A stretch of DNA of 64,000 nucleotides from Candidatus Coprovivens sp. (GTDB taxonomy: Bacteria; Bacillota_I; Bacilli_A; RF39; UBA660), in NCBI GenBank assembly GCA_051892935.1, contig JBJFGS010000024.1, positions 1 to 64,000 of the forward strand. The letters run 5' to 3'. The notes beneath the pieces were generated by a model that saw nothing but the letters and a program-made list of their open reading frames with translations, searched no databases and was not told where the DNA came from. Of this stretch, positions 1 through 64,000 are shown one piece after another. A program made the position numbers and the translations under genes. Positions within the stretch are counted from its first letter, which is position 1. Each line of letters starts with the position of its first letter.

Positions 1-81
1 TATACAATATAAATTAAAAAAAATAAAGTGCCGACTTTGTCGACACTCTGAAAAATAACACTATAAGAAATAGTGTTATTT

Positions 82-1065
82 TTAATTATTTTCTAATAAA
101 AATTGTCTATATTCTTCTATTATGTTGAACATTTCTTCACTTGTTTTGCTTTGACAGATAAGATTTTTTATTTCTTTGCTTTTTGGCATGCCTTTTAAAT
201 ACCAAATTATGAAACTTCTTATTTCAAGAAGTGCGGCTTTTTCACTTTTATCTTCTAGTAATAATTTATAGTGTCGTTTCATCATTTCTACTTTTTCAAT
301 AAATGATACTGGCTCTATTTTTGTACCATTTTCTAGATATGATACACATTCTTTTATGAGCCAAGGATTACCAAGAACTCCTCTACCTATCATTACAGCA
401 TCACAACCTGTTGTATCAAGCATTTTTTTGGCAAGTTCTGGTGATGTTACATCTCCATTACCTATTACAGGAATAGATACTGCTTTCTTGACTTCTTTTA
501 TTATATTCCAATCAGCTTTTCCACTATATCCTTGAGATCTTGTACGAGCGTGAATAGCAATTGCTTTAGCTCCAGCTCGCTCGCAAATTTTAGCAACTTC
601 TACTGCATTAATATGTTTTTCATCCCATCCACTACGTATTTTAACTGTTACTGGCACGGATACCGCTTCTACTACAGATTTTACGATTTCATATATTTTT
701 TCAGGATTTTTTAATAATGCACTTCCTGCTTGTGCTCTAATTGCAACTTTTGGAACTGGGCATCCCATATTAATATCTATTATGTCTGGATGCATTTTTT
801 CTTCAACAATTTTAGCAGCTTTAACAAATGAGTCAATGTCACTACCAAATATTTGTTGTGTTATTGGTCTTTCTTTTTCATCCATTTTTAGTAAATTAAA
901 AGTCTTTTCATTAGAATACATTAGAGCTTTATCACTAACCATTTCAGCATATATTAAGCCTGCTCCCATTTCTTTAATAATTTTACGATATGATGTATTA
1001 GAAATTCCTGCCATAGGAGCTAGTACTATTTGATTTTTTATTTCTACGTTTCCTATTTTCCACAT
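82..1065 (-). CDS. dusB: tRNA-dihydrouridine synthase B
   Basis: LAPMAG, DINMGCP, KIRSGW, IHARTRSQ and GNGD motifs. Start placed at MWKIG, after a GGGGTGA RBS. Confidence 0.95.
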   Translation of the reverse strand: MWKIGNVEIKNQIVLAPMAGISNTSYRKIIKEMGAGLIYAEMVSDKALMYSNEKTFNLLKMDEKERPITQQIFGSDIDSFVKAAKIVEEKMHPDIIDINMGCPVPKVAIRAQAGSALLKNPEKIYEIVKSVVEAVSVPVTVKIRSGWDEKHINAVEVAKICERAGAKAIAIHARTRSQGYSGKADWNIIKEVKKAVSIPVIGNGDVTSPELAKKMLDTTGCDAVMIGRGVLGNPWLIKECVSYLENGTKIEPVSFIEKVEMMKRHYKLLLEDKSEKAALLEIRSFIIWYLKGMPKSKEIKNLICQSKTSEEMFNIIEEYRQFLLENN

Positions 1066-1138
1066 ATAGTTCACCCCAGATGTCATTATTATAACAAAAA
1101 TGTATAATTAAGTAAAAATAACATATAATATATAATAA

Positions 1139-1180
1139 TTAGCACTCTTTATTGACAAGTGCTAACTATTGTATTATAAT
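1139..1180 (+). promoter_or_regulatory. CIRCE operator (HrcA site) overlapping the sigma-A promoter of the Hsp20 gene
   Basis: TTAGCACTC-N9-AAGTGCTAA at 1139-1165 (one mismatch to consensus). TTGACA (1152-1157), 17 bp, TATAAT (1175-1180). Confidence 0.9.
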
Positions 1181-1207
1181 CTAGATATAGAAAGAAGGAA
1201 AATTAAG

Positions 1208-1603
1208 ATGAGTTTAATTCCAAGAAGTTTTTATTTAGATGACATCTTTGATGATTTTAATAAACCACACAGATTTAATGATATGAAATGTGATATTTAT
1301 GAATGTGAAGATAATTATTGTATAGAAATGGATATTCCAGGATACAATAAGGCAGAAATTTCAATAGAATGTAAAGATGGTTTATTAACGATTACAGCTA
1401 ACAAAGATAAAGGAGTTTCTGATCATGAAGATGGAAGAAAATATATAAGACGTGAAAGGTTTTATGGAACAATGAGTAGAACATTTAGTTTTACAGATAT
1501 CGATGAAGATAGTATTAAAGCTGAATTCAATAATGGCTGTTTAAAAGTTACTGTTCCTAAAGCTAAAAAACAGGAAACAAAAAGAGTTATCGAAATAAAT
1601 TAA
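1208..1603 (+). CDS. Hsp20/alpha-crystallin small heat-shock protein
   Basis: DIYE, DIPG, YIRRERFYG and AEFNNGCLKVTVPK motifs, plus C-terminal IEI. ATG at 1208 follows an AAGGA RBS. Confidence 0.95.
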   Translation: MSLIPRSFYLDDIFDDFNKPHRFNDMKCDIYECEDNYCIEMDIPGYNKAEISIECKDGLLTITANKDKGVSDHEDGRKYIRRERFYGTMSRTFSFTDIDEDSIKAEFNNGCLKVTVPKAKKQETKRVIEIN

Positions 1604-1633
1604 AAAAATAGGAAATTATGTATTCCTATTTTT
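1602..1633. terminator. Bidirectional intrinsic terminator
   Basis: AAAAAAATAGGAA...TTCCTATTTTTTT hairpin between convergent genes. Confidence 0.75.
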
Positions 1634-2483
1634 TTGTTGTTTCTTTTTTAGTTGTTTCCTTTTTAGTTGCAGTTTTTTTAGCAGTCGTTTTTTTGGGCTT
1701 TTCAACTATAGTTTCTTCAATGTCTTCAGTTGGTTCATCAATCATTTCTTCCTCTACTTCATCTATAAAAGTAAGTTCTTTTTCTTTGGGATTAAGAACA
1801 AATTTATAAAGAAGTGCAGCTAAAACGCCACCAACTACTGGTGCAATGATGAATACTGGCAATTGTTCCATTGCTACCCCACCAGTAAATAATGCTGGTC
1901 CAATGCTTCTTGCTGGATTAACACTTGTTCCAGTAAAAGGAATACCGAAAATGTGTACTAAAGTTAATGTAAGACCAATAACTACGCCAGAAGAACAATT
2001 TTCTTTTTTTGTTGCTGCTAATACAGTTAATACAAACACAAATGTTAGTATTAATTCTACAACAAATGCAACTTGAGTTGTAACCATAGCCCCTAAAACA
2101 CTATGAGTTTCATAGAGATTTGCACCTAATGATTCAGTACTATTCCATATAAATGAAAGAATACTTGCTCCTGCACAACCACCAATTATTTGAGCAGCTA
2201 TGTAGCATATACAATCTTTTAAGTTCATTCTACCATCAATCAAGCAAGCGATTGAAACTGCTGGATTAACATGAGCTCCTGAAACTTTTCCGAAAATAGC
2301 TATTATTGCAACTAATGCCAAGCCGAATGCTACTGCAATTATTAACCATGACCAAATATGTGGAGCAACTAGTTGTTGATCTGAAACATATTTGCTGATT
2401 GATACTGCTGTACCGCATCCGAAGAATACTAAGAACATTGTACCCAATAATTCTGCTAAATACTTTCTTAAATTATTTACCAT
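1626..2483 (-). CDS. MIP family aquaporin with an acidic then Lys/Thr-rich C-terminal tail
   Basis: SGAHVNPA and SVNPARS (two NPA motifs), and several hydrophobic segments. Confidence 0.93.
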   Translation of the reverse strand: MVNNLRKYLAELLGTMFLVFFGCGTAVSISKYVSDQQLVAPHIWSWLIIAVAFGLALVAIIAIFGKVSGAHVNPAVSIACLIDGRMNLKDCICYIAAQIIGGCAGASILSFIWNSTESLGANLYETHSVLGAMVTTQVAFVVELILTFVFVLTVLAATKKENCSSGVVIGLTLTLVHIFGIPFTGTSVNPARSIGPALFTGGVAMEQLPVFIIAPVVGGVLAALLYKFVLNPKEKELTFIDEVEEEMIDEPTEDIEETIVEKPKKTTAKKTATKKETTKKETTKK

Positions 2484-2585
2484 TTCAAATCCTCCTTGTT
2501 GTTATTATACCACTTAATTGTTAAAAATGAGCAAATATATGCTATAATTTTGATATATAATATATTTATGGTAAGGAGAATTGTT

Positions 2586-3008
2586 ATGAAAAATTTAAAA
2601 AAAGTATTATTCGGATTATTAATATTAGTAGCTATTGCATTAATAATTGTATTAGGATGTATGGCTTATGTTGATATTCAAAGTTCGGAAGCAAAAGATT
2701 ATTTAGTTGAAACATATGATTTTAATAAATCTGATTTACATATTACTAAATATACTGAATATGTTTATGAAGATATAACTGATTGTAGTTCATTATGGTT
2801 TAAAAAGTGTACTGATGATGAAAATCTACTATATAAATATACTTTCAAAACAACTGATGGTGAAATAATTGAAGTTATCGAGGATAAAGATGGAAATTTA
2901 ACTGATGATTATGAAGCTCCAACACCTACTCCTAATATAATGGAAAAAATCGATGATTCTGTTTATGAAATATCTGATGAAGAATTAATTGATGCTATAC
3001 AAGAATAG
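2586..3008 (+). CDS. Hypothetical membrane-anchored protein
   Basis: AGGAG RBS before MKNLKK, N-terminal TM segment, acidic extracellular part. Confidence 0.75.
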   Translation: MKNLKKVLFGLLILVAIALIIVLGCMAYVDIQSSEAKDYLVETYDFNKSDLHITKYTEYVYEDITDCSSLWFKKCTDDENLLYKYTFKTTDGEIIEVIEDKDGNLTDDYEAPTPTPNIMEKIDDSVYEISDEELIDAIQE

Positions 3009-3055
3009 TATTTTACATAGGAAATAGTTTTTTATATAAATATTATTTTTATAAT

Positions 3056-3081
3056 AAAAAAGTATACGGATGTATACTTTT
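3056..3081. terminator. Bidirectional intrinsic terminator
   Basis: AAAAAGTATAC-GGAT-GTATACTTTTT. Confidence 0.75.
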
Positions 3082-4404
3082 TTAAGATTCTTTAAATAAT
3101 AATTCGTCGTAACCTGATGGTAGTACATTGTTAATAATATAATCGATTAGTTTTTCTCGATTATTTTTTAGTTTATTTTCTAATATTTTTTTATACATAT
3201 CATCTAGTACTTGACCTATGTATTCTTGTTCTACACCTAAATCCATTAAATCTTTTCCACTTATCTTAATTTCGTTTTTCTTTAAGAAAGAAGATTTTCT
3301 GCTAATACTTTTTAACTTTTCATAATCATTTTCTATATTCGTTAGTTCTGATGTGTAAGCAGGGTTTTTGGCATAGTAATTAGCTTTTTTTAATTTAAAT
3401 AAATCATCTATGTTTTCACTGCCGAAGTTTGACAAGAAACTTTTTATTTTCATTTCATTATCAGATACTTGATAATCATGGAATTCAATTAGTTTAGTTA
3501 CTTTTTGAATTGTTTTTTTATTAAACTTTAAACGATTAAGTATGTCACGTGTTATTTCTGCACCTTTTTTTCCATGACCAGGATATTCATTAGTTCCATC
3601 GGCTTTTTTTACTATTGTATATGGCTTAGCTATATCATGAAATAATGCAGCTAATCTTAATTCTAGTTTGGGTTCTATTGTTTTTAACGTTACAAATGTG
3701 TGTTCTAATGCATCATATATATGATGTGGATCATTTTGATTAAATCTTTCTAATAAAGCTAATTCTGGTAAGATTTCTAAGAAAATATCAAAATATTTTT
3801 TTATATAAAAATCGCATCTAGGTACAACTAATAGTTTCGATAGTTCATCTCTAATTCGCTCAGGAGCTACCTCTTTTAATAGATTTCTATTGTCGTCCAT
3901 ATATTCTTGTGTTTCTGGATCTATGCGCATTCCATATTCAGCAGATAGTCTAATAGCTCTTAGAATTCTTAAAGGGTCGTTATAAAATATTTCATCATCT
4001 TCACCATTTACTTTGATAATCTTATTATTAATATCTTTTACCCCTGTATTATAGTCAATCAATCCATCTTCATCTGAATAAGCGAGTGCGTTCATTGTAA
4101 AATCTCTTGTTGCTAAATCTGCCTCTAAAGTATTTTCTTTTGTTCTATATTGGGCAACTTCCATAGGGAATTTGCTATTAACAATTTTTAAGTGAGACTT
4201 ATTTTCTCCAGAATAAAATGTATTATAATCTTTAAGGGCTTTTTTTATTTCTTCTAAAGATGCATTGGTACTTATGTCATAATTAGATGGCTTAATATTC
4301 ATAACCCAATTACGTACTGCTCCACCTATGATATAGGCTTCGTATCCTTTTTCATTTATTATGTTTAATACTTCATTTACAGGTTTTGGAATTACTATAT
4401 TCAT
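3082..4404 (-). CDS. CCA tRNA nucleotidyltransferase-family protein with HD domain (NTase motifs degenerate)
   Basis: GGAVR, RDFTMNA, DPLRILRA, ERIRDEL and LFHDIAKP motifs. Confidence 0.88.
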   Translation of the reverse strand: MNIVIPKPVNEVLNIINEKGYEAYIIGGAVRNWVMNIKPSNYDISTNASLEEIKKALKDYNTFYSGENKSHLKIVNSKFPMEVAQYRTKENTLEADLATRDFTMNALAYSDEDGLIDYNTGVKDINNKIIKVNGEDDEIFYNDPLRILRAIRLSAEYGMRIDPETQEYMDDNRNLLKEVAPERIRDELSKLLVVPRCDFYIKKYFDIFLEILPELALLERFNQNDPHHIYDALEHTFVTLKTIEPKLELRLAALFHDIAKPYTIVKKADGTNEYPGHGKKGAEITRDILNRLKFNKKTIQKVTKLIEFHDYQVSDNEMKIKSFLSNFGSENIDDLFKLKKANYYAKNPAYTSELTNIENDYEKLKSISRKSSFLKKNEIKISGKDLMDLGVEQEYIGQVLDDMYKKILENKLKNNREKLIDYIINNVLPSGYDELLFKES

Positions 4405-4510
4405 AGATGTGTACCTCCATATCTTTCTACCCTCTATATTATTATACTTAAATTTGTCAAATTTGTATAGTAAATTTTAGATAAAAAAATGTTACATTAA
4501 ACATGTAACA

Positions 4511-4729
4511 TCAAATTCGAGCATTTACTTCATCAGTAATAATATTATTTGATAACCAATTTCCAATTTCCACACTATGTTCTAAATAATATTGATAATA
4601 AACTTCACTTTGGTTACCACCAAATAAAAAGTTATCATTGGTATTATTTGAATCGATATTTAATACTTTAAATATATCAATATTCTTTTCCCTTATATAT
4701 TCTTTTATCTGTGATATTGTTGGTTCCAT
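4511..4729 (-). CDS. Small hypothetical protein
   Basis: 72-aa ORF with a strong AGGAGG RBS. Confidence 0.6.
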   Translation of the reverse strand: MEPTISQIKEYIREKNIDIFKVLNIDSNNTNDNFLFGGNQSEVYYQYYLEHSVEIGNWLSNNIITDEVNARI

Positions 4730-4797
4730 TGTTCCTCCTTATAATTAGTACTACCCTTTTCATTATATCATATTTCTTATTATAAAAAACATGAAGA

Positions 4798-6501
4798 TTA
4801 ATCTTCATGCTTTTCTTGTAATAGTTTATACAATCTTTCAATAGAATTACTAAATTTTTGAATAGTAAAATCATTTTTTAATTCGAACCATTTTGGCTCT
4901 TTTATATCGAATTCTTTCATATGATGGTAAATTTCTTTTTCTAAATTTAATACATAACATAATGGAAGATTATCATATAAATAATTATCATTTTTTGCTA
5001 TTTCTTGCTCATATTCTGACTTACTTGATGATGTTATAAAGTTTTTATAACTTTCAATTTGAGCGTATAGTTTAGTACCGAAAATAGTTCTTTTAGGCAT
5101 ATATTTATATAAGAACATTATTATTCCTATACATATAGAACAAATTATAAAAGTTATTATATATATTCTATTTCTTCTAAATGCAGGCAATAGCATTATT
5201 ATTAATATAAAGATAGCTAGAGCAACAATAATATATACTGATTTTTTATTTATTTTAAACTCGGTGTGTTCAACAATATTTATTAATAAATATAAAGTTA
5301 TAATACTAAATAGAACTGATATTGGTAATAGGTATAATTTGTTAATTTCGATAAATGGGACAGAAGTTAATAGAATTAAAATTGTTGCTACTATGATGAT
5401 CAAATATGCTTTTTTTCTTTCAGAAGTTTTTTCAAAATACTTGTTTTTTTCTTCATTTTCATTTGATATAGGTAATATAACATTTTTAGCTTTTTGAAAT
5501 CTTTGATATAATTCATCACTTTTAATATTGTTATCTAAAGTTATATTTTTTTCTGTTTTTCTTTCTGAAATAATATTTATATAATCTGTTAAAGATATAC
5601 TACTTGATTTTCTAAATAAAGATTTAATAAATAAAGATTCTTTATAGTTTTTACCATCATAATCTTTAACTCTTTTTAACATATAATCGTTATTATCTTT
5701 TTCTATTATTTTGATGTATCCCTTGTTTGATAACTCTAGTAATAAACAAAAAGCATCTAATTCATCACTATATCCTTTATCAATTAGTCCTAATTCTAAT
5801 GAATTCATGTTTTTAGGTAAGTTGCTATTTTTTGAAATCTTATATTTTAAATCTTTACCATATATAATCCATAATACAACACTTACTATAGTAAAAAGAA
5901 TTGGAATAATTGTAGCTATTGCTGTAGTTGGTGTTAAATATATTTTATTATAATCTATTTTAATTGTTATAACATCGTTTTGTTTTAATTCTTTTATAGT
6001 TCCTTCTATTTTATTATTACTTACTTTATATTCTATATCATCTCTTTTTTTACCATTTAAATAAATATCAACATTACTTTTATGAAAGTCTTCTTCTAAA
6101 ATAACATAAAAAGAAACATTATTAAGCATGTTGTTTAAGGTATTGGGAATTTCTATCTCATATATATTATTATCATAGTTTTTATCATTATAATTATATG
6201 AAAAAGTATACGTATATGAAGAATTATTACCACTATTTATTTTTATTGTCTTTTTATTTTTAGTTTCTGCTATATAATTAGTATTGACATTTAAATCTTT
6301 TATATCTTTAGAAAACTCTTTTTCAATAGAAACATTTTGCTCATCAAATAATAAATTCATATTTTCTTCATAAGAATATTCTCTTTTTTCAGAAACATTA
6401 ATTGTTATATCATAGCTGTCTACTTTATAATTACTTGCGTTTATTATATTTGGAATAAATAATATAACTAAAAATAAAAAATATTGTTTTAAACTTCTCA
6501 T
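4798..6501 (-). CDS. DUF2207-like membrane protein
   Basis: Signal peptide, beta-rich ectodomain, W...GKD after a TM, LSNKGYIKI, four further TMs, then MPKRT..G and YLYDNLP. Confidence 0.75.
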   Translation of the reverse strand: MRSLKQYFLFLVILFIPNIINASNYKVDSYDITINVSEKREYSYEENMNLLFDEQNVSIEKEFSKDIKDLNVNTNYIAETKNKKTIKINSGNNSSYTYTFSYNYNDKNYDNNIYEIEIPNTLNNMLNNVSFYVILEEDFHKSNVDIYLNGKKRDDIEYKVSNNKIEGTIKELKQNDVITIKIDYNKIYLTPTTAIATIIPILFTIVSVVLWIIYGKDLKYKISKNSNLPKNMNSLELGLIDKGYSDELDAFCLLLELSNKGYIKIIEKDNNDYMLKRVKDYDGKNYKESLFIKSLFRKSSSISLTDYINIISERKTEKNITLDNNIKSDELYQRFQKAKNVILPISNENEEKNKYFEKTSERKKAYLIIIVATILILLTSVPFIEINKLYLLPISVLFSIITLYLLINIVEHTEFKINKKSVYIIVALAIFILIIMLLPAFRRNRIYIITFIICSICIGIIMFLYKYMPKRTIFGTKLYAQIESYKNFITSSSKSEYEQEIAKNDNYLYDNLPLCYVLNLEKEIYHHMKEFDIKEPKWFELKNDFTIQKFSNSIERLYKLLQEKHED

Positions 6502-6601
6502 ACTATCACCCTACTATATTATTTTTATTATATCATTTTTATTTTAACAAAACTATATGAACTTTTTAGATTATGTTATAATGTTTTTTAGGGTGGTCTT
6601 T

Positions 6602-7348
6602 ATGTTTTTATTCAGTAGAGCTAGAAGAAAGGAAATTGATTCTTCTTTAGAAGAAAAAAAGTTAAGTATTACTGAAATATATTTAAGAAATATTAATGAA
6701 CATGTTGCTTATTATGGAAAAATAATGAATGTAAAGAATCCACTTGATGATAAGTCATTTTATGAAAAAATAGCTTCAGTTTATTATAAAGCAGCTATGA
6801 ATATTGTTGATTTTGTTATAGATAGATATCCTGATGATATTATTGATTCTAATAAAAATATAACACTTGATTATAATGCTCTACTTGGTCAAATGAACGA
6901 TGAAAGTAAAAAGTTGTTTATTGAGCCAAGTTATCCTGAAGTTATTTATATAAATAAAGAAAAATATCCTACTTGTATTTATATTCAGGATAATAAAGTT
7001 ATTAAAGCTGATGGTATTGAATGCTTGCCTAAATTAAGTAAGGCATTAGCTAATGAAAGAATTAATAAATTGTTTGAAGGTATGACACCAATTGAAGTAA
7101 GGGATTTATTATTACAAATGGGAATACTACCTAAAAATAATGATTTAGAAAAAACTATTAATCATCATCAGACTAAAATAAAATTACATCGTAGATTTTT
7201 AGAAAGTGTAATCTGTTTATTAATTGTTGTAGATAGAAATAGAGCGTCTAATAAAAAAGCTAAATTTTTAGCAAATAGTTTGGGAATACCTTTTGACTTT
7301 GATGCGGATGAATATGAGTATAATAAGTCTAAAAAGTTAGTAGTATAG
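6602..7348 (+). CDS. Hypothetical protein
   Basis: Long ORF. Probable start MFLFS after AGGGTGG (ORF track start is 6557). Confidence 0.7.
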   Translation: MFLFSRARRKEIDSSLEEKKLSITEIYLRNINEHVAYYGKIMNVKNPLDDKSFYEKIASVYYKAAMNIVDFVIDRYPDDIIDSNKNITLDYNALLGQMNDESKKLFIEPSYPEVIYINKEKYPTCIYIQDNKVIKADGIECLPKLSKALANERINKLFEGMTPIEVRDLLLQMGILPKNNDLEKTINHHQTKIKLHRRFLESVICLLIVVDRNRASNKKAKFLANSLGIPFDFDADEYEYNKSKKLVV

Positions 7349-7438
7349 ATAAATATTATATAAAAAGAAAAAAAATAATGATTATTTTCTTTTTTTATTG
7401 TAGAATAAAAGTTACTAAGAAGAATATGGAGTGATAAA

Positions 7439-7918
7439 ATGGTTAGATATATGGGAATTTTTTTTGAAGGTGAACAAGCAGAGCTAATCAAGTCCTTACA
7501 ACCAACTAAGTTAGAATGGACTAATGATGAAATACATTGTACTTTTAAATATAAACCTACAGAAGATGAATTATTTGATGAAATAGTTGGTCAAGAAGTA
7601 GAGGTATATTTAGTTGGATATGGTTGTGATGGAAATAATAGTGGCTTTGAAGTTGCATTTGATGAATCTTATGATTCATATTATATTAATTATCATGAAG
7701 ATAAGAAGGATGAAAATGGATTCCCTTTATTAAAACCAAAGCACATTACAGCTTCTTTATCTAAGGGAGCTGTTGCCGCTCATACAAAAGATTTAGATTT
7801 TGTTAAGTTAGCTAAACCAATTATGGTAGTCGGTAAATTTGGTTATTGGATTGCTGATAAAAAGACTCCTGGTCATATTTCTTATGAACCATATTTAAAT
7901 AAAAAAATATCAAGATAA
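7439..7918 (+). CDS. 2H phosphoesterase-fold protein (putative cyclic phosphodiesterase)
   Basis: Two HxT motifs (IHCTF, KHITA) about 69 aa apart. GGAGTGA RBS. Confidence 0.6.
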   Translation: MVRYMGIFFEGEQAELIKSLQPTKLEWTNDEIHCTFKYKPTEDELFDEIVGQEVEVYLVGYGCDGNNSGFEVAFDESYDSYYINYHEDKKDENGFPLLKPKHITASLSKGAVAAHTKDLDFVKLAKPIMVVGKFGYWIADKKTPGHISYEPYLNKKISR

Positions 7919-7933
7919 GACTTTTATATATAC

Positions 7934-8431
7934 TCACTTTATAGTGAGTTTTTCTTTTATTTGAAGATATTCGTTAAATAACTTTTCTTCTATTCCTTTT
8001 TGACAATTTGCTGGAGATGGACTTGGTAAATAAATTGCTTTTATTTTGGTTTTTGGATAACAATATTTATTATATAATTCATAAGCTTTTTTACCTGTAG
8101 TAAATATAGTTTTTATCTGAGATGAATTTATTATAGGTAATAAATCATTGGGAATAGGATTTTTAATTGTAGTATCACTTGAAGAATTTATGTCACAACT
8201 TTTTAATACATCAAATAATGCTATATTATGTTTTAATAAAAAATTTATTCTATCTTCTTTTGTATTTTCTATTTTTTCATTAAATACTTTGGATAAAGTC
8301 TTCCAAAAACGATTTTGATTATTGGCATAATAAAAGCCAATTTCTCTTGATTTTACTGAAGGTATTGTTCCTAATATTAAGACTTTAGAATTTTTATCAT
8401 ATATAGGTTTTAATGGATGAATTACTTTCAT
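7934..8431 (-). CDS. DNA-deoxyinosine glycosylase (UDG superfamily)
   Basis: LILGTIPSVKSR..GFYYA...NRFW and LPSPSPAN motifs. Confidence 0.9.
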   Translation of the reverse strand: MKVIHPLKPIYDKNSKVLILGTIPSVKSREIGFYYANNQNRFWKTLSKVFNEKIENTKEDRINFLLKHNIALFDVLKSCDINSSSDTTIKNPIPNDLLPIINSSQIKTIFTTGKKAYELYNKYCYPKTKIKAIYLPSPSPANCQKGIEEKLFNEYLQIKEKLTIK

Positions 8432-8558
8432 GTATTATTCTTCTTTCTTCTTTTATATTAATATATACTATATTATATAATGTATTTATAATATATTTTT
8501 TTGTTGTTTAATTTAATAATTTATACTAGAATAATAAATACATTGGGAGGTTTTATAT

Positions 8559-9683
8559 ATGGGATTTAATGAAGCTATTACGTATTTTAGAAATAAAGTT
8601 CATAAAGCAGACAATAATAGTTTGGAAAATTTACATTCAGATTTGCCTAAAATAATAATAACAGATACTCTATTATTAACAACATTAGGGCAATGGATGG
8701 GAGTTTTACCTGACTCTGTTAAAATTGGTGGAAATGGTACATATGTCATAACACATTTATTTGCCAATGAGCTAATAAAAAAAGGAAATATTTCTAGAGA
8801 TGACTTTGAACTTGTAAATAAAAAATTTGCTAATATAATTAAAATGGCTGGCTTTGGTCAAGGTAATACTTGTAAACTATATAATTTTGATAACAAAAAT
8901 TTAGCTTTTGATTGTATGTTTGAAGAAACAGGAGAAATAGCTAAAATGAAAATTAGCTTAGGAGATTATTGGGAAAATTTACCATCTCTTTGTATTGATT
9001 TTGATGGTATAAAAATTGTATATGAATACTTATCTGAAAATGAGGATAGACCTGATAAATTATATATTCAACATGTTACAAAAGATATAGATGATAAAGA
9101 TAAGAAGTTTTATCATTTTGTAAGTCAATTCTCATATTATGGGGATGTTTATGATAGTGAAAATAAAGTATCTGTAAAAATCGATTATCCAAATATACTT
9201 GAAATGGATAGAAATACTAATCCTTATGTAGATGAAAAGAAAATGGAAGAAGCTTTATCATCTATTACTTTTCCTGTTAATATTGAAGAGCTATGTCATA
9301 TAGTTTCTAATTCATTATTAGGAGAAGTAAATGATTTTAAAAATATATCTATTACCGTAAAGAAAATGAATGGCATGAAAGAAGGAAATGTAACTGATCA
9401 AGCGGAATTTAGTAATGGTTATTTAGTAAAACTTATTATAACTAGAGATGGAAAAAAGATTACTTTAACAAACTTCGAGGAATGGGCTTATAATACTGAT
9501 AGATATACTGTTTCTCAAACTAACGATAAAAATGTTAGTTATGGATTTAGAGATGTTTCAATTAATGATTTAGATACTATTCCTACTCCACAAGAAATGA
9601 TAAGTACAGCTTCTGAAGAAGTTGAAAAAGTAAGAATTCTTGCTAAAACATTGTTACAACCAAAGAAAAAGAATACTGAATAA
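8559..9683 (+). CDS. Hypothetical protein
   Basis: 374-aa ORF with a GGAGG RBS. No recognised motif. Confidence 0.75.
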   Translation: MGFNEAITYFRNKVHKADNNSLENLHSDLPKIIITDTLLLTTLGQWMGVLPDSVKIGGNGTYVITHLFANELIKKGNISRDDFELVNKKFANIIKMAGFGQGNTCKLYNFDNKNLAFDCMFEETGEIAKMKISLGDYWENLPSLCIDFDGIKIVYEYLSENEDRPDKLYIQHVTKDIDDKDKKFYHFVSQFSYYGDVYDSENKVSVKIDYPNILEMDRNTNPYVDEKKMEEALSSITFPVNIEELCHIVSNSLLGEVNDFKNISITVKKMNGMKEGNVTDQAEFSNGYLVKLIITRDGKKITLTNFEEWAYNTDRYTVSQTNDKNVSYGFRDVSINDLDTIPTPQEMISTASEEVEKVRILAKTLLQPKKKNTE

Positions 9684-9982
9684 GATTTATTATAAGATAA
9701 ACTCAAAGTTTATATTATAATTATAAATTAAATATAGAGATTAAGAAAATAGCAAAAAAATTATACTTTGTTATATACTTATCTCTTTTTTTATATTTGA
9801 ACTTTGTATGATAATAATATCATATAATGGGATTTTATCAATAAAATATTTCACGTTTAATAATGTTAAAAAAAATGCAAACAATCTCATTTGGACTGTC
9901 TACATTTTTTATCATTTCATTTTATTTATACTTTTTTTGATTCTAGGCTGCTCTTTTCTATATAGTTAATATTTTTTTAGTA

Positions 9983-11293
9983 TTAATGATGTATTATACT
10001 CCTTTTTTGTTCGCTTGAAGACATTGAAATCATTTTATAAAAACTATTATCTGCTATAAAATTAAGCCAATCTATTATTAAAAATGATATTTCAATATAA
10101 ATATCTTTCTGATTTTTTTTGTAAATGTTCTTACATATTATATCTGAAAATGATAAAATAACATTATTATGACCTATTGCATTTTTTATATTTTCGAAAA
10201 AAATTCTTATTTGATTTTTATCTTTTTTGTCTAAAAAAACTTTTCTAGGATTTTGTCGATTATTAGAAAAATCCATTACTGAGTTTGATATTAATGAAAT
10301 CTCTAATTTGGACATAAAAGTATCACTATTATAATTTGCTAAAAACTTAAACATATTTTCACTGTTTAATTGTATAAGAGAAAATAACGATAAAGAAATA
10401 AGTAAAAATATCAATTCTTTTTTCTCTTCTGCTGGTAAGTTATTTAATTCTGTTATACTAGTAGTTCCTTTTAATATTCTAAATAGTGGATCAATCATCG
10501 GTGAAAATAAATCTGGTGATATGGTATCTACTTTACAAACTTTTTCAATTATTTCTTCTGATATATCATTTAATTCTGACATTTTAAAGTAATCATTACC
10601 AGATAACGACTGAACTATATTACCTTTATTTTTTAATATTATATTACCAGAATTATAATCAAATTCTCCATGTGATCCTACGTTTCTTAATTTAGTTATT
10701 AGATTACTCTTAGCACTTGCTACTACATTAGCTCTATGGTATACAGCATTCACATATTCTTCTCCAAAAATTGCAATTAAATCATTTATTTTTTTCTCTA
10801 TATCATCTTCTGTTGTATCTACTAAATTTGGAGATACACTTCTATATTGTGTTAATGACTCTATTTCTTTTTTTATTAATTCAATATAACTATTAAATAT
10901 ATAGAGATTTAATTCAAATAGTAATTCCATACTATATTTATGTATATATTCATCATATTGTGAATCATCATTTAATATTTTATTTAAAATAAAGAATATT
11001 TCCATGTAACACTTTGAATTAATTTTTTTTCTATCGTTTATATTTAAGAACTGATATTGTCGGGATGAACTTATTGATTGTGAATCCCTTTCATCTTCTA
11101 TATCTAATCTTACGTAAATATTTTCGAATGGAGAATGTGATGTTTCATTGGTCGTTGGAAAGTATGTGACAAATTCATCATATTCATCTATTGCTTCTTT
11201 ATGACTTTTTATAGTTTCTTCTAGTTCTGTACATTTTTTCTTTACTATCATAGAAATTTCTTCTAATAATTTTTTTTCGTCGCTTTTATTCAT
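9983..11293 (-). CDS. Hypothetical protein with HEPN-like RxxxxH motif(s); 5' end appears frameshifted
   Basis: KLRNVGSHG and IKNAIGHN motifs. The RBS-linked ATG at 11337 is out of frame across an A8 tract. Confidence 0.6.
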   Translation of the reverse strand: MNKSDEKKLLEEISMIVKKKCTELEETIKSHKEAIDEYDEFVTYFPTTNETSHSPFENIYVRLDIEDERDSQSISSSRQYQFLNINDRKKINSKCYMEIFFILNKILNDDSQYDEYIHKYSMELLFELNLYIFNSYIELIKKEIESLTQYRSVSPNLVDTTEDDIEKKINDLIAIFGEEYVNAVYHRANVVASAKSNLITKLRNVGSHGEFDYNSGNIILKNKGNIVQSLSGNDYFKMSELNDISEEIIEKVCKVDTISPDLFSPMIDPLFRILKGTTSITELNNLPAEEKKELIFLLISLSLFSLIQLNSENMFKFLANYNSDTFMSKLEISLISNSVMDFSNNRQNPRKVFLDKKDKNQIRIFFENIKNAIGHNNVILSFSDIICKNIYKKNQKDIYIEISFLIIDWLNFIADNSFYKMISMSSSEQKRSIIHH

Positions 11294-11441
11294 AGCTTGA
11301 TTTATATCTTTAATTTTTTTTCTGTATCGTTATTCATTTCAAACCTCCATCTTATTTATATCATTTATTAGTTAAAACTTCAATTATTTATTATTGTTGA
11401 TATCATGTGTTATAGTATTCCTTACTTAAAGTGTAATTTAT

Positions 11442-11853
11442 ATGCTACTTAATGATTCTAGTCAAGTAATTGATTTTAGATTTCAAACGGAGAATATTGA
11501 CTTATTAATAAATATTGTTAAAATTAATAGGAAATTTTACTATACAAATACTTGTAGAAGTAATGAAATGATTAACTAACTTGTTGGGACATATTTGTGT
11601 AAACTACTAGGACTTGATGTTGTTGATTATAAAATTGGGCCTAACTGATAGATATAATTATAATGTAATGCTCAGATGTTTAACGAATGGTGATGTTGAA
11701 TTAGAAAAACTTTTTGATTTTGGTTCTTCATGTAAACAAAAACCTGTATATCCAGAATATTATTGTTATGATGTTTTAAAAGATATAGAAATTATACTTA
11801 ATATAACAATAGAAAACATAGATATTCTTGGATATTTAGAGATTAATAAATAA
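11442..11853 (+). pseudogene. HipA-like Ser/Thr kinase pseudogene
   Basis: MLLND...IN*LVGTYLCKLLGLDVVDYKIG has TAA at 11577 where NE(L) is expected. A frameshift near 11640 leads into LTDRYNYNVML...KLFDFG. Confidence 0.65.
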
Positions 11854-11895
11854 TTTGATAAATTTAAAAAGATTATACATTTTCTGTATAATCTT

Positions 11896-12816
11896 TTATA
11901 AATATCTTTTACCATTGACTAAAGGATTAATTAAGCGTCTTTTTACTCTAGGAAGTTGTTTTATTGTAATGTCTTCTAGTGATATATTTTCAAATAAATT
12001 AATCATAATATTTAATGTGTTATCATTAGTTTGTTTTAATATTCTAAATAGTTTTTCTTCGTTATACTCATATAAATTATTATAATTTATATAATTATTA
12101 TCTATTGAGTACTTAGTTATTTCAGCTAGTAATTCCATCATATAATTATCTTCATTAGAATGACATAAGGTATCAATGTCTTTATTTAAGTTACATAATA
12201 AATCTGCTACTTTCCTACTCTTTAATCCTAATTCTGGTTCATTCTCCTCATTAGTTTGCACTTCTATATTATTTATAATATTTGGTATATCTGACATCTT
12301 TAACTTTTTTGTCCAACCAAGAGATGTTAATATAATTCCATCTATTCTGTCGGCACATAATTTAGGACGGTTGTTATCAACAATTGAATATTTTTTAAAA
12401 TTAATTATATCTTCTAAATTAATATTATCTTCTTTTAATAATCTTTTTAATTTAGGTGAACTATTTAGAATAACTGTGGTCATTTCTTCAGTCGATTCTT
12501 GCGTTTCATAATCTTTGTTCATGTAGTCAATAACATGAGAAAAACAAGGTGTTGATACATCATGGAATAAAGCTGCTAAAGTTTGGACTTTATCCTTGGT
12601 ATATTTCCAAGTTATTAGAGCTGTTGATAAAGAATGATCGTATCTACTTATTTTATAGACAAAATTATATATATCTTTTGAACCATAGTCCATACCACAG
12701 AAGTAACCTACTTTTTTTAATCTTTTTAATATATTTAATTCTAAATACTTGTTTAAAAAACATGGTATTTCCCCTAATATGTTAAAGTATTCTTTTATAT
12801 TTAGTTGTTTTGTCAT
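11896..12816 (-). CDS. HD-domain phosphohydrolase
   Basis: SRYDHS, LFHDVSTPCFSH and ADRIDG motifs. Confidence 0.9.
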   Translation of the reverse strand: MTKQLNIKEYFNILGEIPCFLNKYLELNILKRLKKVGYFCGMDYGSKDIYNFVYKISRYDHSLSTALITWKYTKDKVQTLAALFHDVSTPCFSHVIDYMNKDYETQESTEEMTTVILNSSPKLKRLLKEDNINLEDIINFKKYSIVDNNRPKLCADRIDGIILTSLGWTKKLKMSDIPNIINNIEVQTNEENEPELGLKSRKVADLLCNLNKDIDTLCHSNEDNYMMELLAEITKYSIDNNYINYNNLYEYNEEKLFRILKQTNDNTLNIMINLFENISLEDITIKQLPRVKRRLINPLVNGKRYL

Positions 12817-12930
12817 AGGAGCATCTCCTTTAGGTGTTTATATTTTATCACAATAGTTATAATCATAAAATAAGTTTTTTATAGATATTACTTATTATTT
12901 GTCATATAATACCATTATTGGAGGAATTAT

Positions 12931-13821
12931 ATGACAATTGCTGAAGCCGAACGATTTTATAAACAAGATAAACATCTATATGAATTAAATAAAAATAAAG
13001 AGTTTTTAAATTGGTTAAAAGAACAAATTGAAAATGGTTATCACTGCTATATAGAAATAAAAGAATTACAAGATTTAATAAATAAACTTACTTATTGGTA
13101 TGAAATGAAATATCCTGATAGAGAGTTAGACTACTATAATGGTATTATTGATGAAGAATTTGAAAATATTGAAAAAATGTCTAAAGTTATGAGCTTAAAA
13201 CAATTACTTTTAAGATTAACTGATAGACAAATGTCAATAATTAATTGTCATTATCGTTCTTCTGGTTTTAGGCAATATCCTATTTATGAAAATGGTCAGT
13301 TTATAAGATGGAAATCTGAAATTGTATTAACTATTCTAAATAAAGCAAAAGATGATGAATTTTGGAGCGATGAGTTGCCACGTTTTTCAGTTGGTGCTGA
13401 TCCTAAAACAGGTATTGCAACATGCCCTGAAGAACTAATAAAATATACCGAAAAAGAAAATCTATATATAAATGAGTTTTATGAAATATTAAATAATTAT
13501 GAAGAAGAATTAGATACAACAGAATTACAAGAGTGTCTTTATGATAATAGTTGTGATTTAACATTACGTTATAAACTTTTACAATTAGTAGCACTTAGTA
13601 TTTTGTATTCAAAGAATACTATTCCTGAATATGGCTATGAAAGAGCTAAAAGATTTATAAATGAGTTTAACAAAAAAATGAATTTAGAACTATCTACTGA
13701 AGAAATTGATGAAATAATTAGTAGAGATTATAGAAGTGAAAATACAAATAATAATGTAGTAACTAAGAGAAAAACAAGATCTTTAATTAGATTGTTGACT
13801 CGTAGAAAAGAAGTTCAATAA
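12931..13821 (+). CDS. Hypothetical protein
   Basis: 296-aa ORF with a GGAGG RBS and a basic C-terminal tail. Confidence 0.75.
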   Translation: MTIAEAERFYKQDKHLYELNKNKEFLNWLKEQIENGYHCYIEIKELQDLINKLTYWYEMKYPDRELDYYNGIIDEEFENIEKMSKVMSLKQLLLRLTDRQMSIINCHYRSSGFRQYPIYENGQFIRWKSEIVLTILNKAKDDEFWSDELPRFSVGADPKTGIATCPEELIKYTEKENLYINEFYEILNNYEEELDTTELQECLYDNSCDLTLRYKLLQLVALSILYSKNTIPEYGYERAKRFINEFNKKMNLELSTEEIDEIISRDYRSENTNNNVVTKRKTRSLIRLLTRRKEVQ

Positions 13822-13851
13822 TTATTGAACTTTTTTTGTGATATTTGACAT

Positions 13852-13880
13852 CACTTATCATTTTTTTATTACATACCATA
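13852..13880 (+). promoter_or_regulatory. Sigma-K-like promoter
   Basis: AC (13853-54), 17 bp, CATACCATA (13872-80). Fits AC-16/17-CATAnnnTA just upstream of the RBS. Confidence 0.4.
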
Positions 13881-13901
13881 TATTAGAATGGTGGTGATTT
13901 T

Positions 13902-14825
13902 TTGTTATTACTATGGTTAATTTTTTTAATACCTTTTATATTAGTAGCAATAAAGATTACTATTTATCTAATTTTTAAGAAATATGGAAAAATATCTTAT
14001 AAAGGATTTTCTGCTTTAGGATTTGCTTATGATAATAATAAAGATATTTTTTATACAGTTAAAAATGCATGGCAAAAGAATTTTGGATATTCACACTTTT
14101 ATGATGTAATGGCTCCTATTTTTCAGATGATTATAGATACTGAACCAATTAAGTTTTATTATAATAATAAAAACTGGTTAATCAGTTTTTGGAAAGGTCA
14201 ATATGGAATGGTTACCGGATCAGAAATTGGTATTTATGCTACTAGTCAAAAGAGAGTAAATAAAAAGACAATCTATTTACCAATAGAAGACAAAGATATG
14301 TTAGATATAGATATGATCCTATACAAAAATAACAAAATAATTGCTAGAATCAGTGCTAAACACTGGTGGCTTGCAATATTTAAATTAGGAATATTTAGTA
14401 ATCCTAAAGAGCTTTCTATGGATATAAATATTACATTTCCTAATAAAGATATGCTAAATGCATTTACTATAGCCTTTAGAAAAAAAGGTTATAAAGAAAA
14501 TGATTATAGAATAATCGATAATACTTTTTGCTTTCATTATACAAAGCCTAAAACACATAAAGTATGGACAAGAGGAATTATATCTGATTATATTAGACAG
14601 TCTATAAATAAAAATAATGTAAGATTATATAATAAATATATTGAAGATAATGTTGATTATAATAATTCTTGTAATGATAATAAACTTATTATTAATGATT
14701 TAATACCTGATATATTAAAGAATACTGAAGATAAGAAAATTGTTGATAATGTTATTAGTGATAAAAATGTATTGTTACTTCGTAGTGATCTATCCCCTAG
14801 TATAGGAGTAAATAAAGATGATTAA
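13902..14825 (+). CDS. DUF4474-domain protein
   Basis: GFAYD..KDIFY, AWQKNFGY, MIIDTEPI and FWKGQYG..TGSEIGIY motifs. Confidence 0.8.
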   Translation: MLLLWLIFLIPFILVAIKITIYLIFKKYGKISYKGFSALGFAYDNNKDIFYTVKNAWQKNFGYSHFYDVMAPIFQMIIDTEPIKFYYNNKNWLISFWKGQYGMVTGSEIGIYATSQKRVNKKTIYLPIEDKDMLDIDMILYKNNKIIARISAKHWWLAIFKLGIFSNPKELSMDINITFPNKDMLNAFTIAFRKKGYKENDYRIIDNTFCFHYTKPKTHKVWTRGIISDYIRQSINKNNVRLYNKYIEDNVDYNNSCNDNKLIINDLIPDILKNTEDKKIVDNVISDKNVLLLRSDLSPSIGVNKDD

Positions 14826-15708
14826 AATATTAGATAAACTCTATCATAATTCAAGAATAATTAACATAAATGATAAAAGTAAATATGTTATTATGAGTGA
14901 TTGTCATCGTGGAAATGGTAATAACTATGATGATTTTTTTAAAAATCGAAATTTATTTAAAGCGGCATTGAATTACTATTATAAAAATAGTTTTACATAT
15001 ATTGAATTAGGTGATGGAGACGAATTATGGGAAGTTAAAGAATATAGTGAAATAATTACTGCTCATTTAGATGTTTTTAAATTACTTAAAAAGTATTTTG
15101 ATGATGGAAGATTAATAATGATATATGGTAACCATGATATAGTAAAAAGAGATAAAGAAGTATTGGAAAAGTTTCTATATACTTATTATGATGAAGATAC
15201 AAAAGAAAATAAAGAATTATTGAATAAATTAAGTGCTGAAGAATCATTAGTTTTAAACTATAAAGGTAATAATATATTTTTATTACATGGTCATCAGGTT
15301 GATCTTATAAGTGGAACTTTTTGGAAAATGTCGAGATTTCTAGTAAGATATATATGGAGACCTCTAACAAATGTAGGGGTTAATGATTTAACTAGTGCTG
15401 CTAAGAATAATCAAGTAGCTAAGTATGTAGAAAAGAAATTACAGAATTGGAGTAAGAAAAATAATACTATTGTTATATCTGGACATACTCATAGACCTAT
15501 ATTTCCTAAAAATGGAGATAGTTTATATTTTAATGATGGAAGTTGCATACATCCTAATGGGATTACTTGTTTGGAAATAGATAATGGGTGTATTTGTTTA
15601 GTAAGATGGGAATTAAGTGTTAATAATAAAGGAATTATTTACTCTGAAAGAAAAGTATTAACTGGTAAAGAAAAGATAGATCTTTTTTGGGAAACAAATA
15701 ACATGTAA
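14818..15708 (+). CDS. Calcineurin-like metallophosphoesterase
   Basis: SDCH, LGDGDE, GNHD, HGH and GHTH motifs. Overlaps the upstream gene. Confidence 0.9.
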   Translation: MIKILDKLYHNSRIININDKSKYVIMSDCHRGNGNNYDDFFKNRNLFKAALNYYYKNSFTYIELGDGDELWEVKEYSEIITAHLDVFKLLKKYFDDGRLIMIYGNHDIVKRDKEVLEKFLYTYYDEDTKENKELLNKLSAEESLVLNYKGNNIFLLHGHQVDLISGTFWKMSRFLVRYIWRPLTNVGVNDLTSAAKNNQVAKYVEKKLQNWSKKNNTIVISGHTHRPIFPKNGDSLYFNDGSCIHPNGITCLEIDNGCICLVRWELSVNNKGIIYSERKVLTGKEKIDLFWETNNM

Positions 15709-15732
15709 TATATTATTACATGTTATTTGTTT
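15692..15732. terminator. Perfect 19-bp inverted repeat spanning both stop codons (bidirectional terminator)
   Basis: AAACAAATAACATGTAATA-TAT-TATTACATGTTATTTGTTT. Confidence 0.75.
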
Positions 15733-17036
15733 TGTTCGCTCATCCATTCTAAGATGTCTGATAAACCATCATTGTTTTCATCTATACCAAATGTTGTATT
15801 CATTACTGTGTTATGACATATACCTCCTAGATTAGTAAAGTCATCTGTTTTACCAAGTCCAGTGAACATCTTAGTCATTGAATTTGCTGGAGACCAATTT
15901 GTCCATCCTGCACAAGCTTTACCACTAGCATCGTACTTCCCACCTTTTTCGCCATAACCTTTCATTGGAAGACTTTTTAAATAAGCAATATCTTCTTGAG
16001 ATAAATTACTAAAACTGTAACCAGAACTTACTGGTACTAAAGCTGCAAATTTACCTTTATTATTCAATACTAAATTATATACATAAGAACCACTTGAACT
16101 AAAGCCAGTTACTGATATAGCGTTTTCATTAAGTTTATATTCTGATACTAGTTGATCTATTTGACTTATTATTGCTTTTCTACTTGATTCTTTATCTGCT
16201 CCAGATTCAAATACCACTAGGAAAGCATTTAAGTTATTTAATTCTAAATTTTTAAAAACTTGGCTTGTTTGGCTATAATTACCTGTTGATGAAGGAATTA
16301 CGACAATAAGTGGCATATTTTCTTTGGCTTTTTGAGGAATATATAAAGAGTAATGTTGCAATGTAGTGTTATCTGTAGTGTACTCTTTAAATGATGATTC
16401 TACATTTAAATCTGCTCCAGAGCTTTCTAAAATTGGAATTTTACTTAGTTCATCATTTAGTATTCTTTTTATCTTTTCATCTTGTAATGAATATATTTGA
16501 TTTTGTAATGCTGATTTTTTTGATTCAGTTGTACCTTTTTGTACTAAGCTAAGTGATATTTTAATATTATATACTTTTTCAGCATCATTTAATCGCTTAT
16601 AGTACTCTTCTCTAATTGATTCATCATCTATTTTAGCAATTGCTGCTTTAGCATCTTGATATGTACTATAATCATATTCTTCATATGTTTTATTTATTAA
16701 TTCTTCGGCTTTTTCTATTTTCAATTTTTTTATATTTTCAATAGTTGCATTTTCTATACATTGCATATAGTTATTCTTTTCTGTACTTACTAAACCTATT
16801 GAAAATTCGATAATAGTTGGAATAAAGAATACTAAAAGTGCTGCTATTAATTGCTTAAAGTTTTGGAAAAGATTATTTTTTAGTCTTTCTTCATTTATTA
16901 CACTTTTAAATGATGTAATTGATAAGTTAATTATCATTATTATAGGTAGGATGATTGTAATTATTCTTAATAATAGCTTTACTATTAAAAGAACTTGTAA
17001 TATGTCACTATTGGAACAAAAATCTAGTATATACAT
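15723..17036 (-). CDS. Membrane-anchored alpha/beta-hydrolase (esterase-like)
   Basis: Two N-terminal TM helices, YSLYIP...PLIVVI, a nucleophile-elbow-like VTGFSSSG, and FAALVPVSS. Confidence 0.7.
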   Translation of the reverse strand: MYILDFCSNSDILQVLLIVKLLLRIITIILPIIMIINLSITSFKSVINEERLKNNLFQNFKQLIAALLVFFIPTIIEFSIGLVSTEKNNYMQCIENATIENIKKLKIEKAEELINKTYEEYDYSTYQDAKAAIAKIDDESIREEYYKRLNDAEKVYNIKISLSLVQKGTTESKKSALQNQIYSLQDEKIKRILNDELSKIPILESSGADLNVESSFKEYTTDNTTLQHYSLYIPQKAKENMPLIVVIPSSTGNYSQTSQVFKNLELNNLNAFLVVFESGADKESSRKAIISQIDQLVSEYKLNENAISVTGFSSSGSYVYNLVLNNKGKFAALVPVSSGYSFSNLSQEDIAYLKSLPMKGYGEKGGKYDASGKACAGWTNWSPANSMTKMFTGLGKTDDFTNLGGICHNTVMNTTFGIDENNDGLSDILEWMSEQNK

Positions 17037-17219
17037 AGTTATCACCCAATATGATAATATCAAAATATGCTCTATTTATCTAGATATATTATTTTTACTT
17101 AGTTGGTTTAAAATACTTTTAAATAATAATATTCATATATTAATCTATTTAATAAAAAAATCTATCTTTCGATAGATTTATATATCAAACTCGGTAATTG
17201 TTCCGAGCAGATTCCTCAA

Positions 17220-17293
17220 TGGAGCGGGTGATGGGAATCGAACCCACGTTATCAGCTTGGAAGGCTGAAGCTCTACCATTAAACTACACCCGC
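17220..17293 (-). tRNA. tRNA-Gly(TCC)
   Basis: GCGGGTGTAGTTTAATGGTAGAGCTTCAGCCTTCCAAGCTGATAACGTGGGTTCGATTCCCATCACCCGCTCCA: canonical cloverleaf with encoded CCA. Confidence 0.97.
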
Positions 17294-17383
17294 AAAATCA
17301 GTAGGCATTTTTAATTATACTCGTTTTTAGCTAAAATGCAAGTGTTTTTGCCTACTTTTTTGAATTTTCGTGAATTTTGGTAA

Positions 17384-18751
17384 TTATTTTGATTCTTCTA
17401 TATATTTTTTTACTTCTTCAGCATCATCTAAATGTACTTTTTCGTGCCCTAGTATTTGATAATCTTCATGTCCCTTACCTAAAATTAGTACTACATCATC
17501 TTTTTTTATCATGTCTAAAGCTTTTTTAATTGCTGTTCTTCTATCTAATTCAACTTCATAATTATTAGTTGAAACACCTGATAAGATATCGTTCATTATT
17601 TTTTGAGGATCTTCGGTACGTGGATTATCTGATGTAAATACTACATAGTCAGATTTAGAAGCAGCAATACGTCCCATAATAGGTCTTTTCTTAGGGTCTC
17701 TATCTCCTCCGCAACCAACAATAGTAATTATTCTACCCTTTTTATTTTCTGTAAAAGCATCAATTATTTTTTCTACTGCATCAGGTGTATGAGCATAGTC
17801 TATTACTGCTTCTCCATCTTTTACTTTAATTTGTTCACATCTTCCTTTTGGAGGATATATAGATGATGTTATATTAATAATGTCTTCTACTTTATATCCT
17901 AAATTATTAATAAAAGCTAAAGCAGTTAGATAATTATAAACATTAAATGGACTTCTTAGGTTTGTTTCTACTTCATATTCGATACTATCTACTTTAAATT
18001 TAATTAGAGTACCTTTATTACTATCTTCATATGATACTATTTTATAGTTATTAGCATTTTTTCCTAAGTCCTTACAATTATTATATGCAGTAAGCCATTT
18101 TTCACCACTTGGATCATCAGTATTTACAATCATAGGTCCTGTCAATTGTTTTAATATCAATTGCTTAGCTGCTAAATAGTTTTCCATTGTTTTATGATAA
18201 TCTAAATGATCTTGGGTTAGATTAGTAAATCCTGCTACTTTATATTCTATTCCTTTTACACGTTCTTGATCTAAAGCATGTGAACTTACTTCCATTATGA
18301 CATTTTCACAATTATGTTCTTTAGCAGATAAAAATAACTCATATAAATCTAAGATATTTGGTGTTGTATTTGGTAATTCAATAAAATCTTTATCTGGTAA
18401 GTAGAAACCTATTGTACCAATATAAGCAGTCTTACTACCTAATTTATTTAACATTTGATATGTTAGATAAGCTGTAGTAGTTTTACCATTAGTACCTGTA
18501 ATTCCTAATATATTCATTTTATTTATTTCTTGACTATAGTGATTGCTTATGTAATCAGTTAACCATTTATTGGTGTCTTCTACGATTAATGTTTCAACAT
18601 TACATTCTACTTTATGTTCTACTACTATTTTGATTGCTCCGTTAGATATAGCTTTATCTATAAAGTCATGTCCATCTACTGTTGCTCCTTTTAGTGCTAC
18701 AAAAGTATCTCCAGGAACTATTTTTCTTGAATCTATTTTTATATTTATCAT
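17384..18751 (-). CDS. murE: UDP-MurNAc-Ala-Glu:meso-diaminopimelate ligase
   Basis: GITGTNGKTT, MEVSSH, TNLTQDHLDYH, DYAHTPDA, DNPR (mDAP-type) and GKGHE motifs. Confidence 0.96.
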   Translation of the reverse strand: MINIKIDSRKIVPGDTFVALKGATVDGHDFIDKAISNGAIKIVVEHKVECNVETLIVEDTNKWLTDYISNHYSQEINKMNILGITGTNGKTTTAYLTYQMLNKLGSKTAYIGTIGFYLPDKDFIELPNTTPNILDLYELFLSAKEHNCENVIMEVSSHALDQERVKGIEYKVAGFTNLTQDHLDYHKTMENYLAAKQLILKQLTGPMIVNTDDPSGEKWLTAYNNCKDLGKNANNYKIVSYEDSNKGTLIKFKVDSIEYEVETNLRSPFNVYNYLTALAFINNLGYKVEDIINITSSIYPPKGRCEQIKVKDGEAVIDYAHTPDAVEKIIDAFTENKKGRIITIVGCGGDRDPKKRPIMGRIAASKSDYVVFTSDNPRTEDPQKIMNDILSGVSTNNYEVELDRRTAIKKALDMIKKDDVVLILGKGHEDYQILGHEKVHLDDAEEVKKYIEESK

Positions 18752-18847
18752 TATAAACCACCTCAATATATATATTATTAATTATATTATAAGTATACAA
18801 TTATTATTAATCCACAATATGGTTTTATTTTTTTATATGAATCCACA

Positions 18848-20557
18848 TTATAAAGTTCTTCTTGATTGTTGTTCTTGAATATTTTGTTCTTCTAGTGATT
18901 TTCTTATAGCTGGAAGATTGAATATTATTAGTTTGAGATTATTTTTTTCTGCGATATCTTGAGCTTTTTTTATAGCTTGCTCATCTTGTTCATGATTAAA
19001 ACCTGAAATACTTACAAATACGTAAGAAGCTTTAGTCACCGAATCGATATTTTTTCTAAATAATACTAATTCGCTTTTGTTTGTCTTTTTTAACTCACTT
19101 AATGGAGAAGATAGTGTTGAAAAAGCATGTTCTGGGTGAATTTCTAAGTTATTTATTCCCATGTTGGTTGTTAGATATTGAGAAGATGAAATTGCTATAT
19201 TTTCTGGTTCTAAACCATTTCTATCAAATCCTATTCCGATGCATGTCCCTAAATTTAATATTGCTTCTTTAGAAAAGAAGGATGTTGATATTTGATTTTT
19301 TGTATCTGAAGTATATCCTCTTAACCCCATTGAATCTGTGTAGTTAGTTTCGATATCTAAACTCTCTTCTACTATAGCTGGATTGGCTTGTACTTCTCTT
19401 GCGTATTCCATTTTTCTATTTAATAATTCTTGTTCTTGAAGAGTTAAAGTTTCACTTTTGTTACCATCTACGCGCGATAGGATTATTTGTCGTTTTAATT
19501 TTTCTTCGTATTTATCTAATAAACGATAAGGATCTCTAATAAATATGTGTAATAAAACATCTTTTAATTCTTGATAATTGGTTATTTCTGTTGACGATGT
19601 CGGCGTATATAAATTGTCAACTATTTCATTTCTAAAAGATATTTCATACATAGAATAGCAATCATCAATTAGTTCTATTCTTTTTCTTTTGTCTGGTTCT
19701 AATTTTGCTTGTTTTAGAATGCTATAAAGATTTTCACGATATTGAGGAGCAAGTCTACTTACTCTTTGTTCTAATAATGGTAGGTTATCTAATTGACTCT
19801 TTTCTTCTGGAGTCATATCTTTTTGTAATTCGTAAGTATCTATTCTTTCTTGAAGAGTTGGAATCTTTTGATTACTATTTAATGATGATGAATATTTTCT
19901 AAAATAACCATATTTCATTTCAAATTCAACAAAGTCTTTATTATTAAATAGTATATTGGGTGTATATAAACTCATCATTTCTAGTACTATTTTTGATACT
20001 ACTCTTACATTTTGATTTTGAGTTATGTTAAATGTGCTTCTATCAACAAATAGTTGATCTATTATAGTGCTTATGTCTTCTTGTTTTAAAGGAATATTAA
20101 AATTATTAGATAAAACATTACTATTTTTTCCTCTTATAATACTATTAGATAGAATATTATCATTTCTTATGTATTCAAATATTGTTGTTTTGTATTGTTC
20201 TAGAAATCTCCTTGTAGAAACTGAGTTAAAGTTATGACTTAAAAGAAGTCTATTTTGTGTTTCACTAAAGTATACATTAATATCTCCGTTAAATATCCCA
20301 TATAGAAAACCACTTATAATACTTGGAAATAGAGCCTTACTAGTATATGAATTTGCTTTGGAAATAATTTTGTTATAAAAGTCAGATAAAGTTTTTGAAA
20401 ATGTTATATCTTCAATTACTTCATCTAGTCCTTGATAAAAAAGCATTTCAGAATAGCTTTGTGTTATTCCTTTGTTTTTTTGTAATTGATGGAATGTTTT
20501 TATTTTCATTTCTGTGACAAAATCTTTAGCTTTGTTTTTTAAACTATCTTGTTTCAT
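18848..20557 (-). CDS. Hypothetical protein
   Basis: 569-aa ORF with no recognised family. Confidence 0.75.
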   Translation of the reverse strand: MKQDSLKNKAKDFVTEMKIKTFHQLQKNKGITQSYSEMLFYQGLDEVIEDITFSKTLSDFYNKIISKANSYTSKALFPSIISGFLYGIFNGDINVYFSETQNRLLLSHNFNSVSTRRFLEQYKTTIFEYIRNDNILSNSIIRGKNSNVLSNNFNIPLKQEDISTIIDQLFVDRSTFNITQNQNVRVVSKIVLEMMSLYTPNILFNNKDFVEFEMKYGYFRKYSSSLNSNQKIPTLQERIDTYELQKDMTPEEKSQLDNLPLLEQRVSRLAPQYRENLYSILKQAKLEPDKRKRIELIDDCYSMYEISFRNEIVDNLYTPTSSTEITNYQELKDVLLHIFIRDPYRLLDKYEEKLKRQIILSRVDGNKSETLTLQEQELLNRKMEYAREVQANPAIVEESLDIETNYTDSMGLRGYTSDTKNQISTSFFSKEAILNLGTCIGIGFDRNGLEPENIAISSSQYLTTNMGINNLEIHPEHAFSTLSSPLSELKKTNKSELVLFRKNIDSVTKASYVFVSISGFNHEQDEQAIKKAQDIAEKNNLKLIIFNLPAIRKSLEEQNIQEQQSRRTL

Positions 20558-20604
20558 ATTATCACCATATATATAATATCACAAAAATTTAAAAAGAAGC
20601 TATA

Positions 20605-22428
20605 TTAAGCTTCTTCAAAGTATTGTTTGTACCAAATTAGGAATGTATATATAGCCCAAACTTTTTTATAGCAGTCTTTTTTACCACTTCGATGATTTTC
20701 TAATAATTTGTTTATTCTTTTTATATCAAAAAATTTTTCAGCTGTTGGAGTATTAAACTCTTTTTTTATTAGATTATATAGTTCATCTTGTCTTATCCAT
20801 TCTCTTAGAGGAACTGGGAAACCTAGTTTTTTCTTTTTATATGATTCGTTTGGTATTGTTTTTTGAGCTGCTTTTCTAAGAGCAACTTTTGTTGTTTCTT
20901 TATTTATTTTAGCAGATACTGGTAAGTGTCTGGCTACTTCGTATACTTTTTCATCTAGGAATGGTGTACGACATTCTATTCCAAACATTGAACCACTTCT
21001 ATCTACAGCATGGAGAAAATCTCTTACTAACCAGAAATAAAAATCTATCACTTGTCTTTGAACCATTGTAGAATTGTCTTTATATTCTTCATAAAAAGGA
21101 GCTACTATGTCTTTAGTATGTATCTGATTTGATATTTTTACTATTTTCATAGCTTCTTCATCTCTGAATACTCTTCCTAGTCCTATATTATAATCTTTTA
21201 GTTTTTTTCCTCTTCTATATACAAAATTAAATCCTCTAGCATCTGGGAAAATACCTGCTATCATTGAAGCAAAACGGCGAATAGGAAATGGAATTTTCAT
21301 GTACCAAGCTTGATTTACTTCTTCTTGATATGTGTTATATCCTCCAAATAATTCATCTGCTCCTTCACCTGATGTGATTACTTTTACATAATGTGATGCT
21401 AGTTCTGATATTGAATATAAAGCTATTGTGGATGGATCTGCTAATGGTTCATCCATATGATACATTAATTTAGGAAAATTTTTTATGTATTCTTTTTGAG
21501 ATATTTTTTTAGATATGTTATGAATACCTAATTTTTCAGATAAATCTTCAGCGTATGTTATTTCGTTGTATTTTGGATTGTCGTATCCTACTGTAAATGT
21601 TTTATCTGGTTTACCAATAGATACAATATATGATGAATCTACTCCACTTGATAGTAGAGATCCTACTTCAACATCAGCATGAAAATGTCTTATAACAGAG
21701 TCTTTCATTGCTTTATCTATTTGATCAACATAGATATCCATATCTTTATCTGTTTCTTCAAATTCTAGTTTAAAGAATCTTTCTATAGTTATTTGTTGAT
21801 CTTTATAGATTAAATAGTGTCCTGGTTCTAGTCTTTTTACACCTTTAAAGAACGTTTCTTCTGTTGGTACTGAGTTAAAGCATAAGTATGCTGATAGTAT
21901 TTTATCATTAAATTCTTTTTTAAAATCTGGATGATCTAAGAATGCTTTTAGTTCTGAAGCAAACATGAAAACGCCATCATTTTCATAGTAATAGTATGGT
22001 TTTATTCCCCAACCGTCGCGAGCACTAAATAGTTCTTTTTCGTTTTTATTCCAAATTGCAAAAGCATACATTCCTCTTAATTTATGAACTATATCATGTC
22101 CCCATTCTTCGTAACCATGTACAAGAACTTCTGTATCTGTTGTGGTTATAAATTTGTGTCCTTTTTCTTTTAATTCTTCTGTTAATTCTTTATAATTATA
22201 TATTTCACCATTAAATACGACTGCTATATCTTTATTTTCATTAAATATTGGTTGATCTCCTGTTGATAAATCGATAATAGCTAGTCTTCTGTGTCCTAGG
22301 GCTGCCATTTCATCAACATAAAATCCTTCTCCATCAGGACCACGATGTGCTATTCTGTCTGTCATTAATTTTAATACTTTTTTTGTTGGTTTTTTATTGT
22401 TACTTATATAACCTGCGATTCCACACAT
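20605..22428 (-). CDS. asnB: Asparagine synthase (glutamine-hydrolysing) family amidotransferase
   Basis: N-terminal MCGIAG, HRGPD, FNGEIYN, LSSGVDSS and SGEGADELFGGY motifs. Confidence 0.95.
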   Translation of the reverse strand: MCGIAGYISNNKKPTKKVLKLMTDRIAHRGPDGEGFYVDEMAALGHRRLAIIDLSTGDQPIFNENKDIAVVFNGEIYNYKELTEELKEKGHKFITTTDTEVLVHGYEEWGHDIVHKLRGMYAFAIWNKNEKELFSARDGWGIKPYYYYENDGVFMFASELKAFLDHPDFKKEFNDKILSAYLCFNSVPTEETFFKGVKRLEPGHYLIYKDQQITIERFFKLEFEETDKDMDIYVDQIDKAMKDSVIRHFHADVEVGSLLSSGVDSSYIVSIGKPDKTFTVGYDNPKYNEITYAEDLSEKLGIHNISKKISQKEYIKNFPKLMYHMDEPLADPSTIALYSISELASHYVKVITSGEGADELFGGYNTYQEEVNQAWYMKIPFPIRRFASMIAGIFPDARGFNFVYRRGKKLKDYNIGLGRVFRDEEAMKIVKISNQIHTKDIVAPFYEEYKDNSTMVQRQVIDFYFWLVRDFLHAVDRSGSMFGIECRTPFLDEKVYEVARHLPVSAKINKETTKVALRKAAQKTIPNESYKKKKLGFPVPLREWIRQDELYNLIKKEFNTPTAEKFFDIKRINKLLENHRSGKKDCYKKVWAIYTFLIWYKQYFEEA

Positions 22429-22433
22429 TGTTA

Positions 22434-24368
22434 TCACTCACTTCCTAATACATAAGTGTAATAATCGTTTTCTATTATCATTTTGCTTATACTATAAGCG
22501 TTTGATACTCTGTTTTTCATTTCTTTTACATATTCATTGATATTTTCTAATTCTTTACCTTCTTTTAAAGTAAATTTATTAGTATTGGCATTATACGTAC
22601 CATAGTCTGATACCCAACTATAATTTGAAAATATAGCAACACAACCAGTATCGCTTAAAATATCTTTTCCTACAATCAATCTCGAATCATATTCAATACC
22701 AAATAGATTTAATAAAGTTGGTAAAACATCTATTTGGCTTCCTAGTTTATCTATTATTATAGGTTCTTTTATTTCACTATTCCATATAATAAAATTGCTA
22801 TGATTTACTTCTATTGTACTATCTTTTTTGTATGATGACATTTCATTCATTTCATCGGTTGATAGTGTATAAGGATAATGATCTCCTACTAAGGCGATTA
22901 CTGTGTTTTCTAATTGATTGGCTTCTGCAAGTTTATTTATTAAAGTTTCTAACATACTATCAAGTTCCATTTGAGATGCTAGATAATATTTTACTGCTGA
23001 TGAGTATTCTCCTTCTATTTGATTTAAGTATTTCTTGGCAATATTAGAGCTAGCGTTATATGGGGAATGTCCACTTACTGTAACATAATATGTTGCAAAG
23101 TTTCCTTCTTTATTTATATAATCTGGTAGTGTTACATTTATCATATCAACATCACTTGGTAGCCATTGACAGTTTATCTTTTTTTCTAAACCATTTCCAC
23201 ATCCTGTATAACTATTAAATCCTAGAGTTTTCATAGTTATATTTCTTTTATAGTATGTATATGTCCAGTTATGATAGCTTTGAACGTTGTATCCAATATT
23301 ACTGAAAGCATTACCTATACCATATGAAATTGTTGGAGTTTGCTTTTTCCAAGCGCTTAGTGTTCCTTGAGTTGGAACCAATCCTGTTGTAGCTTGGAAT
23401 TCTCCTCCAGTTGTACTTAAATGTACAGGTGAATAAAAGTTATTAAATACAAAACCATTATTAATCATTTTATATAATGTTGGAGTTCTTGTTTCATCAA
23501 CTGCAACTTCGTTAAATCCTTCAGCAAGAATAAATATTAGATTTTTTCCTTTGAACATTCCTGTATATTGATTTTTATTAGTAGGTAGTTCACTATTCAT
23601 GTAACTATTTAACTTTTGAATATTTTTATTTTTGGATTCTAATGAAGAAAAATCTATATCTAATGCATTATCTCCATAAACAATTTCTTCTGGTTCATTT
23701 GTTTCATTTATTATAGGAAAAGTAGTGTTACTATTAATTAGTTCTGAATCAAATCCAAATAATTGTCTTTTTATGTCAATTTTGGTATATGTTAACATAC
23801 CAAATTTATCAATTATAGCAACAGAATTATCAATATTAAAATATAATTTTTTTGAGTTGTCTTCGTTAGGTATTAAAAATGCGAATGTTGATAAGTAACT
23901 AATTATAAACATTGTAATTAGCGATATAATATTATACTTATTATACTTTTTATAATCGATATGTTTGTTAAAGACAATTAATAGAATATATGGTAATATG
24001 ATGGCTAGGATGTAGTACCAATATTTTATTAATGTGTCTTTAATGATATTTACGAAATCTAAAGCTTGATCGGCCATACTAATGCTTGAGAATGAAAATG
24101 GTACTGAAAATAAAATGAAATATACAAATTGAGCACCATAAAATATTGTTATTATTAGCATTATAATTATAGATATTATTTTATTAATTTTTTCGTTAAA
24201 TGATTTAGTTAGAATTGTTATTAATATTATTATTGGAATAGTAAATACTATCATATATATTAAGCCAGTATTTAATAAATGTTTAGTCATTATTACTTTT
24301 GTCAATATTTCTAAATAAAATATTGTAAAAGTATATATAATACTAGGATGTATTTTTGTTTTTTTCAT
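22434..24368 (-). CDS. LTA synthase family (sulfatase-fold) membrane protein
   Basis: Multiple N-terminal TMs, NLIFILAEG, STTGGEF, HSPY, GDHYPY and SQIDVLPT motifs. Confidence 0.88.
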   Translation of the reverse strand: MKKTKIHPSIIYTFTIFYLEILTKVIMTKHLLNTGLIYMIVFTIPIIILITILTKSFNEKINKIISIIIMLIITIFYGAQFVYFILFSVPFSFSSISMADQALDFVNIIKDTLIKYWYYILAIILPYILLIVFNKHIDYKKYNKYNIISLITMFIISYLSTFAFLIPNEDNSKKLYFNIDNSVAIIDKFGMLTYTKIDIKRQLFGFDSELINSNTTFPIINETNEPEEIVYGDNALDIDFSSLESKNKNIQKLNSYMNSELPTNKNQYTGMFKGKNLIFILAEGFNEVAVDETRTPTLYKMINNGFVFNNFYSPVHLSTTGGEFQATTGLVPTQGTLSAWKKQTPTISYGIGNAFSNIGYNVQSYHNWTYTYYKRNITMKTLGFNSYTGCGNGLEKKINCQWLPSDVDMINVTLPDYINKEGNFATYYVTVSGHSPYNASSNIAKKYLNQIEGEYSSAVKYYLASQMELDSMLETLINKLAEANQLENTVIALVGDHYPYTLSTDEMNEMSSYKKDSTIEVNHSNFIIWNSEIKEPIIIDKLGSQIDVLPTLLNLFGIEYDSRLIVGKDILSDTGCVAIFSNYSWVSDYGTYNANTNKFTLKEGKELENINEYVKEMKNRVSNAYSISKMIIENDYYTYVLGSE

Positions 24369-24601
24369 AAGGACACTTCTTTCGTTTCTTATGTATTTTA
24401 TTATACCACAAAACGCTTTTTTTATTATTAATATGGTATTTAAAAAAGATATTTTACAATATCTTTTTTGTATTAATTATTATTACTTTCCTTTTTTTAT
24501 TTGTAATCTGTATCATACAATAAATATCAATAGTCTTTATTATATAGTATAAATTTAGTCTTTCTAGGTTGTTATAATCATTTGTATAATATATCAATAT
24601 T

Positions 24602-25448
24602 TTATTTCATTTCTTCGCCAGATACTAATTGATTTTCTTCGTTGAAAGTATATTTATATGTCTTTATTTCTTCTCCCAAGTAGCTACTATAATTATCATA
24701 CATACCATATTCATTTATATCAAATTCAATTGTTTTTATACGTTTTCCATTTTTTCTGTATAAATTCCGACACCGTTTTTTTCTACTATAATATAATATG
24801 AAGACACAATATATTCATAACTATTTGTTTTTTTATTATATTTTTCACTTACTAAATGTGAGGAATATGTTGGCTGTGGTCCAGTTCCTCCGTATCCCCA
24901 TATTTTTATTTTGCAAATTTCTTTTTCGCAATTAATTCCATAAACATTTTTATAACCATCAGTTTTAAATCCTTCTTTTATTTCTGTATTTGCGAAGAAA
25001 GTTGAGACCATTTTATTTAATCCATTTAGACTAATTTCAAACTCGACTTCTTCACCTGTAGATACTTTATCAAACAGATATTGTATATTATTTTTGTTTA
25101 AATATTCATTAATACTATATACTGCTTTATATTCATCGGAAATATTTGCTTTATACATTGCTCCTATGTATTCACCACTAAAACTACTATTAGATGAATA
25201 TATTAATTCTTTGTGATTATAATTATCTATATATCCCGATAAAAGCATTTCTTCAATACTTTTTGTTTCATTATTCTTATCACTATCATCGTTTTCTGTT
25301 GTTTCTTTAGTAGGAATCTGTTCTTTGTTTTTCTCACATCTAACATTGTCATATTTTTTTGTTCCAAATATTGCATAGCAACTACTAAATCCAATTAATA
25401 GAGCTATTATAATAAGTATTAGTGTTACAATTACACTTTTTTATTCAT
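24602..25448 (-). pseudogene. Frameshifted membrane-anchored protein gene (resembles 27750..28592)
   Basis: RBS and ATG at 25448, with frameshifts in the signal region. An A-run frameshift near 24750-24755 cuts off the tail KNGKRIKT...TYKYTFNEENQLVSGEEMK. Confidence 0.7.
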
Positions 25449-25524
25449 ATAAACTTCACTCCTATTATAATAATATAATAAATTAATTTTTAATTAAAGT
25501 AAAAAAAGAATGTTATAGATATAT

Positions 25525-27681
25525 CTATACATTCTTTATTAAACTTAATTGTACTTTTTGTTTTGTTAGGTCAATGTCTGATACGTAGCATGTTACGATA
25601 TCTCCAACATGTACTATGTCGTTAGGATTTTTGACAAATTGTTTGCTCATTTTTGAAATGTGAATTAATCCATCATCGTGAAGACCAATGTCTACAAATG
25701 CTCCAAAGGATGCAACGTTTCGAATAGTACCTTGTAGTTCCATACCAACACGTAAATCTTCAATATGGAGAATATCACTTTTTAAGATAGGTGCTTCTAG
25801 TTCATCACGTGGGTCTAATCCAGGATTTAACAATTCTTTTATTATATCTTCAATTGTATATATATCACTATTTAGTTCTTCTGATAGTTTTAGCGCGTTT
25901 TGTTTTTTTAGTGTATCTTTAAATTCTTCTGTATTAATATCTTTGATATCTAAAGATAGTTTTGATAATAAATTATTAGTTATTTCGTAACTTTCTGGAT
26001 GGATACCTGTTTTATCCAAGGGATTTATACCATCTGGAATACGAAGGAAACCTATTGATTGTTCATATACTTTATCAGACATTCCTTTTATTTTTTTTAT
26101 TTCTTCACGAGATGTAAAGTTTTTTTCTTCTTTAGCTTTATACAGGTTTTCTATTACTGATTTAGTAAGTCCTGATACATATTTTAAGATACTCTTTGAT
26201 GCCGTGTTTATATTTACACCTACTTCGTTAACTACTTTAGATGTAGTAAAGTCAAGTGCATCTGTTAAATCATGTTGATTTACATCATATTGATATTCGC
26301 CAACGCCGATTGATTTTGGATCTATTTTGACTAATTCTGATAACGGGTCTTGGAGACGGCGACCTATTGATACAGCACTACGTTTTTCTACTGCTAAATC
26401 TGGGAATTCTTCAATTGCTAGTTTAGATGCACTATATATTGAAGCTCCTGCTTCTGATGTAATTATATACTTACAATTTAAATTGTATTCTTTGATTAAT
26501 TCAGTACAGAATTTTTCTGATTCACGAGACGCTGTTCCATTTCCTATTGAAATAATGTCAACTTTGTATTTTTCAATTAAGTTTTTAACTATTACTTTAC
26601 TTTGTTCTATATATTTATCTTGATTTGAACCATTCAGGAATGGCTTTATTACTGTTGAATCTAAGTATTTACCATTTTTATCTACTACTGCTAGTTTACA
26701 GCCATTAACATATCCTGGATCAAATCCAAGTACTACCATACCTTTTATTGGTCTTGTTAATAGTAGATGTTCTAAATTTGTGGAGAATGTTTTTATAGCT
26801 TCTTTTTCTGCTTGTTCAGTAAGTTCACTACGTATTTCTCTTTCTATGCTTGGTAAAATTAATCTCTTTAGCGAATCCTTGATAGAGTCTTTTACTAAAT
26901 CTACTACAAAGGAATCTTTGTTTTTTATTAGTTTTGATTCTAAATAACTTTGGATTGCATCATTATCCATATCTATTGAAACTGTTAATACTTTTTCTTT
27001 TTCTCCTCTATTTAGGGCTAAAACACGATAATGTTTGATATATTTTACTCTATCAGTAAATTCATAATACATTTCATATAGTTTATTTTCATCTTCTGCA
27101 TTCTTTTTTAATTTTGATGTTATTGTACCATTTGAATAAACATTATAGCGTATCCATTTACGGTAAGATGCATTGTCACTTATCCATTCAGCAATAATAT
27201 AACCGGCTCCTTCTAATGCTGTAGCTGTATCTTTAACATTTTCATTAACAAATTTTCGAGCCATATCTTCCAAAGTTCCAGTTGTAGGAAATGACATTAT
27301 CATTTTAGCTAATGGTTCTAAACCGTTTTTAATAGCTTCGCTAGCTTTTGTTTTTTTCTTTTCTTTATATGGACGATATATATCTTCTACTTCTGTTAGT
27401 TTAGTACATTTTTTTATTGATTCTTCTATTTCAGGAGTTAACATTCCTTTTTCATCAATTAGTCTTATGACATCATTTTTTCTATTTAGAAGGTTTTCTT
27501 GATATTTATATTGTTCTTCAATTGCTCTTATTTGGTCTTCATTTAGATTTCCTGTTTTTTCTTTACGATAACGTGCTATAAAGGGGATTGTTGCTCCTTC
27601 ACTTAACATTGATAATACTTCTTTAATTTGTGTTTCTTGTAGTCCTAATGAGATTACTAGGCTTTTAATTACTTCTTCCAT
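25525..27681 (-). CDS. tex: Tex family RNA-binding transcriptional accessory protein
   Basis: GATIPFIARYRKEKTG, DPGY, IGNGTASRE, DPKSIGVG and a C-terminal S1 domain. Confidence 0.96.
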   Translation of the reverse strand: MEEVIKSLVISLGLQETQIKEVLSMLSEGATIPFIARYRKEKTGNLNEDQIRAIEEQYKYQENLLNRKNDVIRLIDEKGMLTPEIEESIKKCTKLTEVEDIYRPYKEKKKTKASEAIKNGLEPLAKMIMSFPTTGTLEDMARKFVNENVKDTATALEGAGYIIAEWISDNASYRKWIRYNVYSNGTITSKLKKNAEDENKLYEMYYEFTDRVKYIKHYRVLALNRGEKEKVLTVSIDMDNDAIQSYLESKLIKNKDSFVVDLVKDSIKDSLKRLILPSIEREIRSELTEQAEKEAIKTFSTNLEHLLLTRPIKGMVVLGFDPGYVNGCKLAVVDKNGKYLDSTVIKPFLNGSNQDKYIEQSKVIVKNLIEKYKVDIISIGNGTASRESEKFCTELIKEYNLNCKYIITSEAGASIYSASKLAIEEFPDLAVEKRSAVSIGRRLQDPLSELVKIDPKSIGVGEYQYDVNQHDLTDALDFTTSKVVNEVGVNINTASKSILKYVSGLTKSVIENLYKAKEEKNFTSREEIKKIKGMSDKVYEQSIGFLRIPDGINPLDKTGIHPESYEITNNLLSKLSLDIKDINTEEFKDTLKKQNALKLSEELNSDIYTIEDIIKELLNPGLDPRDELEAPILKSDILHIEDLRVGMELQGTIRNVASFGAFVDIGLHDDGLIHISKMSKQFVKNPNDIVHVGDIVTCYVSDIDLTKQKVQLSLIKNV

Positions 27682-27749
27682 TTTTATCACCAGTTTTTAT
27701 TATATCAAAATATTCCTTTTTTTCCATTAAAAAAGGAATATTTCTATTC

Positions 27750-28592
27750 CTAACTAATAAGTTCTACTTGTTTAAATATTAAAGATTCTTTTTCATTCTT
27801 TGTGAATGTATATTTGTATGTGTTAAAGCTTTGGTAGTTTTCTTTTGTAATAATACTATTTTTATCGTAGCTAGCATTTTGAATAGTTTTTACTAGTGTT
27901 TGTTTACTATAATCAGCATATATACCATATGAACCCGAACCAGTAGGTGATACGAAGGCAGTTGATACATAAACATAAGCATTTTGTTCATCTGATTCGT
28001 AGTCATTTATGTATTCTATTACTTCATTAGGAGTTATTTCTATTTTTTCACCAGTTGTTTGATAAAATATTTTTTTTCTTGTTTCATCATATCTAATATA
28101 AGGAAATAAATTCATATCATTTAGTTCGTTATAATTTATAGTATCTTCGCCGTATAAGTCTTTATATTCTTCTTCGAATTCTTGCTTACTAAATTCTTGT
28201 GTATATCTAAAGTTTATACCTCCTACAATAATGTTTCCTACTACATAATTGATTTTTGACTCCATTGCATTATCTAAGGCAAGAACTAATGTGTATAAAC
28301 GATATCTATTATTTAGTTCTTCAGCTGTAGTAATATTTTGACGATATAAGCAGCCATTCATATATTCGTTATTTGTACCTATTTCACAATAATTTCCATA
28401 TCTAAGTAACGATACTTTTCTATCTAATTCTTTTGTTAGTTCATTTGTTAATTCTATTTTAGTTGGAGTTTCATCTTGAGGTGATTGTTCTTCTTTATTT
28501 TTTCTCATACTTGATATCATAGCTATTATAAATATTACTACTAAAATAAGTATTATAATGATTTTAATTTTTTTATCTTTTAATATTTTCAT
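27750..28592 (-). CDS. Hypothetical membrane-anchored surface protein
   Basis: N-terminal TM and C-terminal YKYTF motif. Confidence 0.75.
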   Translation of the reverse strand: MKILKDKKIKIIIILILVVIFIIAMISSMRKNKEEQSPQDETPTKIELTNELTKELDRKVSLLRYGNYCEIGTNNEYMNGCLYRQNITTAEELNNRYRLYTLVLALDNAMESKINYVVGNIIVGGINFRYTQEFSKQEFEEEYKDLYGEDTINYNELNDMNLFPYIRYDETRKKIFYQTTGEKIEITPNEVIEYINDYESDEQNAYVYVSTAFVSPTGSGSYGIYADYSKQTLVKTIQNASYDKNSIITKENYQSFNTYKYTFTKNEKESLIFKQVELIS

Positions 28593-28667
28593 GGATATTC
28601 TCCTATCTATTGTTATTATATCATGGATGCTTTTCTTAGTAAATTAATAGACTTTAATAAAAGAGAA

Positions 28668-29615
28668 TCAAGATTTATTTTCTTGATTCTCTTTTTTGAT
28701 TTCTTTTTTATTTTTTTTGTTATCTGGTTCTTCAGGTAAGACAGGTGCACTATTAGCAGATTCTTCAATGACTTTATTTATCTCTATTACGCCTGTTTTT
28801 TCTAGGTCTTGATGATAATTCATTGCCATACCTATTACGAATGCATATGATAAGAAATATACCCAAAGCATTAAGATTACAATGTTTGCTAAGCTACCAT
28901 AGAATAATGAGTAGTTAGCATAATTAGCAATATAATATGAATATAATTCTGTAATTCCTATCCATGCAATTGTTGTGAAGATAGCTCCACCATTTACACT
29001 TCTACTTGCAAATTTTTTGTCTGGAGCCATTGTATATATTGTTTTTATAAACAGGAAAACAATTATCCATGATAATGGTCCACCTAATAGATTAAATGTA
29101 TTTACTATTATAGATGTTGTTTCAGTATCTAAATTTAGATAATGGAGTAAATCTATTATAGTACTTCCTAATAACGGAACTAATAGTATAAATAGAAATA
29201 ATATTACAATAACCAATTCCATTATTATAGCTTTTAGTCTTCTTTTGAAAAAACCAGAGTCTTTAATACCATATATTGTATTAGAAGCAACTATTATTGA
29301 TGACATACCATTGCTTGCAATGAAGTATCCTACTCCTAGTGATATAAAGAAAGCTGGTGTTATTTCAGTTGAAGTAATAATAGGAGCTACTAGTGATGCA
29401 ATGTCTTTACTAAGAATATTTGATAGAAATGTTTGAACTAAATCGTTTGATAAATTTAGATATGAACAAGCATAACCTATTAATGTTAGTGTTGGTACTA
29501 CTGAAAGAAAAAGGAAGAAAGCAATTTGCCCTGGAAGGACAAGCATTTCTGGTCTCCAAAAAGCTTCCCAGAATCTTTCAAAAAAATTCTTTTTATTACT
29601 ATTCTTTTTCTTCAT
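28668..29615 (-). CDS. YihY/virulence factor BrkB family membrane protein
   Basis: AFFLFLSVVP and YGSLA..VILMLWVY motifs. Multi-TM. Confidence 0.9.
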   Translation of the reverse strand: MKKKNSNKKNFFERFWEAFWRPEMLVLPGQIAFFLFLSVVPTLTLIGYACSYLNLSNDLVQTFLSNILSKDIASLVAPIITSTEITPAFFISLGVGYFIASNGMSSIIVASNTIYGIKDSGFFKRRLKAIIMELVIVILFLFILLVPLLGSTIIDLLHYLNLDTETTSIIVNTFNLLGGPLSWIIVFLFIKTIYTMAPDKKFASRSVNGGAIFTTIAWIGITELYSYYIANYANYSLFYGSLANIVILMLWVYFLSYAFVIGMAMNYHQDLEKTGVIEINKVIEESANSAPVLPEEPDNKKNKKEIKKENQENKS

Positions 29616-29616
29616 T

Positions 29617-31653
29617 TTATCCTTCTTCTATTTCTTCTTTCTTAGTTCTCATATCTTCAACTGATTCATTTATTGAATCCTCGATAGTTTTCATATCATT
29701 TGTAATCATACTATATCCAATTGCTGCACCATGTTCATATGGTAAATTTTTAAATTCTTTATATAGTTTTCTAATGTAACTTACTACTTGTTTTTCTTGA
29801 TATCCTACTAAGTATATTAAGTACTCGTTTCCATCTGTTCTCATAATATCGGTATTATCAAGTTGAGTTTTTATTAAGACATTTGCAGCAGCCTTTATTT
29901 GAGCATCTCCCTGTTCATATCCTAGAGTATCGTTGATGTTTCTAACTTGATTTAAATCTATAATTATAGTTGCTTGAGGATAAATACTATTTTTATTCCA
30001 GTTAGCTATGTTTTCATTTAGATAGTTTCTATTTTTTAAAGAAGTTAATTGATCTATATATTTCATTTTATCTTCTTTTTTTATCTTTTTAGCTATCTTT
30101 ATTTGTTTTGTAGAACGATATACTATGTATAGTATTATTATAAAGACCATTATTACTATTATTGAGTATTTTGCAACTTGTCCAAGAATAGTTCCTGATT
30201 TCATAGTATAAGTGTGATTATAATTACCTTTTATCTTTATTTCTTCTGGATCTAATGTTTGAATATATTTTTCAAATAGTAAATTGAATGTGTTATTTCC
30301 TTTAACATAGAAATTGTATGTATCAGATAAAGTATTACTATATCTTATTGTATAGTCGTTTAAATCTGTTTTTTTATAATAGTTGAAGACTTCTTTATCA
30401 AGAATTAAGATATTGTCTTTTTTAGATACTTTTTTTAATTCTTTACTATCTTCATATGTTTTTATATTAATGCCACCTAAGGAATTTAAATATTTTTCTA
30501 TTATACTATTTTTTTGTACATAAACTGTTTTATTATTTAATGATGCTATTGAATTCATTACTAAAGGATTAGATTCGTTAGCAACTACTACAAATGAAAT
30601 ATTCATTAAAGAGTCTATTTTTTGATATTTAGTATCTAAATTATAATAATTAAAATATAAATCTACTTTTTGATTTGCTAAAGCTTCTGTAAATTTAGAA
30701 AAGTTCTTGTATTTAGTTGATTTAAATTCTATGTTACTAAATTTACTAAATCTTGTTAAATATTCACTTATTATTCCGCCATATTGACCACCTGTTAATA
30801 CTTCGTAAGGACTATTATTTATAAATCCATATGTATATGGTTTGGCTTGAATATTATCAATTTCTTTATCAGATATTGAAAGAGCTTGAATGAATGTATT
30901 TAATTCATTTTTGTTTTTAGATTCTTCAAAGTTTTCTTCTTGCCATTTAGCATAATATTTTTTGATAATGTTACCAAATGTATCATCTTTAACTCCATTA
31001 AAGATTAAGTATTTATTTAGATCGCTTATATGATAATCTATATAGTAATTTGATGTAAGAATTGATGTTAAGTTTTCTTCTAAGGGAAGAATTGCATATT
31101 CTATATCAATATTAGATTCTAAAGCTTGGAATATATTTGTTGATGTTTCGTAAGTATTTATTATTGAGTTGCTTATATCACTTAGGTATTTTGTTATTGT
31201 TTTTTCATCACTTTTTAAAACACCTATTTTTTTGTTATTTAGTTGAGATATAGAACTAATAATGTTTTTTTCTTTACTAATTACAACGTAATGTTCTTGA
31301 TAAAATAGAACATCATCTTCTTCTAAGTCATAGACTACTTTAAATGAGTTCCCAGTAATTTCTTCACCAATATTGTAGGTTATTTCATTTACTTCTATAC
31401 CATATTCTGTTTCTAAGTCTTTGATGAAATCAAAGAAGACACCACTGCCATTCTTACCGAATATATCTAGATTGTTTGGAACATTAATACTTTGGATGGT
31501 ATTAATATTTTCGGTAATCCATTCTTTTTCTTCAACTGTTAATTTATTTTCATCATTAAGGATATTAATTGTAAGTATGATTAATCCTATTATTGCTACA
31601 ATTGCAAATAATGTAATAAGTATTACTTTCTTATTTATTTCAATCTTTTTCAT
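29617..31653 (-). CDS. Membrane sensor: extracellular solute-binding domains plus a degenerate GGDEF domain
   Basis: Two SBP_bac_3-like repeats, TM, DQLTSLKNR and INDTLGYEQGD. RTDGNEY replaces RxGGDEF. Confidence 0.85.
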   Translation of the reverse strand: MKKIEINKKVILITLFAIVAIIGLIILTINILNDENKLTVEEKEWITENINTIQSINVPNNLDIFGKNGSGVFFDFIKDLETEYGIEVNEITYNIGEEITGNSFKVVYDLEEDDVLFYQEHYVVISKEKNIISSISQLNNKKIGVLKSDEKTITKYLSDISNSIINTYETSTNIFQALESNIDIEYAILPLEENLTSILTSNYYIDYHISDLNKYLIFNGVKDDTFGNIIKKYYAKWQEENFEESKNKNELNTFIQALSISDKEIDNIQAKPYTYGFINNSPYEVLTGGQYGGIISEYLTRFSKFSNIEFKSTKYKNFSKFTEALANQKVDLYFNYYNLDTKYQKIDSLMNISFVVVANESNPLVMNSIASLNNKTVYVQKNSIIEKYLNSLGGINIKTYEDSKELKKVSKKDNILILDKEVFNYYKKTDLNDYTIRYSNTLSDTYNFYVKGNNTFNLLFEKYIQTLDPEEIKIKGNYNHTYTMKSGTILGQVAKYSIIVIMVFIIILYIVYRSTKQIKIAKKIKKEDKMKYIDQLTSLKNRNYLNENIANWNKNSIYPQATIIIDLNQVRNINDTLGYEQGDAQIKAAANVLIKTQLDNTDIMRTDGNEYLIYLVGYQEKQVVSYIRKLYKEFKNLPYEHGAAIGYSMITNDMKTIEDSINESVEDMRTKKEEIEEG

Positions 31654-31655
31654 AA

Positions 31656-32177
31656 CTAGTTATCCTTCTCTGTTGTAGAATCATCAGTTGATGATTCAGT
31701 TACTTGACGATTATTATTCCAAACTAAACCTTTGCCATTTTTGTTTTTAGCACCGGAAATTATAAAGCCATCACTTTTATCGCTAGAATTTTGTTTTAAA
31801 GTAATGTTGAAATCGTAGAATGATTGTTCTTCTTCACTAAATTCTTCTAATGATTTTTGAGCAATGCTTTCTGCTTCTACTAAAGCGACATTAGGTTCTA
31901 TTTGCATTGTAATGTAAATTATTTTACCAGTTACCATAACATCTACTGATTTTACTTTTTCATTATTGGCTATATTATTTTCAAAGTCTTTTTGACGTGA
32001 TTCAGATATTGTATAACTTTCAATTCCTTCTAGTCTGTTTCCATATTTATCTGAGCCATTTCCAACGTAGAAACATTGGATTAATACTGTAGCAATTAGG
32101 ATTAAACATGCTACTACTACAGCCATTAAGATAATAAAAATACGATGTTCTTTACAAAATTTTTTTATTTTATTCAT
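31656..32177 (-). CDS. Hypothetical membrane-anchored protein
   Basis: N-terminal TM, KYGNRL motif, AGGTGG RBS. Confidence 0.75.
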   Translation of the reverse strand: MNKIKKFCKEHRIFIILMAVVVACLILIATVLIQCFYVGNGSDKYGNRLEGIESYTISESRQKDFENNIANNEKVKSVDVMVTGKIIYITMQIEPNVALVEAESIAQKSLEEFSEEEQSFYDFNITLKQNSSDKSDGFIISGAKNKNGKGLVWNNNRQVTESSTDDSTTEKDN

Positions 32178-32326
32178 TTGTTCCCACCTCTTTTTAGGTA
32201 CTTAAATTATACTACAATATGATGTTATAAGCAATTATTTACGTTTTCTATATTTTTATTGAAAAGGAATATTTGACTTTATTATGTTGTTTATATATTA
32301 TATACAATCAAAGAGGGGTAATATGT

Positions 32327-33430
32327 ATGATAAGTACAAATAATACTATATTAAGTTCTTTAAATAAAGATGAGTTATTGACTTTGTTTAAAGAGATAAA
32401 TAATATGTCTTTGAGATATAGAGATTTTTTGAACTTACCAGATTATGTGACATTTGGTAATGAAATTGAAGTGAATAATATTCCTTTACATATATCACTA
32501 TTTTTGGTGGAATTATTTAATGATGTAGCTCGGTTAGAAGGAAAAGATAGATATACTATTCATCAAGAAGAAACTGCATCTACTGAGGTGGTAACTTCTA
32601 TTTTAACTAATACTACTACTAATTGGGGGAATTTTCATGAGATGTATTTACGTTTATATGATACAGGTGCTACTATAGGAGGAAATACTTCTAGTCATGT
32701 TCATATTGGAGCGCATCCTATTAATACTCCTGAAAAGTTGTCTTTACTTTTGAAAACTTTGGTAGTATTTGAACCTATTATTTTTAAATTCGGGTATGGT
32801 AATTATTCTAATCCTAGATTATATCTACGTGCTAATGAAAATAGAGTTATTTTTTCACCAATGATGACTCCTCAGAGAGTTTGCCGTTTCACGGACACTT
32901 TAGACAGATTTGACTATAATAATTTTGATAAGATGAGGAAAGCTTTTGATGAATTTATCGCTCCTGAATTAAAGTTTAGACCTGTTTTTAATTTTAAAGA
33001 TTTCAATTTTGATAAATTTCAGTATAGTGATGCTGAGGTTGGATTACCTAGTGAAGATGATCACTTTGAAGTAAGATGTTTTAACGGTACTTTATTTCCT
33101 GCAATTTCTCAAAATAATATAAATTTAATTACTAAAATATTGGTTGCGGTTGTTGAAGGTAATATTGATAAAGAATATATATTAGCAGAATATAAAAAGT
33201 ATAAAAAGAAAAGATATAATTTTGATAGATTTTGCTGTATTCTTCATTCTGAAAAAGAGCGTATACAATATAATAGATTGTTAGATGGATTTAATAAGGT
33301 TAAATTAGAAAAAGCTCTTAAGTTAGCTGATATGATTTTTGATAATGATTTGGATAAGTGCTATTTTTTAAAACAGTATTTGAAACTATTTAAAGCTAGT
33401 AATGAATATGTGCATAGTTTAATTAAGTAA
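32327..33430 (+). CDS. Putative amidoligase (COOH-NH2 ligase family)
   Basis: TFGNEIE, EVVTSIL, SSHVHIG and FEVRCFNGT motifs. Confidence 0.75.
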   Translation: MISTNNTILSSLNKDELLTLFKEINNMSLRYRDFLNLPDYVTFGNEIEVNNIPLHISLFLVELFNDVARLEGKDRYTIHQEETASTEVVTSILTNTTTNWGNFHEMYLRLYDTGATIGGNTSSHVHIGAHPINTPEKLSLLLKTLVVFEPIIFKFGYGNYSNPRLYLRANENRVIFSPMMTPQRVCRFTDTLDRFDYNNFDKMRKAFDEFIAPELKFRPVFNFKDFNFDKFQYSDAEVGLPSEDDHFEVRCFNGTLFPAISQNNINLITKILVAVVEGNIDKEYILAEYKKYKKKRYNFDRFCCILHSEKERIQYNRLLDGFNKVKLEKALKLADMIFDNDLDKCYFLKQYLKLFKASNEYVHSLIK

Positions 33431-33458
33431 AAAAGAATCGTTTTAACGATTCTTTTTT
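33429..33458. terminator. Bidirectional intrinsic terminator
   Basis: AAAAAAGAATCGTT-TT-AACGATTCTTTTTT. Confidence 0.8.
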
Positions 33459-34883
33459 TTATTTATTTAACCACTCTTTCTTTTTATTTAAACTTGTTAT
33501 GATAAATATTAATATAGTAAGTAATCCGATAACTAATATAATTACTATATCCTTTGTATCTGGATTTTTTGGAATAAAAGTAGCTTCGATAGTTACGTCA
33601 GATGATGGCATTGTAAAAGTATTATCAGTAAATGTAAGAACATTACCATTAGAATCTGTAACTTTTATTTCACTTAGTACGTAACCTTCCTTCGGAGTTA
33701 TTATAAATGTTATAAGCTCATCCATAAATCCTTCATCATTAGAAATTTCTATACTCCCATTGCCATCTGTTTTAGCAATTACCTTATGTTTTAAGATATA
33801 TTCAGTGGCAAATATTTCGTCTTTTTTAGATGATGAAATAATACCTGGAACTATAAATCCATCATCACTTGGAATTATTGTTTTTCCAACTTGAAAGATA
33901 TTTTCTATGCTTCTATCCATGTTCTTACTTGCATCAATATTCCGAATTAAATTGAAGTTCATATCATATATTTCTAATAAGACATTTGTACTGTAATAAG
34001 GACCATAGAAACTAGTTGCTACAATATAGTCATCTATTATTATAACTGAGCTGTAGTCATGATATATTCCTTCGGAATCTTCTCCTTGCATGAATAATTC
34101 GCTTGTTCCATCCTGTGATATTTTATATATTCCAAAGTGAGCATAATAGAAATCATCATTAACTTTTATTAAATTCATATTATACGATATATTATAATTT
34201 CCGGTAATTGGAGTTGATTTTATATAATTCAAATCTAAGTCGTATTCATTTAATGAATATCCACTTGATAATGTTGAATCTTCATTTGTATAACTATAAT
34301 ACTCGATTGTATAAACTCTATCTTCACTTACATAAAGAGCTTGATTATAAGCTATAACGTTTTTTTTGTCTTTATACTTCGTTGATATATCAAATTGCTT
34401 AAGTACTTCTAATTGGTTATTTCTTTTCTCTATTGTTACTATTTCAGTTTCTTCGTTATAGTTTTCTAGGTAAAATAAATTATCTTTTTTTACTACATTA
34501 TAAGCTGATATTTCTTTTTGGGATAAAATTGTTCCGTCATTACTCATAATAATATATATTTTACTTGTAAAAATAACGAAAGATGTATCTGTTAGTTTGT
34601 ATGTATAGATTTCTCTTTCATCGTAAATTGTTTCAGTTAATGGTATTTCTTTAATCCAGGCATTCTCACCGTTTAAATTACTCTTTCTTACTAATAGTTT
34701 TGTATAATCTTCGTGTGTAACAATTATGTAACCATCAGATATTTTAGTAGCGTTAAATAAGTCTTGATCCAACTCATAAATGATATTTACATTATTACGA
34801 AATACTTCTTCAGCTATTACATTTTTTATAAATAAGCAATTTGTTATTATTAGTAAAAATATTATTATTTTAATTTTTTTCAT
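33459..34883 (-). CDS. Secreted surface protein: beta-propeller-like region, InlB-B-like domain and C-terminal NPDT/TM anchor
   Basis: Signal peptide, TPKEGY...FTMPSSDVTIEATF, then NPDTKD followed by a TM and a basic tail. Confidence 0.75.
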   Translation of the reverse strand: MKKIKIIIFLLIITNCLFIKNVIAEEVFRNNVNIIYELDQDLFNATKISDGYIIVTHEDYTKLLVRKSNLNGENAWIKEIPLTETIYDEREIYTYKLTDTSFVIFTSKIYIIMSNDGTILSQKEISAYNVVKKDNLFYLENYNEETEIVTIEKRNNQLEVLKQFDISTKYKDKKNVIAYNQALYVSEDRVYTIEYYSYTNEDSTLSSGYSLNEYDLDLNYIKSTPITGNYNISYNMNLIKVNDDFYYAHFGIYKISQDGTSELFMQGEDSEGIYHDYSSVIIIDDYIVATSFYGPYYSTNVLLEIYDMNFNLIRNIDASKNMDRSIENIFQVGKTIIPSDDGFIVPGIISSSKKDEIFATEYILKHKVIAKTDGNGSIEISNDEGFMDELITFIITPKEGYVLSEIKVTDSNGNVLTFTDNTFTMPSSDVTIEATFIPKNPDTKDIVIILVIGLLTILIFIITSLNKKKEWLNK

Positions 34884-34974
34884 ACTATCATCCTATTCTA
34901 CGTATAGTATAGAATAATGTATTTTTTTTCATAAGTTTTATTTTATAATTATTAACAAATATTAACAAAAGAAG

Positions 34975-37850
<2,876 letters not shown>

Positions 37851-37865
37851 TTTATTCCTTCTTTC

Positions 37866-39953
37866 TTATATTTTTTTTATACTTTTATGATTTTTTAATA
37901 GTTTTTTTATTCCATAATTTTTAGCAAAAGCTACAGTGATGAAATCTCCTTTTACTTCTATTACTACTCCTCTGCCATATATCATATGCATTATTATGTC
38001 TCCTTCTGCAAATTCAACTTCACCTTCATTGTGATATAATTCCTCACGATTTATTTGTTCTTCTGGAATCATTTTTTCATTTTCTATTTCTAGTAAGTCA
38101 GGGTCTATTTCTTTGATGAATCTACTTGGAGCATTCATGATGTCTTTTCCGTATAGCATTCTTCTTTTAGCATTTGTAATATATAATCTTTCTTTAGCTC
38201 TTGTAATACCAACATAGCATAGTCTTCTTTCTTCTTCAAGTCCTCCTTCTTCACAAAATGAATTTTGATGTGGAAAAATACCATCTTCCATTCCAACTAG
38301 GAAAACAATAGAAAATTCAAGTCCTTTAGCACTATGCATTGTCATTAATGTTACAACATCCTCATCTTCTTGGTGTTCTGTTATATCGGCAATTAAACTT
38401 ATTTCTTCTAGGAAGTCACTTAGAGATACTGAGCCTGTTCTTTCTTCGAAAGACTTAGTAATTGATTTAAATTCTTCTAGTACTTCTAGTCTTCTTTCGC
38501 TTTCTAGTGTTTTTTCGTTTTCGTATTCTTCTTTCATTCCTGTTTCTTCTAGTATTAAATCAATTAATTCGGTTAGGGATAAGTTTTCACTTTCTTTTGT
38601 TAAATGAATTATCAACTCTTTAAATAGTTGTTCTTTTCCTTTGGAAATAACTTGAAAAATAGATGTATTTTGTTCTTTGGCTTCTTGGTCTAATTTGGAT
38701 ATAGTTGCTTCACCAATACCACGTTTAGGAACATTTATTACTCTTCTTAAGCTTATTTCATCATCATTGTTAAGGATTAATCTTAAATAGCAGATTAAGT
38801 CTTTTATTTCTTTTCTATTATAGAAGTAGTAACTACCTACTACTTTATAAGGCATGTTTGATTTTAGAAACATTTCTTCTACGACACGAGATTGAGCATT
38901 GGTTCGGTATAGTACTGCTATATCACTTTTTTTATATCCTTCATCTAGTAATCTTTTTATTTCATCTAGTACAAGTTGTATTTCATGTTTTCCATCATAT
39001 GCTCTTAAGTACTTTGTTTTTTTTCCTTCACCAACGCTACTCCATAGAGTTTTTTCTTTACGTTCTTTATTATTTTTTATTACTGAATTAGCGGCATCTA
39101 AGATGTATTTTGTAGAACGATAGTTTTCTTCTAAAGGAATTACTTTAGCATTTTGGTAGTCTTTTTCAAAGTTTAGGATATTACGGAAGTTAGCACCTCT
39201 GAACATATATATTGATTGATCAGGGTCTCCTACTATAAAGATGTTTTTGTATTTTTTGGCTAGTAGTTTACTTAGCTTATATTGTACTTCATTAGTATCT
39301 TGATATTCATCTATCAAAATATATTTGAATCTGTCTTGGTACATTTCAAGAACATCTTGGTGTTCTTGAAATAGCTTTACTGGTAATCTAAGTAAATCAT
39401 CAAAATCTACTGAGTTATTTTTCTTTAATATTTCAATGTATTCATAGTATACTTTTTCCGCTACTTTATCTTGAGGTGTATTATAGAATTTATTTATATC
39501 ATCATTGGATAACATGTCATTTTTTATACTACTAATTTTATTTCTAATGTAGGCTGGAGCTGTTAACTTAGGATCTAATCCTAAGTCTTTCATTATTCTT
39601 TTTATTAAAGAAATGACATCATCGCTGTCTATTATAGAAAAGTTTCTATCTAATCCTAGTAGTGGAGCATTTTCTCTAATAATTCTTACTCCTAATGAGT
39701 GGAATGTACCAACAAACGCATTATTATCTGGTACTATGCTAGATAGTCTATCTCTCATTTCTTTAGCTGCTTTATTAGTAAATGTAATTGCTAGAATATT
39801 ATATGATGGTATACCGTTTTCTATTAAATTAGCTATTCTTGTTGTAAGTACTCTTGTTTTACCTGAACCTGCACCAGCAATAACAAGACATGGTCCATCT
39901 TTGTGAAGCACAGCTTCTTTTTGTTTTTCATTAAGTCCGTTTAATAAGTTCAT
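37866..39953 (-). CDS. pcrA: ATP-dependent DNA helicase PcrA/UvrD
   Basis: AGAGSGKT, DEYQD, GDPDQSIY, HSAKGLEF and EEERRL motifs. Lies upstream of ligA. Confidence 0.97.
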   Translation of the reverse strand: MNLLNGLNEKQKEAVLHKDGPCLVIAGAGSGKTRVLTTRIANLIENGIPSYNILAITFTNKAAKEMRDRLSSIVPDNNAFVGTFHSLGVRIIRENAPLLGLDRNFSIIDSDDVISLIKRIMKDLGLDPKLTAPAYIRNKISSIKNDMLSNDDINKFYNTPQDKVAEKVYYEYIEILKKNNSVDFDDLLRLPVKLFQEHQDVLEMYQDRFKYILIDEYQDTNEVQYKLSKLLAKKYKNIFIVGDPDQSIYMFRGANFRNILNFEKDYQNAKVIPLEENYRSTKYILDAANSVIKNNKERKEKTLWSSVGEGKKTKYLRAYDGKHEIQLVLDEIKRLLDEGYKKSDIAVLYRTNAQSRVVEEMFLKSNMPYKVVGSYYFYNRKEIKDLICYLRLILNNDDEISLRRVINVPKRGIGEATISKLDQEAKEQNTSIFQVISKGKEQLFKELIIHLTKESENLSLTELIDLILEETGMKEEYENEKTLESERRLEVLEEFKSITKSFEERTGSVSLSDFLEEISLIADITEHQEDEDVVTLMTMHSAKGLEFSIVFLVGMEDGIFPHQNSFCEEGGLEEERRLCYVGITRAKERLYITNAKRRMLYGKDIMNAPSRFIKEIDPDLLEIENEKMIPEEQINREELYHNEGEVEFAEGDIIMHMIYGRGVVIEVKGDFITVAFAKNYGIKKLLKNHKSIKKI

Positions 39954-40075
39954 GTTGTATCCTGCTTTCTTTTCATATTATATCATGATAAAGCTATATT
40001 TAGATATATATTTTTGTTATAAAAACGAACTTTTGTTTTTGCTTTGCGTAATAAAAAAAGTAGATTTCTCTACTT

Positions 40076-40363
40076 TTATAGATATTCCATTATTGCAACG
40101 TTTTTTTCTAGTTTAGCAACTAAGTCTTCTCGATCATATTTTGAAAATATTTCATCAAATGTTTCGTTATCTATTAAAAACATATTATAGAATTTAACAA
40201 AAGCTTCTACGTAATTAGTTACTCCTAATTCAAGTAGATACTTTATATTGTTAGTTACTACTTCTTCATTTTCATTTAGTTTTTCTACTGCAAGAGCAGG
40301 AATATTTTCACACATTAGATTGATAATTTCTTCATCAAACCCTAATTCTTTCAAATACATCAT
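40076..40363 (-). CDS. Small hypothetical protein (helical, mTERF-like motif)
   Basis: GGAGG RBS, overlaps the upstream stop codon. YLKELGF and IKYLLELGV repeats. Confidence 0.7.
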   Translation of the reverse strand: MMYLKELGFDEEIINLMCENIPALAVEKLNENEEVVTNNIKYLLELGVTNYVEAFVKFYNMFLIDNETFDEIFSKYDREDLVAKLEKNVAIMEYL

Positions 40364-42627
40364 AGTGTCATCCCTCCTAGTGTATTCGCTTTATTAAAAC
40401 CCAAGCAACTACCTACAACATTTCTTAATGTCTCTTCGTCTTGACGAAGGTTATATAATGCAGATGCTAGGATGATCTCTCTTTCAACACCTACAGTAGA
40501 TTGTTTACTTTGAGCTAGCGCATTTAAAACTATTATTAAGTTTCTTTCAAATTTATTCTTAGAAATACATATATTTCCTAGTTTATAAGTATATTTACCA
40601 ATTATTTCAGCGTGGTATTCTTGTTCCATAATTTGAACTAATCTATCAAATTCATCTTTCATTTCTGGTACAATTTCTTGACCAAGTACTGTTTTAATAT
40701 TTTTGTAGTTGTCTTCTAATGTATTTATTACTATTTCTGTGTAATCTTCATTACCGATTATACTTGGTAGCATACTATTTACTTCATTCATTGAAATTAT
40801 ACTTGGGAAGTTTTTAGTTGGACCATATTTTTTATAGAAATCTAAGTAGTATATTACATGTCTACAGAATTCTGTAGGGCCATTTCCTTCATATATTGGT
40901 TCTCCATGTTCTTCACAATATTTAACTCTCTTTATTAATTCGGTAGCACTAGTTCCAAGTATTTCTGGATTAGTCGCCATAATGTTTTCTAAGTCTGCCT
41001 CTATAATACTATCAATGTCTCTTAATAAATCTAAAGGTTTTTTCCAGAATACTGATAAAGCATATTTACCATTATTTTTAACAATTTTGATTAAATATTC
41101 TTTTAGTACTGATACATCTTCTTGAATATTGATATCTTCAAATAGTAGTAAATTATGGTTTCTTACTTCTTTTTCATCAAGTTCATAACCATTTGCCATT
41201 AATGTATCAATATTTTTTTCATATCTAGCAACATTTGCTTTTAATAAATATAATTGGCTTTCGTCAAATTTTTGATGAAGGCTTTCAATAGCAGATATTC
41301 TTTCTTCTAGTGTAGTTAGAGTTTCTCTTAAACCACTATTTGTATCTCTTATTAAGTCTTGAATTTTTAATTCAGATATACCTTTAGCTCTTAGTAGTGT
41401 TATTTTTTTATTTAATTCTTCATCAGCTAGATACATATGGTGTTTACGTAATTTATAAGCTTCTTCTTCTAAAGATATACTTCTTAAGATTTCATAGTTT
41501 TCTTCAATAACTCTTTTATCTACAGATGATAACATATTATATACTGTTTCAATATCTTCTGTATTATATTCCTTAAATTTATCAAGGTCTAATCCAATAC
41601 TTTCTAAGAATTGTAGAAATTCATCTTTTTCACTATTATTTTGAGTATTTAGTTCATATTCAGGAGTTGTTATAGTATCAGTTGTTGTTGCGGTATCTGA
41701 AGTTGTTTCTGGTTTAGTGTCAAATTCATCATTTTCCATGTTTAGTGCAGATAAATCTATAATTGTTGTTTTTTCATTATCACTATCTACTTTACTATAA
41801 ATGTCTTCTGTTACACTTTCGTTTTCTGATGGAGTTGGCTCTATTGTAATAACTGGTTCAATAATAGGAGTTGGTTCTTCTGGTTCAATGGCAAGTGTTG
41901 GCTCTTCCGGTTCAACATCTTCTGGAATAGGTTCTTCGTATTGTTGGTCTATTGGATTTACCAGTCCTTTTTCTAATCTTTCTTGGTAAGTTTGATTATA
42001 TTGATATAGCCCTTCATCTGGGAACATAATCAATTTAGTTAACTTACTTAATTCTGTTTCAGAGAAAATACCAAATGAAGAAAGCACTTTCTTAACATAA
42101 TGAGCTGTTAGTGAATCTCTTTCTATTTCATTTGGTGATAAACTTTGTTCTAATAAACTTACTAGTTGTTCTCTTTCCCATTCAGCTTTCTTTTGTTCTT
42201 CTTGTAGGCTAGCTAATTTAGTATCTAGTTCGTCTTTTCTTTTTTCAGCTTCTTCTATTTCTGTTTGGAAACCTTTTATTCGTTCATTTAGTTTTTCACA
42301 ATACTTTGGAGATCTGTCGCCTATAGCAGTCAGTAATGTTCCTATTTCTAGATTAATATCAATTTGACGAAGTGCTGAGAATGTATCGTCATTTAGGCCT
42401 TGAAAAGCTTCCTCAAAAGTTTGTTTTTGAGTTATAAATACTTCTAATGTACCTTCACTATCAATTTTATTTATCTCACTTTTAGTTCTATTATTCTCAG
42501 TTTCTTCAATGTCAGATTCCGTATTTCTTATTTCATTAGCTAATCCTTGTAAGATTACGTTATCATCACCTTTTAAATTATAAAGTCTATCTAATAATGT
42601 TTCTATATTTTGTGTTAATCCTGCCAC
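40360..42627 (-). CDS. Large hypothetical protein: N-terminal coiled coil, acidic Pro-rich linker, helical-repeat C-terminus
   Basis: Probable GTG start after GAGGTG. EPEEPT repeats. Confidence 0.8.
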   Translation of the reverse strand: MAGLTQNIETLLDRLYNLKGDDNVILQGLANEIRNTESDIEETENNRTKSEINKIDSEGTLEVFITQKQTFEEAFQGLNDDTFSALRQIDINLEIGTLLTAIGDRSPKYCEKLNERIKGFQTEIEEAEKRKDELDTKLASLQEEQKKAEWEREQLVSLLEQSLSPNEIERDSLTAHYVKKVLSSFGIFSETELSKLTKLIMFPDEGLYQYNQTYQERLEKGLVNPIDQQYEEPIPEDVEPEEPTLAIEPEEPTPIIEPVITIEPTPSENESVTEDIYSKVDSDNEKTTIIDLSALNMENDEFDTKPETTSDTATTTDTITTPEYELNTQNNSEKDEFLQFLESIGLDLDKFKEYNTEDIETVYNMLSSVDKRVIEENYEILRSISLEEEAYKLRKHHMYLADEELNKKITLLRAKGISELKIQDLIRDTNSGLRETLTTLEERISAIESLHQKFDESQLYLLKANVARYEKNIDTLMANGYELDEKEVRNHNLLLFEDINIQEDVSVLKEYLIKIVKNNGKYALSVFWKKPLDLLRDIDSIIEADLENIMATNPEILGTSATELIKRVKYCEEHGEPIYEGNGPTEFCRHVIYYLDFYKKYGPTKNFPSIISMNEVNSMLPSIIGNEDYTEIVINTLEDNYKNIKTVLGQEIVPEMKDEFDRLVQIMEQEYHAEIIGKYTYKLGNICISKNKFERNLIIVLNALAQSKQSTVGVEREIILASALYNLRQDEETLRNVVGSCLGFNKANTLGGMTL

Positions 42628-42776
42628 AATACACACCTCGCTTATTATGTATAAATTATAACAAAAAGAAAAGAAAGTGTAAATCTTTTTTAATATACTT
42701 GTTATTTCTTTATTTAAAGTAAGAGAACCAATAAATTGAATAATGAATATAATATTATGAAAGTAGGAGGGATTTT

Positions 42777-43376
42777 TTGAAAAAAATTATTATAATTATA
42801 GGATGTTTATTCTTAATAATATTTAGTATTTTTTCTTTTATTAATAAAGATAAAAGCGATGAATTAACTACTATTAAATTGGCTGAAGTAACTCATAGTA
42901 TATTTTATGCGCCGTTATATGTGGCATTGGAAAATGGTTATTTTAAAGAAGAAGGATTAAATATTGAATTAATATTAACTAGTGGAGCTGATAAAGTTAG
43001 TGCTGCTGTATTATCAAACACTGTAGATATAGGATTTGCTGGTCCAGAATCAGCAATATATGTATATAAGAACAAAGAAAAAGATTATCTTGTTACATTT
43101 GCAGGATTAACTAAAAGAGATGGACAATTTATTGTTGCTAGAGAAAAATATAAAAATTTTTCTGTTAATGATTTATATGGAAAAGAAATACTTGTTGGCC
43201 GTTCTTCTGGAATGCCTGCTCTAAACTTTTTTAATGGAGTTAAAAATGTTAGTGGAGATATTTCTAAAATAGATGTAAATACTAGTATAGATTTTGCTTC
43301 TTTATCGGGAACATTTATTGGTGGAGTTGGAGATTTTGTTAACTTATTTGATCTTAATGCAACTAAAAGAAAATAA
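42777..43376 (+). CDS. 5' part of an interrupted NMT1/SsuA/THI5-family (YtlA-like) ABC substrate-binding gene
   Basis: EVTHSIFYAPLYVA..GYFKEEGL motif. The native frame runs to codon 191 (NLF), then reads DLNATKRK* from element DNA. Confidence 0.9.
   Translation: MKKIIIIIGCLFLIIFSIFSFINKDKSDELTTIKLAEVTHSIFYAPLYVALENGYFKEEGLNIELILTSGADKVSAAVLSNTVDIGFAGPESAIYVYKNKEKDYLVTFAGLTKRDGQFIVAREKYKNFSVNDLYGKEILVGRSSGMPALNFFNGVKNVSGDISKIDVNTSIDFASLSGTFIGGVGDFVNLFDLNATKRK
43335..43367 (+). repeat. attL-like junction (core TGA 43349-43351)
   Basis: TGATCTTAATGCAACTAAA matches TGAACCTAATGCTACTAAA (46571-46589) at 16 of 19 positions. Confidence 0.85.
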
Positions 43377-43398
43377 AAAACTACTTAATAGTAGTTTT
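43377..43398. terminator. Bidirectional terminator at the left end of the element
   Basis: AAAACTACT-TAAT-AGTAGTTTT between the truncated SBP gene and the WXG100-like gene. Confidence 0.75.
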
Positions 43399-43723
43399 AT
43401 CCTTCATATTCTGATGTTAGTAAATCTTCAGCATTCTTTTTAATTGATGTATCAGCTTCTTCGTATTTTGTTGCTGTTGTTGATAAGAATGTTGCATACT
43501 TAGTAATTGAGTCATAAAAATCACCAAATTTTGCATATAAAGAATGGTATTTTTCTCTTAGCATATCTGCTGATTCACTTTTAAAAGAATCTTCTGTATT
43601 ACTCATTACTGTAGTAGCTTTATCTAAAGCCTGTTTCATAACATCAACTTTGTTTATCATAGCTTCAGATGCTTCTTTTAAACCTGTATATGATACTGAA
43701 ATATCCATTTGATTATTACTCAT
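43397..43723 (-). CDS. WXG100-like protein (central FKS variant)
   Basis: 108-aa helical hairpin with a C-terminal FL..TA.KYEEAD signature. Paired with a WXG100 gene. Confidence 0.7.
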   Translation of the reverse strand: MSNNQMDISVSYTGLKEASEAMINKVDVMKQALDKATTVMSNTEDSFKSESADMLREKYHSLYAKFGDFYDSITKYATFLSTTATKYEEADTSIKKNAEDLLTSEYEG

Positions 43724-43739
43724 TTATATTACTCCTATT

Positions 43740-44030
43740 CTATAATCTTCCAGCTGCACTAGAAATATCTGTTTGTAAATCATTTAAACTTCCTGATGAA
43801 TTATTTAAGAAAATAGCATAATTGTTTACTACTTGCCCTAAAGCAACTATTTCTTCTTTGTAACTGTTTATTTTATTAGCAAATGCAACATTATCTGTAC
43901 CTTGCCATGAAGTAGTTAGATTATCAACAATTTTATATAATTCTGTTACAGCATTATTGTACTCAACGGCTGCATCGTTAATCTCCTTAGCTTCGTATTT
44001 CATTTGATCTAAATTAGCTTGTAAGTTCAT
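43740..44030 (-). CDS. WXG100 family type VII secretion substrate
   Basis: 96-aa helical protein with a central WQG motif. AGGAGG RBS. Confidence 0.85.
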   Translation of the reverse strand: MNLQANLDQMKYEAKEINDAAVEYNNAVTELYKIVDNLTTSWQGTDNVAFANKINSYKEEIVALGQVVNNYAIFLNNSSGSLNDLQTDISSAAGRL

Positions 44031-44077
44031 ATTATCCTCCTATAATATAGTCTTTTCTTCTTTTATTTTACATTTTT

Positions 44078-44106
44078 ATTATATTTCATATTTTGTGCTT
44101 CTTCAA
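44078..44106 (-). promoter_or_regulatory. Sigma-A-like promoter of the WXG100 pair
   Basis: TTGAAG, 17 bp, TATAAT on the minus strand. Confidence 0.55.
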
Positions 44107-44144
44107 TAAAAGTTCCAAAAAATGTAAATTTATTTGACAAGATA

Positions 44145-44939
44145 TTATTTTTTTATACCAGAAGATTCCTTTAACCGCATTTGATTCCAAAGGGATTTAG
44201 GTAGTAATATAGCACTTAATTTAGCTGTATTTTGTTCTTCATTTATTTCAACTTTTATTATCTTAGAAAGACTACCACAATTTAAAATATATTCTAGTTG
44301 AGACTTAGAATAACTTAAAACATCTGAAAGAAGAATTGCTCCATCTTGGCATAGAGAAGGAACAAAATATTCTATTTCTATATTACAAGTATCATGCCAT
44401 TCTAAATCTTTTCTTCTAAAATAACTAGTATTTCTTAATAGAGATGTTGAAGTGAATCCTTGTTCATATATGTATTGTCCTTGCATTAATGATAGGTCTG
44501 ATATTGTAGTAATTCCATAATCATAAAAGGCTTTAATACTTATTCCTCTATATGATTTTATATTAATATTTAGTGAAGGAAACTTATCAATTATGTTTTT
44601 AATAGATTCTCCTAATTGTTGATAGTATTCTTTTTTCTCTGAAGTTAATAAACCATTTTCTTCGTAGTTCCATTTATTTCTCATAGTATTATTAATAAAT
44701 CTATATTCATAACCTGTATAAAAACGTAAATCACTTAGTTCTTTTAAGCTAAGACTGTCAATGTAGTCTCTGACTATTTCAAGAAATGTCTTGTTTATTT
44801 GTTCTACTGATGTAAATTCAACAAATTCTTCTTTTAATACTTGTTCTATATATGATGAGAGTTCTTGTACTTTTTCAGAACCTAAATTATTTAGTATATA
44901 TCTAGTAGAAAAGCTTGTACCTTTTTTATTTTTTATCAT
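44145..44939 (-). CDS. R-S-E class (VIP2/C3-like) ADP-ribosyltransferase
   Basis: FYTG.EYRFINNTMR, SYRG, GFTSTS and the catalytic loop QLE. Confidence 0.85.
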   Translation of the reverse strand: MIKNKKGTSFSTRYILNNLGSEKVQELSSYIEQVLKEEFVEFTSVEQINKTFLEIVRDYIDSLSLKELSDLRFYTGYEYRFINNTMRNKWNYEENGLLTSEKKEYYQQLGESIKNIIDKFPSLNINIKSYRGISIKAFYDYGITTISDLSLMQGQYIYEQGFTSTSLLRNTSYFRRKDLEWHDTCNIEIEYFVPSLCQDGAILLSDVLSYSKSQLEYILNCGSLSKIIKVEINEEQNTAKLSAILLPKSLWNQMRLKESSGIKK

Positions 44940-44958
44940 ATAATCACCTACTATAAAT

Positions 44959-44987
44959 AGTATATCAATTATTATTTATTTGTTGAA
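44959..44987 (-). promoter_or_regulatory. Sigma-A-like extended -10 promoter of the ART gene
   Basis: TTCAAC, 17 bp, TATACT, preceded by TGn. Confidence 0.45.
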
Positions 44988-44995
44988 ATAGTATG

Positions 44996-46384
44996 TTACT
45001 CTGATTCACTTTTTATTTTTCTTAAAGTGTATTTTATTTGATATTTTTTATTATGATTATCATATCTATTAAATATGAATATTTTGTTTTCTATTTGGTT
45101 TAGTAAACTATAATCTATATTTAAATATATAGTTAAATAGGCTGTTGATAATTCTTTAGTTAATAACACTTTATCTAGTATTAAAGGAATAATATTAACG
45201 TTAGGAATAGATATTTTTCTTTTATATAATGAAGATAATAGTTGAGATATCTGAGAATAGTTTATATCTATTTTTTTTATTATATATTGAAAAATTTTAT
45301 TTATTTCTGATTCTCTTATGTTTGTATAGCATTTGTTTCCTAATAGATGTTCTTTACATATCCAGGTTGTGTCTTTAGAGTTTTTTAATTGCTTTCTTCG
45401 ATGAAGATAGCAATTATGTTTAGTACATATTAATTTTTGAGTATATTGGTATTGTTTATGATAATTTGTATTGTCTTTTGTTTTTTTTAAGAGTTTATTA
45501 TTAGTTTCGTTCCAAAGAGATTCTTCTATAATAGGTGGAATGTGTTTATAGTCTTTATATATTTTCCATTTATTGGGATTTATTTTTTTTACTTTTTTTG
45601 TCATATAATCTTCTGTGTATGTTTTATTTCCACAGTAATATCCTTTATATTTAGGGTTTTTTAACATTCTAAGGATAGTTGAAGAACACCATTTTTTATT
45701 ATAGTTAGTAGTTATTCCTTGATTATTAAGATAGTCGCATATATATGGAATTGATTTATTTTCTATTGTGTACATAGTAAAGATTTTTCTTACAATAGTA
45801 GATTGTTTTTTGTTAATAGTCATTTTATTTTTGTTTTTTTTATATCCATATAATTTGTTATTTCCAAGGATTATTCCTTTTTGTATTGACATATTTACAC
45901 CGAATTTTACTCTTTCTGATAAACGGCGGATTTCATCTTGTGCAAGGCTTGACATTATTGTGAGTCTTAACTCACTATCTGAATATATTGTATTAATGTT
46001 ATCGTTTGTAAATAAAACTGCTACTCCATTGTTTAATAATTCTCTAGTATATTTAAGGCTATCTAAGGTATTTCTTGAAAAACGAGATATTTCTTTTGTA
46101 ATAATTAAATCAAATAAGTCTTTTTTTGAATCTGATATCATTTTTAGAAAGTTTGCTCTTTTTATTGATGTTGTACCTGATATGCCTTTGTCAATATAGC
46201 CTTTAACATATGTCCAATTAGGATTATTTTTTATTATAGATTGAAAATAATCTTCTTGGTTGGATAAAGATGTTTGTTGATCTTCATGATCTGTAGATAT
46301 TCTTCCGTAATATGTTACTCTTAAATTAAGATTGGATATTGGAATTCCTTGATTAAGTTGTTCTCTTATTTTATATAGATTCAT
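44996..46384 (-). CDS. Large serine recombinase (SpoIVCA/CisA-like)
   Basis: YGRIST (catalytic Ser), DKGISGT, SRFSRN, recombinase domain (LKNPKYKG) and Zn-ribbon residues (CTKH...C...C). Confidence 0.95.
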   Translation of the reverse strand: MNLYKIREQLNQGIPISNLNLRVTYYGRISTDHEDQQTSLSNQEDYFQSIIKNNPNWTYVKGYIDKGISGTTSIKRANFLKMISDSKKDLFDLIITKEISRFSRNTLDSLKYTRELLNNGVAVLFTNDNINTIYSDSELRLTIMSSLAQDEIRRLSERVKFGVNMSIQKGIILGNNKLYGYKKNKNKMTINKKQSTIVRKIFTMYTIENKSIPYICDYLNNQGITTNYNKKWCSSTILRMLKNPKYKGYYCGNKTYTEDYMTKKVKKINPNKWKIYKDYKHIPPIIEESLWNETNNKLLKKTKDNTNYHKQYQYTQKLICTKHNCYLHRRKQLKNSKDTTWICKEHLLGNKCYTNIRESEINKIFQYIIKKIDINYSQISQLLSSLYKRKISIPNVNIIPLILDKVLLTKELSTAYLTIYLNIDYSLLNQIENKIFIFNRYDNHNKKYQIKYTLRKIKSESE

Positions 46385-46524
46385 TATATTATTGTTAATT
46401 TATTTAAAAGATAGTTTTGGATATTTAAATATTCTTGATATGTTATTTCTTCTTTTTTATATAATTCTTCGTTTATAAGAAGAGATATTTTTATAATTAG
46501 TTGTTCTTTTTTTATAATTAACAC
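46384..46524 (-). CDS. Unannotated SHOCT-like microprotein (about 43-46 aa) coupled to the recombinase
   Basis: AAAGGAG RBS and LYKKEEITYQEYLNIQNYLL motif. The stop overlaps the recombinase start (TAATG). Start is GTG at 46524, or ATA at 46515 which has better RBS spacing. Confidence 0.7.
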   Translation of the reverse strand: MLIIKKEQLIIKISLLINEELYKKEEITYQEYLNIQNYLLNKLTII

Positions 46525-46561
46525 TCCTTTATTTTAATAATATTATGTAATTTATTTTTTA

Positions 46562-46589
46562 TGCATTAAGTGAACCTAATGCTACTAAA
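46562..46589 (+). repeat. attR-like junction (core TGA 46571-46573)
   Basis: The TGCATTAAG arm is the reverse complement of CTTAATGCA at the left junction. Confidence 0.85.
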
Positions 46590-46979
46590 TTAGAAAAAGA
46601 AGGATATGGATATGTTGTAGGAAGTGTTGGAGAATTATCTGGAGAAATGCCTTATACAGCTTTTTATGCTAGAAAAAGTTATATAAACAATAATGAAGAT
46701 ATTATTAAAGGTTTTAATAATGCTATTAATAAAGGTTTAGATTTTGTTAGTAATAATTCTGATAAAGAAGTTGCTGAAGTTATTTTAAAACAGTTTCCTG
46801 ATACTTCATTAAATGATGTAGAAGCAATTGTTAAAAGATATAGGGATGCTGATAGTTGGCTTTTAAATACTACTATTACAGAGGAATCTTATAAAAATTT
46901 AGAAGATATAATGATTGATAATAATTTATTGGATAGTTATGTTTCATTTAGTGATTTAGTAATAGATTTTAATGAGTAA
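46572..46979 (+). CDS. 3' part of the interrupted ABC substrate-binding gene
   Basis: Open frame from GAA at 46572 (EPNATKLEKEGYGYVVGSVGELSGEMPYT...), 25 codons upstream of the ORF-track Met. Confidence 0.9.
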   Translation, partial: EPNATKLEKEGYGYVVGSVGELSGEMPYTAFYARKSYINNNEDIIKGFNNAINKGLDFVSNNSDKEVAEVILKQFPDTSLNDVEAIVKRYRDADSWLLNTTITEESYKNLEDIMIDNNLLDSYVSFSDLVIDFNE

Positions 46980-47721
46980 AATATTAGAAGTTAAAAATAT
47001 TGAAAAAAAGTTTAATACTATAAATGGTGAGATAGAAGCTATAAATAATATATCTTTAAATATTAATGAAGGAGAATTTGTTGCAATAGTTGGGACATCC
47101 GGTTGTGGTAAAAGTACTTTACTATCTATTATGGCTGGTTTAGAAAAATTTAGTGCGGGAGAGATTAATTATGAAATAGATAATCCAGTAATTGGATATA
47201 TGTTGCAAGAAGATGCTTTATTTGAACATCTAAAAATAAAGGACAATATATTATTAGGATTAAGAATTCAAAATAAATTAACTGAAGATAATAAAAAATA
47301 TGCTTTTGATTTATTAAAAAAGTATAACTTAGATAAGTTTAAAAACAAAAGACCAAGTGAACTTTCAGGAGGAATGAAACAAAGAGTTGCTTTAATAAGA
47401 ACATTAGCTATAAGACCAGATATTCTATTTTTAGATGAACCTTTTTCGGCATTAGATTTTAGTACTAGATTGTCAGTTTGTGATGATGTTTATAAAATAA
47501 TAAAAGATACTGGTATTACAACAATTATGGTAACGCACGATATTTCAGAAGCTGTAAGTGTAGCTGATAAAGTAATAGTTTTAAGTAAGGGTCCTTCTGT
47601 AGTGAAGAATATCTATAGTATACAATTGGACAATAAGGGATTACCTACACAAAATAGAAATGATACTAAGTTTAATTATTATAATGAATTAATATGGAAA
47701 GATTTAGATAACAATGAGTAA
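46972..47721 (+). CDS. NitT/TauT-type ABC transporter ATP-binding protein (YtlC-like)
   Basis: GTSGCGKST, LSGGMKQR and LDEPFSALD motifs. Confidence 0.93.
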   Translation: MSKILEVKNIEKKFNTINGEIEAINNISLNINEGEFVAIVGTSGCGKSTLLSIMAGLEKFSAGEINYEIDNPVIGYMLQEDALFEHLKIKDNILLGLRIQNKLTEDNKKYAFDLLKKYNLDKFKNKRPSELSGGMKQRVALIRTLAIRPDILFLDEPFSALDFSTRLSVCDDVYKIIKDTGITTIMVTHDISEAVSVADKVIVLSKGPSVVKNIYSIQLDNKGLPTQNRNDTKFNYYNELIWKDLDNNE

Positions 47722-48499
47722 TGAACAAAGAAAGTTTATATTAAAGTATAAACTAAATAAATTTTTTATCATAATTACTCAAGTTTTAATTGTATTATCA
47801 TTTTTTCTTACGTGGGAGATTCTTAGTAGAAAAGGTATTATTAATTCTTTTATATTTAGTAGTCCTACTAAAGTAGTAAATACTATATGTGATTTATTTG
47901 TTAATAATAACTTATTAAGGCATATTTGGGTGAGTGTTTATGAGACTTTAATTGCTTTTGGTATAGGATTGTTACTTAGTGTAAGTATATCGATTATTCT
48001 TTATATGTTTAATAATTTATATAAAGTTTTAGATCCTTTCTTAACTTGTTTAAATTCTCTACCAAAAGTTGCTTTGGGACCGATGATTATTATTATAGCT
48101 GGAGCTAATATAAAAAGTATTATAGTTATGGCAGTTTTAATAAATGTTATTGTTAGTACAATAGTTATTACTAATGGATTTTATAATACTGATAAAATTA
48201 AACTAAAATTAATGAAATCTTTTAAAGCTAGTAAGTTTCAGATACTTAAATATTTGGTAATTCCTAGCAATTATAAAACTATTATTAGTTCGTTTAAACT
48301 AAGTATAAGTATGAGTATGATTGGAGTTATTACAGGAGAGTTTTTAGTTAGTCAAGAAGGTTTGGGTTATCTTATAATATATGGTACACAAGTATTTAAT
48401 TTAGATTTAGTAATAAGTGGTATTATACTTTTATTGATTATATCTTATATACTTTATAAGGTTGTAGAATATATAGAGAAAATATTATTAAGTTTATAA
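47714..48499 (+). CDS. NitT/TauT-type ABC transporter permease (YtlD-like)
   Basis: LNSLPKVALGP and GEFLVSQEGLGYLI motifs. Multi-TM. Confidence 0.92.
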   Translation: MSNEQRKFILKYKLNKFFIIITQVLIVLSFFLTWEILSRKGIINSFIFSSPTKVVNTICDLFVNNNLLRHIWVSVYETLIAFGIGLLLSVSISIILYMFNNLYKVLDPFLTCLNSLPKVALGPMIIIIAGANIKSIIVMAVLINVIVSTIVITNGFYNTDKIKLKLMKSFKASKFQILKYLVIPSNYKTIISSFKLSISMSMIGVITGEFLVSQEGLGYLIIYGTQVFNLDLVISGIILLLIISYILYKVVEYIEKILLSL

Positions 48500-48593
48500 A
48501 GAAAAGAATTAATCTTTTCTTTTTATCTAATAAGTTTTAATTTATAATATTATTATAAATATTTTTGGTATAATTCTTATAGTAGGTGATGTT

Positions 48594-49712
48594 ATGAGTA
48601 CAGAAAAAAATAAAAAAGCAAAAAATAAGACAGATAAAGCTTTAGATAATAAATGTCCTGGATGTGGAGCTCCGATACATTTTAATCCAACAGAAGGCAA
48701 GTGGAAATGTGAGTATTGTAATAGTATTTTTACATTAGAAGAAATGCAAAAATATAATAATGCTAGTAGTAAAGAGAATAATGTTGATGAAGTTATAGAA
48801 GAAGTTAAAGATGATGATACTACTTATGTTACATATAAATGTAAGAATTGTGGTGCTTCCGTTGTAGCTGATGAACAAACGGCTGCTACTTTCTGTGTAT
48901 ATTGTGGAAATACTGCTATTTTAAAGGATAAGCTTTCTGGTAGTTTTAAACCTGATTATATTATTCCTTTTAAAATAGAAAAAGATGCTGCTATAAAAGC
49001 TTTTGAGGAATTATCAAAAGGTAGACCTTTTATGCCTAAGGATTTTAATAGTAAATCTAATATAGAAAAAATAAGAGGAGTATATATTCCTTTTTGGTTA
49101 TATAATTTTATTGTAGATGGTGATCTTAATTTTAACGGAGAAAAAACGCATACGACATCTACGCCTAGTGCAACTTATATAAAGACAGATCACTATAAAT
49201 TATATAGAACTGCTACAATGAATTTTATAAAGATTCCGGTAGATGGATCAACAAGATTTGATGATGATATTATGAATTCTATTGAACCTTTTAATTACGA
49301 TGAATTAGTTCCATATAACCATGCTTATCTTTCTGGCTTTTTAGCAGAAAAATATGATTTAGATTCTGATGAATCAAGTAAGGATGCTCAAGAAAGAGCA
49401 TTAGAATCTTCTAGAGCAAAGATATCCAATGATGTTGCTAGTGAGTTTGCTTCCTATTATGTTACAGAAGATTCTTTAAAAGCAGAAGTTACTGAAAAAA
49501 AATATGCATTACTGCCTGTATGGATGGTCAATGTAAAATATCAAGATAAATATTATTTGTTTGCTATGAATGGTCAAACAGGAGAATTTATAGGAAATAT
49601 TCCATTAGATAAAAATAAAGTTATATTATGGTCTGTTATTTCGTTTATAGTAGTTTTTATAATTGTTGGAGTAATAAGTTTTATCTTGTATTTAATGGGA
49701 GGTAATGTATGA
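48594..49712 (+). CDS. Zinc-ribbon membrane protein (YdjG-like)
   Basis: Four CxxC pairs, YIPFW, LLPVW, NGQTG and a C-terminal TM. Confidence 0.8.
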   Translation: MSTEKNKKAKNKTDKALDNKCPGCGAPIHFNPTEGKWKCEYCNSIFTLEEMQKYNNASSKENNVDEVIEEVKDDDTTYVTYKCKNCGASVVADEQTAATFCVYCGNTAILKDKLSGSFKPDYIIPFKIEKDAAIKAFEELSKGRPFMPKDFNSKSNIEKIRGVYIPFWLYNFIVDGDLNFNGEKTHTTSTPSATYIKTDHYKLYRTATMNFIKIPVDGSTRFDDDIMNSIEPFNYDELVPYNHAYLSGFLAEKYDLDSDESSKDAQERALESSRAKISNDVASEFASYYVTEDSLKAEVTEKKYALLPVWMVNVKYQDKYYLFAMNGQTGEFIGNIPLDKNKVILWSVISFIVVFIIVGVISFILYLMGGNV

Positions 49713-50617
49713 AAAAGTTTATACTAGGTATATTGGTATTTTTTGTAGGAATAAATATTGGAAATGCAGCTTTAGTTTATGATAGAAATGAACTTGATAA
49801 CTATGGTGTTAATAAAGATATAGAGATTACTGATAGAAATAAAAATGATATTTTAAATACCAAAGCGGTTGATTCTTCTGAAAAAGTATATGACTTTGCT
49901 AATATTTTAAGTGATAATGAAGAAGAAAATCTAAAAAAGATAGCTTTAGATTTTTATGATGAAACCGGTTTTGATTTAGTTATTTTGACTGATAGTTTTT
50001 ATAATTATGATTATGAAGATAATTATGAATATGTTCAAAACTTTTATGATTATAATGACTTTGGTATAGATGATGAATATTATAGCGGAGTTGTTATTTT
50101 AAGAAATAATTATCCTGATTATCCTTTTTATAGTATTAGGTTATTTGGTGAAGCTCAATTATATTTTAGTGGTAAGCGTACAGAGAAAATACTTGATGAT
50201 ACATCTTATTTAATAGCTAATAAGGATTATAGTTCAGCTTTTATTGAAGTTGTTGATTATTTATTGGATTATTATGATGATGGGATTTCTCCTGAATTTA
50301 AAGGTTATGAAATAGATAAAAATGGAATGTTAGTAGCACCATATAAATTTCCTTTTTTAATAGCTATTATAGTTTCTTTAGTGTTTACATTATTTTATAT
50401 TGGTCATTATGTAAATAAGAATAAGATGGTTTATAAAGCCAGATTAGCTAATGATTATCTTGATAAAGAAAGTGTTACCTATAAAGTTAAAGAAAATAAG
50501 TTTTTGCATACTACTACAAGAACTATACCAAAATCTACTGATAGTAGTGGTGGTTCACATGGAAGCTTTAGTGGTTCTTCTGGAAGAGGAAGTAGTGGCG
50601 GTGGACGTAGAGTATAA
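49709..50617 (+). CDS. TPM-domain membrane protein (YdjH-like)
   Basis: VYDFANILS..EE motif, TM and a Gly/Ser-rich C-terminal tail. Confidence 0.85.
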   Translation: MKKFILGILVFFVGINIGNAALVYDRNELDNYGVNKDIEITDRNKNDILNTKAVDSSEKVYDFANILSDNEEENLKKIALDFYDETGFDLVILTDSFYNYDYEDNYEYVQNFYDYNDFGIDDEYYSGVVILRNNYPDYPFYSIRLFGEAQLYFSGKRTEKILDDTSYLIANKDYSSAFIEVVDYLLDYYDDGISPEFKGYEIDKNGMLVAPYKFPFLIAIIVSLVFTLFYIGHYVNKNKMVYKARLANDYLDKESVTYKVKENKFLHTTTRTIPKSTDSSGGSHGSFSGSSGRGSSGGGRRV

Positions 50618-50640
50618 AAATAGAAGGTATTTATTACCTT

Positions 50641-52176
50641 CTATTTTGTTTTTTCTATTCTAATTAGTTTTTCTTTTTTTGTGGGTTTCTTTGATTCTTC
50701 TATTTTCTTTTTTGTAGGTCGATTAATTTTTTTTATATCTTGTGGATTTAAATTTAATTTAATGCTCCCCTTTTGTTCCTCTGTTTTAGTACTTTTCTTA
50801 GGTTGGCGATTAATCTTTTTTATACTATTTGGATTAAGTTTTAATTGTTCTTTTTTCTTTTTTTCTTTAGAAAGAGCTTCTTTTCTTAACTTCTTTATAT
50901 CTTCACCAATTGGTGGTTCAATTTTTAAACGAGTATTAGTTTGAGGTATATTTACATCTAAACTAATAAGGTTTTCTTTTTTAGGAGTTTTTTTAGGAGA
51001 TGTTTTGCTACGCTTTTTATTTTTAGTATCTTCTATTTTTATAACCTTAATTTTATTACCATTTAGAAAATTATCTACTTCGATAACTTCGTTTTGAATT
51101 TTTTCTACTGGTTGGATACTATCAATATCCTTAATCATTTTATCTATTTTTTGAATATTATTATCATATTCTTTTATTTTTATATTTAAATCATCTGTAT
51201 CTAGTACTTCATATTCTTCATTAACTACTAAGTGTTTAGGTTTTATTTTGGGAAGTTCTATTTCAGATTTATTTGTTTTTTCAGGAATTATTTTTTTAGT
51301 ATCTACTTTAGTAGGTATTGGGACTTCTGGTTCATCAGTCTTTTCCAATTCAATTTCTTTTGATATAGGAAGATTCTTTTTGTATTTATTTTCTTTCACT
51401 TTAAGAATTGTTTCGCTATATTTTTCCAAGAAACCATCTGGTTCTTCTGAACTTCTAATATAAGAATCTTTTCTTGATTCGTTTTTTTGTAACGTATCTT
51501 TAATTTTTTCTTTTAATAAGGTTTGTTTTTCATAATCTATTTCATCATTAGTATTAGGTTTCTCTTTTGTTTCGACAACTTTATTTACTCTTTTTCTTAA
51601 ATCTAATAAATCTATTAATTTAAATATTTCTTTTAATAAATATATACCAATTGGTATTATTAATATAAACAACCAGCCTTTTTGATTAGCTATTAAAAAT
51701 TGAATATATCCTACTTTTGGAATGGTTATTATTTCTTTCCCAATGATGTTATTAAATGTTACATATACACTATCTGGTTCTGTATTATTATCTCCTTGGG
51801 TTAAGAATTCATAAGTACCATCTGGTAGCTGTTCTTTAGCAATAACACGATGTGTTATTGTCATTCCTTCGGAAGTTGCAGCAGTAGATTTATAAGTTAT
51901 TATATCGCCAATCTCTATTTCATCAGGATGTTCTGGTTTAATATTAATAACTACATCATAAACATTTATGTTTGGAGTCATACTAGGAGATACTATAGTA
52001 TATATAGAAATGCGTGGTTTATAATTTGGGTTATTAGCATTTATTTGAGATGCTATTATGTAATATACTAAAAAAGCAACAACAAGACATACAAAAGAAA
52101 TCACTAGGTAGTATAGTAATTTAGATATTATTGTGAATACTTTTAATAATAATTCTTTTGTATTTTTTTGTTTCAC
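50641..52176 (-). CDS. Signal peptidase I, SipW type, with a long basic C-terminal extension
   Basis: VSPSMTP (Ser), ITHRV (His), TQGDNN..PD and IPKVG motifs. Confidence 0.85.
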   Translation of the reverse strand: MKQKNTKELLLKVFTIISKLLYYLVISFVCLVVAFLVYYIIASQINANNPNYKPRISIYTIVSPSMTPNINVYDVVINIKPEHPDEIEIGDIITYKSTAATSEGMTITHRVIAKEQLPDGTYEFLTQGDNNTEPDSVYVTFNNIIGKEIITIPKVGYIQFLIANQKGWLFILIIPIGIYLLKEIFKLIDLLDLRKRVNKVVETKEKPNTNDEIDYEKQTLLKEKIKDTLQKNESRKDSYIRSSEEPDGFLEKYSETILKVKENKYKKNLPISKEIELEKTDEPEVPIPTKVDTKKIIPEKTNKSEIELPKIKPKHLVVNEEYEVLDTDDLNIKIKEYDNNIQKIDKMIKDIDSIQPVEKIQNEVIEVDNFLNGNKIKVIKIEDTKNKKRSKTSPKKTPKKENLISLDVNIPQTNTRLKIEPPIGEDIKKLRKEALSKEKKKKEQLKLNPNSIKKINRQPKKSTKTEEQKGSIKLNLNPQDIKKINRPTKKKIEESKKPTKKEKLIRIEKTK

Positions 52177-52197
52177 TTCTATATCCTCTTTTTCTTT

Positions 52198-52821
52198 TTA
52201 TTCTAATAAAGATGTTTTGTTATCGTTTGCTTCTACTACTATTTTAGAATTGTAGTAATTATTGTAATTTCCTTCTTCAATAGTTCCTTTAAAAGCGACC
52301 TTAATAACATATGTCTTTGTTTCTTCAGGGGTTATTGTAATATCTGAGACAATTATTTTATCTGATAAAGGTAATTCTTTAGTAATAGAAGTTTCATTAT
52401 TACATGATATTGTATATACTAAATTATTTGTAGATAATAAAGAAGATTGAATACTTACTAATTTTATATCAAAAGTAATATCTGAATCTCCTTCATTTGT
52501 AATTTGAATAACCTTAGGATTCGTAAGTTCATATCCGTTGCCTATACCTGTTAAATTAAGATTTTGATTACCATTAAATGTTATTGATAATGTTTTATAA
52601 TAAGTGGATGATACTGATTCATTCTTATCTAATTTTTTTGTGGCAGAGAGAGCCTTATACGAAAAGATAACGCTTATTATTACACTTACGAAAGTTATTC
52701 CTAATATGATAAGCAAAACTATAAATCTTTGATGTTCTTTTTTTTCTTTTGCTTTGATAAGGATAGTATATTGAGTTTCTAATTCTTCTTTAAAGTCTTC
52801 ATTTTTTTCCATCCTTATCAC
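52198..52821 (-). CDS. TasA/camelysin-like or pilin-like exported protein
   Basis: N-terminal TM, ITNEG and ITPEETKTY motifs. Adjacent to the SipW-type gene. Confidence 0.55.
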   Translation of the reverse strand: MIRMEKNEDFKEELETQYTILIKAKEKKEHQRFIVLLIILGITFVSVIISVIFSYKALSATKKLDKNESVSSTYYKTLSITFNGNQNLNLTGIGNGYELTNPKVIQITNEGDSDITFDIKLVSIQSSLLSTNNLVYTISCNNETSITKELPLSDKIIVSDITITPEETKTYVIKVAFKGTIEEGNYNNYYNSKIVVEANDNKTSLLE

Positions 52822-52827
52822 ACCCTT

Positions 52828-53394
52828 CTATTCTTTTATAACGAATTTATATGTACCATTAAATGATTTATTATAGTTATAAGATTGATCTGCACCTTTT
52901 GTAATAAAACTAATTTTGATGGTACAATCGTTAGACTTATTAGTCTTAAGTTCTAAATTTTCCATTATTATCTTTTCATCAGAGTTAGTTGGCATTTGTT
53001 TATTTTCGATTTTTTCACCATTAGTACAAGATATACTATAAACAAATTCTTCCGGATGAGCTTGATATCCTGAATTAGATACAGACCATGTTGAAATAAT
53101 ATCAGTCCATTCAATGTTATATTTTATGGTATTAGAATTGTTATTAGTTATTGAAAAGTATTGTTCAAGAGTATATCCGGGAGTTAATCCCGATAGACTT
53201 AATGTGTTATTACTATTATAAATAAGGGTTGTGCTTTTATAAATATTATTGGATGCTATTACTTTATTACTATTAACTTCTGTTCGAGCTTTCTCATTAA
53301 AAAAGACAAGACATGAGCAGATGATTGAAGATATTAATGTAAGCACAGAAAAAAAGCAAACTACTATCACTAACTTCTTATCCATTCCAATCAC
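52828..53394 (-). CDS. TasA/camelysin-like or pilin-like exported protein
   Basis: N-terminal TM, LTPG...FSITN and DQ....KSFNG motifs. Confidence 0.6.
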   Translation of the reverse strand: MIGMDKKLVIVVCFFSVLTLISSIICSCLVFFNEKARTEVNSNKVIASNNIYKSTTLIYNSNNTLSLSGLTPGYTLEQYFSITNNNSNTIKYNIEWTDIISTWSVSNSGYQAHPEEFVYSISCTNGEKIENKQMPTNSDEKIIMENLELKTNKSNDCTIKISFITKGADQSYNYNKSFNGTYKFVIKE

Positions 53395-53498
53395 CCTTTA
53401 TTATATATAATTATAATAACAAAATTATAGTTTATTATCAAGATTATATTTGTTACAGAAGACTTTAAACTATGCTATAATTACTATGAGGTGTTAAC

Positions 53499-54401
53499 AT
53501 GAAGTTAAGCATAATTGTTCCTTGTAAAAATAGGAATGATAATATTATAGAACTGCATAATAAGATTAAAAATGCATTAGATAAAATAAAATATGAGATT
53601 ATTTATATAGATGATGGTTCTACAGACAGAACATTAAACCAATTAAAAAAAATATATGAAGAAGATATGCAACACGTAAAAGTTTTATCTTTTTCAAGGC
53701 AATTCAATAAGGATGCTGCTATATTGGCAGGTATTAAATATTCTAGTGGAAAATATGTATGTATAATGGATTCTGAATTAGTTAGTAATCCTCAAGAAAT
53801 ACTAACACTTTATAATTACTTAGAAGAGCATGAGGAATGTGATATAGTTTCTATTAAGAAAAATATAAGAAAAACTAAAATAATAGAATGGATTAATAAG
53901 TATATTTGTAAGCATTATAATGTTGATATGGCCGATATATATTCTATTGATAAGATGTTTAGAAATAATGTGAAAGAAGCATTAATTAATAATGGTAATA
54001 AGTTTTCTCAAAGTATATATAGTTGGATAGGTTATAATTTAAAATATATAAATGAAGATAATATAAGTGAAGAAAGAATAGAAAATAATTATTATAATTA
54101 TGTTTTTGATGTTATTAAGTTATATTCTGTAAAACCATTTTCTTTTAGTATTTATCTAGGAATATTTAATATATTAATTGCTATTATAATTTTTATCATT
54201 TCATTAATATTTACTATGGGATTAGATAATACTTTTAATACTGGTTGTATAATTATTATTCTTTTATTAATATTATTTGGTATCCAATTTATTTTAACTG
54301 GAGTTGTTGGTAATTATATTGTTGCTCTTAATAAAAATATGAATAATAGTTCTTATGTTATTAAAGAAAAAATAGGTTTTAGTAATGAAACGATTCTTTA
54401 A
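53499..54401 (+). CDS. GT2 (GtrB-like) polyprenol glycosyltransferase
   Basis: LSIIVP, IDDGSTD and FSRQF motifs, two C-terminal TMs. The DxD motif is degenerate (MDSEL). Confidence 0.85.
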   Translation: MKLSIIVPCKNRNDNIIELHNKIKNALDKIKYEIIYIDDGSTDRTLNQLKKIYEEDMQHVKVLSFSRQFNKDAAILAGIKYSSGKYVCIMDSELVSNPQEILTLYNYLEEHEECDIVSIKKNIRKTKIIEWINKYICKHYNVDMADIYSIDKMFRNNVKEALINNGNKFSQSIYSWIGYNLKYINEDNISEERIENNYYNYVFDVIKLYSVKPFSFSIYLGIFNILIAIIIFIISLIFTMGLDNTFNTGCIIIILLLILFGIQFILTGVVGNYIVALNKNMNNSSYVIKEKIGFSNETIL

Positions 54402-54558
54402 GGTATTCTTTTTATAGTAAAAGAAGTTGTATATATATTTAAAGTTTACTTGCATTCAAGATATTTGAATTATATAATAATTTTAGATATTGTAGTTATG
54501 TTTCTAAATATAATAGATACTAACTAAGTTAATAGTTTTTAAACTAGGAGGTAATGAT

Positions 54559-55683
54559 ATGGGTTTAATTAAAGCTTTAACTAGTTCTACAGGAAGTGTG
54601 ATGGGTGATCAGTTTAAGGAGTTTGTCACTTGTCCTACTGTTGAATCTAATGTATTAATGGCAAGAGGTGTCGTACAACATGGTGATGGTAATAAGAAAC
54701 CATCTGATGGGGTTATTACTAACGGAAGTAAAATAAACATTCCTCAAGGATGGGCAATGATGTTAGTAGATAATGGTAAAATAGTTGAATTTTCTTCTGA
54801 ACCAGGAGAGTTTATTTATGATTCTGGAACAGAACCTACTATTTTCTATGGTGGATTAGGAAAAGGAATTGTTGATTCTATCAAAACACTAGGAAGTCGT
54901 ATTACTTATGGTGGACAAACTGCTAGAGATCAAAGAGTTTACTATGTTAATTTATTGACTGTTACTGGTAATAAATTTGGATCTGCTCAACCTAAGAAGA
55001 TAACTGATGAAAAATATGGAATTATAGAAGTTACTTTCTTCGGTGAATACGCTTATAGAGTTGATGATCCGGTTGCTTTAGTTGGCAATATGTTAGGTGC
55101 TAACCCTAAAGATCAAGTTACTATTGATGAAGTAATGGGAAGTCAATTGAAGAATGAGTTTGTTGAACAAGTTTCTAAAGCAATTTCTGAAGTTATGAGA
55201 GTTAATAAAGTTTCTTTCGGAGATATGCAATCATATGGAAGTGATATTTCTGATAAGATGAATGAAATATTAAGTCCATCTTGGAAAGCTAAATACGGAC
55301 TTGTAGTTACAGATGTAGCTATGGGAGATATTAATGTTACTGATGCTTCTATGGAACGTATCAATAAGATTGATGATGCAACTATATTCTCTGATGCTAA
55401 GTTACAATCAGGTTTAATGGCATCTGCTTCTGCTGAAGCTCTTAAAAACGCTGCTTCTAATGAAAATGGAGCTATGTTAGGGTTTGCCGGATTGAATATG
55501 GCAAGTTCTGCTGGAGCTGGTATGATGAATGCAGTTAATCAAAATGTAGCCGCTCAAGGAAGTGCACCTGTTCAAGGGGCTGCAGTAGTAACTGGTGGAA
55601 CTATTCCTAATTTCTGTCCTAATTGTGGTACTAAAACTAATGGTGCAAATTTCTGCGGAAATTGTGGAACTAAATTAAATTAA
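54559..55683 (+). CDS. SPFH-domain protein with a C-terminal double zinc ribbon (YdjI-like)
   Basis: ITNGSKI, DQRVYYVN and FCPNCG...FCGNCG motifs. Confidence 0.88.
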   Translation: MGLIKALTSSTGSVMGDQFKEFVTCPTVESNVLMARGVVQHGDGNKKPSDGVITNGSKINIPQGWAMMLVDNGKIVEFSSEPGEFIYDSGTEPTIFYGGLGKGIVDSIKTLGSRITYGGQTARDQRVYYVNLLTVTGNKFGSAQPKKITDEKYGIIEVTFFGEYAYRVDDPVALVGNMLGANPKDQVTIDEVMGSQLKNEFVEQVSKAISEVMRVNKVSFGDMQSYGSDISDKMNEILSPSWKAKYGLVVTDVAMGDINVTDASMERINKIDDATIFSDAKLQSGLMASASAEALKNAASNENGAMLGFAGLNMASSAGAGMMNAVNQNVAAQGSAPVQGAAVVTGGTIPNFCPNCGTKTNGANFCGNCGTKLN

Positions 55684-55713
55684 TATAATTAAAAGAAGTG
55701 GATAACATTTAAG

Positions 55714-55938
55714 TTATCCACTTTTTTTTCTTAACATTTCAAATTTGTTTTTTAAATCTTTTTTTCTTTTCTGTTCTAATATTTCATCTTTTATGTACAT
55801 GTTATTTTTATAGAGAAGTATATTGCCTTCTTTAGTGTTTGATGGAAGTTCTGTTATAGGAATTTCCTTTTTTTCTTTATCTTTTAATGATTCTAATATA
55901 GCAATGTTTTCTTCTATTCTATCAACTGAATATTTCAT
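55714..55938 (-). CDS. DUF3006-domain protein
   Basis: VDRIEENIAILE...LP...KEGNIL. Lies downstream of the ComEC-like MBL gene. Confidence 0.85.
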   Translation of the reverse strand: MKYSVDRIEENIAILESLKDKEKKEIPITELPSNTKEGNILLYKNNMYIKDEILEQKRKKDLKNKFEMLRKKSG

Positions 55939-55946
55939 ATAATCAC

Positions 55947-56864
55947 CTATCCGTTTGTATTCGTACTATAGTTATTTATATTTATATTATTACCATCACT
56001 TGTTAAAACTATTGTTCCTAAGTCTTTTGTAATATAAATATTATTTGTATATTTTTTTAATCTGTTTATTGTCTCTTGATTTGGATGACCATATTTATTA
56101 TCTTCTCCTGCACTTATTATAGCGTATTCTGGAGTTGCTACGCTTAAAAACGCTTCGCTAGTACTAGTGCTGGATCCGTGGTGAGCTACTTTTAGTACGT
56201 CAATATCGATATTGTTATTTAGAATTGTTGATTCTACTTCTTTAGTGGTATCACCTGTGAAAAGATATGTATGATTACCAAATGTCATTTTTAGTATTAT
56301 TGATGCTTCATTTAAGTCTTTAGTACCTGTTCCTGTGTATATTACTTCGAAGTTTAAGTCTCCTAATGAAAATTTATCCCCTATTTTAGGTACTGTTATA
56401 TTTAAGTTATTATTTTCTATTGCATCTAAAACATCTTCAAATGTTTTAGTAGTAGTCATAGCTTCTGGAAGATATACTTCTGATACTTCAATACTATTTA
56501 TTATATCATCTAAGCCACCTATATGATCTTCGTGTGGATGTGTTCCCACAACATAGTCTATTTTGTTTATATTTAATTCATCTTTTATATATGGTACTAG
56601 TAATTTTCCATCTTCATTATTTCCAGCATCTATTAACATGCTATATTCATTGTTAGTAATTAAGATACTATCTCCTTGTCCAACATCAATATAATAAATT
56701 GACAAATTAGTTGAGACTTCTTTGTTTATTTCTTGAGTTTGGCTGTTTTCTTTATTAGAATAAGTTTCTTGATTATATGTTGAATAGTAGTATCCAATTA
56801 TTAGTAGTATTACAACTATATATCTAAAAAACTTATTTTTTTTATTATTTTTGTTTTTTTTCAC
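55947..56864 (-). CDS. ComEC/Rec2-like MBL-fold hydrolase
   Basis: DVGQGD, THPHEDHIGG, LKVAHHGS and YGHP motifs. Confidence 0.92.
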   Translation of the reverse strand: MKKNKNNKKNKFFRYIVVILLIIGYYYSTYNQETYSNKENSQTQEINKEVSTNLSIYYIDVGQGDSILITNNEYSMLIDAGNNEDGKLLVPYIKDELNINKIDYVVGTHPHEDHIGGLDDIINSIEVSEVYLPEAMTTTKTFEDVLDAIENNNLNITVPKIGDKFSLGDLNFEVIYTGTGTKDLNEASIILKMTFGNHTYLFTGDTTKEVESTILNNNIDIDVLKVAHHGSSTSTSEAFLSVATPEYAIISAGEDNKYGHPNQETINRLKKYTNNIYITKDLGTIVLTSDGNNININNYSTNTNG

Positions 56865-56887
56865 ATTATATCATCTTTTCTAATGTT

Positions 56888-57340
56888 TTATTTACTAGGA
56901 GCTATTTTATTAACTTTTAATCTATATAAAGAATTAGCTCCTGGTTCTATAATATCAAATCCTAGTTTTTGGAACATACTATTAGAAGCATTATTATAGT
57001 CTCTTACATGGGCTGCTATTGATTTACTCTTATTTTCGCCATTTTTTATTGCTATTTTCATAAGCTCAGTTCCAATCCCTTGATGTTTTTTATTATTTTG
57101 AACCGCTATTTGATTAATATATAAGGAATCTTCTAATTCTATTATAGAATTAAAACCTATTGGTGTAATTCCTTCTAAGCATATTATTAGGTAGTCAGAA
57201 TTAAATACGATACCTGAATAGTTTAAGGTACCACCATTTTTCTTTAAATTTTCTTCTACTATTTTTTTATCACAATATTGACAAATTTTGTTAAATACAG
57301 GAGATTGATTTGAAATAGTTATATATTTATAATTTGACAT
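56888..57340 (-). CDS. GNAT family N-acetyltransferase
   Basis: IAV...HQGIGTELM and N.AS..MFQKLGF motifs. Confidence 0.85.
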   Translation of the reverse strand: MSNYKYITISNQSPVFNKICQYCDKKIVEENLKKNGGTLNYSGIVFNSDYLIICLEGITPIGFNSIIELEDSLYINQIAVQNNKKHQGIGTELMKIAIKNGENKSKSIAAHVRDYNNASNSMFQKLGFDIIEPGANSLYRLKVNKIAPSK

Positions 57341-57437
57341 CTTATCACCTCTATTTTCTTTTTTATTATATCATAAATATAATATTTAATATTCTAATTA
57401 TACATAAAAAAACTCGGATATCCGAGTTATTCTTATT

Positions 57438-57511
57438 TGGAGGGGCCTACCGGATTTGAACCGGTGCTCAGGGAGTTGCAGTCCCTTGCCTTACCGCTTG
57501 GCTAAAGCCCC
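57438..57511 (-). tRNA. tRNA-Cys(GCA)
   Basis: GGGGCTTTAGCCAAGCGGTAAGGCAAGGGACTGCAACTCCCTGAGCACCGGTTCAAATCCGGTAGGCCCCTCCA: U73, encoded CCA, downstream palindrome AACTCGGATATCCGAGTT. Confidence 0.96.
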
Positions 57512-57637
57512 ATTTATAATTTTCTTTCACATACAAAGTATTTTACACTAATAAGTTATCTTTGTCAATTGCCATGTTTATAATTAATAATATTTAAATT
57601 ATTATTTTTAATGCTTTATTTGTAGAGTTTTGTTTAA

Positions 57638-57677
57638 ATATATAAAAATCTACACAAAAGTGTAGATTTTTATATAT
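57638..57677 (-). terminator. Long hairpin terminator
   Basis: ATATATAAAAATCTACAC-AAAA-GTGTAGATTTTTATATAT. Confidence 0.7.
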
Positions 57678-57700
57678 GGAATTCATTATTATACTAAGTT

Positions 57701-59305
57701 TTATTTAGCTTTTATTGTTAAGCTTTTATTTCTTACTGTTAAAATCATGTCTATTTCATCTGCTAGTAATAATGTATTAGGAGCTTCATAAACACTTTTT
57801 CCTTCTAAGAATTTAGGCGTTACATTTTTTAAATTAGCTGTTTTAGTACGAGGTCCTGTATCTCCACCTATATTTATAGTGTATGTGTATTGCAGTTTTA
57901 TAAAATCGCTATAGAAATCTTTATCGCTATTTTTATAATATGATGAGTTTTCATCCATAATTAACTCGTCTTCTATTATTACTAATGCATTTCCTCCAGA
58001 TGGTAATATAACATCTTGTACTTTTTTACAATTATTTTTATTATCACATGATTCATAATTATATATATAAGATTGTACTACTTTTAAACCTTTTAATGTA
58101 AATTTAGTTTCACCTAGTGTAGTTTTACTTAAATCGATTTCTTCATTTAATTTTTTGTTCCCTAATTTTTCAGTTTTTATTATATTTTCAGGTCTGATAC
58201 TAATCTTTTTGTACTTAGTTAGTAGTTTTTGATTTTTTTGGGTTAGTCCACTAAGAATACGCATTTCATAAGTACTTTTTAATTGTTCTTTGCTTAACTT
58301 ATAGACAAATACATAATCATTCGATTCATCATTTTTTATTTCTTCTCCTTGATATATTTTGCCAATATCAATAAATCTTGAACTCTTATCATAACTAGGA
58401 TATAATACTTCGTCTCCAACATATATTCTAAAGTTTGATTTATCTATTGATGTTGCCTGTCCTTTATTGTGTATACCTATTTTTATTGCTAGATAATATA
58501 TATCATTTGATAATAGTTGACCTCGATAATCCCTATTTGTTATATAACTATCTTTTAAGGATAAAGAGAAGTTTTCTAATGAAAATGCTTGATTAATAGT
58601 AAATGATTTATTATACGTTTGATAATAATTATACGAAGTATATCCAACTATTAGGAAAATCACTACTGCTATACAAGTGAAAACAAATTTATTTTCTAAT
58701 ATATAATATCTTAATTCTCTTATTAAATGAGTAATATTTCTTTTTAGTGAATTGCTATCTGAACCTATTTTTATTTCAATATCATCGTCTTCTTCTTCAC
58801 TTATTTTTAAATCTGAATGATTGTCTAGTCTAAATGTTTTTACATTGAAGCCAATTGCTTTGCTGAATCCCCAGATGATTAATAAATAAGAAGGAATGAC
58901 ACACATTGATGATACATCTCTAACAAAGTTTGCAAATGTTGCATCCATTGTGTATGTTTCTATACTTTCAAGAGAAGCGCTAAAAAAGAAACTTGCTATT
59001 AATAAAATAACATAATATATTGCGCCAACTAAGTTATATAGAGATACTTTTTTCTTTGTAGATAGTATTGCATATATTAGAATATTAGCAATTAGCATTA
59101 CTGTAATTGCTGTTGTTGATAATATCGTAATATATGTTTCTGTGAAACCTGTTTCTTTGGTTGAATAACCATTTGCAACATAGTCTCTAAAAAAATTCGA
59201 TAAATCATTAAAATTTAAGATAAGGTAAATCATTGGTATTAATAATAATAAGTTTATGATTTTATAATGTTTAACAATGAAACCATATGGGTTTCTGATT
59301 ACCAT
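57701..59305 (-). CDS. Hypothetical membrane protein (multi-TM plus DUF4352-like Ig ectodomain)
   Basis: 534-aa ORF with five TMs and a YLAIKIGIHNKG segment. Confidence 0.7.
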   Translation of the reverse strand: MVIRNPYGFIVKHYKIINLLLLIPMIYLILNFNDLSNFFRDYVANGYSTKETGFTETYITILSTTAITVMLIANILIYAILSTKKKVSLYNLVGAIYYVILLIASFFFSASLESIETYTMDATFANFVRDVSSMCVIPSYLLIIWGFSKAIGFNVKTFRLDNHSDLKISEEEDDDIEIKIGSDSNSLKRNITHLIRELRYYILENKFVFTCIAVVIFLIVGYTSYNYYQTYNKSFTINQAFSLENFSLSLKDSYITNRDYRGQLLSNDIYYLAIKIGIHNKGQATSIDKSNFRIYVGDEVLYPSYDKSSRFIDIGKIYQGEEIKNDESNDYVFVYKLSKEQLKSTYEMRILSGLTQKNQKLLTKYKKISIRPENIIKTEKLGNKKLNEEIDLSKTTLGETKFTLKGLKVVQSYIYNYESCDNKNNCKKVQDVILPSGGNALVIIEDELIMDENSSYYKNSDKDFYSDFIKLQYTYTINIGGDTGPRTKTANLKNVTPKFLEGKSVYEAPNTLLLADEIDMILTVRNKSLTIKAK

Positions 59306-59381
59306 TTAATATATACCTCCTATTCTATTATGATTATATCATATTAATAATAAAAAAGAAAAAATATGATTGCTCATATTT

Positions 59382-59831
59382 TTAATTTTTTTTAACTAGT
59401 AGCTGACCTGGTAGTAAATATATTGTATCATTATTATCTAAGAAATCTTTGTGTGATACATTAAATTTTTTTGTTACTATATCAAGTGTATCTCCTTCTT
59501 TGGTAACATAATAACTATAGTTACTTTTTGGAATTAGTATTTCTTGGTTTGGATAAATATAATCATCACTATTTAATCCATTTAATATAGCTAATAAATC
59601 TGGATTTATATTGTATTCTCTAGCTATGCCATATAACGAATCACCTTTTTTAATTGTGTAGTATTCAAAGTATTTCTCTTTATTTATAGGAACTATTATT
59701 TCTTTTCCTGCACGTAACATATCAGGAAATGGAATATTATTTAAATCCAAGATTATCTTCTCATTAGTATTAAATCTTTTAGCAATAGTGCTTAAAGTAT
59801 CCCCTTGCTTTATTAGGTATTTATCATACAT
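59382..59831 (-). CDS. Triple-LysM protein (possible spore/cell-wall binding)
   Basis: Three Y.(I/T)K.GD(T/S)L repeats. No signal peptide. Confidence 0.92.
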   Translation of the reverse strand: MYDKYLIKQGDTLSTIAKRFNTNEKIILDLNNIPFPDMLRAGKEIIVPINKEKYFEYYTIKKGDSLYGIAREYNINPDLLAILNGLNSDDYIYPNQEILIPKSNYSYYVTKEGDTLDIVTKKFNVSHKDFLDNNDTIYLLPGQLLVKKN

Positions 59832-59847
59832 AAAATCACTCCTAATA

Positions 59848-59874
59848 TAACATATGTATAATTTTGATTTTAGT
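59848..59874 (-). promoter_or_regulatory. Sigma-K-like promoter of the LysM gene
   Basis: AC, 16 bp, CATATGTTA on the minus strand, just upstream of the AGGAGTGA RBS. Confidence 0.45.
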
Positions 59875-61012
59875 TATTGATAAATATTAAATTTTTATAA
59901 TTAAATTGCCATTCAGAATACTTAACAAGTTTTATTTCACCGTATTTAGGATTATATCTGTATAGAGTGTCATCTATTAAGTAGTATACATTAGCTTCAT
60001 TAGTATATATTATTGTATCTATTTTTTTGTTAGATATTTGTGTTTTTATAGAAGAATCTATGTAAGATAGATATAAAGTATTATTTATTAATTGATATTT
60101 ATAATCTTTTTTATATATAAATGATTGTTCTTGATTTGTTAGTTTAGTCATTGATACTTTTGATATTTGACCATTTTCATATATTGTTCCTTGGTTGTTA
60201 GATTTTGCTATTATTCGCATTTTCTTTTTGTGAGGAACTAATTCATATTCTATTTTATCTTTTTTATCTATTAGATATATTGATTTATCATTAGTACCTA
60301 GGATATAGCTATCAAATGATATTTCATATTTTAAAGACCATTCTTCTGTTTCTAAGGTATCTAAATCTATTATATATATTTTATTGAAATAGTGTTCTTG
60401 TTGGTAATCCGGAATTATTATATAATTATTAATTTTGGTTGCTAAAGGAATTTCATAGATATCTTTGTCAAATATTTTTATAAATTTATTATTGTCTTTA
60501 CTTATATAATTAAATCCTTTATAAGACCATATAAATATCTGATCATCTTTATTATAAATCGTATAATTTTCATATTTTTCATTTAGTTCTTTAGTGATTG
60601 TAAAGTAATCAAAAAGCTCTTCTTTTAACTTATCATTTATTAGGTGATAATCTATGTTACTTTCTTTGTTACTACATAGTGGATATGTATTTATATAATT
60701 GCTTTTAACTATTAAACAGGTATAATCTTCATCTTGATACTCTTTTATTTCATATATTAATTTTTTTTCTTTATTATATGAAGCTTTGTATATAAAATTA
60801 TATTTCTTTTCATTGGTTGTTATTTCGTAATAATAGTATTTTTTTTCATTGTTATAATTTTCGCTTATATCATAGTTATCAATACTATATTCCAAACTAT
60901 ATGATTTAGATTTAAATAATGATATTATAAATGATATAAAAATTATTATGATGATTATTAATAAAATTGAAACAATAATAGCACTTTTTTTTAATTTGTA
61001 CTTTTTCTTCAT
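59870..61012 (-). CDS. Hypothetical membrane-anchored protein
   Basis: N-terminal TM and a Tyr-rich beta ectodomain. Confidence 0.7.
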   Translation of the reverse strand: MKKKYKLKKSAIIVSILLIIIIIIFISFIISLFKSKSYSLEYSIDNYDISENYNNEKKYYYYEITTNEKKYNFIYKASYNKEKKLIYEIKEYQDEDYTCLIVKSNYINTYPLCSNKESNIDYHLINDKLKEELFDYFTITKELNEKYENYTIYNKDDQIFIWSYKGFNYISKDNNKFIKIFDKDIYEIPLATKINNYIIIPDYQQEHYFNKIYIIDLDTLETEEWSLKYEISFDSYILGTNDKSIYLIDKKDKIEYELVPHKKKMRIIAKSNNQGTIYENGQISKVSMTKLTNQEQSFIYKKDYKYQLINNTLYLSYIDSSIKTQISNKKIDTIIYTNEANVYYLIDDTLYRYNPKYGEIKLVKYSEWQFNYKNLIFINN

Positions 61013-61028
61013 ATTTTACTCCAATTAT

Positions 61029-61481
61029 TTAACGTTTACCTAAAAATCCATATTTTTTCTTTTCTTCCATCATTGCTGTTGATATAGCAGTTTCTATTTC
61101 TGCTAAGGCTTTTTTTTCAATGTTAGTAAATACTACTACTTCTTTTATGGAATCAATTATTATTTTTCCCCATATAATGCCTCGGTATACAGTTAAATCA
61201 TTGAATAAATCCGGTGTTATCGAAGTAAGTGTATAACCTGTTAAGATATGATCTTGTCCTATTAATATTCTTTTTGATGTCATACATAAAACAGATGTAG
61301 AAAAAATATCAAAGACACTATCATTTTTTTGAGCCGCAAATGAATATAGTGGTTCTTCATCTGGATTCAAATGATCTTCTATTACTTTAGCGTGTTTTTT
61401 TAAACGCCACCATACTATTGATCCTGGATATTTTGCTTTATACATACATACTTGGTCATAAACTTTTCCCATACTACTCAC
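61029..61481 (-). CDS. Bacterial PH-domain protein
   Basis: HLNPDEEPLY, VLCMTSKRILI and GIIWGKIII motifs. Confidence 0.75.
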   Translation of the reverse strand: MSSMGKVYDQVCMYKAKYPGSIVWWRLKKHAKVIEDHLNPDEEPLYSFAAQKNDSVFDIFSTSVLCMTSKRILIGQDHILTGYTLTSITPDLFNDLTVYRGIIWGKIIIDSIKEVVVFTNIEKKALAEIETAISTAMMEEKKKYGFLGKR

Positions 61482-61980
61482 CTATTCCTTCAATTATTGC
61501 ATTTAATTCTTCATTATCGAATGTTGTAATCGAAATTATTTTTTTGTTGCTAATTGTGATTATATAGTTTGTTTCTAATTCTGATAATCTGCTATCTTTT
61601 TCATAAAACTTTACTTCTTCTTTTTTAGAAAGTTTGCTTATTTCTAATAGATATATTTTAGTATTTCTATAATAAGCAGTTTTATTTATTAATTCAATAA
61701 ATTTGTTATATGTTGTTGATGAATTGTCTATTATAGCAATTGTTGATATATTGTTACTTTTCCATAAATTATTAAATTTTTTATAAGTAATTCTTGCATA
61801 ATACTTTTCGTTAGGATTATATTCTTCTGATGTCTTAGTAAATAAAACTTCTTCTACAATTGTTTGTTCTTTGTTTTGATTACTAATTAAAAGATAGATA
61901 ATTATAATAGATAATATTAGAGTAATTATTAATAGAATTATATTTTTGCTATTAATTTTATTATTACTTTTTTTAACCAT
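61474..61980 (-). CDS. Membrane-anchored thioredoxin-like protein lacking CxxC
   Basis: TM followed by an ITYKKF...IAII...KIYLLEI pattern. No Cys. Confidence 0.5.
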   Translation of the reverse strand: MVKKSNNKINSKNIILLIITLILSIIIIYLLISNQNKEQTIVEEVLFTKTSEEYNPNEKYYARITYKKFNNLWKSNNISTIAIIDNSSTTYNKFIELINKTAYYRNTKIYLLEISKLSKKEEVKFYEKDSRLSELETNYIITISNKKIISITTFDNEELNAIIEGIGE

Positions 61981-62049
61981 ATAACCCACCCTTTGCATAG
62001 TTTTATTTTATAATGTTTTCTTTTTTAATGCAATAAAAAGGAAACTATA

Positions 62050-63336
62050 TTAGTTTCCTAAAGTTAATATTACTACTACAATACCCAAGCCGATTCCACA
62101 TATTAAAGCAACTGCTCCAAGTAGTAATGTTGTTGCTGCAAATCCGCCTGTTGTTTTTGATTCTTCTTCTACAATTAGTTTTATATCTTCATCAGTTATT
62201 TTTTTATTATTTAATAGTTCTGGATGTTCTTTTGGATTAATCGGATATTTCTTTTGAATTAAATCTAATTTTGTTGTTACTCTAACATTCAAACTTTGAG
62301 TTGCCATTGTTCTTTCAACTTTATTTGTTTTTTGTTCTTTATCTAGAGTTTCTTCTATTTTAGTTTGTAATTTAGCTATTTTTTCGAGATTTTTAATTAT
62401 TTTTGATTCTATAATTGGCGCTCTTTCAAGATTTGTATTGTTATAGATAATTCTACTTATTGCATCTTTATATAGTTTTATTGCATCATTTATAGCTTCA
62501 GTCATTTTTCTTATTTCAGTAAAATGCTGTTCAAATAATACTTCTAATAAAACATCTCTATTGATTAGTTTATTATTAAGCATATATTCATTATCCCCTA
62601 CTAGTTGATCTTTATCTATACTATTTGAAATAGATATTGGACTTAAGTAGGAATCAATCCATTCTGGTTTACCTTGTTCATTAATTTTACTGATTAGATA
62701 ATAATCTAATCCTCTATATTTACGACCTACAATATAGTCGAATAATATCATTCTTGCATATTTTTTTATTAATGCTTCTTTACTATTTTCACTTAATGGT
62801 ATTCCTTTTTGAAGTTCGATTTCTTTTGTTAGTGAATATGTCCCAAGATTGATTATATCGTTTATTTGAGCTTTATCAGTAATTGCATTTCCTTTTGATA
62901 CAGCTGGATATTGCAATACTTTGGTTATCCATGAAGCTTCCTCTTCATTTATTAATCTTTGATTAACATATTGAATTATGTGGTTAAGAACAGTTGTTGC
63001 AGAAATTCTTGTTTCAATATTTTTACTATAGTTTAATAGAGTAAAAACACCTACGTTATTTTCTTCTGTTACTATTCTTTTTGTTTCTTCGTGATCTACA
63101 TCAAATAATTCGGCAATATCACCTTTTATTATATCATAATCATCTATATTCATTAATTCAGGATTTAGACCATTTGATTTATAAACCCCTAATATACTTT
63201 TATTTAATTGAACTAGTTGAGAACCATCTTTAAAACTATTGATTACGTCAATAGTTATAGGTTCTTCCTTGCGGATACCATTATCAAGGGATACTATATA
63301 AAATTGTTCATTTGTATATACATCATTTTTATCCAT
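62050..63336 (-). CDS. Hypothetical protein: degenerate HipA-like kinase fold with a C-terminal TM anchor
   Basis: IAELFDV, RMILFDYIVG and LSPI motifs, and a hydrophobic C-terminus. Start MDKND after AGGAG. Confidence 0.55.
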   Translation of the reverse strand: MDKNDVYTNEQFYIVSLDNGIRKEEPITIDVINSFKDGSQLVQLNKSILGVYKSNGLNPELMNIDDYDIIKGDIAELFDVDHEETKRIVTEENNVGVFTLLNYSKNIETRISATTVLNHIIQYVNQRLINEEEASWITKVLQYPAVSKGNAITDKAQINDIINLGTYSLTKEIELQKGIPLSENSKEALIKKYARMILFDYIVGRKYRGLDYYLISKINEQGKPEWIDSYLSPISISNSIDKDQLVGDNEYMLNNKLINRDVLLEVLFEQHFTEIRKMTEAINDAIKLYKDAISRIIYNNTNLERAPIIESKIIKNLEKIAKLQTKIEETLDKEQKTNKVERTMATQSLNVRVTTKLDLIQKKYPINPKEHPELLNNKKITDEDIKLIVEEESKTTGGFAATTLLLGAVALICGIGLGIVVVILTLGN

Positions 63337-63454
63337 AATAACTGCTCCTAGTCTATATAGCAATTATAACAGATATTTACAATAATGTGTATAAAAAATG
63401 GCTTTTTCTTTTGGATAAAAGAAAAAAGACCATAAAGGTCTGTTAATTTACATA

Positions 63455-63530
63455 TGGTGCCGAGGGACTGAGTCAAACAAGTCTCCTTACACAAACAAAG
63501 TGTACGTTCTAACGTTACAACTACCTCGGC
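63455..63530 (-). ncRNA. Atypical tRNA-like RNA (anticodon UGU, Thr-like)
   Basis: GCCGAGG/CCTCGGC-A-CCA acceptor stem and TACAC-TTTGTTT-GTGTA anticodon arm. D and T loops are non-canonical. Has its own promoter-like and terminator-like sequences. Confidence 0.8.
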
Positions 63531-63689
63531 ATTAATATTGAACTTTTCAGTACATTATTATAATAGCACATAATTATTTAAATATACAAATTTTAGTGTT
63601 TTACTTTACATTTTTATTACGTTTAACTTATACTTCATTTCGATAAATTAAAATGTTATAATATATTTAGAATAAAGGAGTTGTATTAT

Positions 63690-64000
63690 ATGAAAGCAGT
63701 AGCTATTAAATCTTTAAAGAATCTAGAAGTTGTCGAAATACCAACACCAAGAGTTAAAAATGGTAGTGTTGTTGTAGAAGTCAAAAAAGCAGGTATTTGT
63801 GGTTCTGATATTCATTATTGGGATATGGGATTACCTGAAAATTTAGTTATGGGTCACGAATTTTGTGGAATCGTCACTAATCCTGGTAGTAGAACTGATT
63901 TAAAAATTGGTGATAGAGTCACGGCTTTACCTATTTCGCCTTGTGGAAAGTGTCCAGCATGTAAATCTAATAATCATCAATATTGTCCTCATACTTGGGA
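63690..64000 (+). CDS. Zinc-dependent alcohol/sugar dehydrogenase (MDR family), truncated by the window end
   Basis: GICGSDIH, MGHEFCG, GDRV and CGKCPAC...C motifs. AAAGGAG RBS. Confidence 0.92.
   Translation, partial: MKAVAIKSLKNLEVVEIPTPRVKNGSVVVEVKKAGICGSDIHYWDMGLPENLVMGHEFCGIVTNPGSRTDLKIGDRVTALPISPCGKCPACKSNNHQYCPHTW

Follow-up and report, generated by a model that had tools for sequence, protein, structure and literature searches.

The islet described here, which interrupts a transporter gene in the window (the whole 64,000-nucleotide stretch of DNA analysed), is best explained as a non-phage gene-intervening element of the skin/gin class that a large serine recombinase (LSR) mobilizes. 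No such interrupted target was met in the literature searched, and an earlier sequence-only reading of this DNA had likewise not recognized it among known interrupted loci. Comparative sequence evidence indicates that recurrent precise excision very probably rebuilds a gene that is still in use, and somewhat favours a tie between this excision and sporulation.

The host, a gut member of the Bacilli, is represented by a metagenome-assembled genome with an estimated completeness of 92% and contamination of 3%. Its sole NMT1/SsuA-type (NMT1/YtlA-type) ABC binding-protein gene is interrupted between codons 191 and 192 (Table 1). In alignment, the N half corresponds to residues 1–191 and the C half to residues 192–326 of intact 326-aa homologues, with no residue lost or doubled, and the spliced protein is collinear with them. 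The N-half ORF (42777–43376, plus strand) matches NMT1 families up to residue 191; its frame extends for eight codons inside the islet (DLNATKRK) to a stop at 43374–43376, and the C-half frame lacks a start codon from the junction as far as 46647. The sequence-only reading had described two gene halves, 3,222 bp apart with an LSR between them, followed by ATPase and permease genes without lesions; coordinates and content were confirmed, and both downstream frames are open. The permease matches SaoP, TauC and SsuC-type families of NCBIfam, each below its cut-off. The leader is kept 5' of the gene in most of 20 aligned species and, with its AC spacing and a following ORF, is the single such site genome-wide.

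Table 1. Features of the interrupted transporter locus and its islet (positions in the window)
Feature	Position	Strand	Basis or remark
Leader, GAATATAATA..ATGAAAGTAGGAGGG, AC 16–17 nt further upstream	42745..42776	+	5' of binding-protein gene
Binding-protein gene, 5' part, codons 1–191	42777..43349	+	Pfam NMT1 2.3e-13, NMT1_2 3.6e-08
attL: host half-site ...GTTAACTTATTT, core GA (43350-51), element half-site TCTTAATGCAAC...	43330..43372	.	Junction alignment
Intervening islet, 3,222 bp, 24.0% G+C	43350..46571	.	Genes all on minus strand
9-bp A/U-rich hairpin	43377..43398	.	-8.4 kcal/mol, z -4.06
WXG100/ESAT-6-like protein, 108 aa	43397..43723	-	Pfam WXG100 26.7 bits, slightly below cut-off 27.3
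WXG100 protein, 96 aa	43740..44030	-	Pfam WXG100 33.1 bits, cut-off 27.3
ADP-ribosyltransferase (exoenzyme type), 264 aa	44145..44939	-	Pfam PF03496 1.7e-12, 47.5 bits; phrog_3895
Large serine recombinase (LSR), 462 aa	44996..46384	-	Pfam Resolvase 5.9e-27, Recombinase 3.8e-21
Conserved 46-aa ORF	46384..46524	-	Stop overlaps LSR start; directly upstream of LSR in 7/8 elements
attR: element half-site ...ATGCATTAAGT, core GA (46572-73), host half-site ACCTAATGC...	46550..46592	.	Junction alignment
Binding-protein gene, 3' part, codons 192–326	46572..46979	+	Alignment to intact homologues
ABC ATPase, same operon	46972..47721	+	Pfam ABC_tran 3.8e-31; frame open
ABC permease, same operon	47714..48499	+	Pfam BPD_transp_1 2.2e-17; frame open

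The att sites were delimited by a junction alignment of eight split and 12 intact genes. Crossover had earlier been placed in a shared TGA; the core is instead the dinucleotide GA, since the base preceding it at attR is A in four of the seven other split species (G003, G004, G005 and G007). The element ends carry 9-bp arms around GA, complementary at eight of nine positions and lying inside an imperfect inverted repeat, I3 (43353–43380 with 46543–46570; 28 nt, 75% complementary). Joined, these ends form a near-palindromic attP, and attR is one mismatch from the idealized attP palindrome. The hairpin at 43377–43398, previously read as a terminator that blocks read-through, is real; on one side of it ends the shortened N-half frame, on the other the WXG100-like gene that runs towards it. 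The hairpin may act as a weak two-way terminator; the proposed block is weakly founded, as the U-run falls within the stem and a terminator scan of 42500–47100 returned no sites. The programmed-rearrangement reading is partly supported: the collinear halves, the recurring site and the low dN/dS, three checks proposed with it, came out in its favour.

The islet showed neither phage structural genes nor conjugation genes. Four of its minus-strand genes, encoding the ADP-ribosyltransferase, the two WXG100-like proteins and the 46-aa ORF, had been absent from the sequence-only reading. The 108-aa WXG100-like protein scores 60.2 bits against NCBIfam ESAT6_2 (cut-off 100) and is 89% identical to the copy in G004, and the 96-aa protein is 94% identical to its G004 copy. 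In the ADP-ribosyltransferase, the Arg, S-T-S and [QE]xE motif columns are retained in all five aligned copies. Across elements, the cargo includes ADP-ribosyltransferase, WXG100, TIR-SH3, nuclease and exporter types.

Pfam, PHROG (phrog_95 integrase, 8.5e-88) and fold all identify the islet recombinase as a serine integrase. Its AlphaFold2 model (mean pLDDT 85.6) has as its closest match 9dxd_A, a serine integrase–RDF complex (E 4e-18); 9dxd is presumably the SP-beta integrase of PMC11722253. The LSR C-terminal region is unusually short, with 110 aa after the zinc-ribbon Cys, where 67 relatives have a median of 198. Integration may be impaired, because the coiled coil is needed for integration in the integrases studied: LI integrase without it is reported to lose directional control (PMC5499577), and phiC31 integrase to be inactive (PMC10754689).

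The 46-aa ORF, which has no family in Pfam, NCBIfam or PHROG, is a candidate recombination directionality factor or cofactor. Complex modelling supports binding of its product to the LSR, with a score of 0.70 against a best of 0.00 among three controls. Of 80 solved complexes, 58 reached this mark, as did two of 110 mismatched pairs, counts that hold only roughly because the complex models were fed our own alignments. Runs agreed in at least 78% of contacts, with a pLDDT of at least 78 for the 46-aa partner. The predicted contacts are with LSR residues 373–402, 422–427 and 459–461. The modelled interface lies among the C-terminal helices past the zinc ribbon, the region reported as the binding site of known directionality factors (PMC12286644, PMC10747680).

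The insertion is found well beyond one strain. Among 27 genomes sampled from the genus, 21 carry the transporter gene, which is intact in 12, split at codon 191/192 in eight and in three pieces in one (G042), where this codon is occupied too; the site is filled in nine of the 21 gene-bearing species. In G042 a second LSR, unrelated (27% identical), makes a further break in the gene, near codon 145. Elements measure approximately 3.0, 3.2, 4.4, 6.0, 8.5, 16.1, 16.8 and 20.3 kb, and one more spans two contigs; relatives, including other genera, thus share the insertion site with varying cargo. Of the 120 database clusters that match the N half best, 63 end directly past ..VNLF. Half of this gene also flanks 26 of 80 loci encoding LSR relatives, some of them in other genera where the protein is just 45–68% identical. 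Recurrence of the junction is beyond chance, given its presence in eight species, in G042 and in those 63 clusters. Nor is it an assembly artefact, since contigs from three other studies span the junctions: one of 19.6 kb covers the entire stretch, where 5,201 bases show 159 differences, and those of two further studies span attL or attR.

The LSR tree mirrors the host-locus clades (G000,G004) and (G010,(G012,G005)), with G014, and for these pairs LSR dS (0.62–1.12) is comparable to host dS (0.42–0.83), where values of 0.5–1.1 are close to saturation and the estimator, NG86, is crude. The LSR and host-gene trees largely agree. The dN/dS of the binding-protein gene is as low in six both-split pairs (0.07–0.25) as in five intact pairs (0.03–0.29), and that of the adjoining ATPase and permease genes is 0.07–0.22. 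Over the same distance, neutral drift would be expected to produce some 22–29 nonsense changes (P of none ≤3e-10, a rough value); the gene pieces of nine species contain no stop codons or frameshifts. In the first 25 codons past the junction, pN/pS is 0.13 among the eight split genes. This points to an element that is long resident and a gene that is still in use, in which case precise excision must recur. Mapped onto the tree of the host locus, the split state requires five changes, at least three of them forced by well-supported branches; the site has therefore been repeatedly gained or lost.

The gene content of this metagenome-assembled genome, which includes Spo0A_C, SpoIVA and a sigma-K-like gene, suggests that the host sporulates. 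SpoIVA scores above cut-off in 19 of the 21 genus genomes that carry the transporter gene but in none of the six that lack it, and three of 16 genomes from other families carry the gene (E ≤ 1e-40), each being SpoIVA-positive, although outside the genus it is missing from two of five SpoIVA-positive genomes; such counts overstate the evidence because the genomes are kin. No sigma-E- or sigma-K-type promoter was assignable to the LSR operon or the transporter gene. The sigma-K -10 consensus begins with C, and this leading C is missing from the conserved -10-like box, AATATAATA. In the LSR tree, the clade at this gene comprises 36 rows (SH-aLRT 100), and its sister clades have members that adjoin a 3' fragment of spoIVA (16 loci) or of spoVD (15 loci), the position being constant in either case. 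Interruption of spoIVA and spoVD at fixed codons supports sporulation timing. Table 2 of PMC3416734 gives the regulator 'K' for B. subtilis ytlA, ytlC and ytlD, putative counterparts of the present transporter genes, among 147 core sporulation genes, in agreement with the sigma-K regulon assignment given in the sequence-only reading; what YtlACD does is entered as unknown in PMC11466899.

We propose that the LSR, with the 46-aa protein encoded just upstream, would recombine attL with attR, so that the islet leaves as a circle and the 326-aa frame is rebuilt, to be read together with the ATPase and permease genes. Lineages that retain the element would excise it regularly, most likely in the terminal mother cell during sporulation; were excision confined to that cell, the spore chromosome would keep the element.

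Large serine integrases also occupy non-sporulation genes, such as that of the Listeria comK phage, and excision could instead be a reversible switch outside sporulation ('active lysogeny'), in which the islet is excised in part of the vegetative population or on a signal, turning the transporter on, and is then re-integrated by the same LSR or lost from those cells. Everything that speaks for recurrent precise excision is equally compatible with such a switch, as are the occurrence of both forms in one lineage (the shortened N half P0127 is 100% identical to the intact P0026 over their common part, which fits a polymorphic, mobile element), the three or more state changes on the host tree and the C. 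botulinum yin element, found excised at all time points (PMC10747680). However, the islet gene content provides no replication genes for the excised circle, so that vegetative cells would in most cases be cured of it; re-integration may be hampered by the short LSR C-terminal region; and the sister clades in spoIVA and spoVD, together with the co-occurrence of the transporter gene with SpoIVA, argue for sporulation. We regard the switch as conceivable but doubtful.

An ordinary selfish integrative island seems unlikely, and less probable than the switch. It would use a conserved gene stretch as attB and knock the gene out; occupied alleles would be young, and the halves would look healthy because species hold both empty and occupied alleles, with selection acting on the empty ones. 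In its favour are the strict site specificity of large serine recombinases and the conservation of the attB stretch among intact genes. The variable, selfish-looking cargo is typical of such islands, the state has changed several times, and P0127/P0026, as well as run X2, where a diverged intact allele lies next to an occupied one, show both forms. Against it, the LSR and the host gene have equal dS, and within two clades their trees coincide. Only occupied alleles were found for this species (P0121 and P0122, with seven member sequences, and the junction contigs of three studies), its closest intact allele among the best 120 clusters being 84% identical, and only one of the 63 shortened forms has an intact counterpart at least 95% identical, with the best 120 in each list considered. 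The second, unrelated LSR element in the same gene (G042) also counts against it, and sister clades in the essential sporulation genes spoIVA and spoVD are hard to square with plain knock-outs. A decaying pseudogene, interrupted once, or an assembly error might be suspected in a metagenome-assembled bin with some estimated contamination, but this is highly improbable, being already contradicted by the junction contigs from other studies and by the dN/dS of lesion-free pieces in nine species.

Among known systems, the islet resembles gin, inserted in gerE of Bacillus cereus ATCC 10987 (PMC5595907). Both are non-phage islands inside a short coding stretch with a serine recombinase (GirC in gin), have an inverted repeat around a short common core and recur across several strains or species, their gene content varying. 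The small factor GirX, required for gin excision, would have its counterpart in the candidate 46-aa ORF. Unlike the islet, which has 3.2 kb, one recombinase and an ABC binding-protein gene as target, gin comprises 31 genes and three recombinases; its excision in sporulation was shown experimentally, whereas that of the islet is proposed from sequence. The skin elements in sigK, excised by SpoIVCA in B. subtilis and by CD1231 with the directionality factor CD1234 in C. difficile, differ greatly in size between species and have only the recombinase in common (bioRxiv 10.1101/2022.02.25.481979); in C. difficile the small factor controls cell-type-specific excision (PMC5025042). In contrast, the islet targets a transporter component rather than a regulator, the islet elements are not prophage-like, the LSR C-terminal region is short and the candidate cofactor is co-transcribed with the LSR.

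SP-beta in spsM (SprA with SprB) and yin in yabG likewise combine a large serine integrase with a small directionality factor and rebuild a sigma-K-dependent mother-cell gene (PMC4191935, PMC10747680); the closest fold of the islet LSR, noted above, is a likeness to these systems, which, unlike the islet, are active or defective prophages. In heterocysts, developmental excision of the fdxN element by the large serine recombinase XisF restores a gene once the cell has differentiated terminally, in a different phylum and developmental programme; the islet LSR scores 68.5 bits against NCBIfam recomb_XisF, far below the cut-off of 375. Its best NCBIfam names are CcrC (87.8 bits) and CcrB (80.7 bits), far below cut-offs of 900. 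SCC elements resemble the islet in their small cargo cassettes, large serine recombinases and fixed chromosomal site, but integrate at the end of the target gene without splitting it, whereas the islet splits its target. If the proposed excision is correct, the rebuilding known for a few other sporulation genes would here extend to a transporter gene.

The window carries an ABC importer operon encoding an NMT1/SsuA-type binding protein, an ATPase and a permease, and the binding-protein gene lies in two pieces separated by an islet (see the table of features). Aligned with intact 326-aa homologues, the pieces correspond to residues 1–191 and 192–326, with none lost or repeated; across the insertion point, locus L008 of a sister species (G006), where the gene is intact, has ...GEFVNLF EPNATKLEKEGYGYV.... 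The islet is 3,222 bp long with 24% G+C, and the minus strand carries every islet gene. As in gene-intervening elements, the frame is restored when the pieces are joined exactly at a short common core, and the element has its own large serine recombinase (LSR) gene at its edge. The sequence-only reading had described a gene split by an LSR islet, and this is confirmed by the coordinates, by the collinear halves and by recurrence in relatives. The binding protein has weak NCBIfam matches to SsuA and SaoX.

Features of the split transporter locus and its surroundings (positions in the window)
Feature	Position	Strand	Remarks
Rfam RF03531 (n00280, 'Clostridioides difficile sRNA included into helicase gene')	38165-38264	-	68 bits, gathering 65.2, E 3.9e-10
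758-aa acidic repeat-rich protein	40360-42636	-	no Pfam family; divergent, upstream of transporter gene
Conserved leader	42745-42776		5' of binding-protein gene
Binding-protein gene, 5' piece	42777-43349	+	homology to residues 1-191
Hairpin	43377-43398		z -4.06
ADP-ribosyltransferase	44145-44939	-	47.5 bits
LSR, 462 aa	44996-46384	-	
46-aa ORF	46384-46524	-	stop overlapping LSR start
Two WXG100-like genes in islet		-	one above cut-off, other just below
Binding-protein gene, 3' piece	46572-46979	+	homology to residues 192-326
ATPase gene	46972-47721	+	
Permease gene	47714-48499	+	

The acidic protein encoded upstream is likewise found at this place in G006 (L008). The idea of a riboswitch (TPP or other) 5' of the transporter gene was rejected, as positions 38000–52000 gave no Rfam match except the unrelated sRNA RF03531.

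A prophage or phage switch would be expected to bring structural, replication or lysis genes, and none of these was found in the islet. A PHROGs comparison of the five islet proteins found no phage function beyond the integrase and the ADP-ribosyltransferase, which is classed there as a 'moron', and a Pfam search of 20 cargo proteins from the larger elements found no phage family. The WXG100-like genes near a putative toxin gene might represent a type VII secretion (T7SS) toxin module. WXG100 matches number ten in the whole genome of the window (five above cut-off), and YukC/EssB of the T7SS core has no match in that genome, which is 92% complete.

The islet family is spread far wider than a single strain. 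In a genus survey of 27 species genomes, the binding-protein gene is intact in 12, split at codon 191/192 in eight, in three pieces in one (G042) and not found in six. A related LSR, 50–80% identical, adjoins the 3' half in every split gene (9/9 elements of the genus). Element length varies between about 3 and 20 kb; 6/8 encode an ADP-ribosyltransferase, and the other cargo varies, including permeases, a PfkB kinase, an aminotransferase-acetyltransferase, an ABC-2 exporter, HTH proteins, a PD-(D/E)XK nuclease, TIR-SH3 proteins and an SPFH protein. Three other studies supplied contigs that span attL or attR (the left and right islet junctions) of the window's species, and one of these contigs, 19.6 kb long, covers the islet with both junctions and differs at 159 of 5,201 bases.

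The same site is occupied beyond the genus. In the protein database, 63 of the best 120 clusters matching the N half stop a few residues past ..VNLF. A scan for recombinase relatives, using one genome per species, found 80 loci, and half of a binding-protein gene, broken at the same codon, flanks 26 of them; in some of these hosts the binding protein is only 45–68% identical to that of the window. A second sub-clade (L185–L202, L209, L215, L218) occupies this codon in other genera with the recombinase at the opposite (left) end, in elements of 3.4–5.6 kb with inverted att arms of about 25 bp; none of these elements showed a 46-aa ORF homologue.

In G042, the relative with three gene pieces, a 2.95-kb element of the present family splits the gene at codon 191 (L182: 1077–1217 / 1218–4172 / 4173–4577), and an unrelated LSR (27% identical) splits it a further time at about codon 145 (L178: binding-protein piece 1461–1907; LSR 2531–3475, minus strand). 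All three pieces are open and 73–79% identical to the window's protein. Different elements likewise hit one gene repeatedly in sigK and gerE. The window's own genome contains two further LSR genes (C31:121530–122498, L003; C2:16082–17074, L004), 29–31% identical to that of the islet, with open frames of 649 and 552 aa.

Trees of the host locus and of the recombinase have two groupings in common, (G000,G004) and (G010,(G012,G005)) with G014 beside the latter. Within these clades dS is 0.62–1.12 for the recombinase and equivalent, at 0.42–0.83, for the host genes. The simplest reading of this concordance is that the elements were already resident when these species diverged. Over this time the gene appears to have been maintained. 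With dS near saturation and a simple estimator, dN/dS is 0.07–0.25 for both gene pieces, compared with 0.03–0.29 for intact pairs and 0.07–0.22 for the neighbouring ATPase and permease genes. By a rough count, neutral drift over the same distance would produce 22–29 stop codons, and none is seen in the pieces of nine species. The first 25 codons past the junction have a pN/pS of 0.13, though they have no start codon of their own. Low dN/dS and the constraint on a stretch that cannot be started separately indicate that the full-length protein is still under selection, and such selection in element-carrying lineages requires regular precise excision.

The split state needs at least three changes on the host tree. 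A pair of database proteins, a 198-aa N half (P0127) and an intact protein of 329 aa (P0026), have N parts that are 100% identical; occupied and empty sites coexist in this lineage. Together, the state changes and this pair imply that the site turns over. Recurrent precise excision that rebuilds a gene still in use is probably the correct account of the locus.

The predicted excision products were also sought in existing assemblies. Logan contigs of four of the 24 listed runs contain neither a 43349–46572 join in the strain's letters nor a circle joint; since such contigs drop rare forms, the missing junctions say nothing about absence. One contig of run X2 (depth 2.7) joins 43349 to 46593 and was rejected as an excision product, with 21 differing letters between; it is read as coming from a diverged strain or species in the sample whose gene is intact. 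The palindrome predicted for attP, the joint of the excised circle, has no match in viral contigs and occurs at no fewer than 119 loci in metagenome contigs, where none of the matches listed encodes a recombinase relative. This 18-mer is too unspecific for the attP scans to be informative.

Alignment of the junctions of eight split and 12 intact genes places the crossover in a GA dinucleotide, with intact genes reading ...TTATTT|GA|ACCTAATGC. A shared TGA had been proposed from the sequence alone; the base before GA at attR differs in 4/7 other split species, so the core must be shortened to GA. When the element ends are joined, 9-bp arms surround this dinucleotide, 8/9 complementary, inside a 28-nt imperfect inverted repeat, giving an attP of inverted half-sites with a central dinucleotide common to attB, the restored empty site. 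Serine-integrase attP sites are described in this form, as inverted half-sites around a core, in the accessible text of PMC5595907.

The recombinase has a catalytic domain (Pfam Resolvase, 5.9e-27) and a Recombinase domain (Pfam, 3.8e-21, residues 193–300), and its AlphaFold2 model (mean pLDDT 85.6) shows a helix at 137–169 that leads into a mixed domain. Among 67 aligned relatives R28 and S30 do not vary, and the zinc-ribbon columns C320 and C343 vary little or not at all; judged by its position, S30 is the likely nucleophile. A sequence search of solved structures matched the catalytic domain alone. The best fold matches are full-length serine integrases with DNA and directionality factor (9dxd_A, E 4e-18), to which Foldseek aligns about 498 columns. 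The tail past the zinc ribbon, modelled at pLDDT 57–71, measures 110 aa; the median in the 67 relatives is 198. The recombinases of the four smallest aligned elements of the genus (439–462 aa) all lack about 80 residues here, which are retained by those of the larger genus elements (539–554 aa) and by most relatives. The absent residues match the coiled-coil region, and after residue 390 the model is too uncertain to reveal any remnant. Removal of the coiled coil abolishes directional control in LI integrase and activity in phiC31 integrase, according to the portions available of PMC5499577 and PMC10754689, respectively.

The 46-aa ORF is kept in 7/8 elements and matched no known family. A complex model of its product with the LSR scored 0.70, against 0.00 for the best of three controls; in a benchmark, the mark was reached by 58/80 solved complexes and 2/110 mismatched pairs, counts that apply only approximately because the complex model was built on separately prepared alignments. 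At least 78% of contacts agree between runs, with a partner pLDDT of at least 78. This modelling supports binding of the 46-aa protein to the LSR. The predicted contacts are on LSR residues 373–402, 422–427 and 459–461, in the helices past the zinc ribbon; the excerpts available of PMC12286644 and PMC10747680 report that directionality factors bind in this region. Because the contacts fall at this position, the ORF is read as a putative directionality factor or obligatory cofactor for the attL x attR reaction.

A recombinase tree of 81 rows, built by a quick search, groups the LSRs at the transporter gene in one clade (36 rows, SH-aLRT 100; 27 with the gene in the flank and nine with flanks unknown), which is sister to a group holding two other target-specific clades. 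One of these is associated with spoIVA: 16 of its 22 rows, with recombinases 40–49% identical to that of the window, abut a spoIVA fragment (L219, L220, L222–L225, L227, L229–L231, L234, L236, L238, L240, L252, L262). In 14 of the 16 loci the last ~94 codons (TIGR02836 399–492) begin just past the recombinase stop codon; L227 has the 3' fragment elsewhere in the locus and L222 only the 5' part. At L238 the 5' part is also present, about 5.1 kb away. Two of the strains are cultured, Pseudoflavonifractor capillosus An827 (L225) and P. intestinihominis CLA-AP-H29 (L240), which makes programmed excision directly testable at the bench.

In the other clade, 15 of 17 rows abut the 3' part of spoVD directly past the recombinase stop codon (L226, L233, L237, L239, L241–L244, L246, L249, L250, L256, L257, L259, L260), with recombinases 45–48% identical to the window's. 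The fragment matches TIGR02214 409–634 at 243.7 bits, against 83 for the next family, and contains Transpeptidase and PASTA domains. This suggests that spoVD may also be split in uncultured Bacilli. Both spoIVA and spoVD are mother-cell genes.

Gene content suggests endospore formation: the window's genome encodes Spo0A_C (106.7 bits), SpoIVA (344 bits) and a sigma-K-like protein (283 bits; cut-off 298.65), and SpoIVA is present in 17/19 related genomes. Within the genus, SpoIVA is above cut-off in 19/21 genomes with the transporter gene and in 0/6 without it, counts that are not independent because the genomes are related; two of the six have completeness values of 90% and 96%. A further 16 genomes, from other families, include three with the gene, all of them SpoIVA-positive; two have SpoIVA without the gene and 11 have neither. 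In addition, ytlA, ytlC and ytlD, possible counterparts of the split operon's genes, are assigned regulator 'K' among 147 core sporulation genes, a set defined as those retained in spore-forming Bacilli and Clostridia and absent from non-spore-formers (PMC3416734, available sections).

The sigma-70 promoter scan gave 42 sites, no more than expected by chance (37.2 ± 5.7 in shuffles), and CATA boxes 5' of the 46-aa ORF are within chance for DNA of 22–25% G+C. The leader upstream of the binding-protein gene, GAATATAATA..ATGAAAGTAGGAGGG, is conserved in relatives, with AC 16–17 nt before the box; a genome-wide search matched this locus alone, so the motif defines no regulon. From these three sources no mother-cell promoter could be assigned to the recombinase operon or to the transporter gene. 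The hairpin inside the islet, proposed earlier as a terminator, is real, but a terminator scan returned no sites, this hairpin included, and it is a weak terminator candidate. The proposal of a skin-like excision programmed in sporulation stands in part: co-occurrence with SpoIVA, the spoIVA and spoVD sister clades, the regulator 'K' assignment of ytlA/C/D and the second split of the gene by an unrelated LSR in G042 favour it. On balance, a tie between recurrent excision and sporulation is slightly favoured.

The closest described system is gin in gerE, likewise a non-phage element; it pairs a serine recombinase with a small factor, and an inverted repeat encloses its short core (PMC5595907, text accessible in part). 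Other elements of the same kind are skin, SP-beta, vfbin, vrin and yin, as covered in the available parts of PMC4191935, PMC10747680 and bioRxiv 10.1101/2022.02.25.481979. The islet is unusual in its short-tailed recombinase, co-transcribed candidate cofactor and toxin-type cargo. In a search of the main texts of open-access papers, no description of spoIVA, spoVD or a binding-protein gene being split came to light.

A joint reading of these results is offered tentatively, as a possibility somewhat short of even: gut Firmicutes could have adopted one LSR clade for developmental switching, with an excision-only short-tailed branch and an islet that harbours cargo. The targets may be a ytlA-like transporter gene, spoIVA and spoVD, each at a fixed codon, across many uncultured species and some cultured ones. 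In the window's branch, most of the coiled coil would have been lost and the LSR would be made together with its 46-aa partner; for these reasons it may catalyse excision alone, in the terminal mother cell. The germ line would keep the islet, in which toxin and defence cargo is sheltered.

Recombinase-cofactor pairs with short, well-defined att sites may serve as new orthogonal integrase tools. Intervening elements removed in sporulation have so far been found in a handful of genes, sigK, spsM, spoVFB, spoVR, gerE and yabG. If the sporulation link is true, a transporter gene would join these targets, and such an element would have been kept over long evolutionary times in whole genera of uncultured gut Bacilli. 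The sister clades would then point to two more split genes, spoIVA and spoVD, which are central to the formation of the spore coat and cortex.
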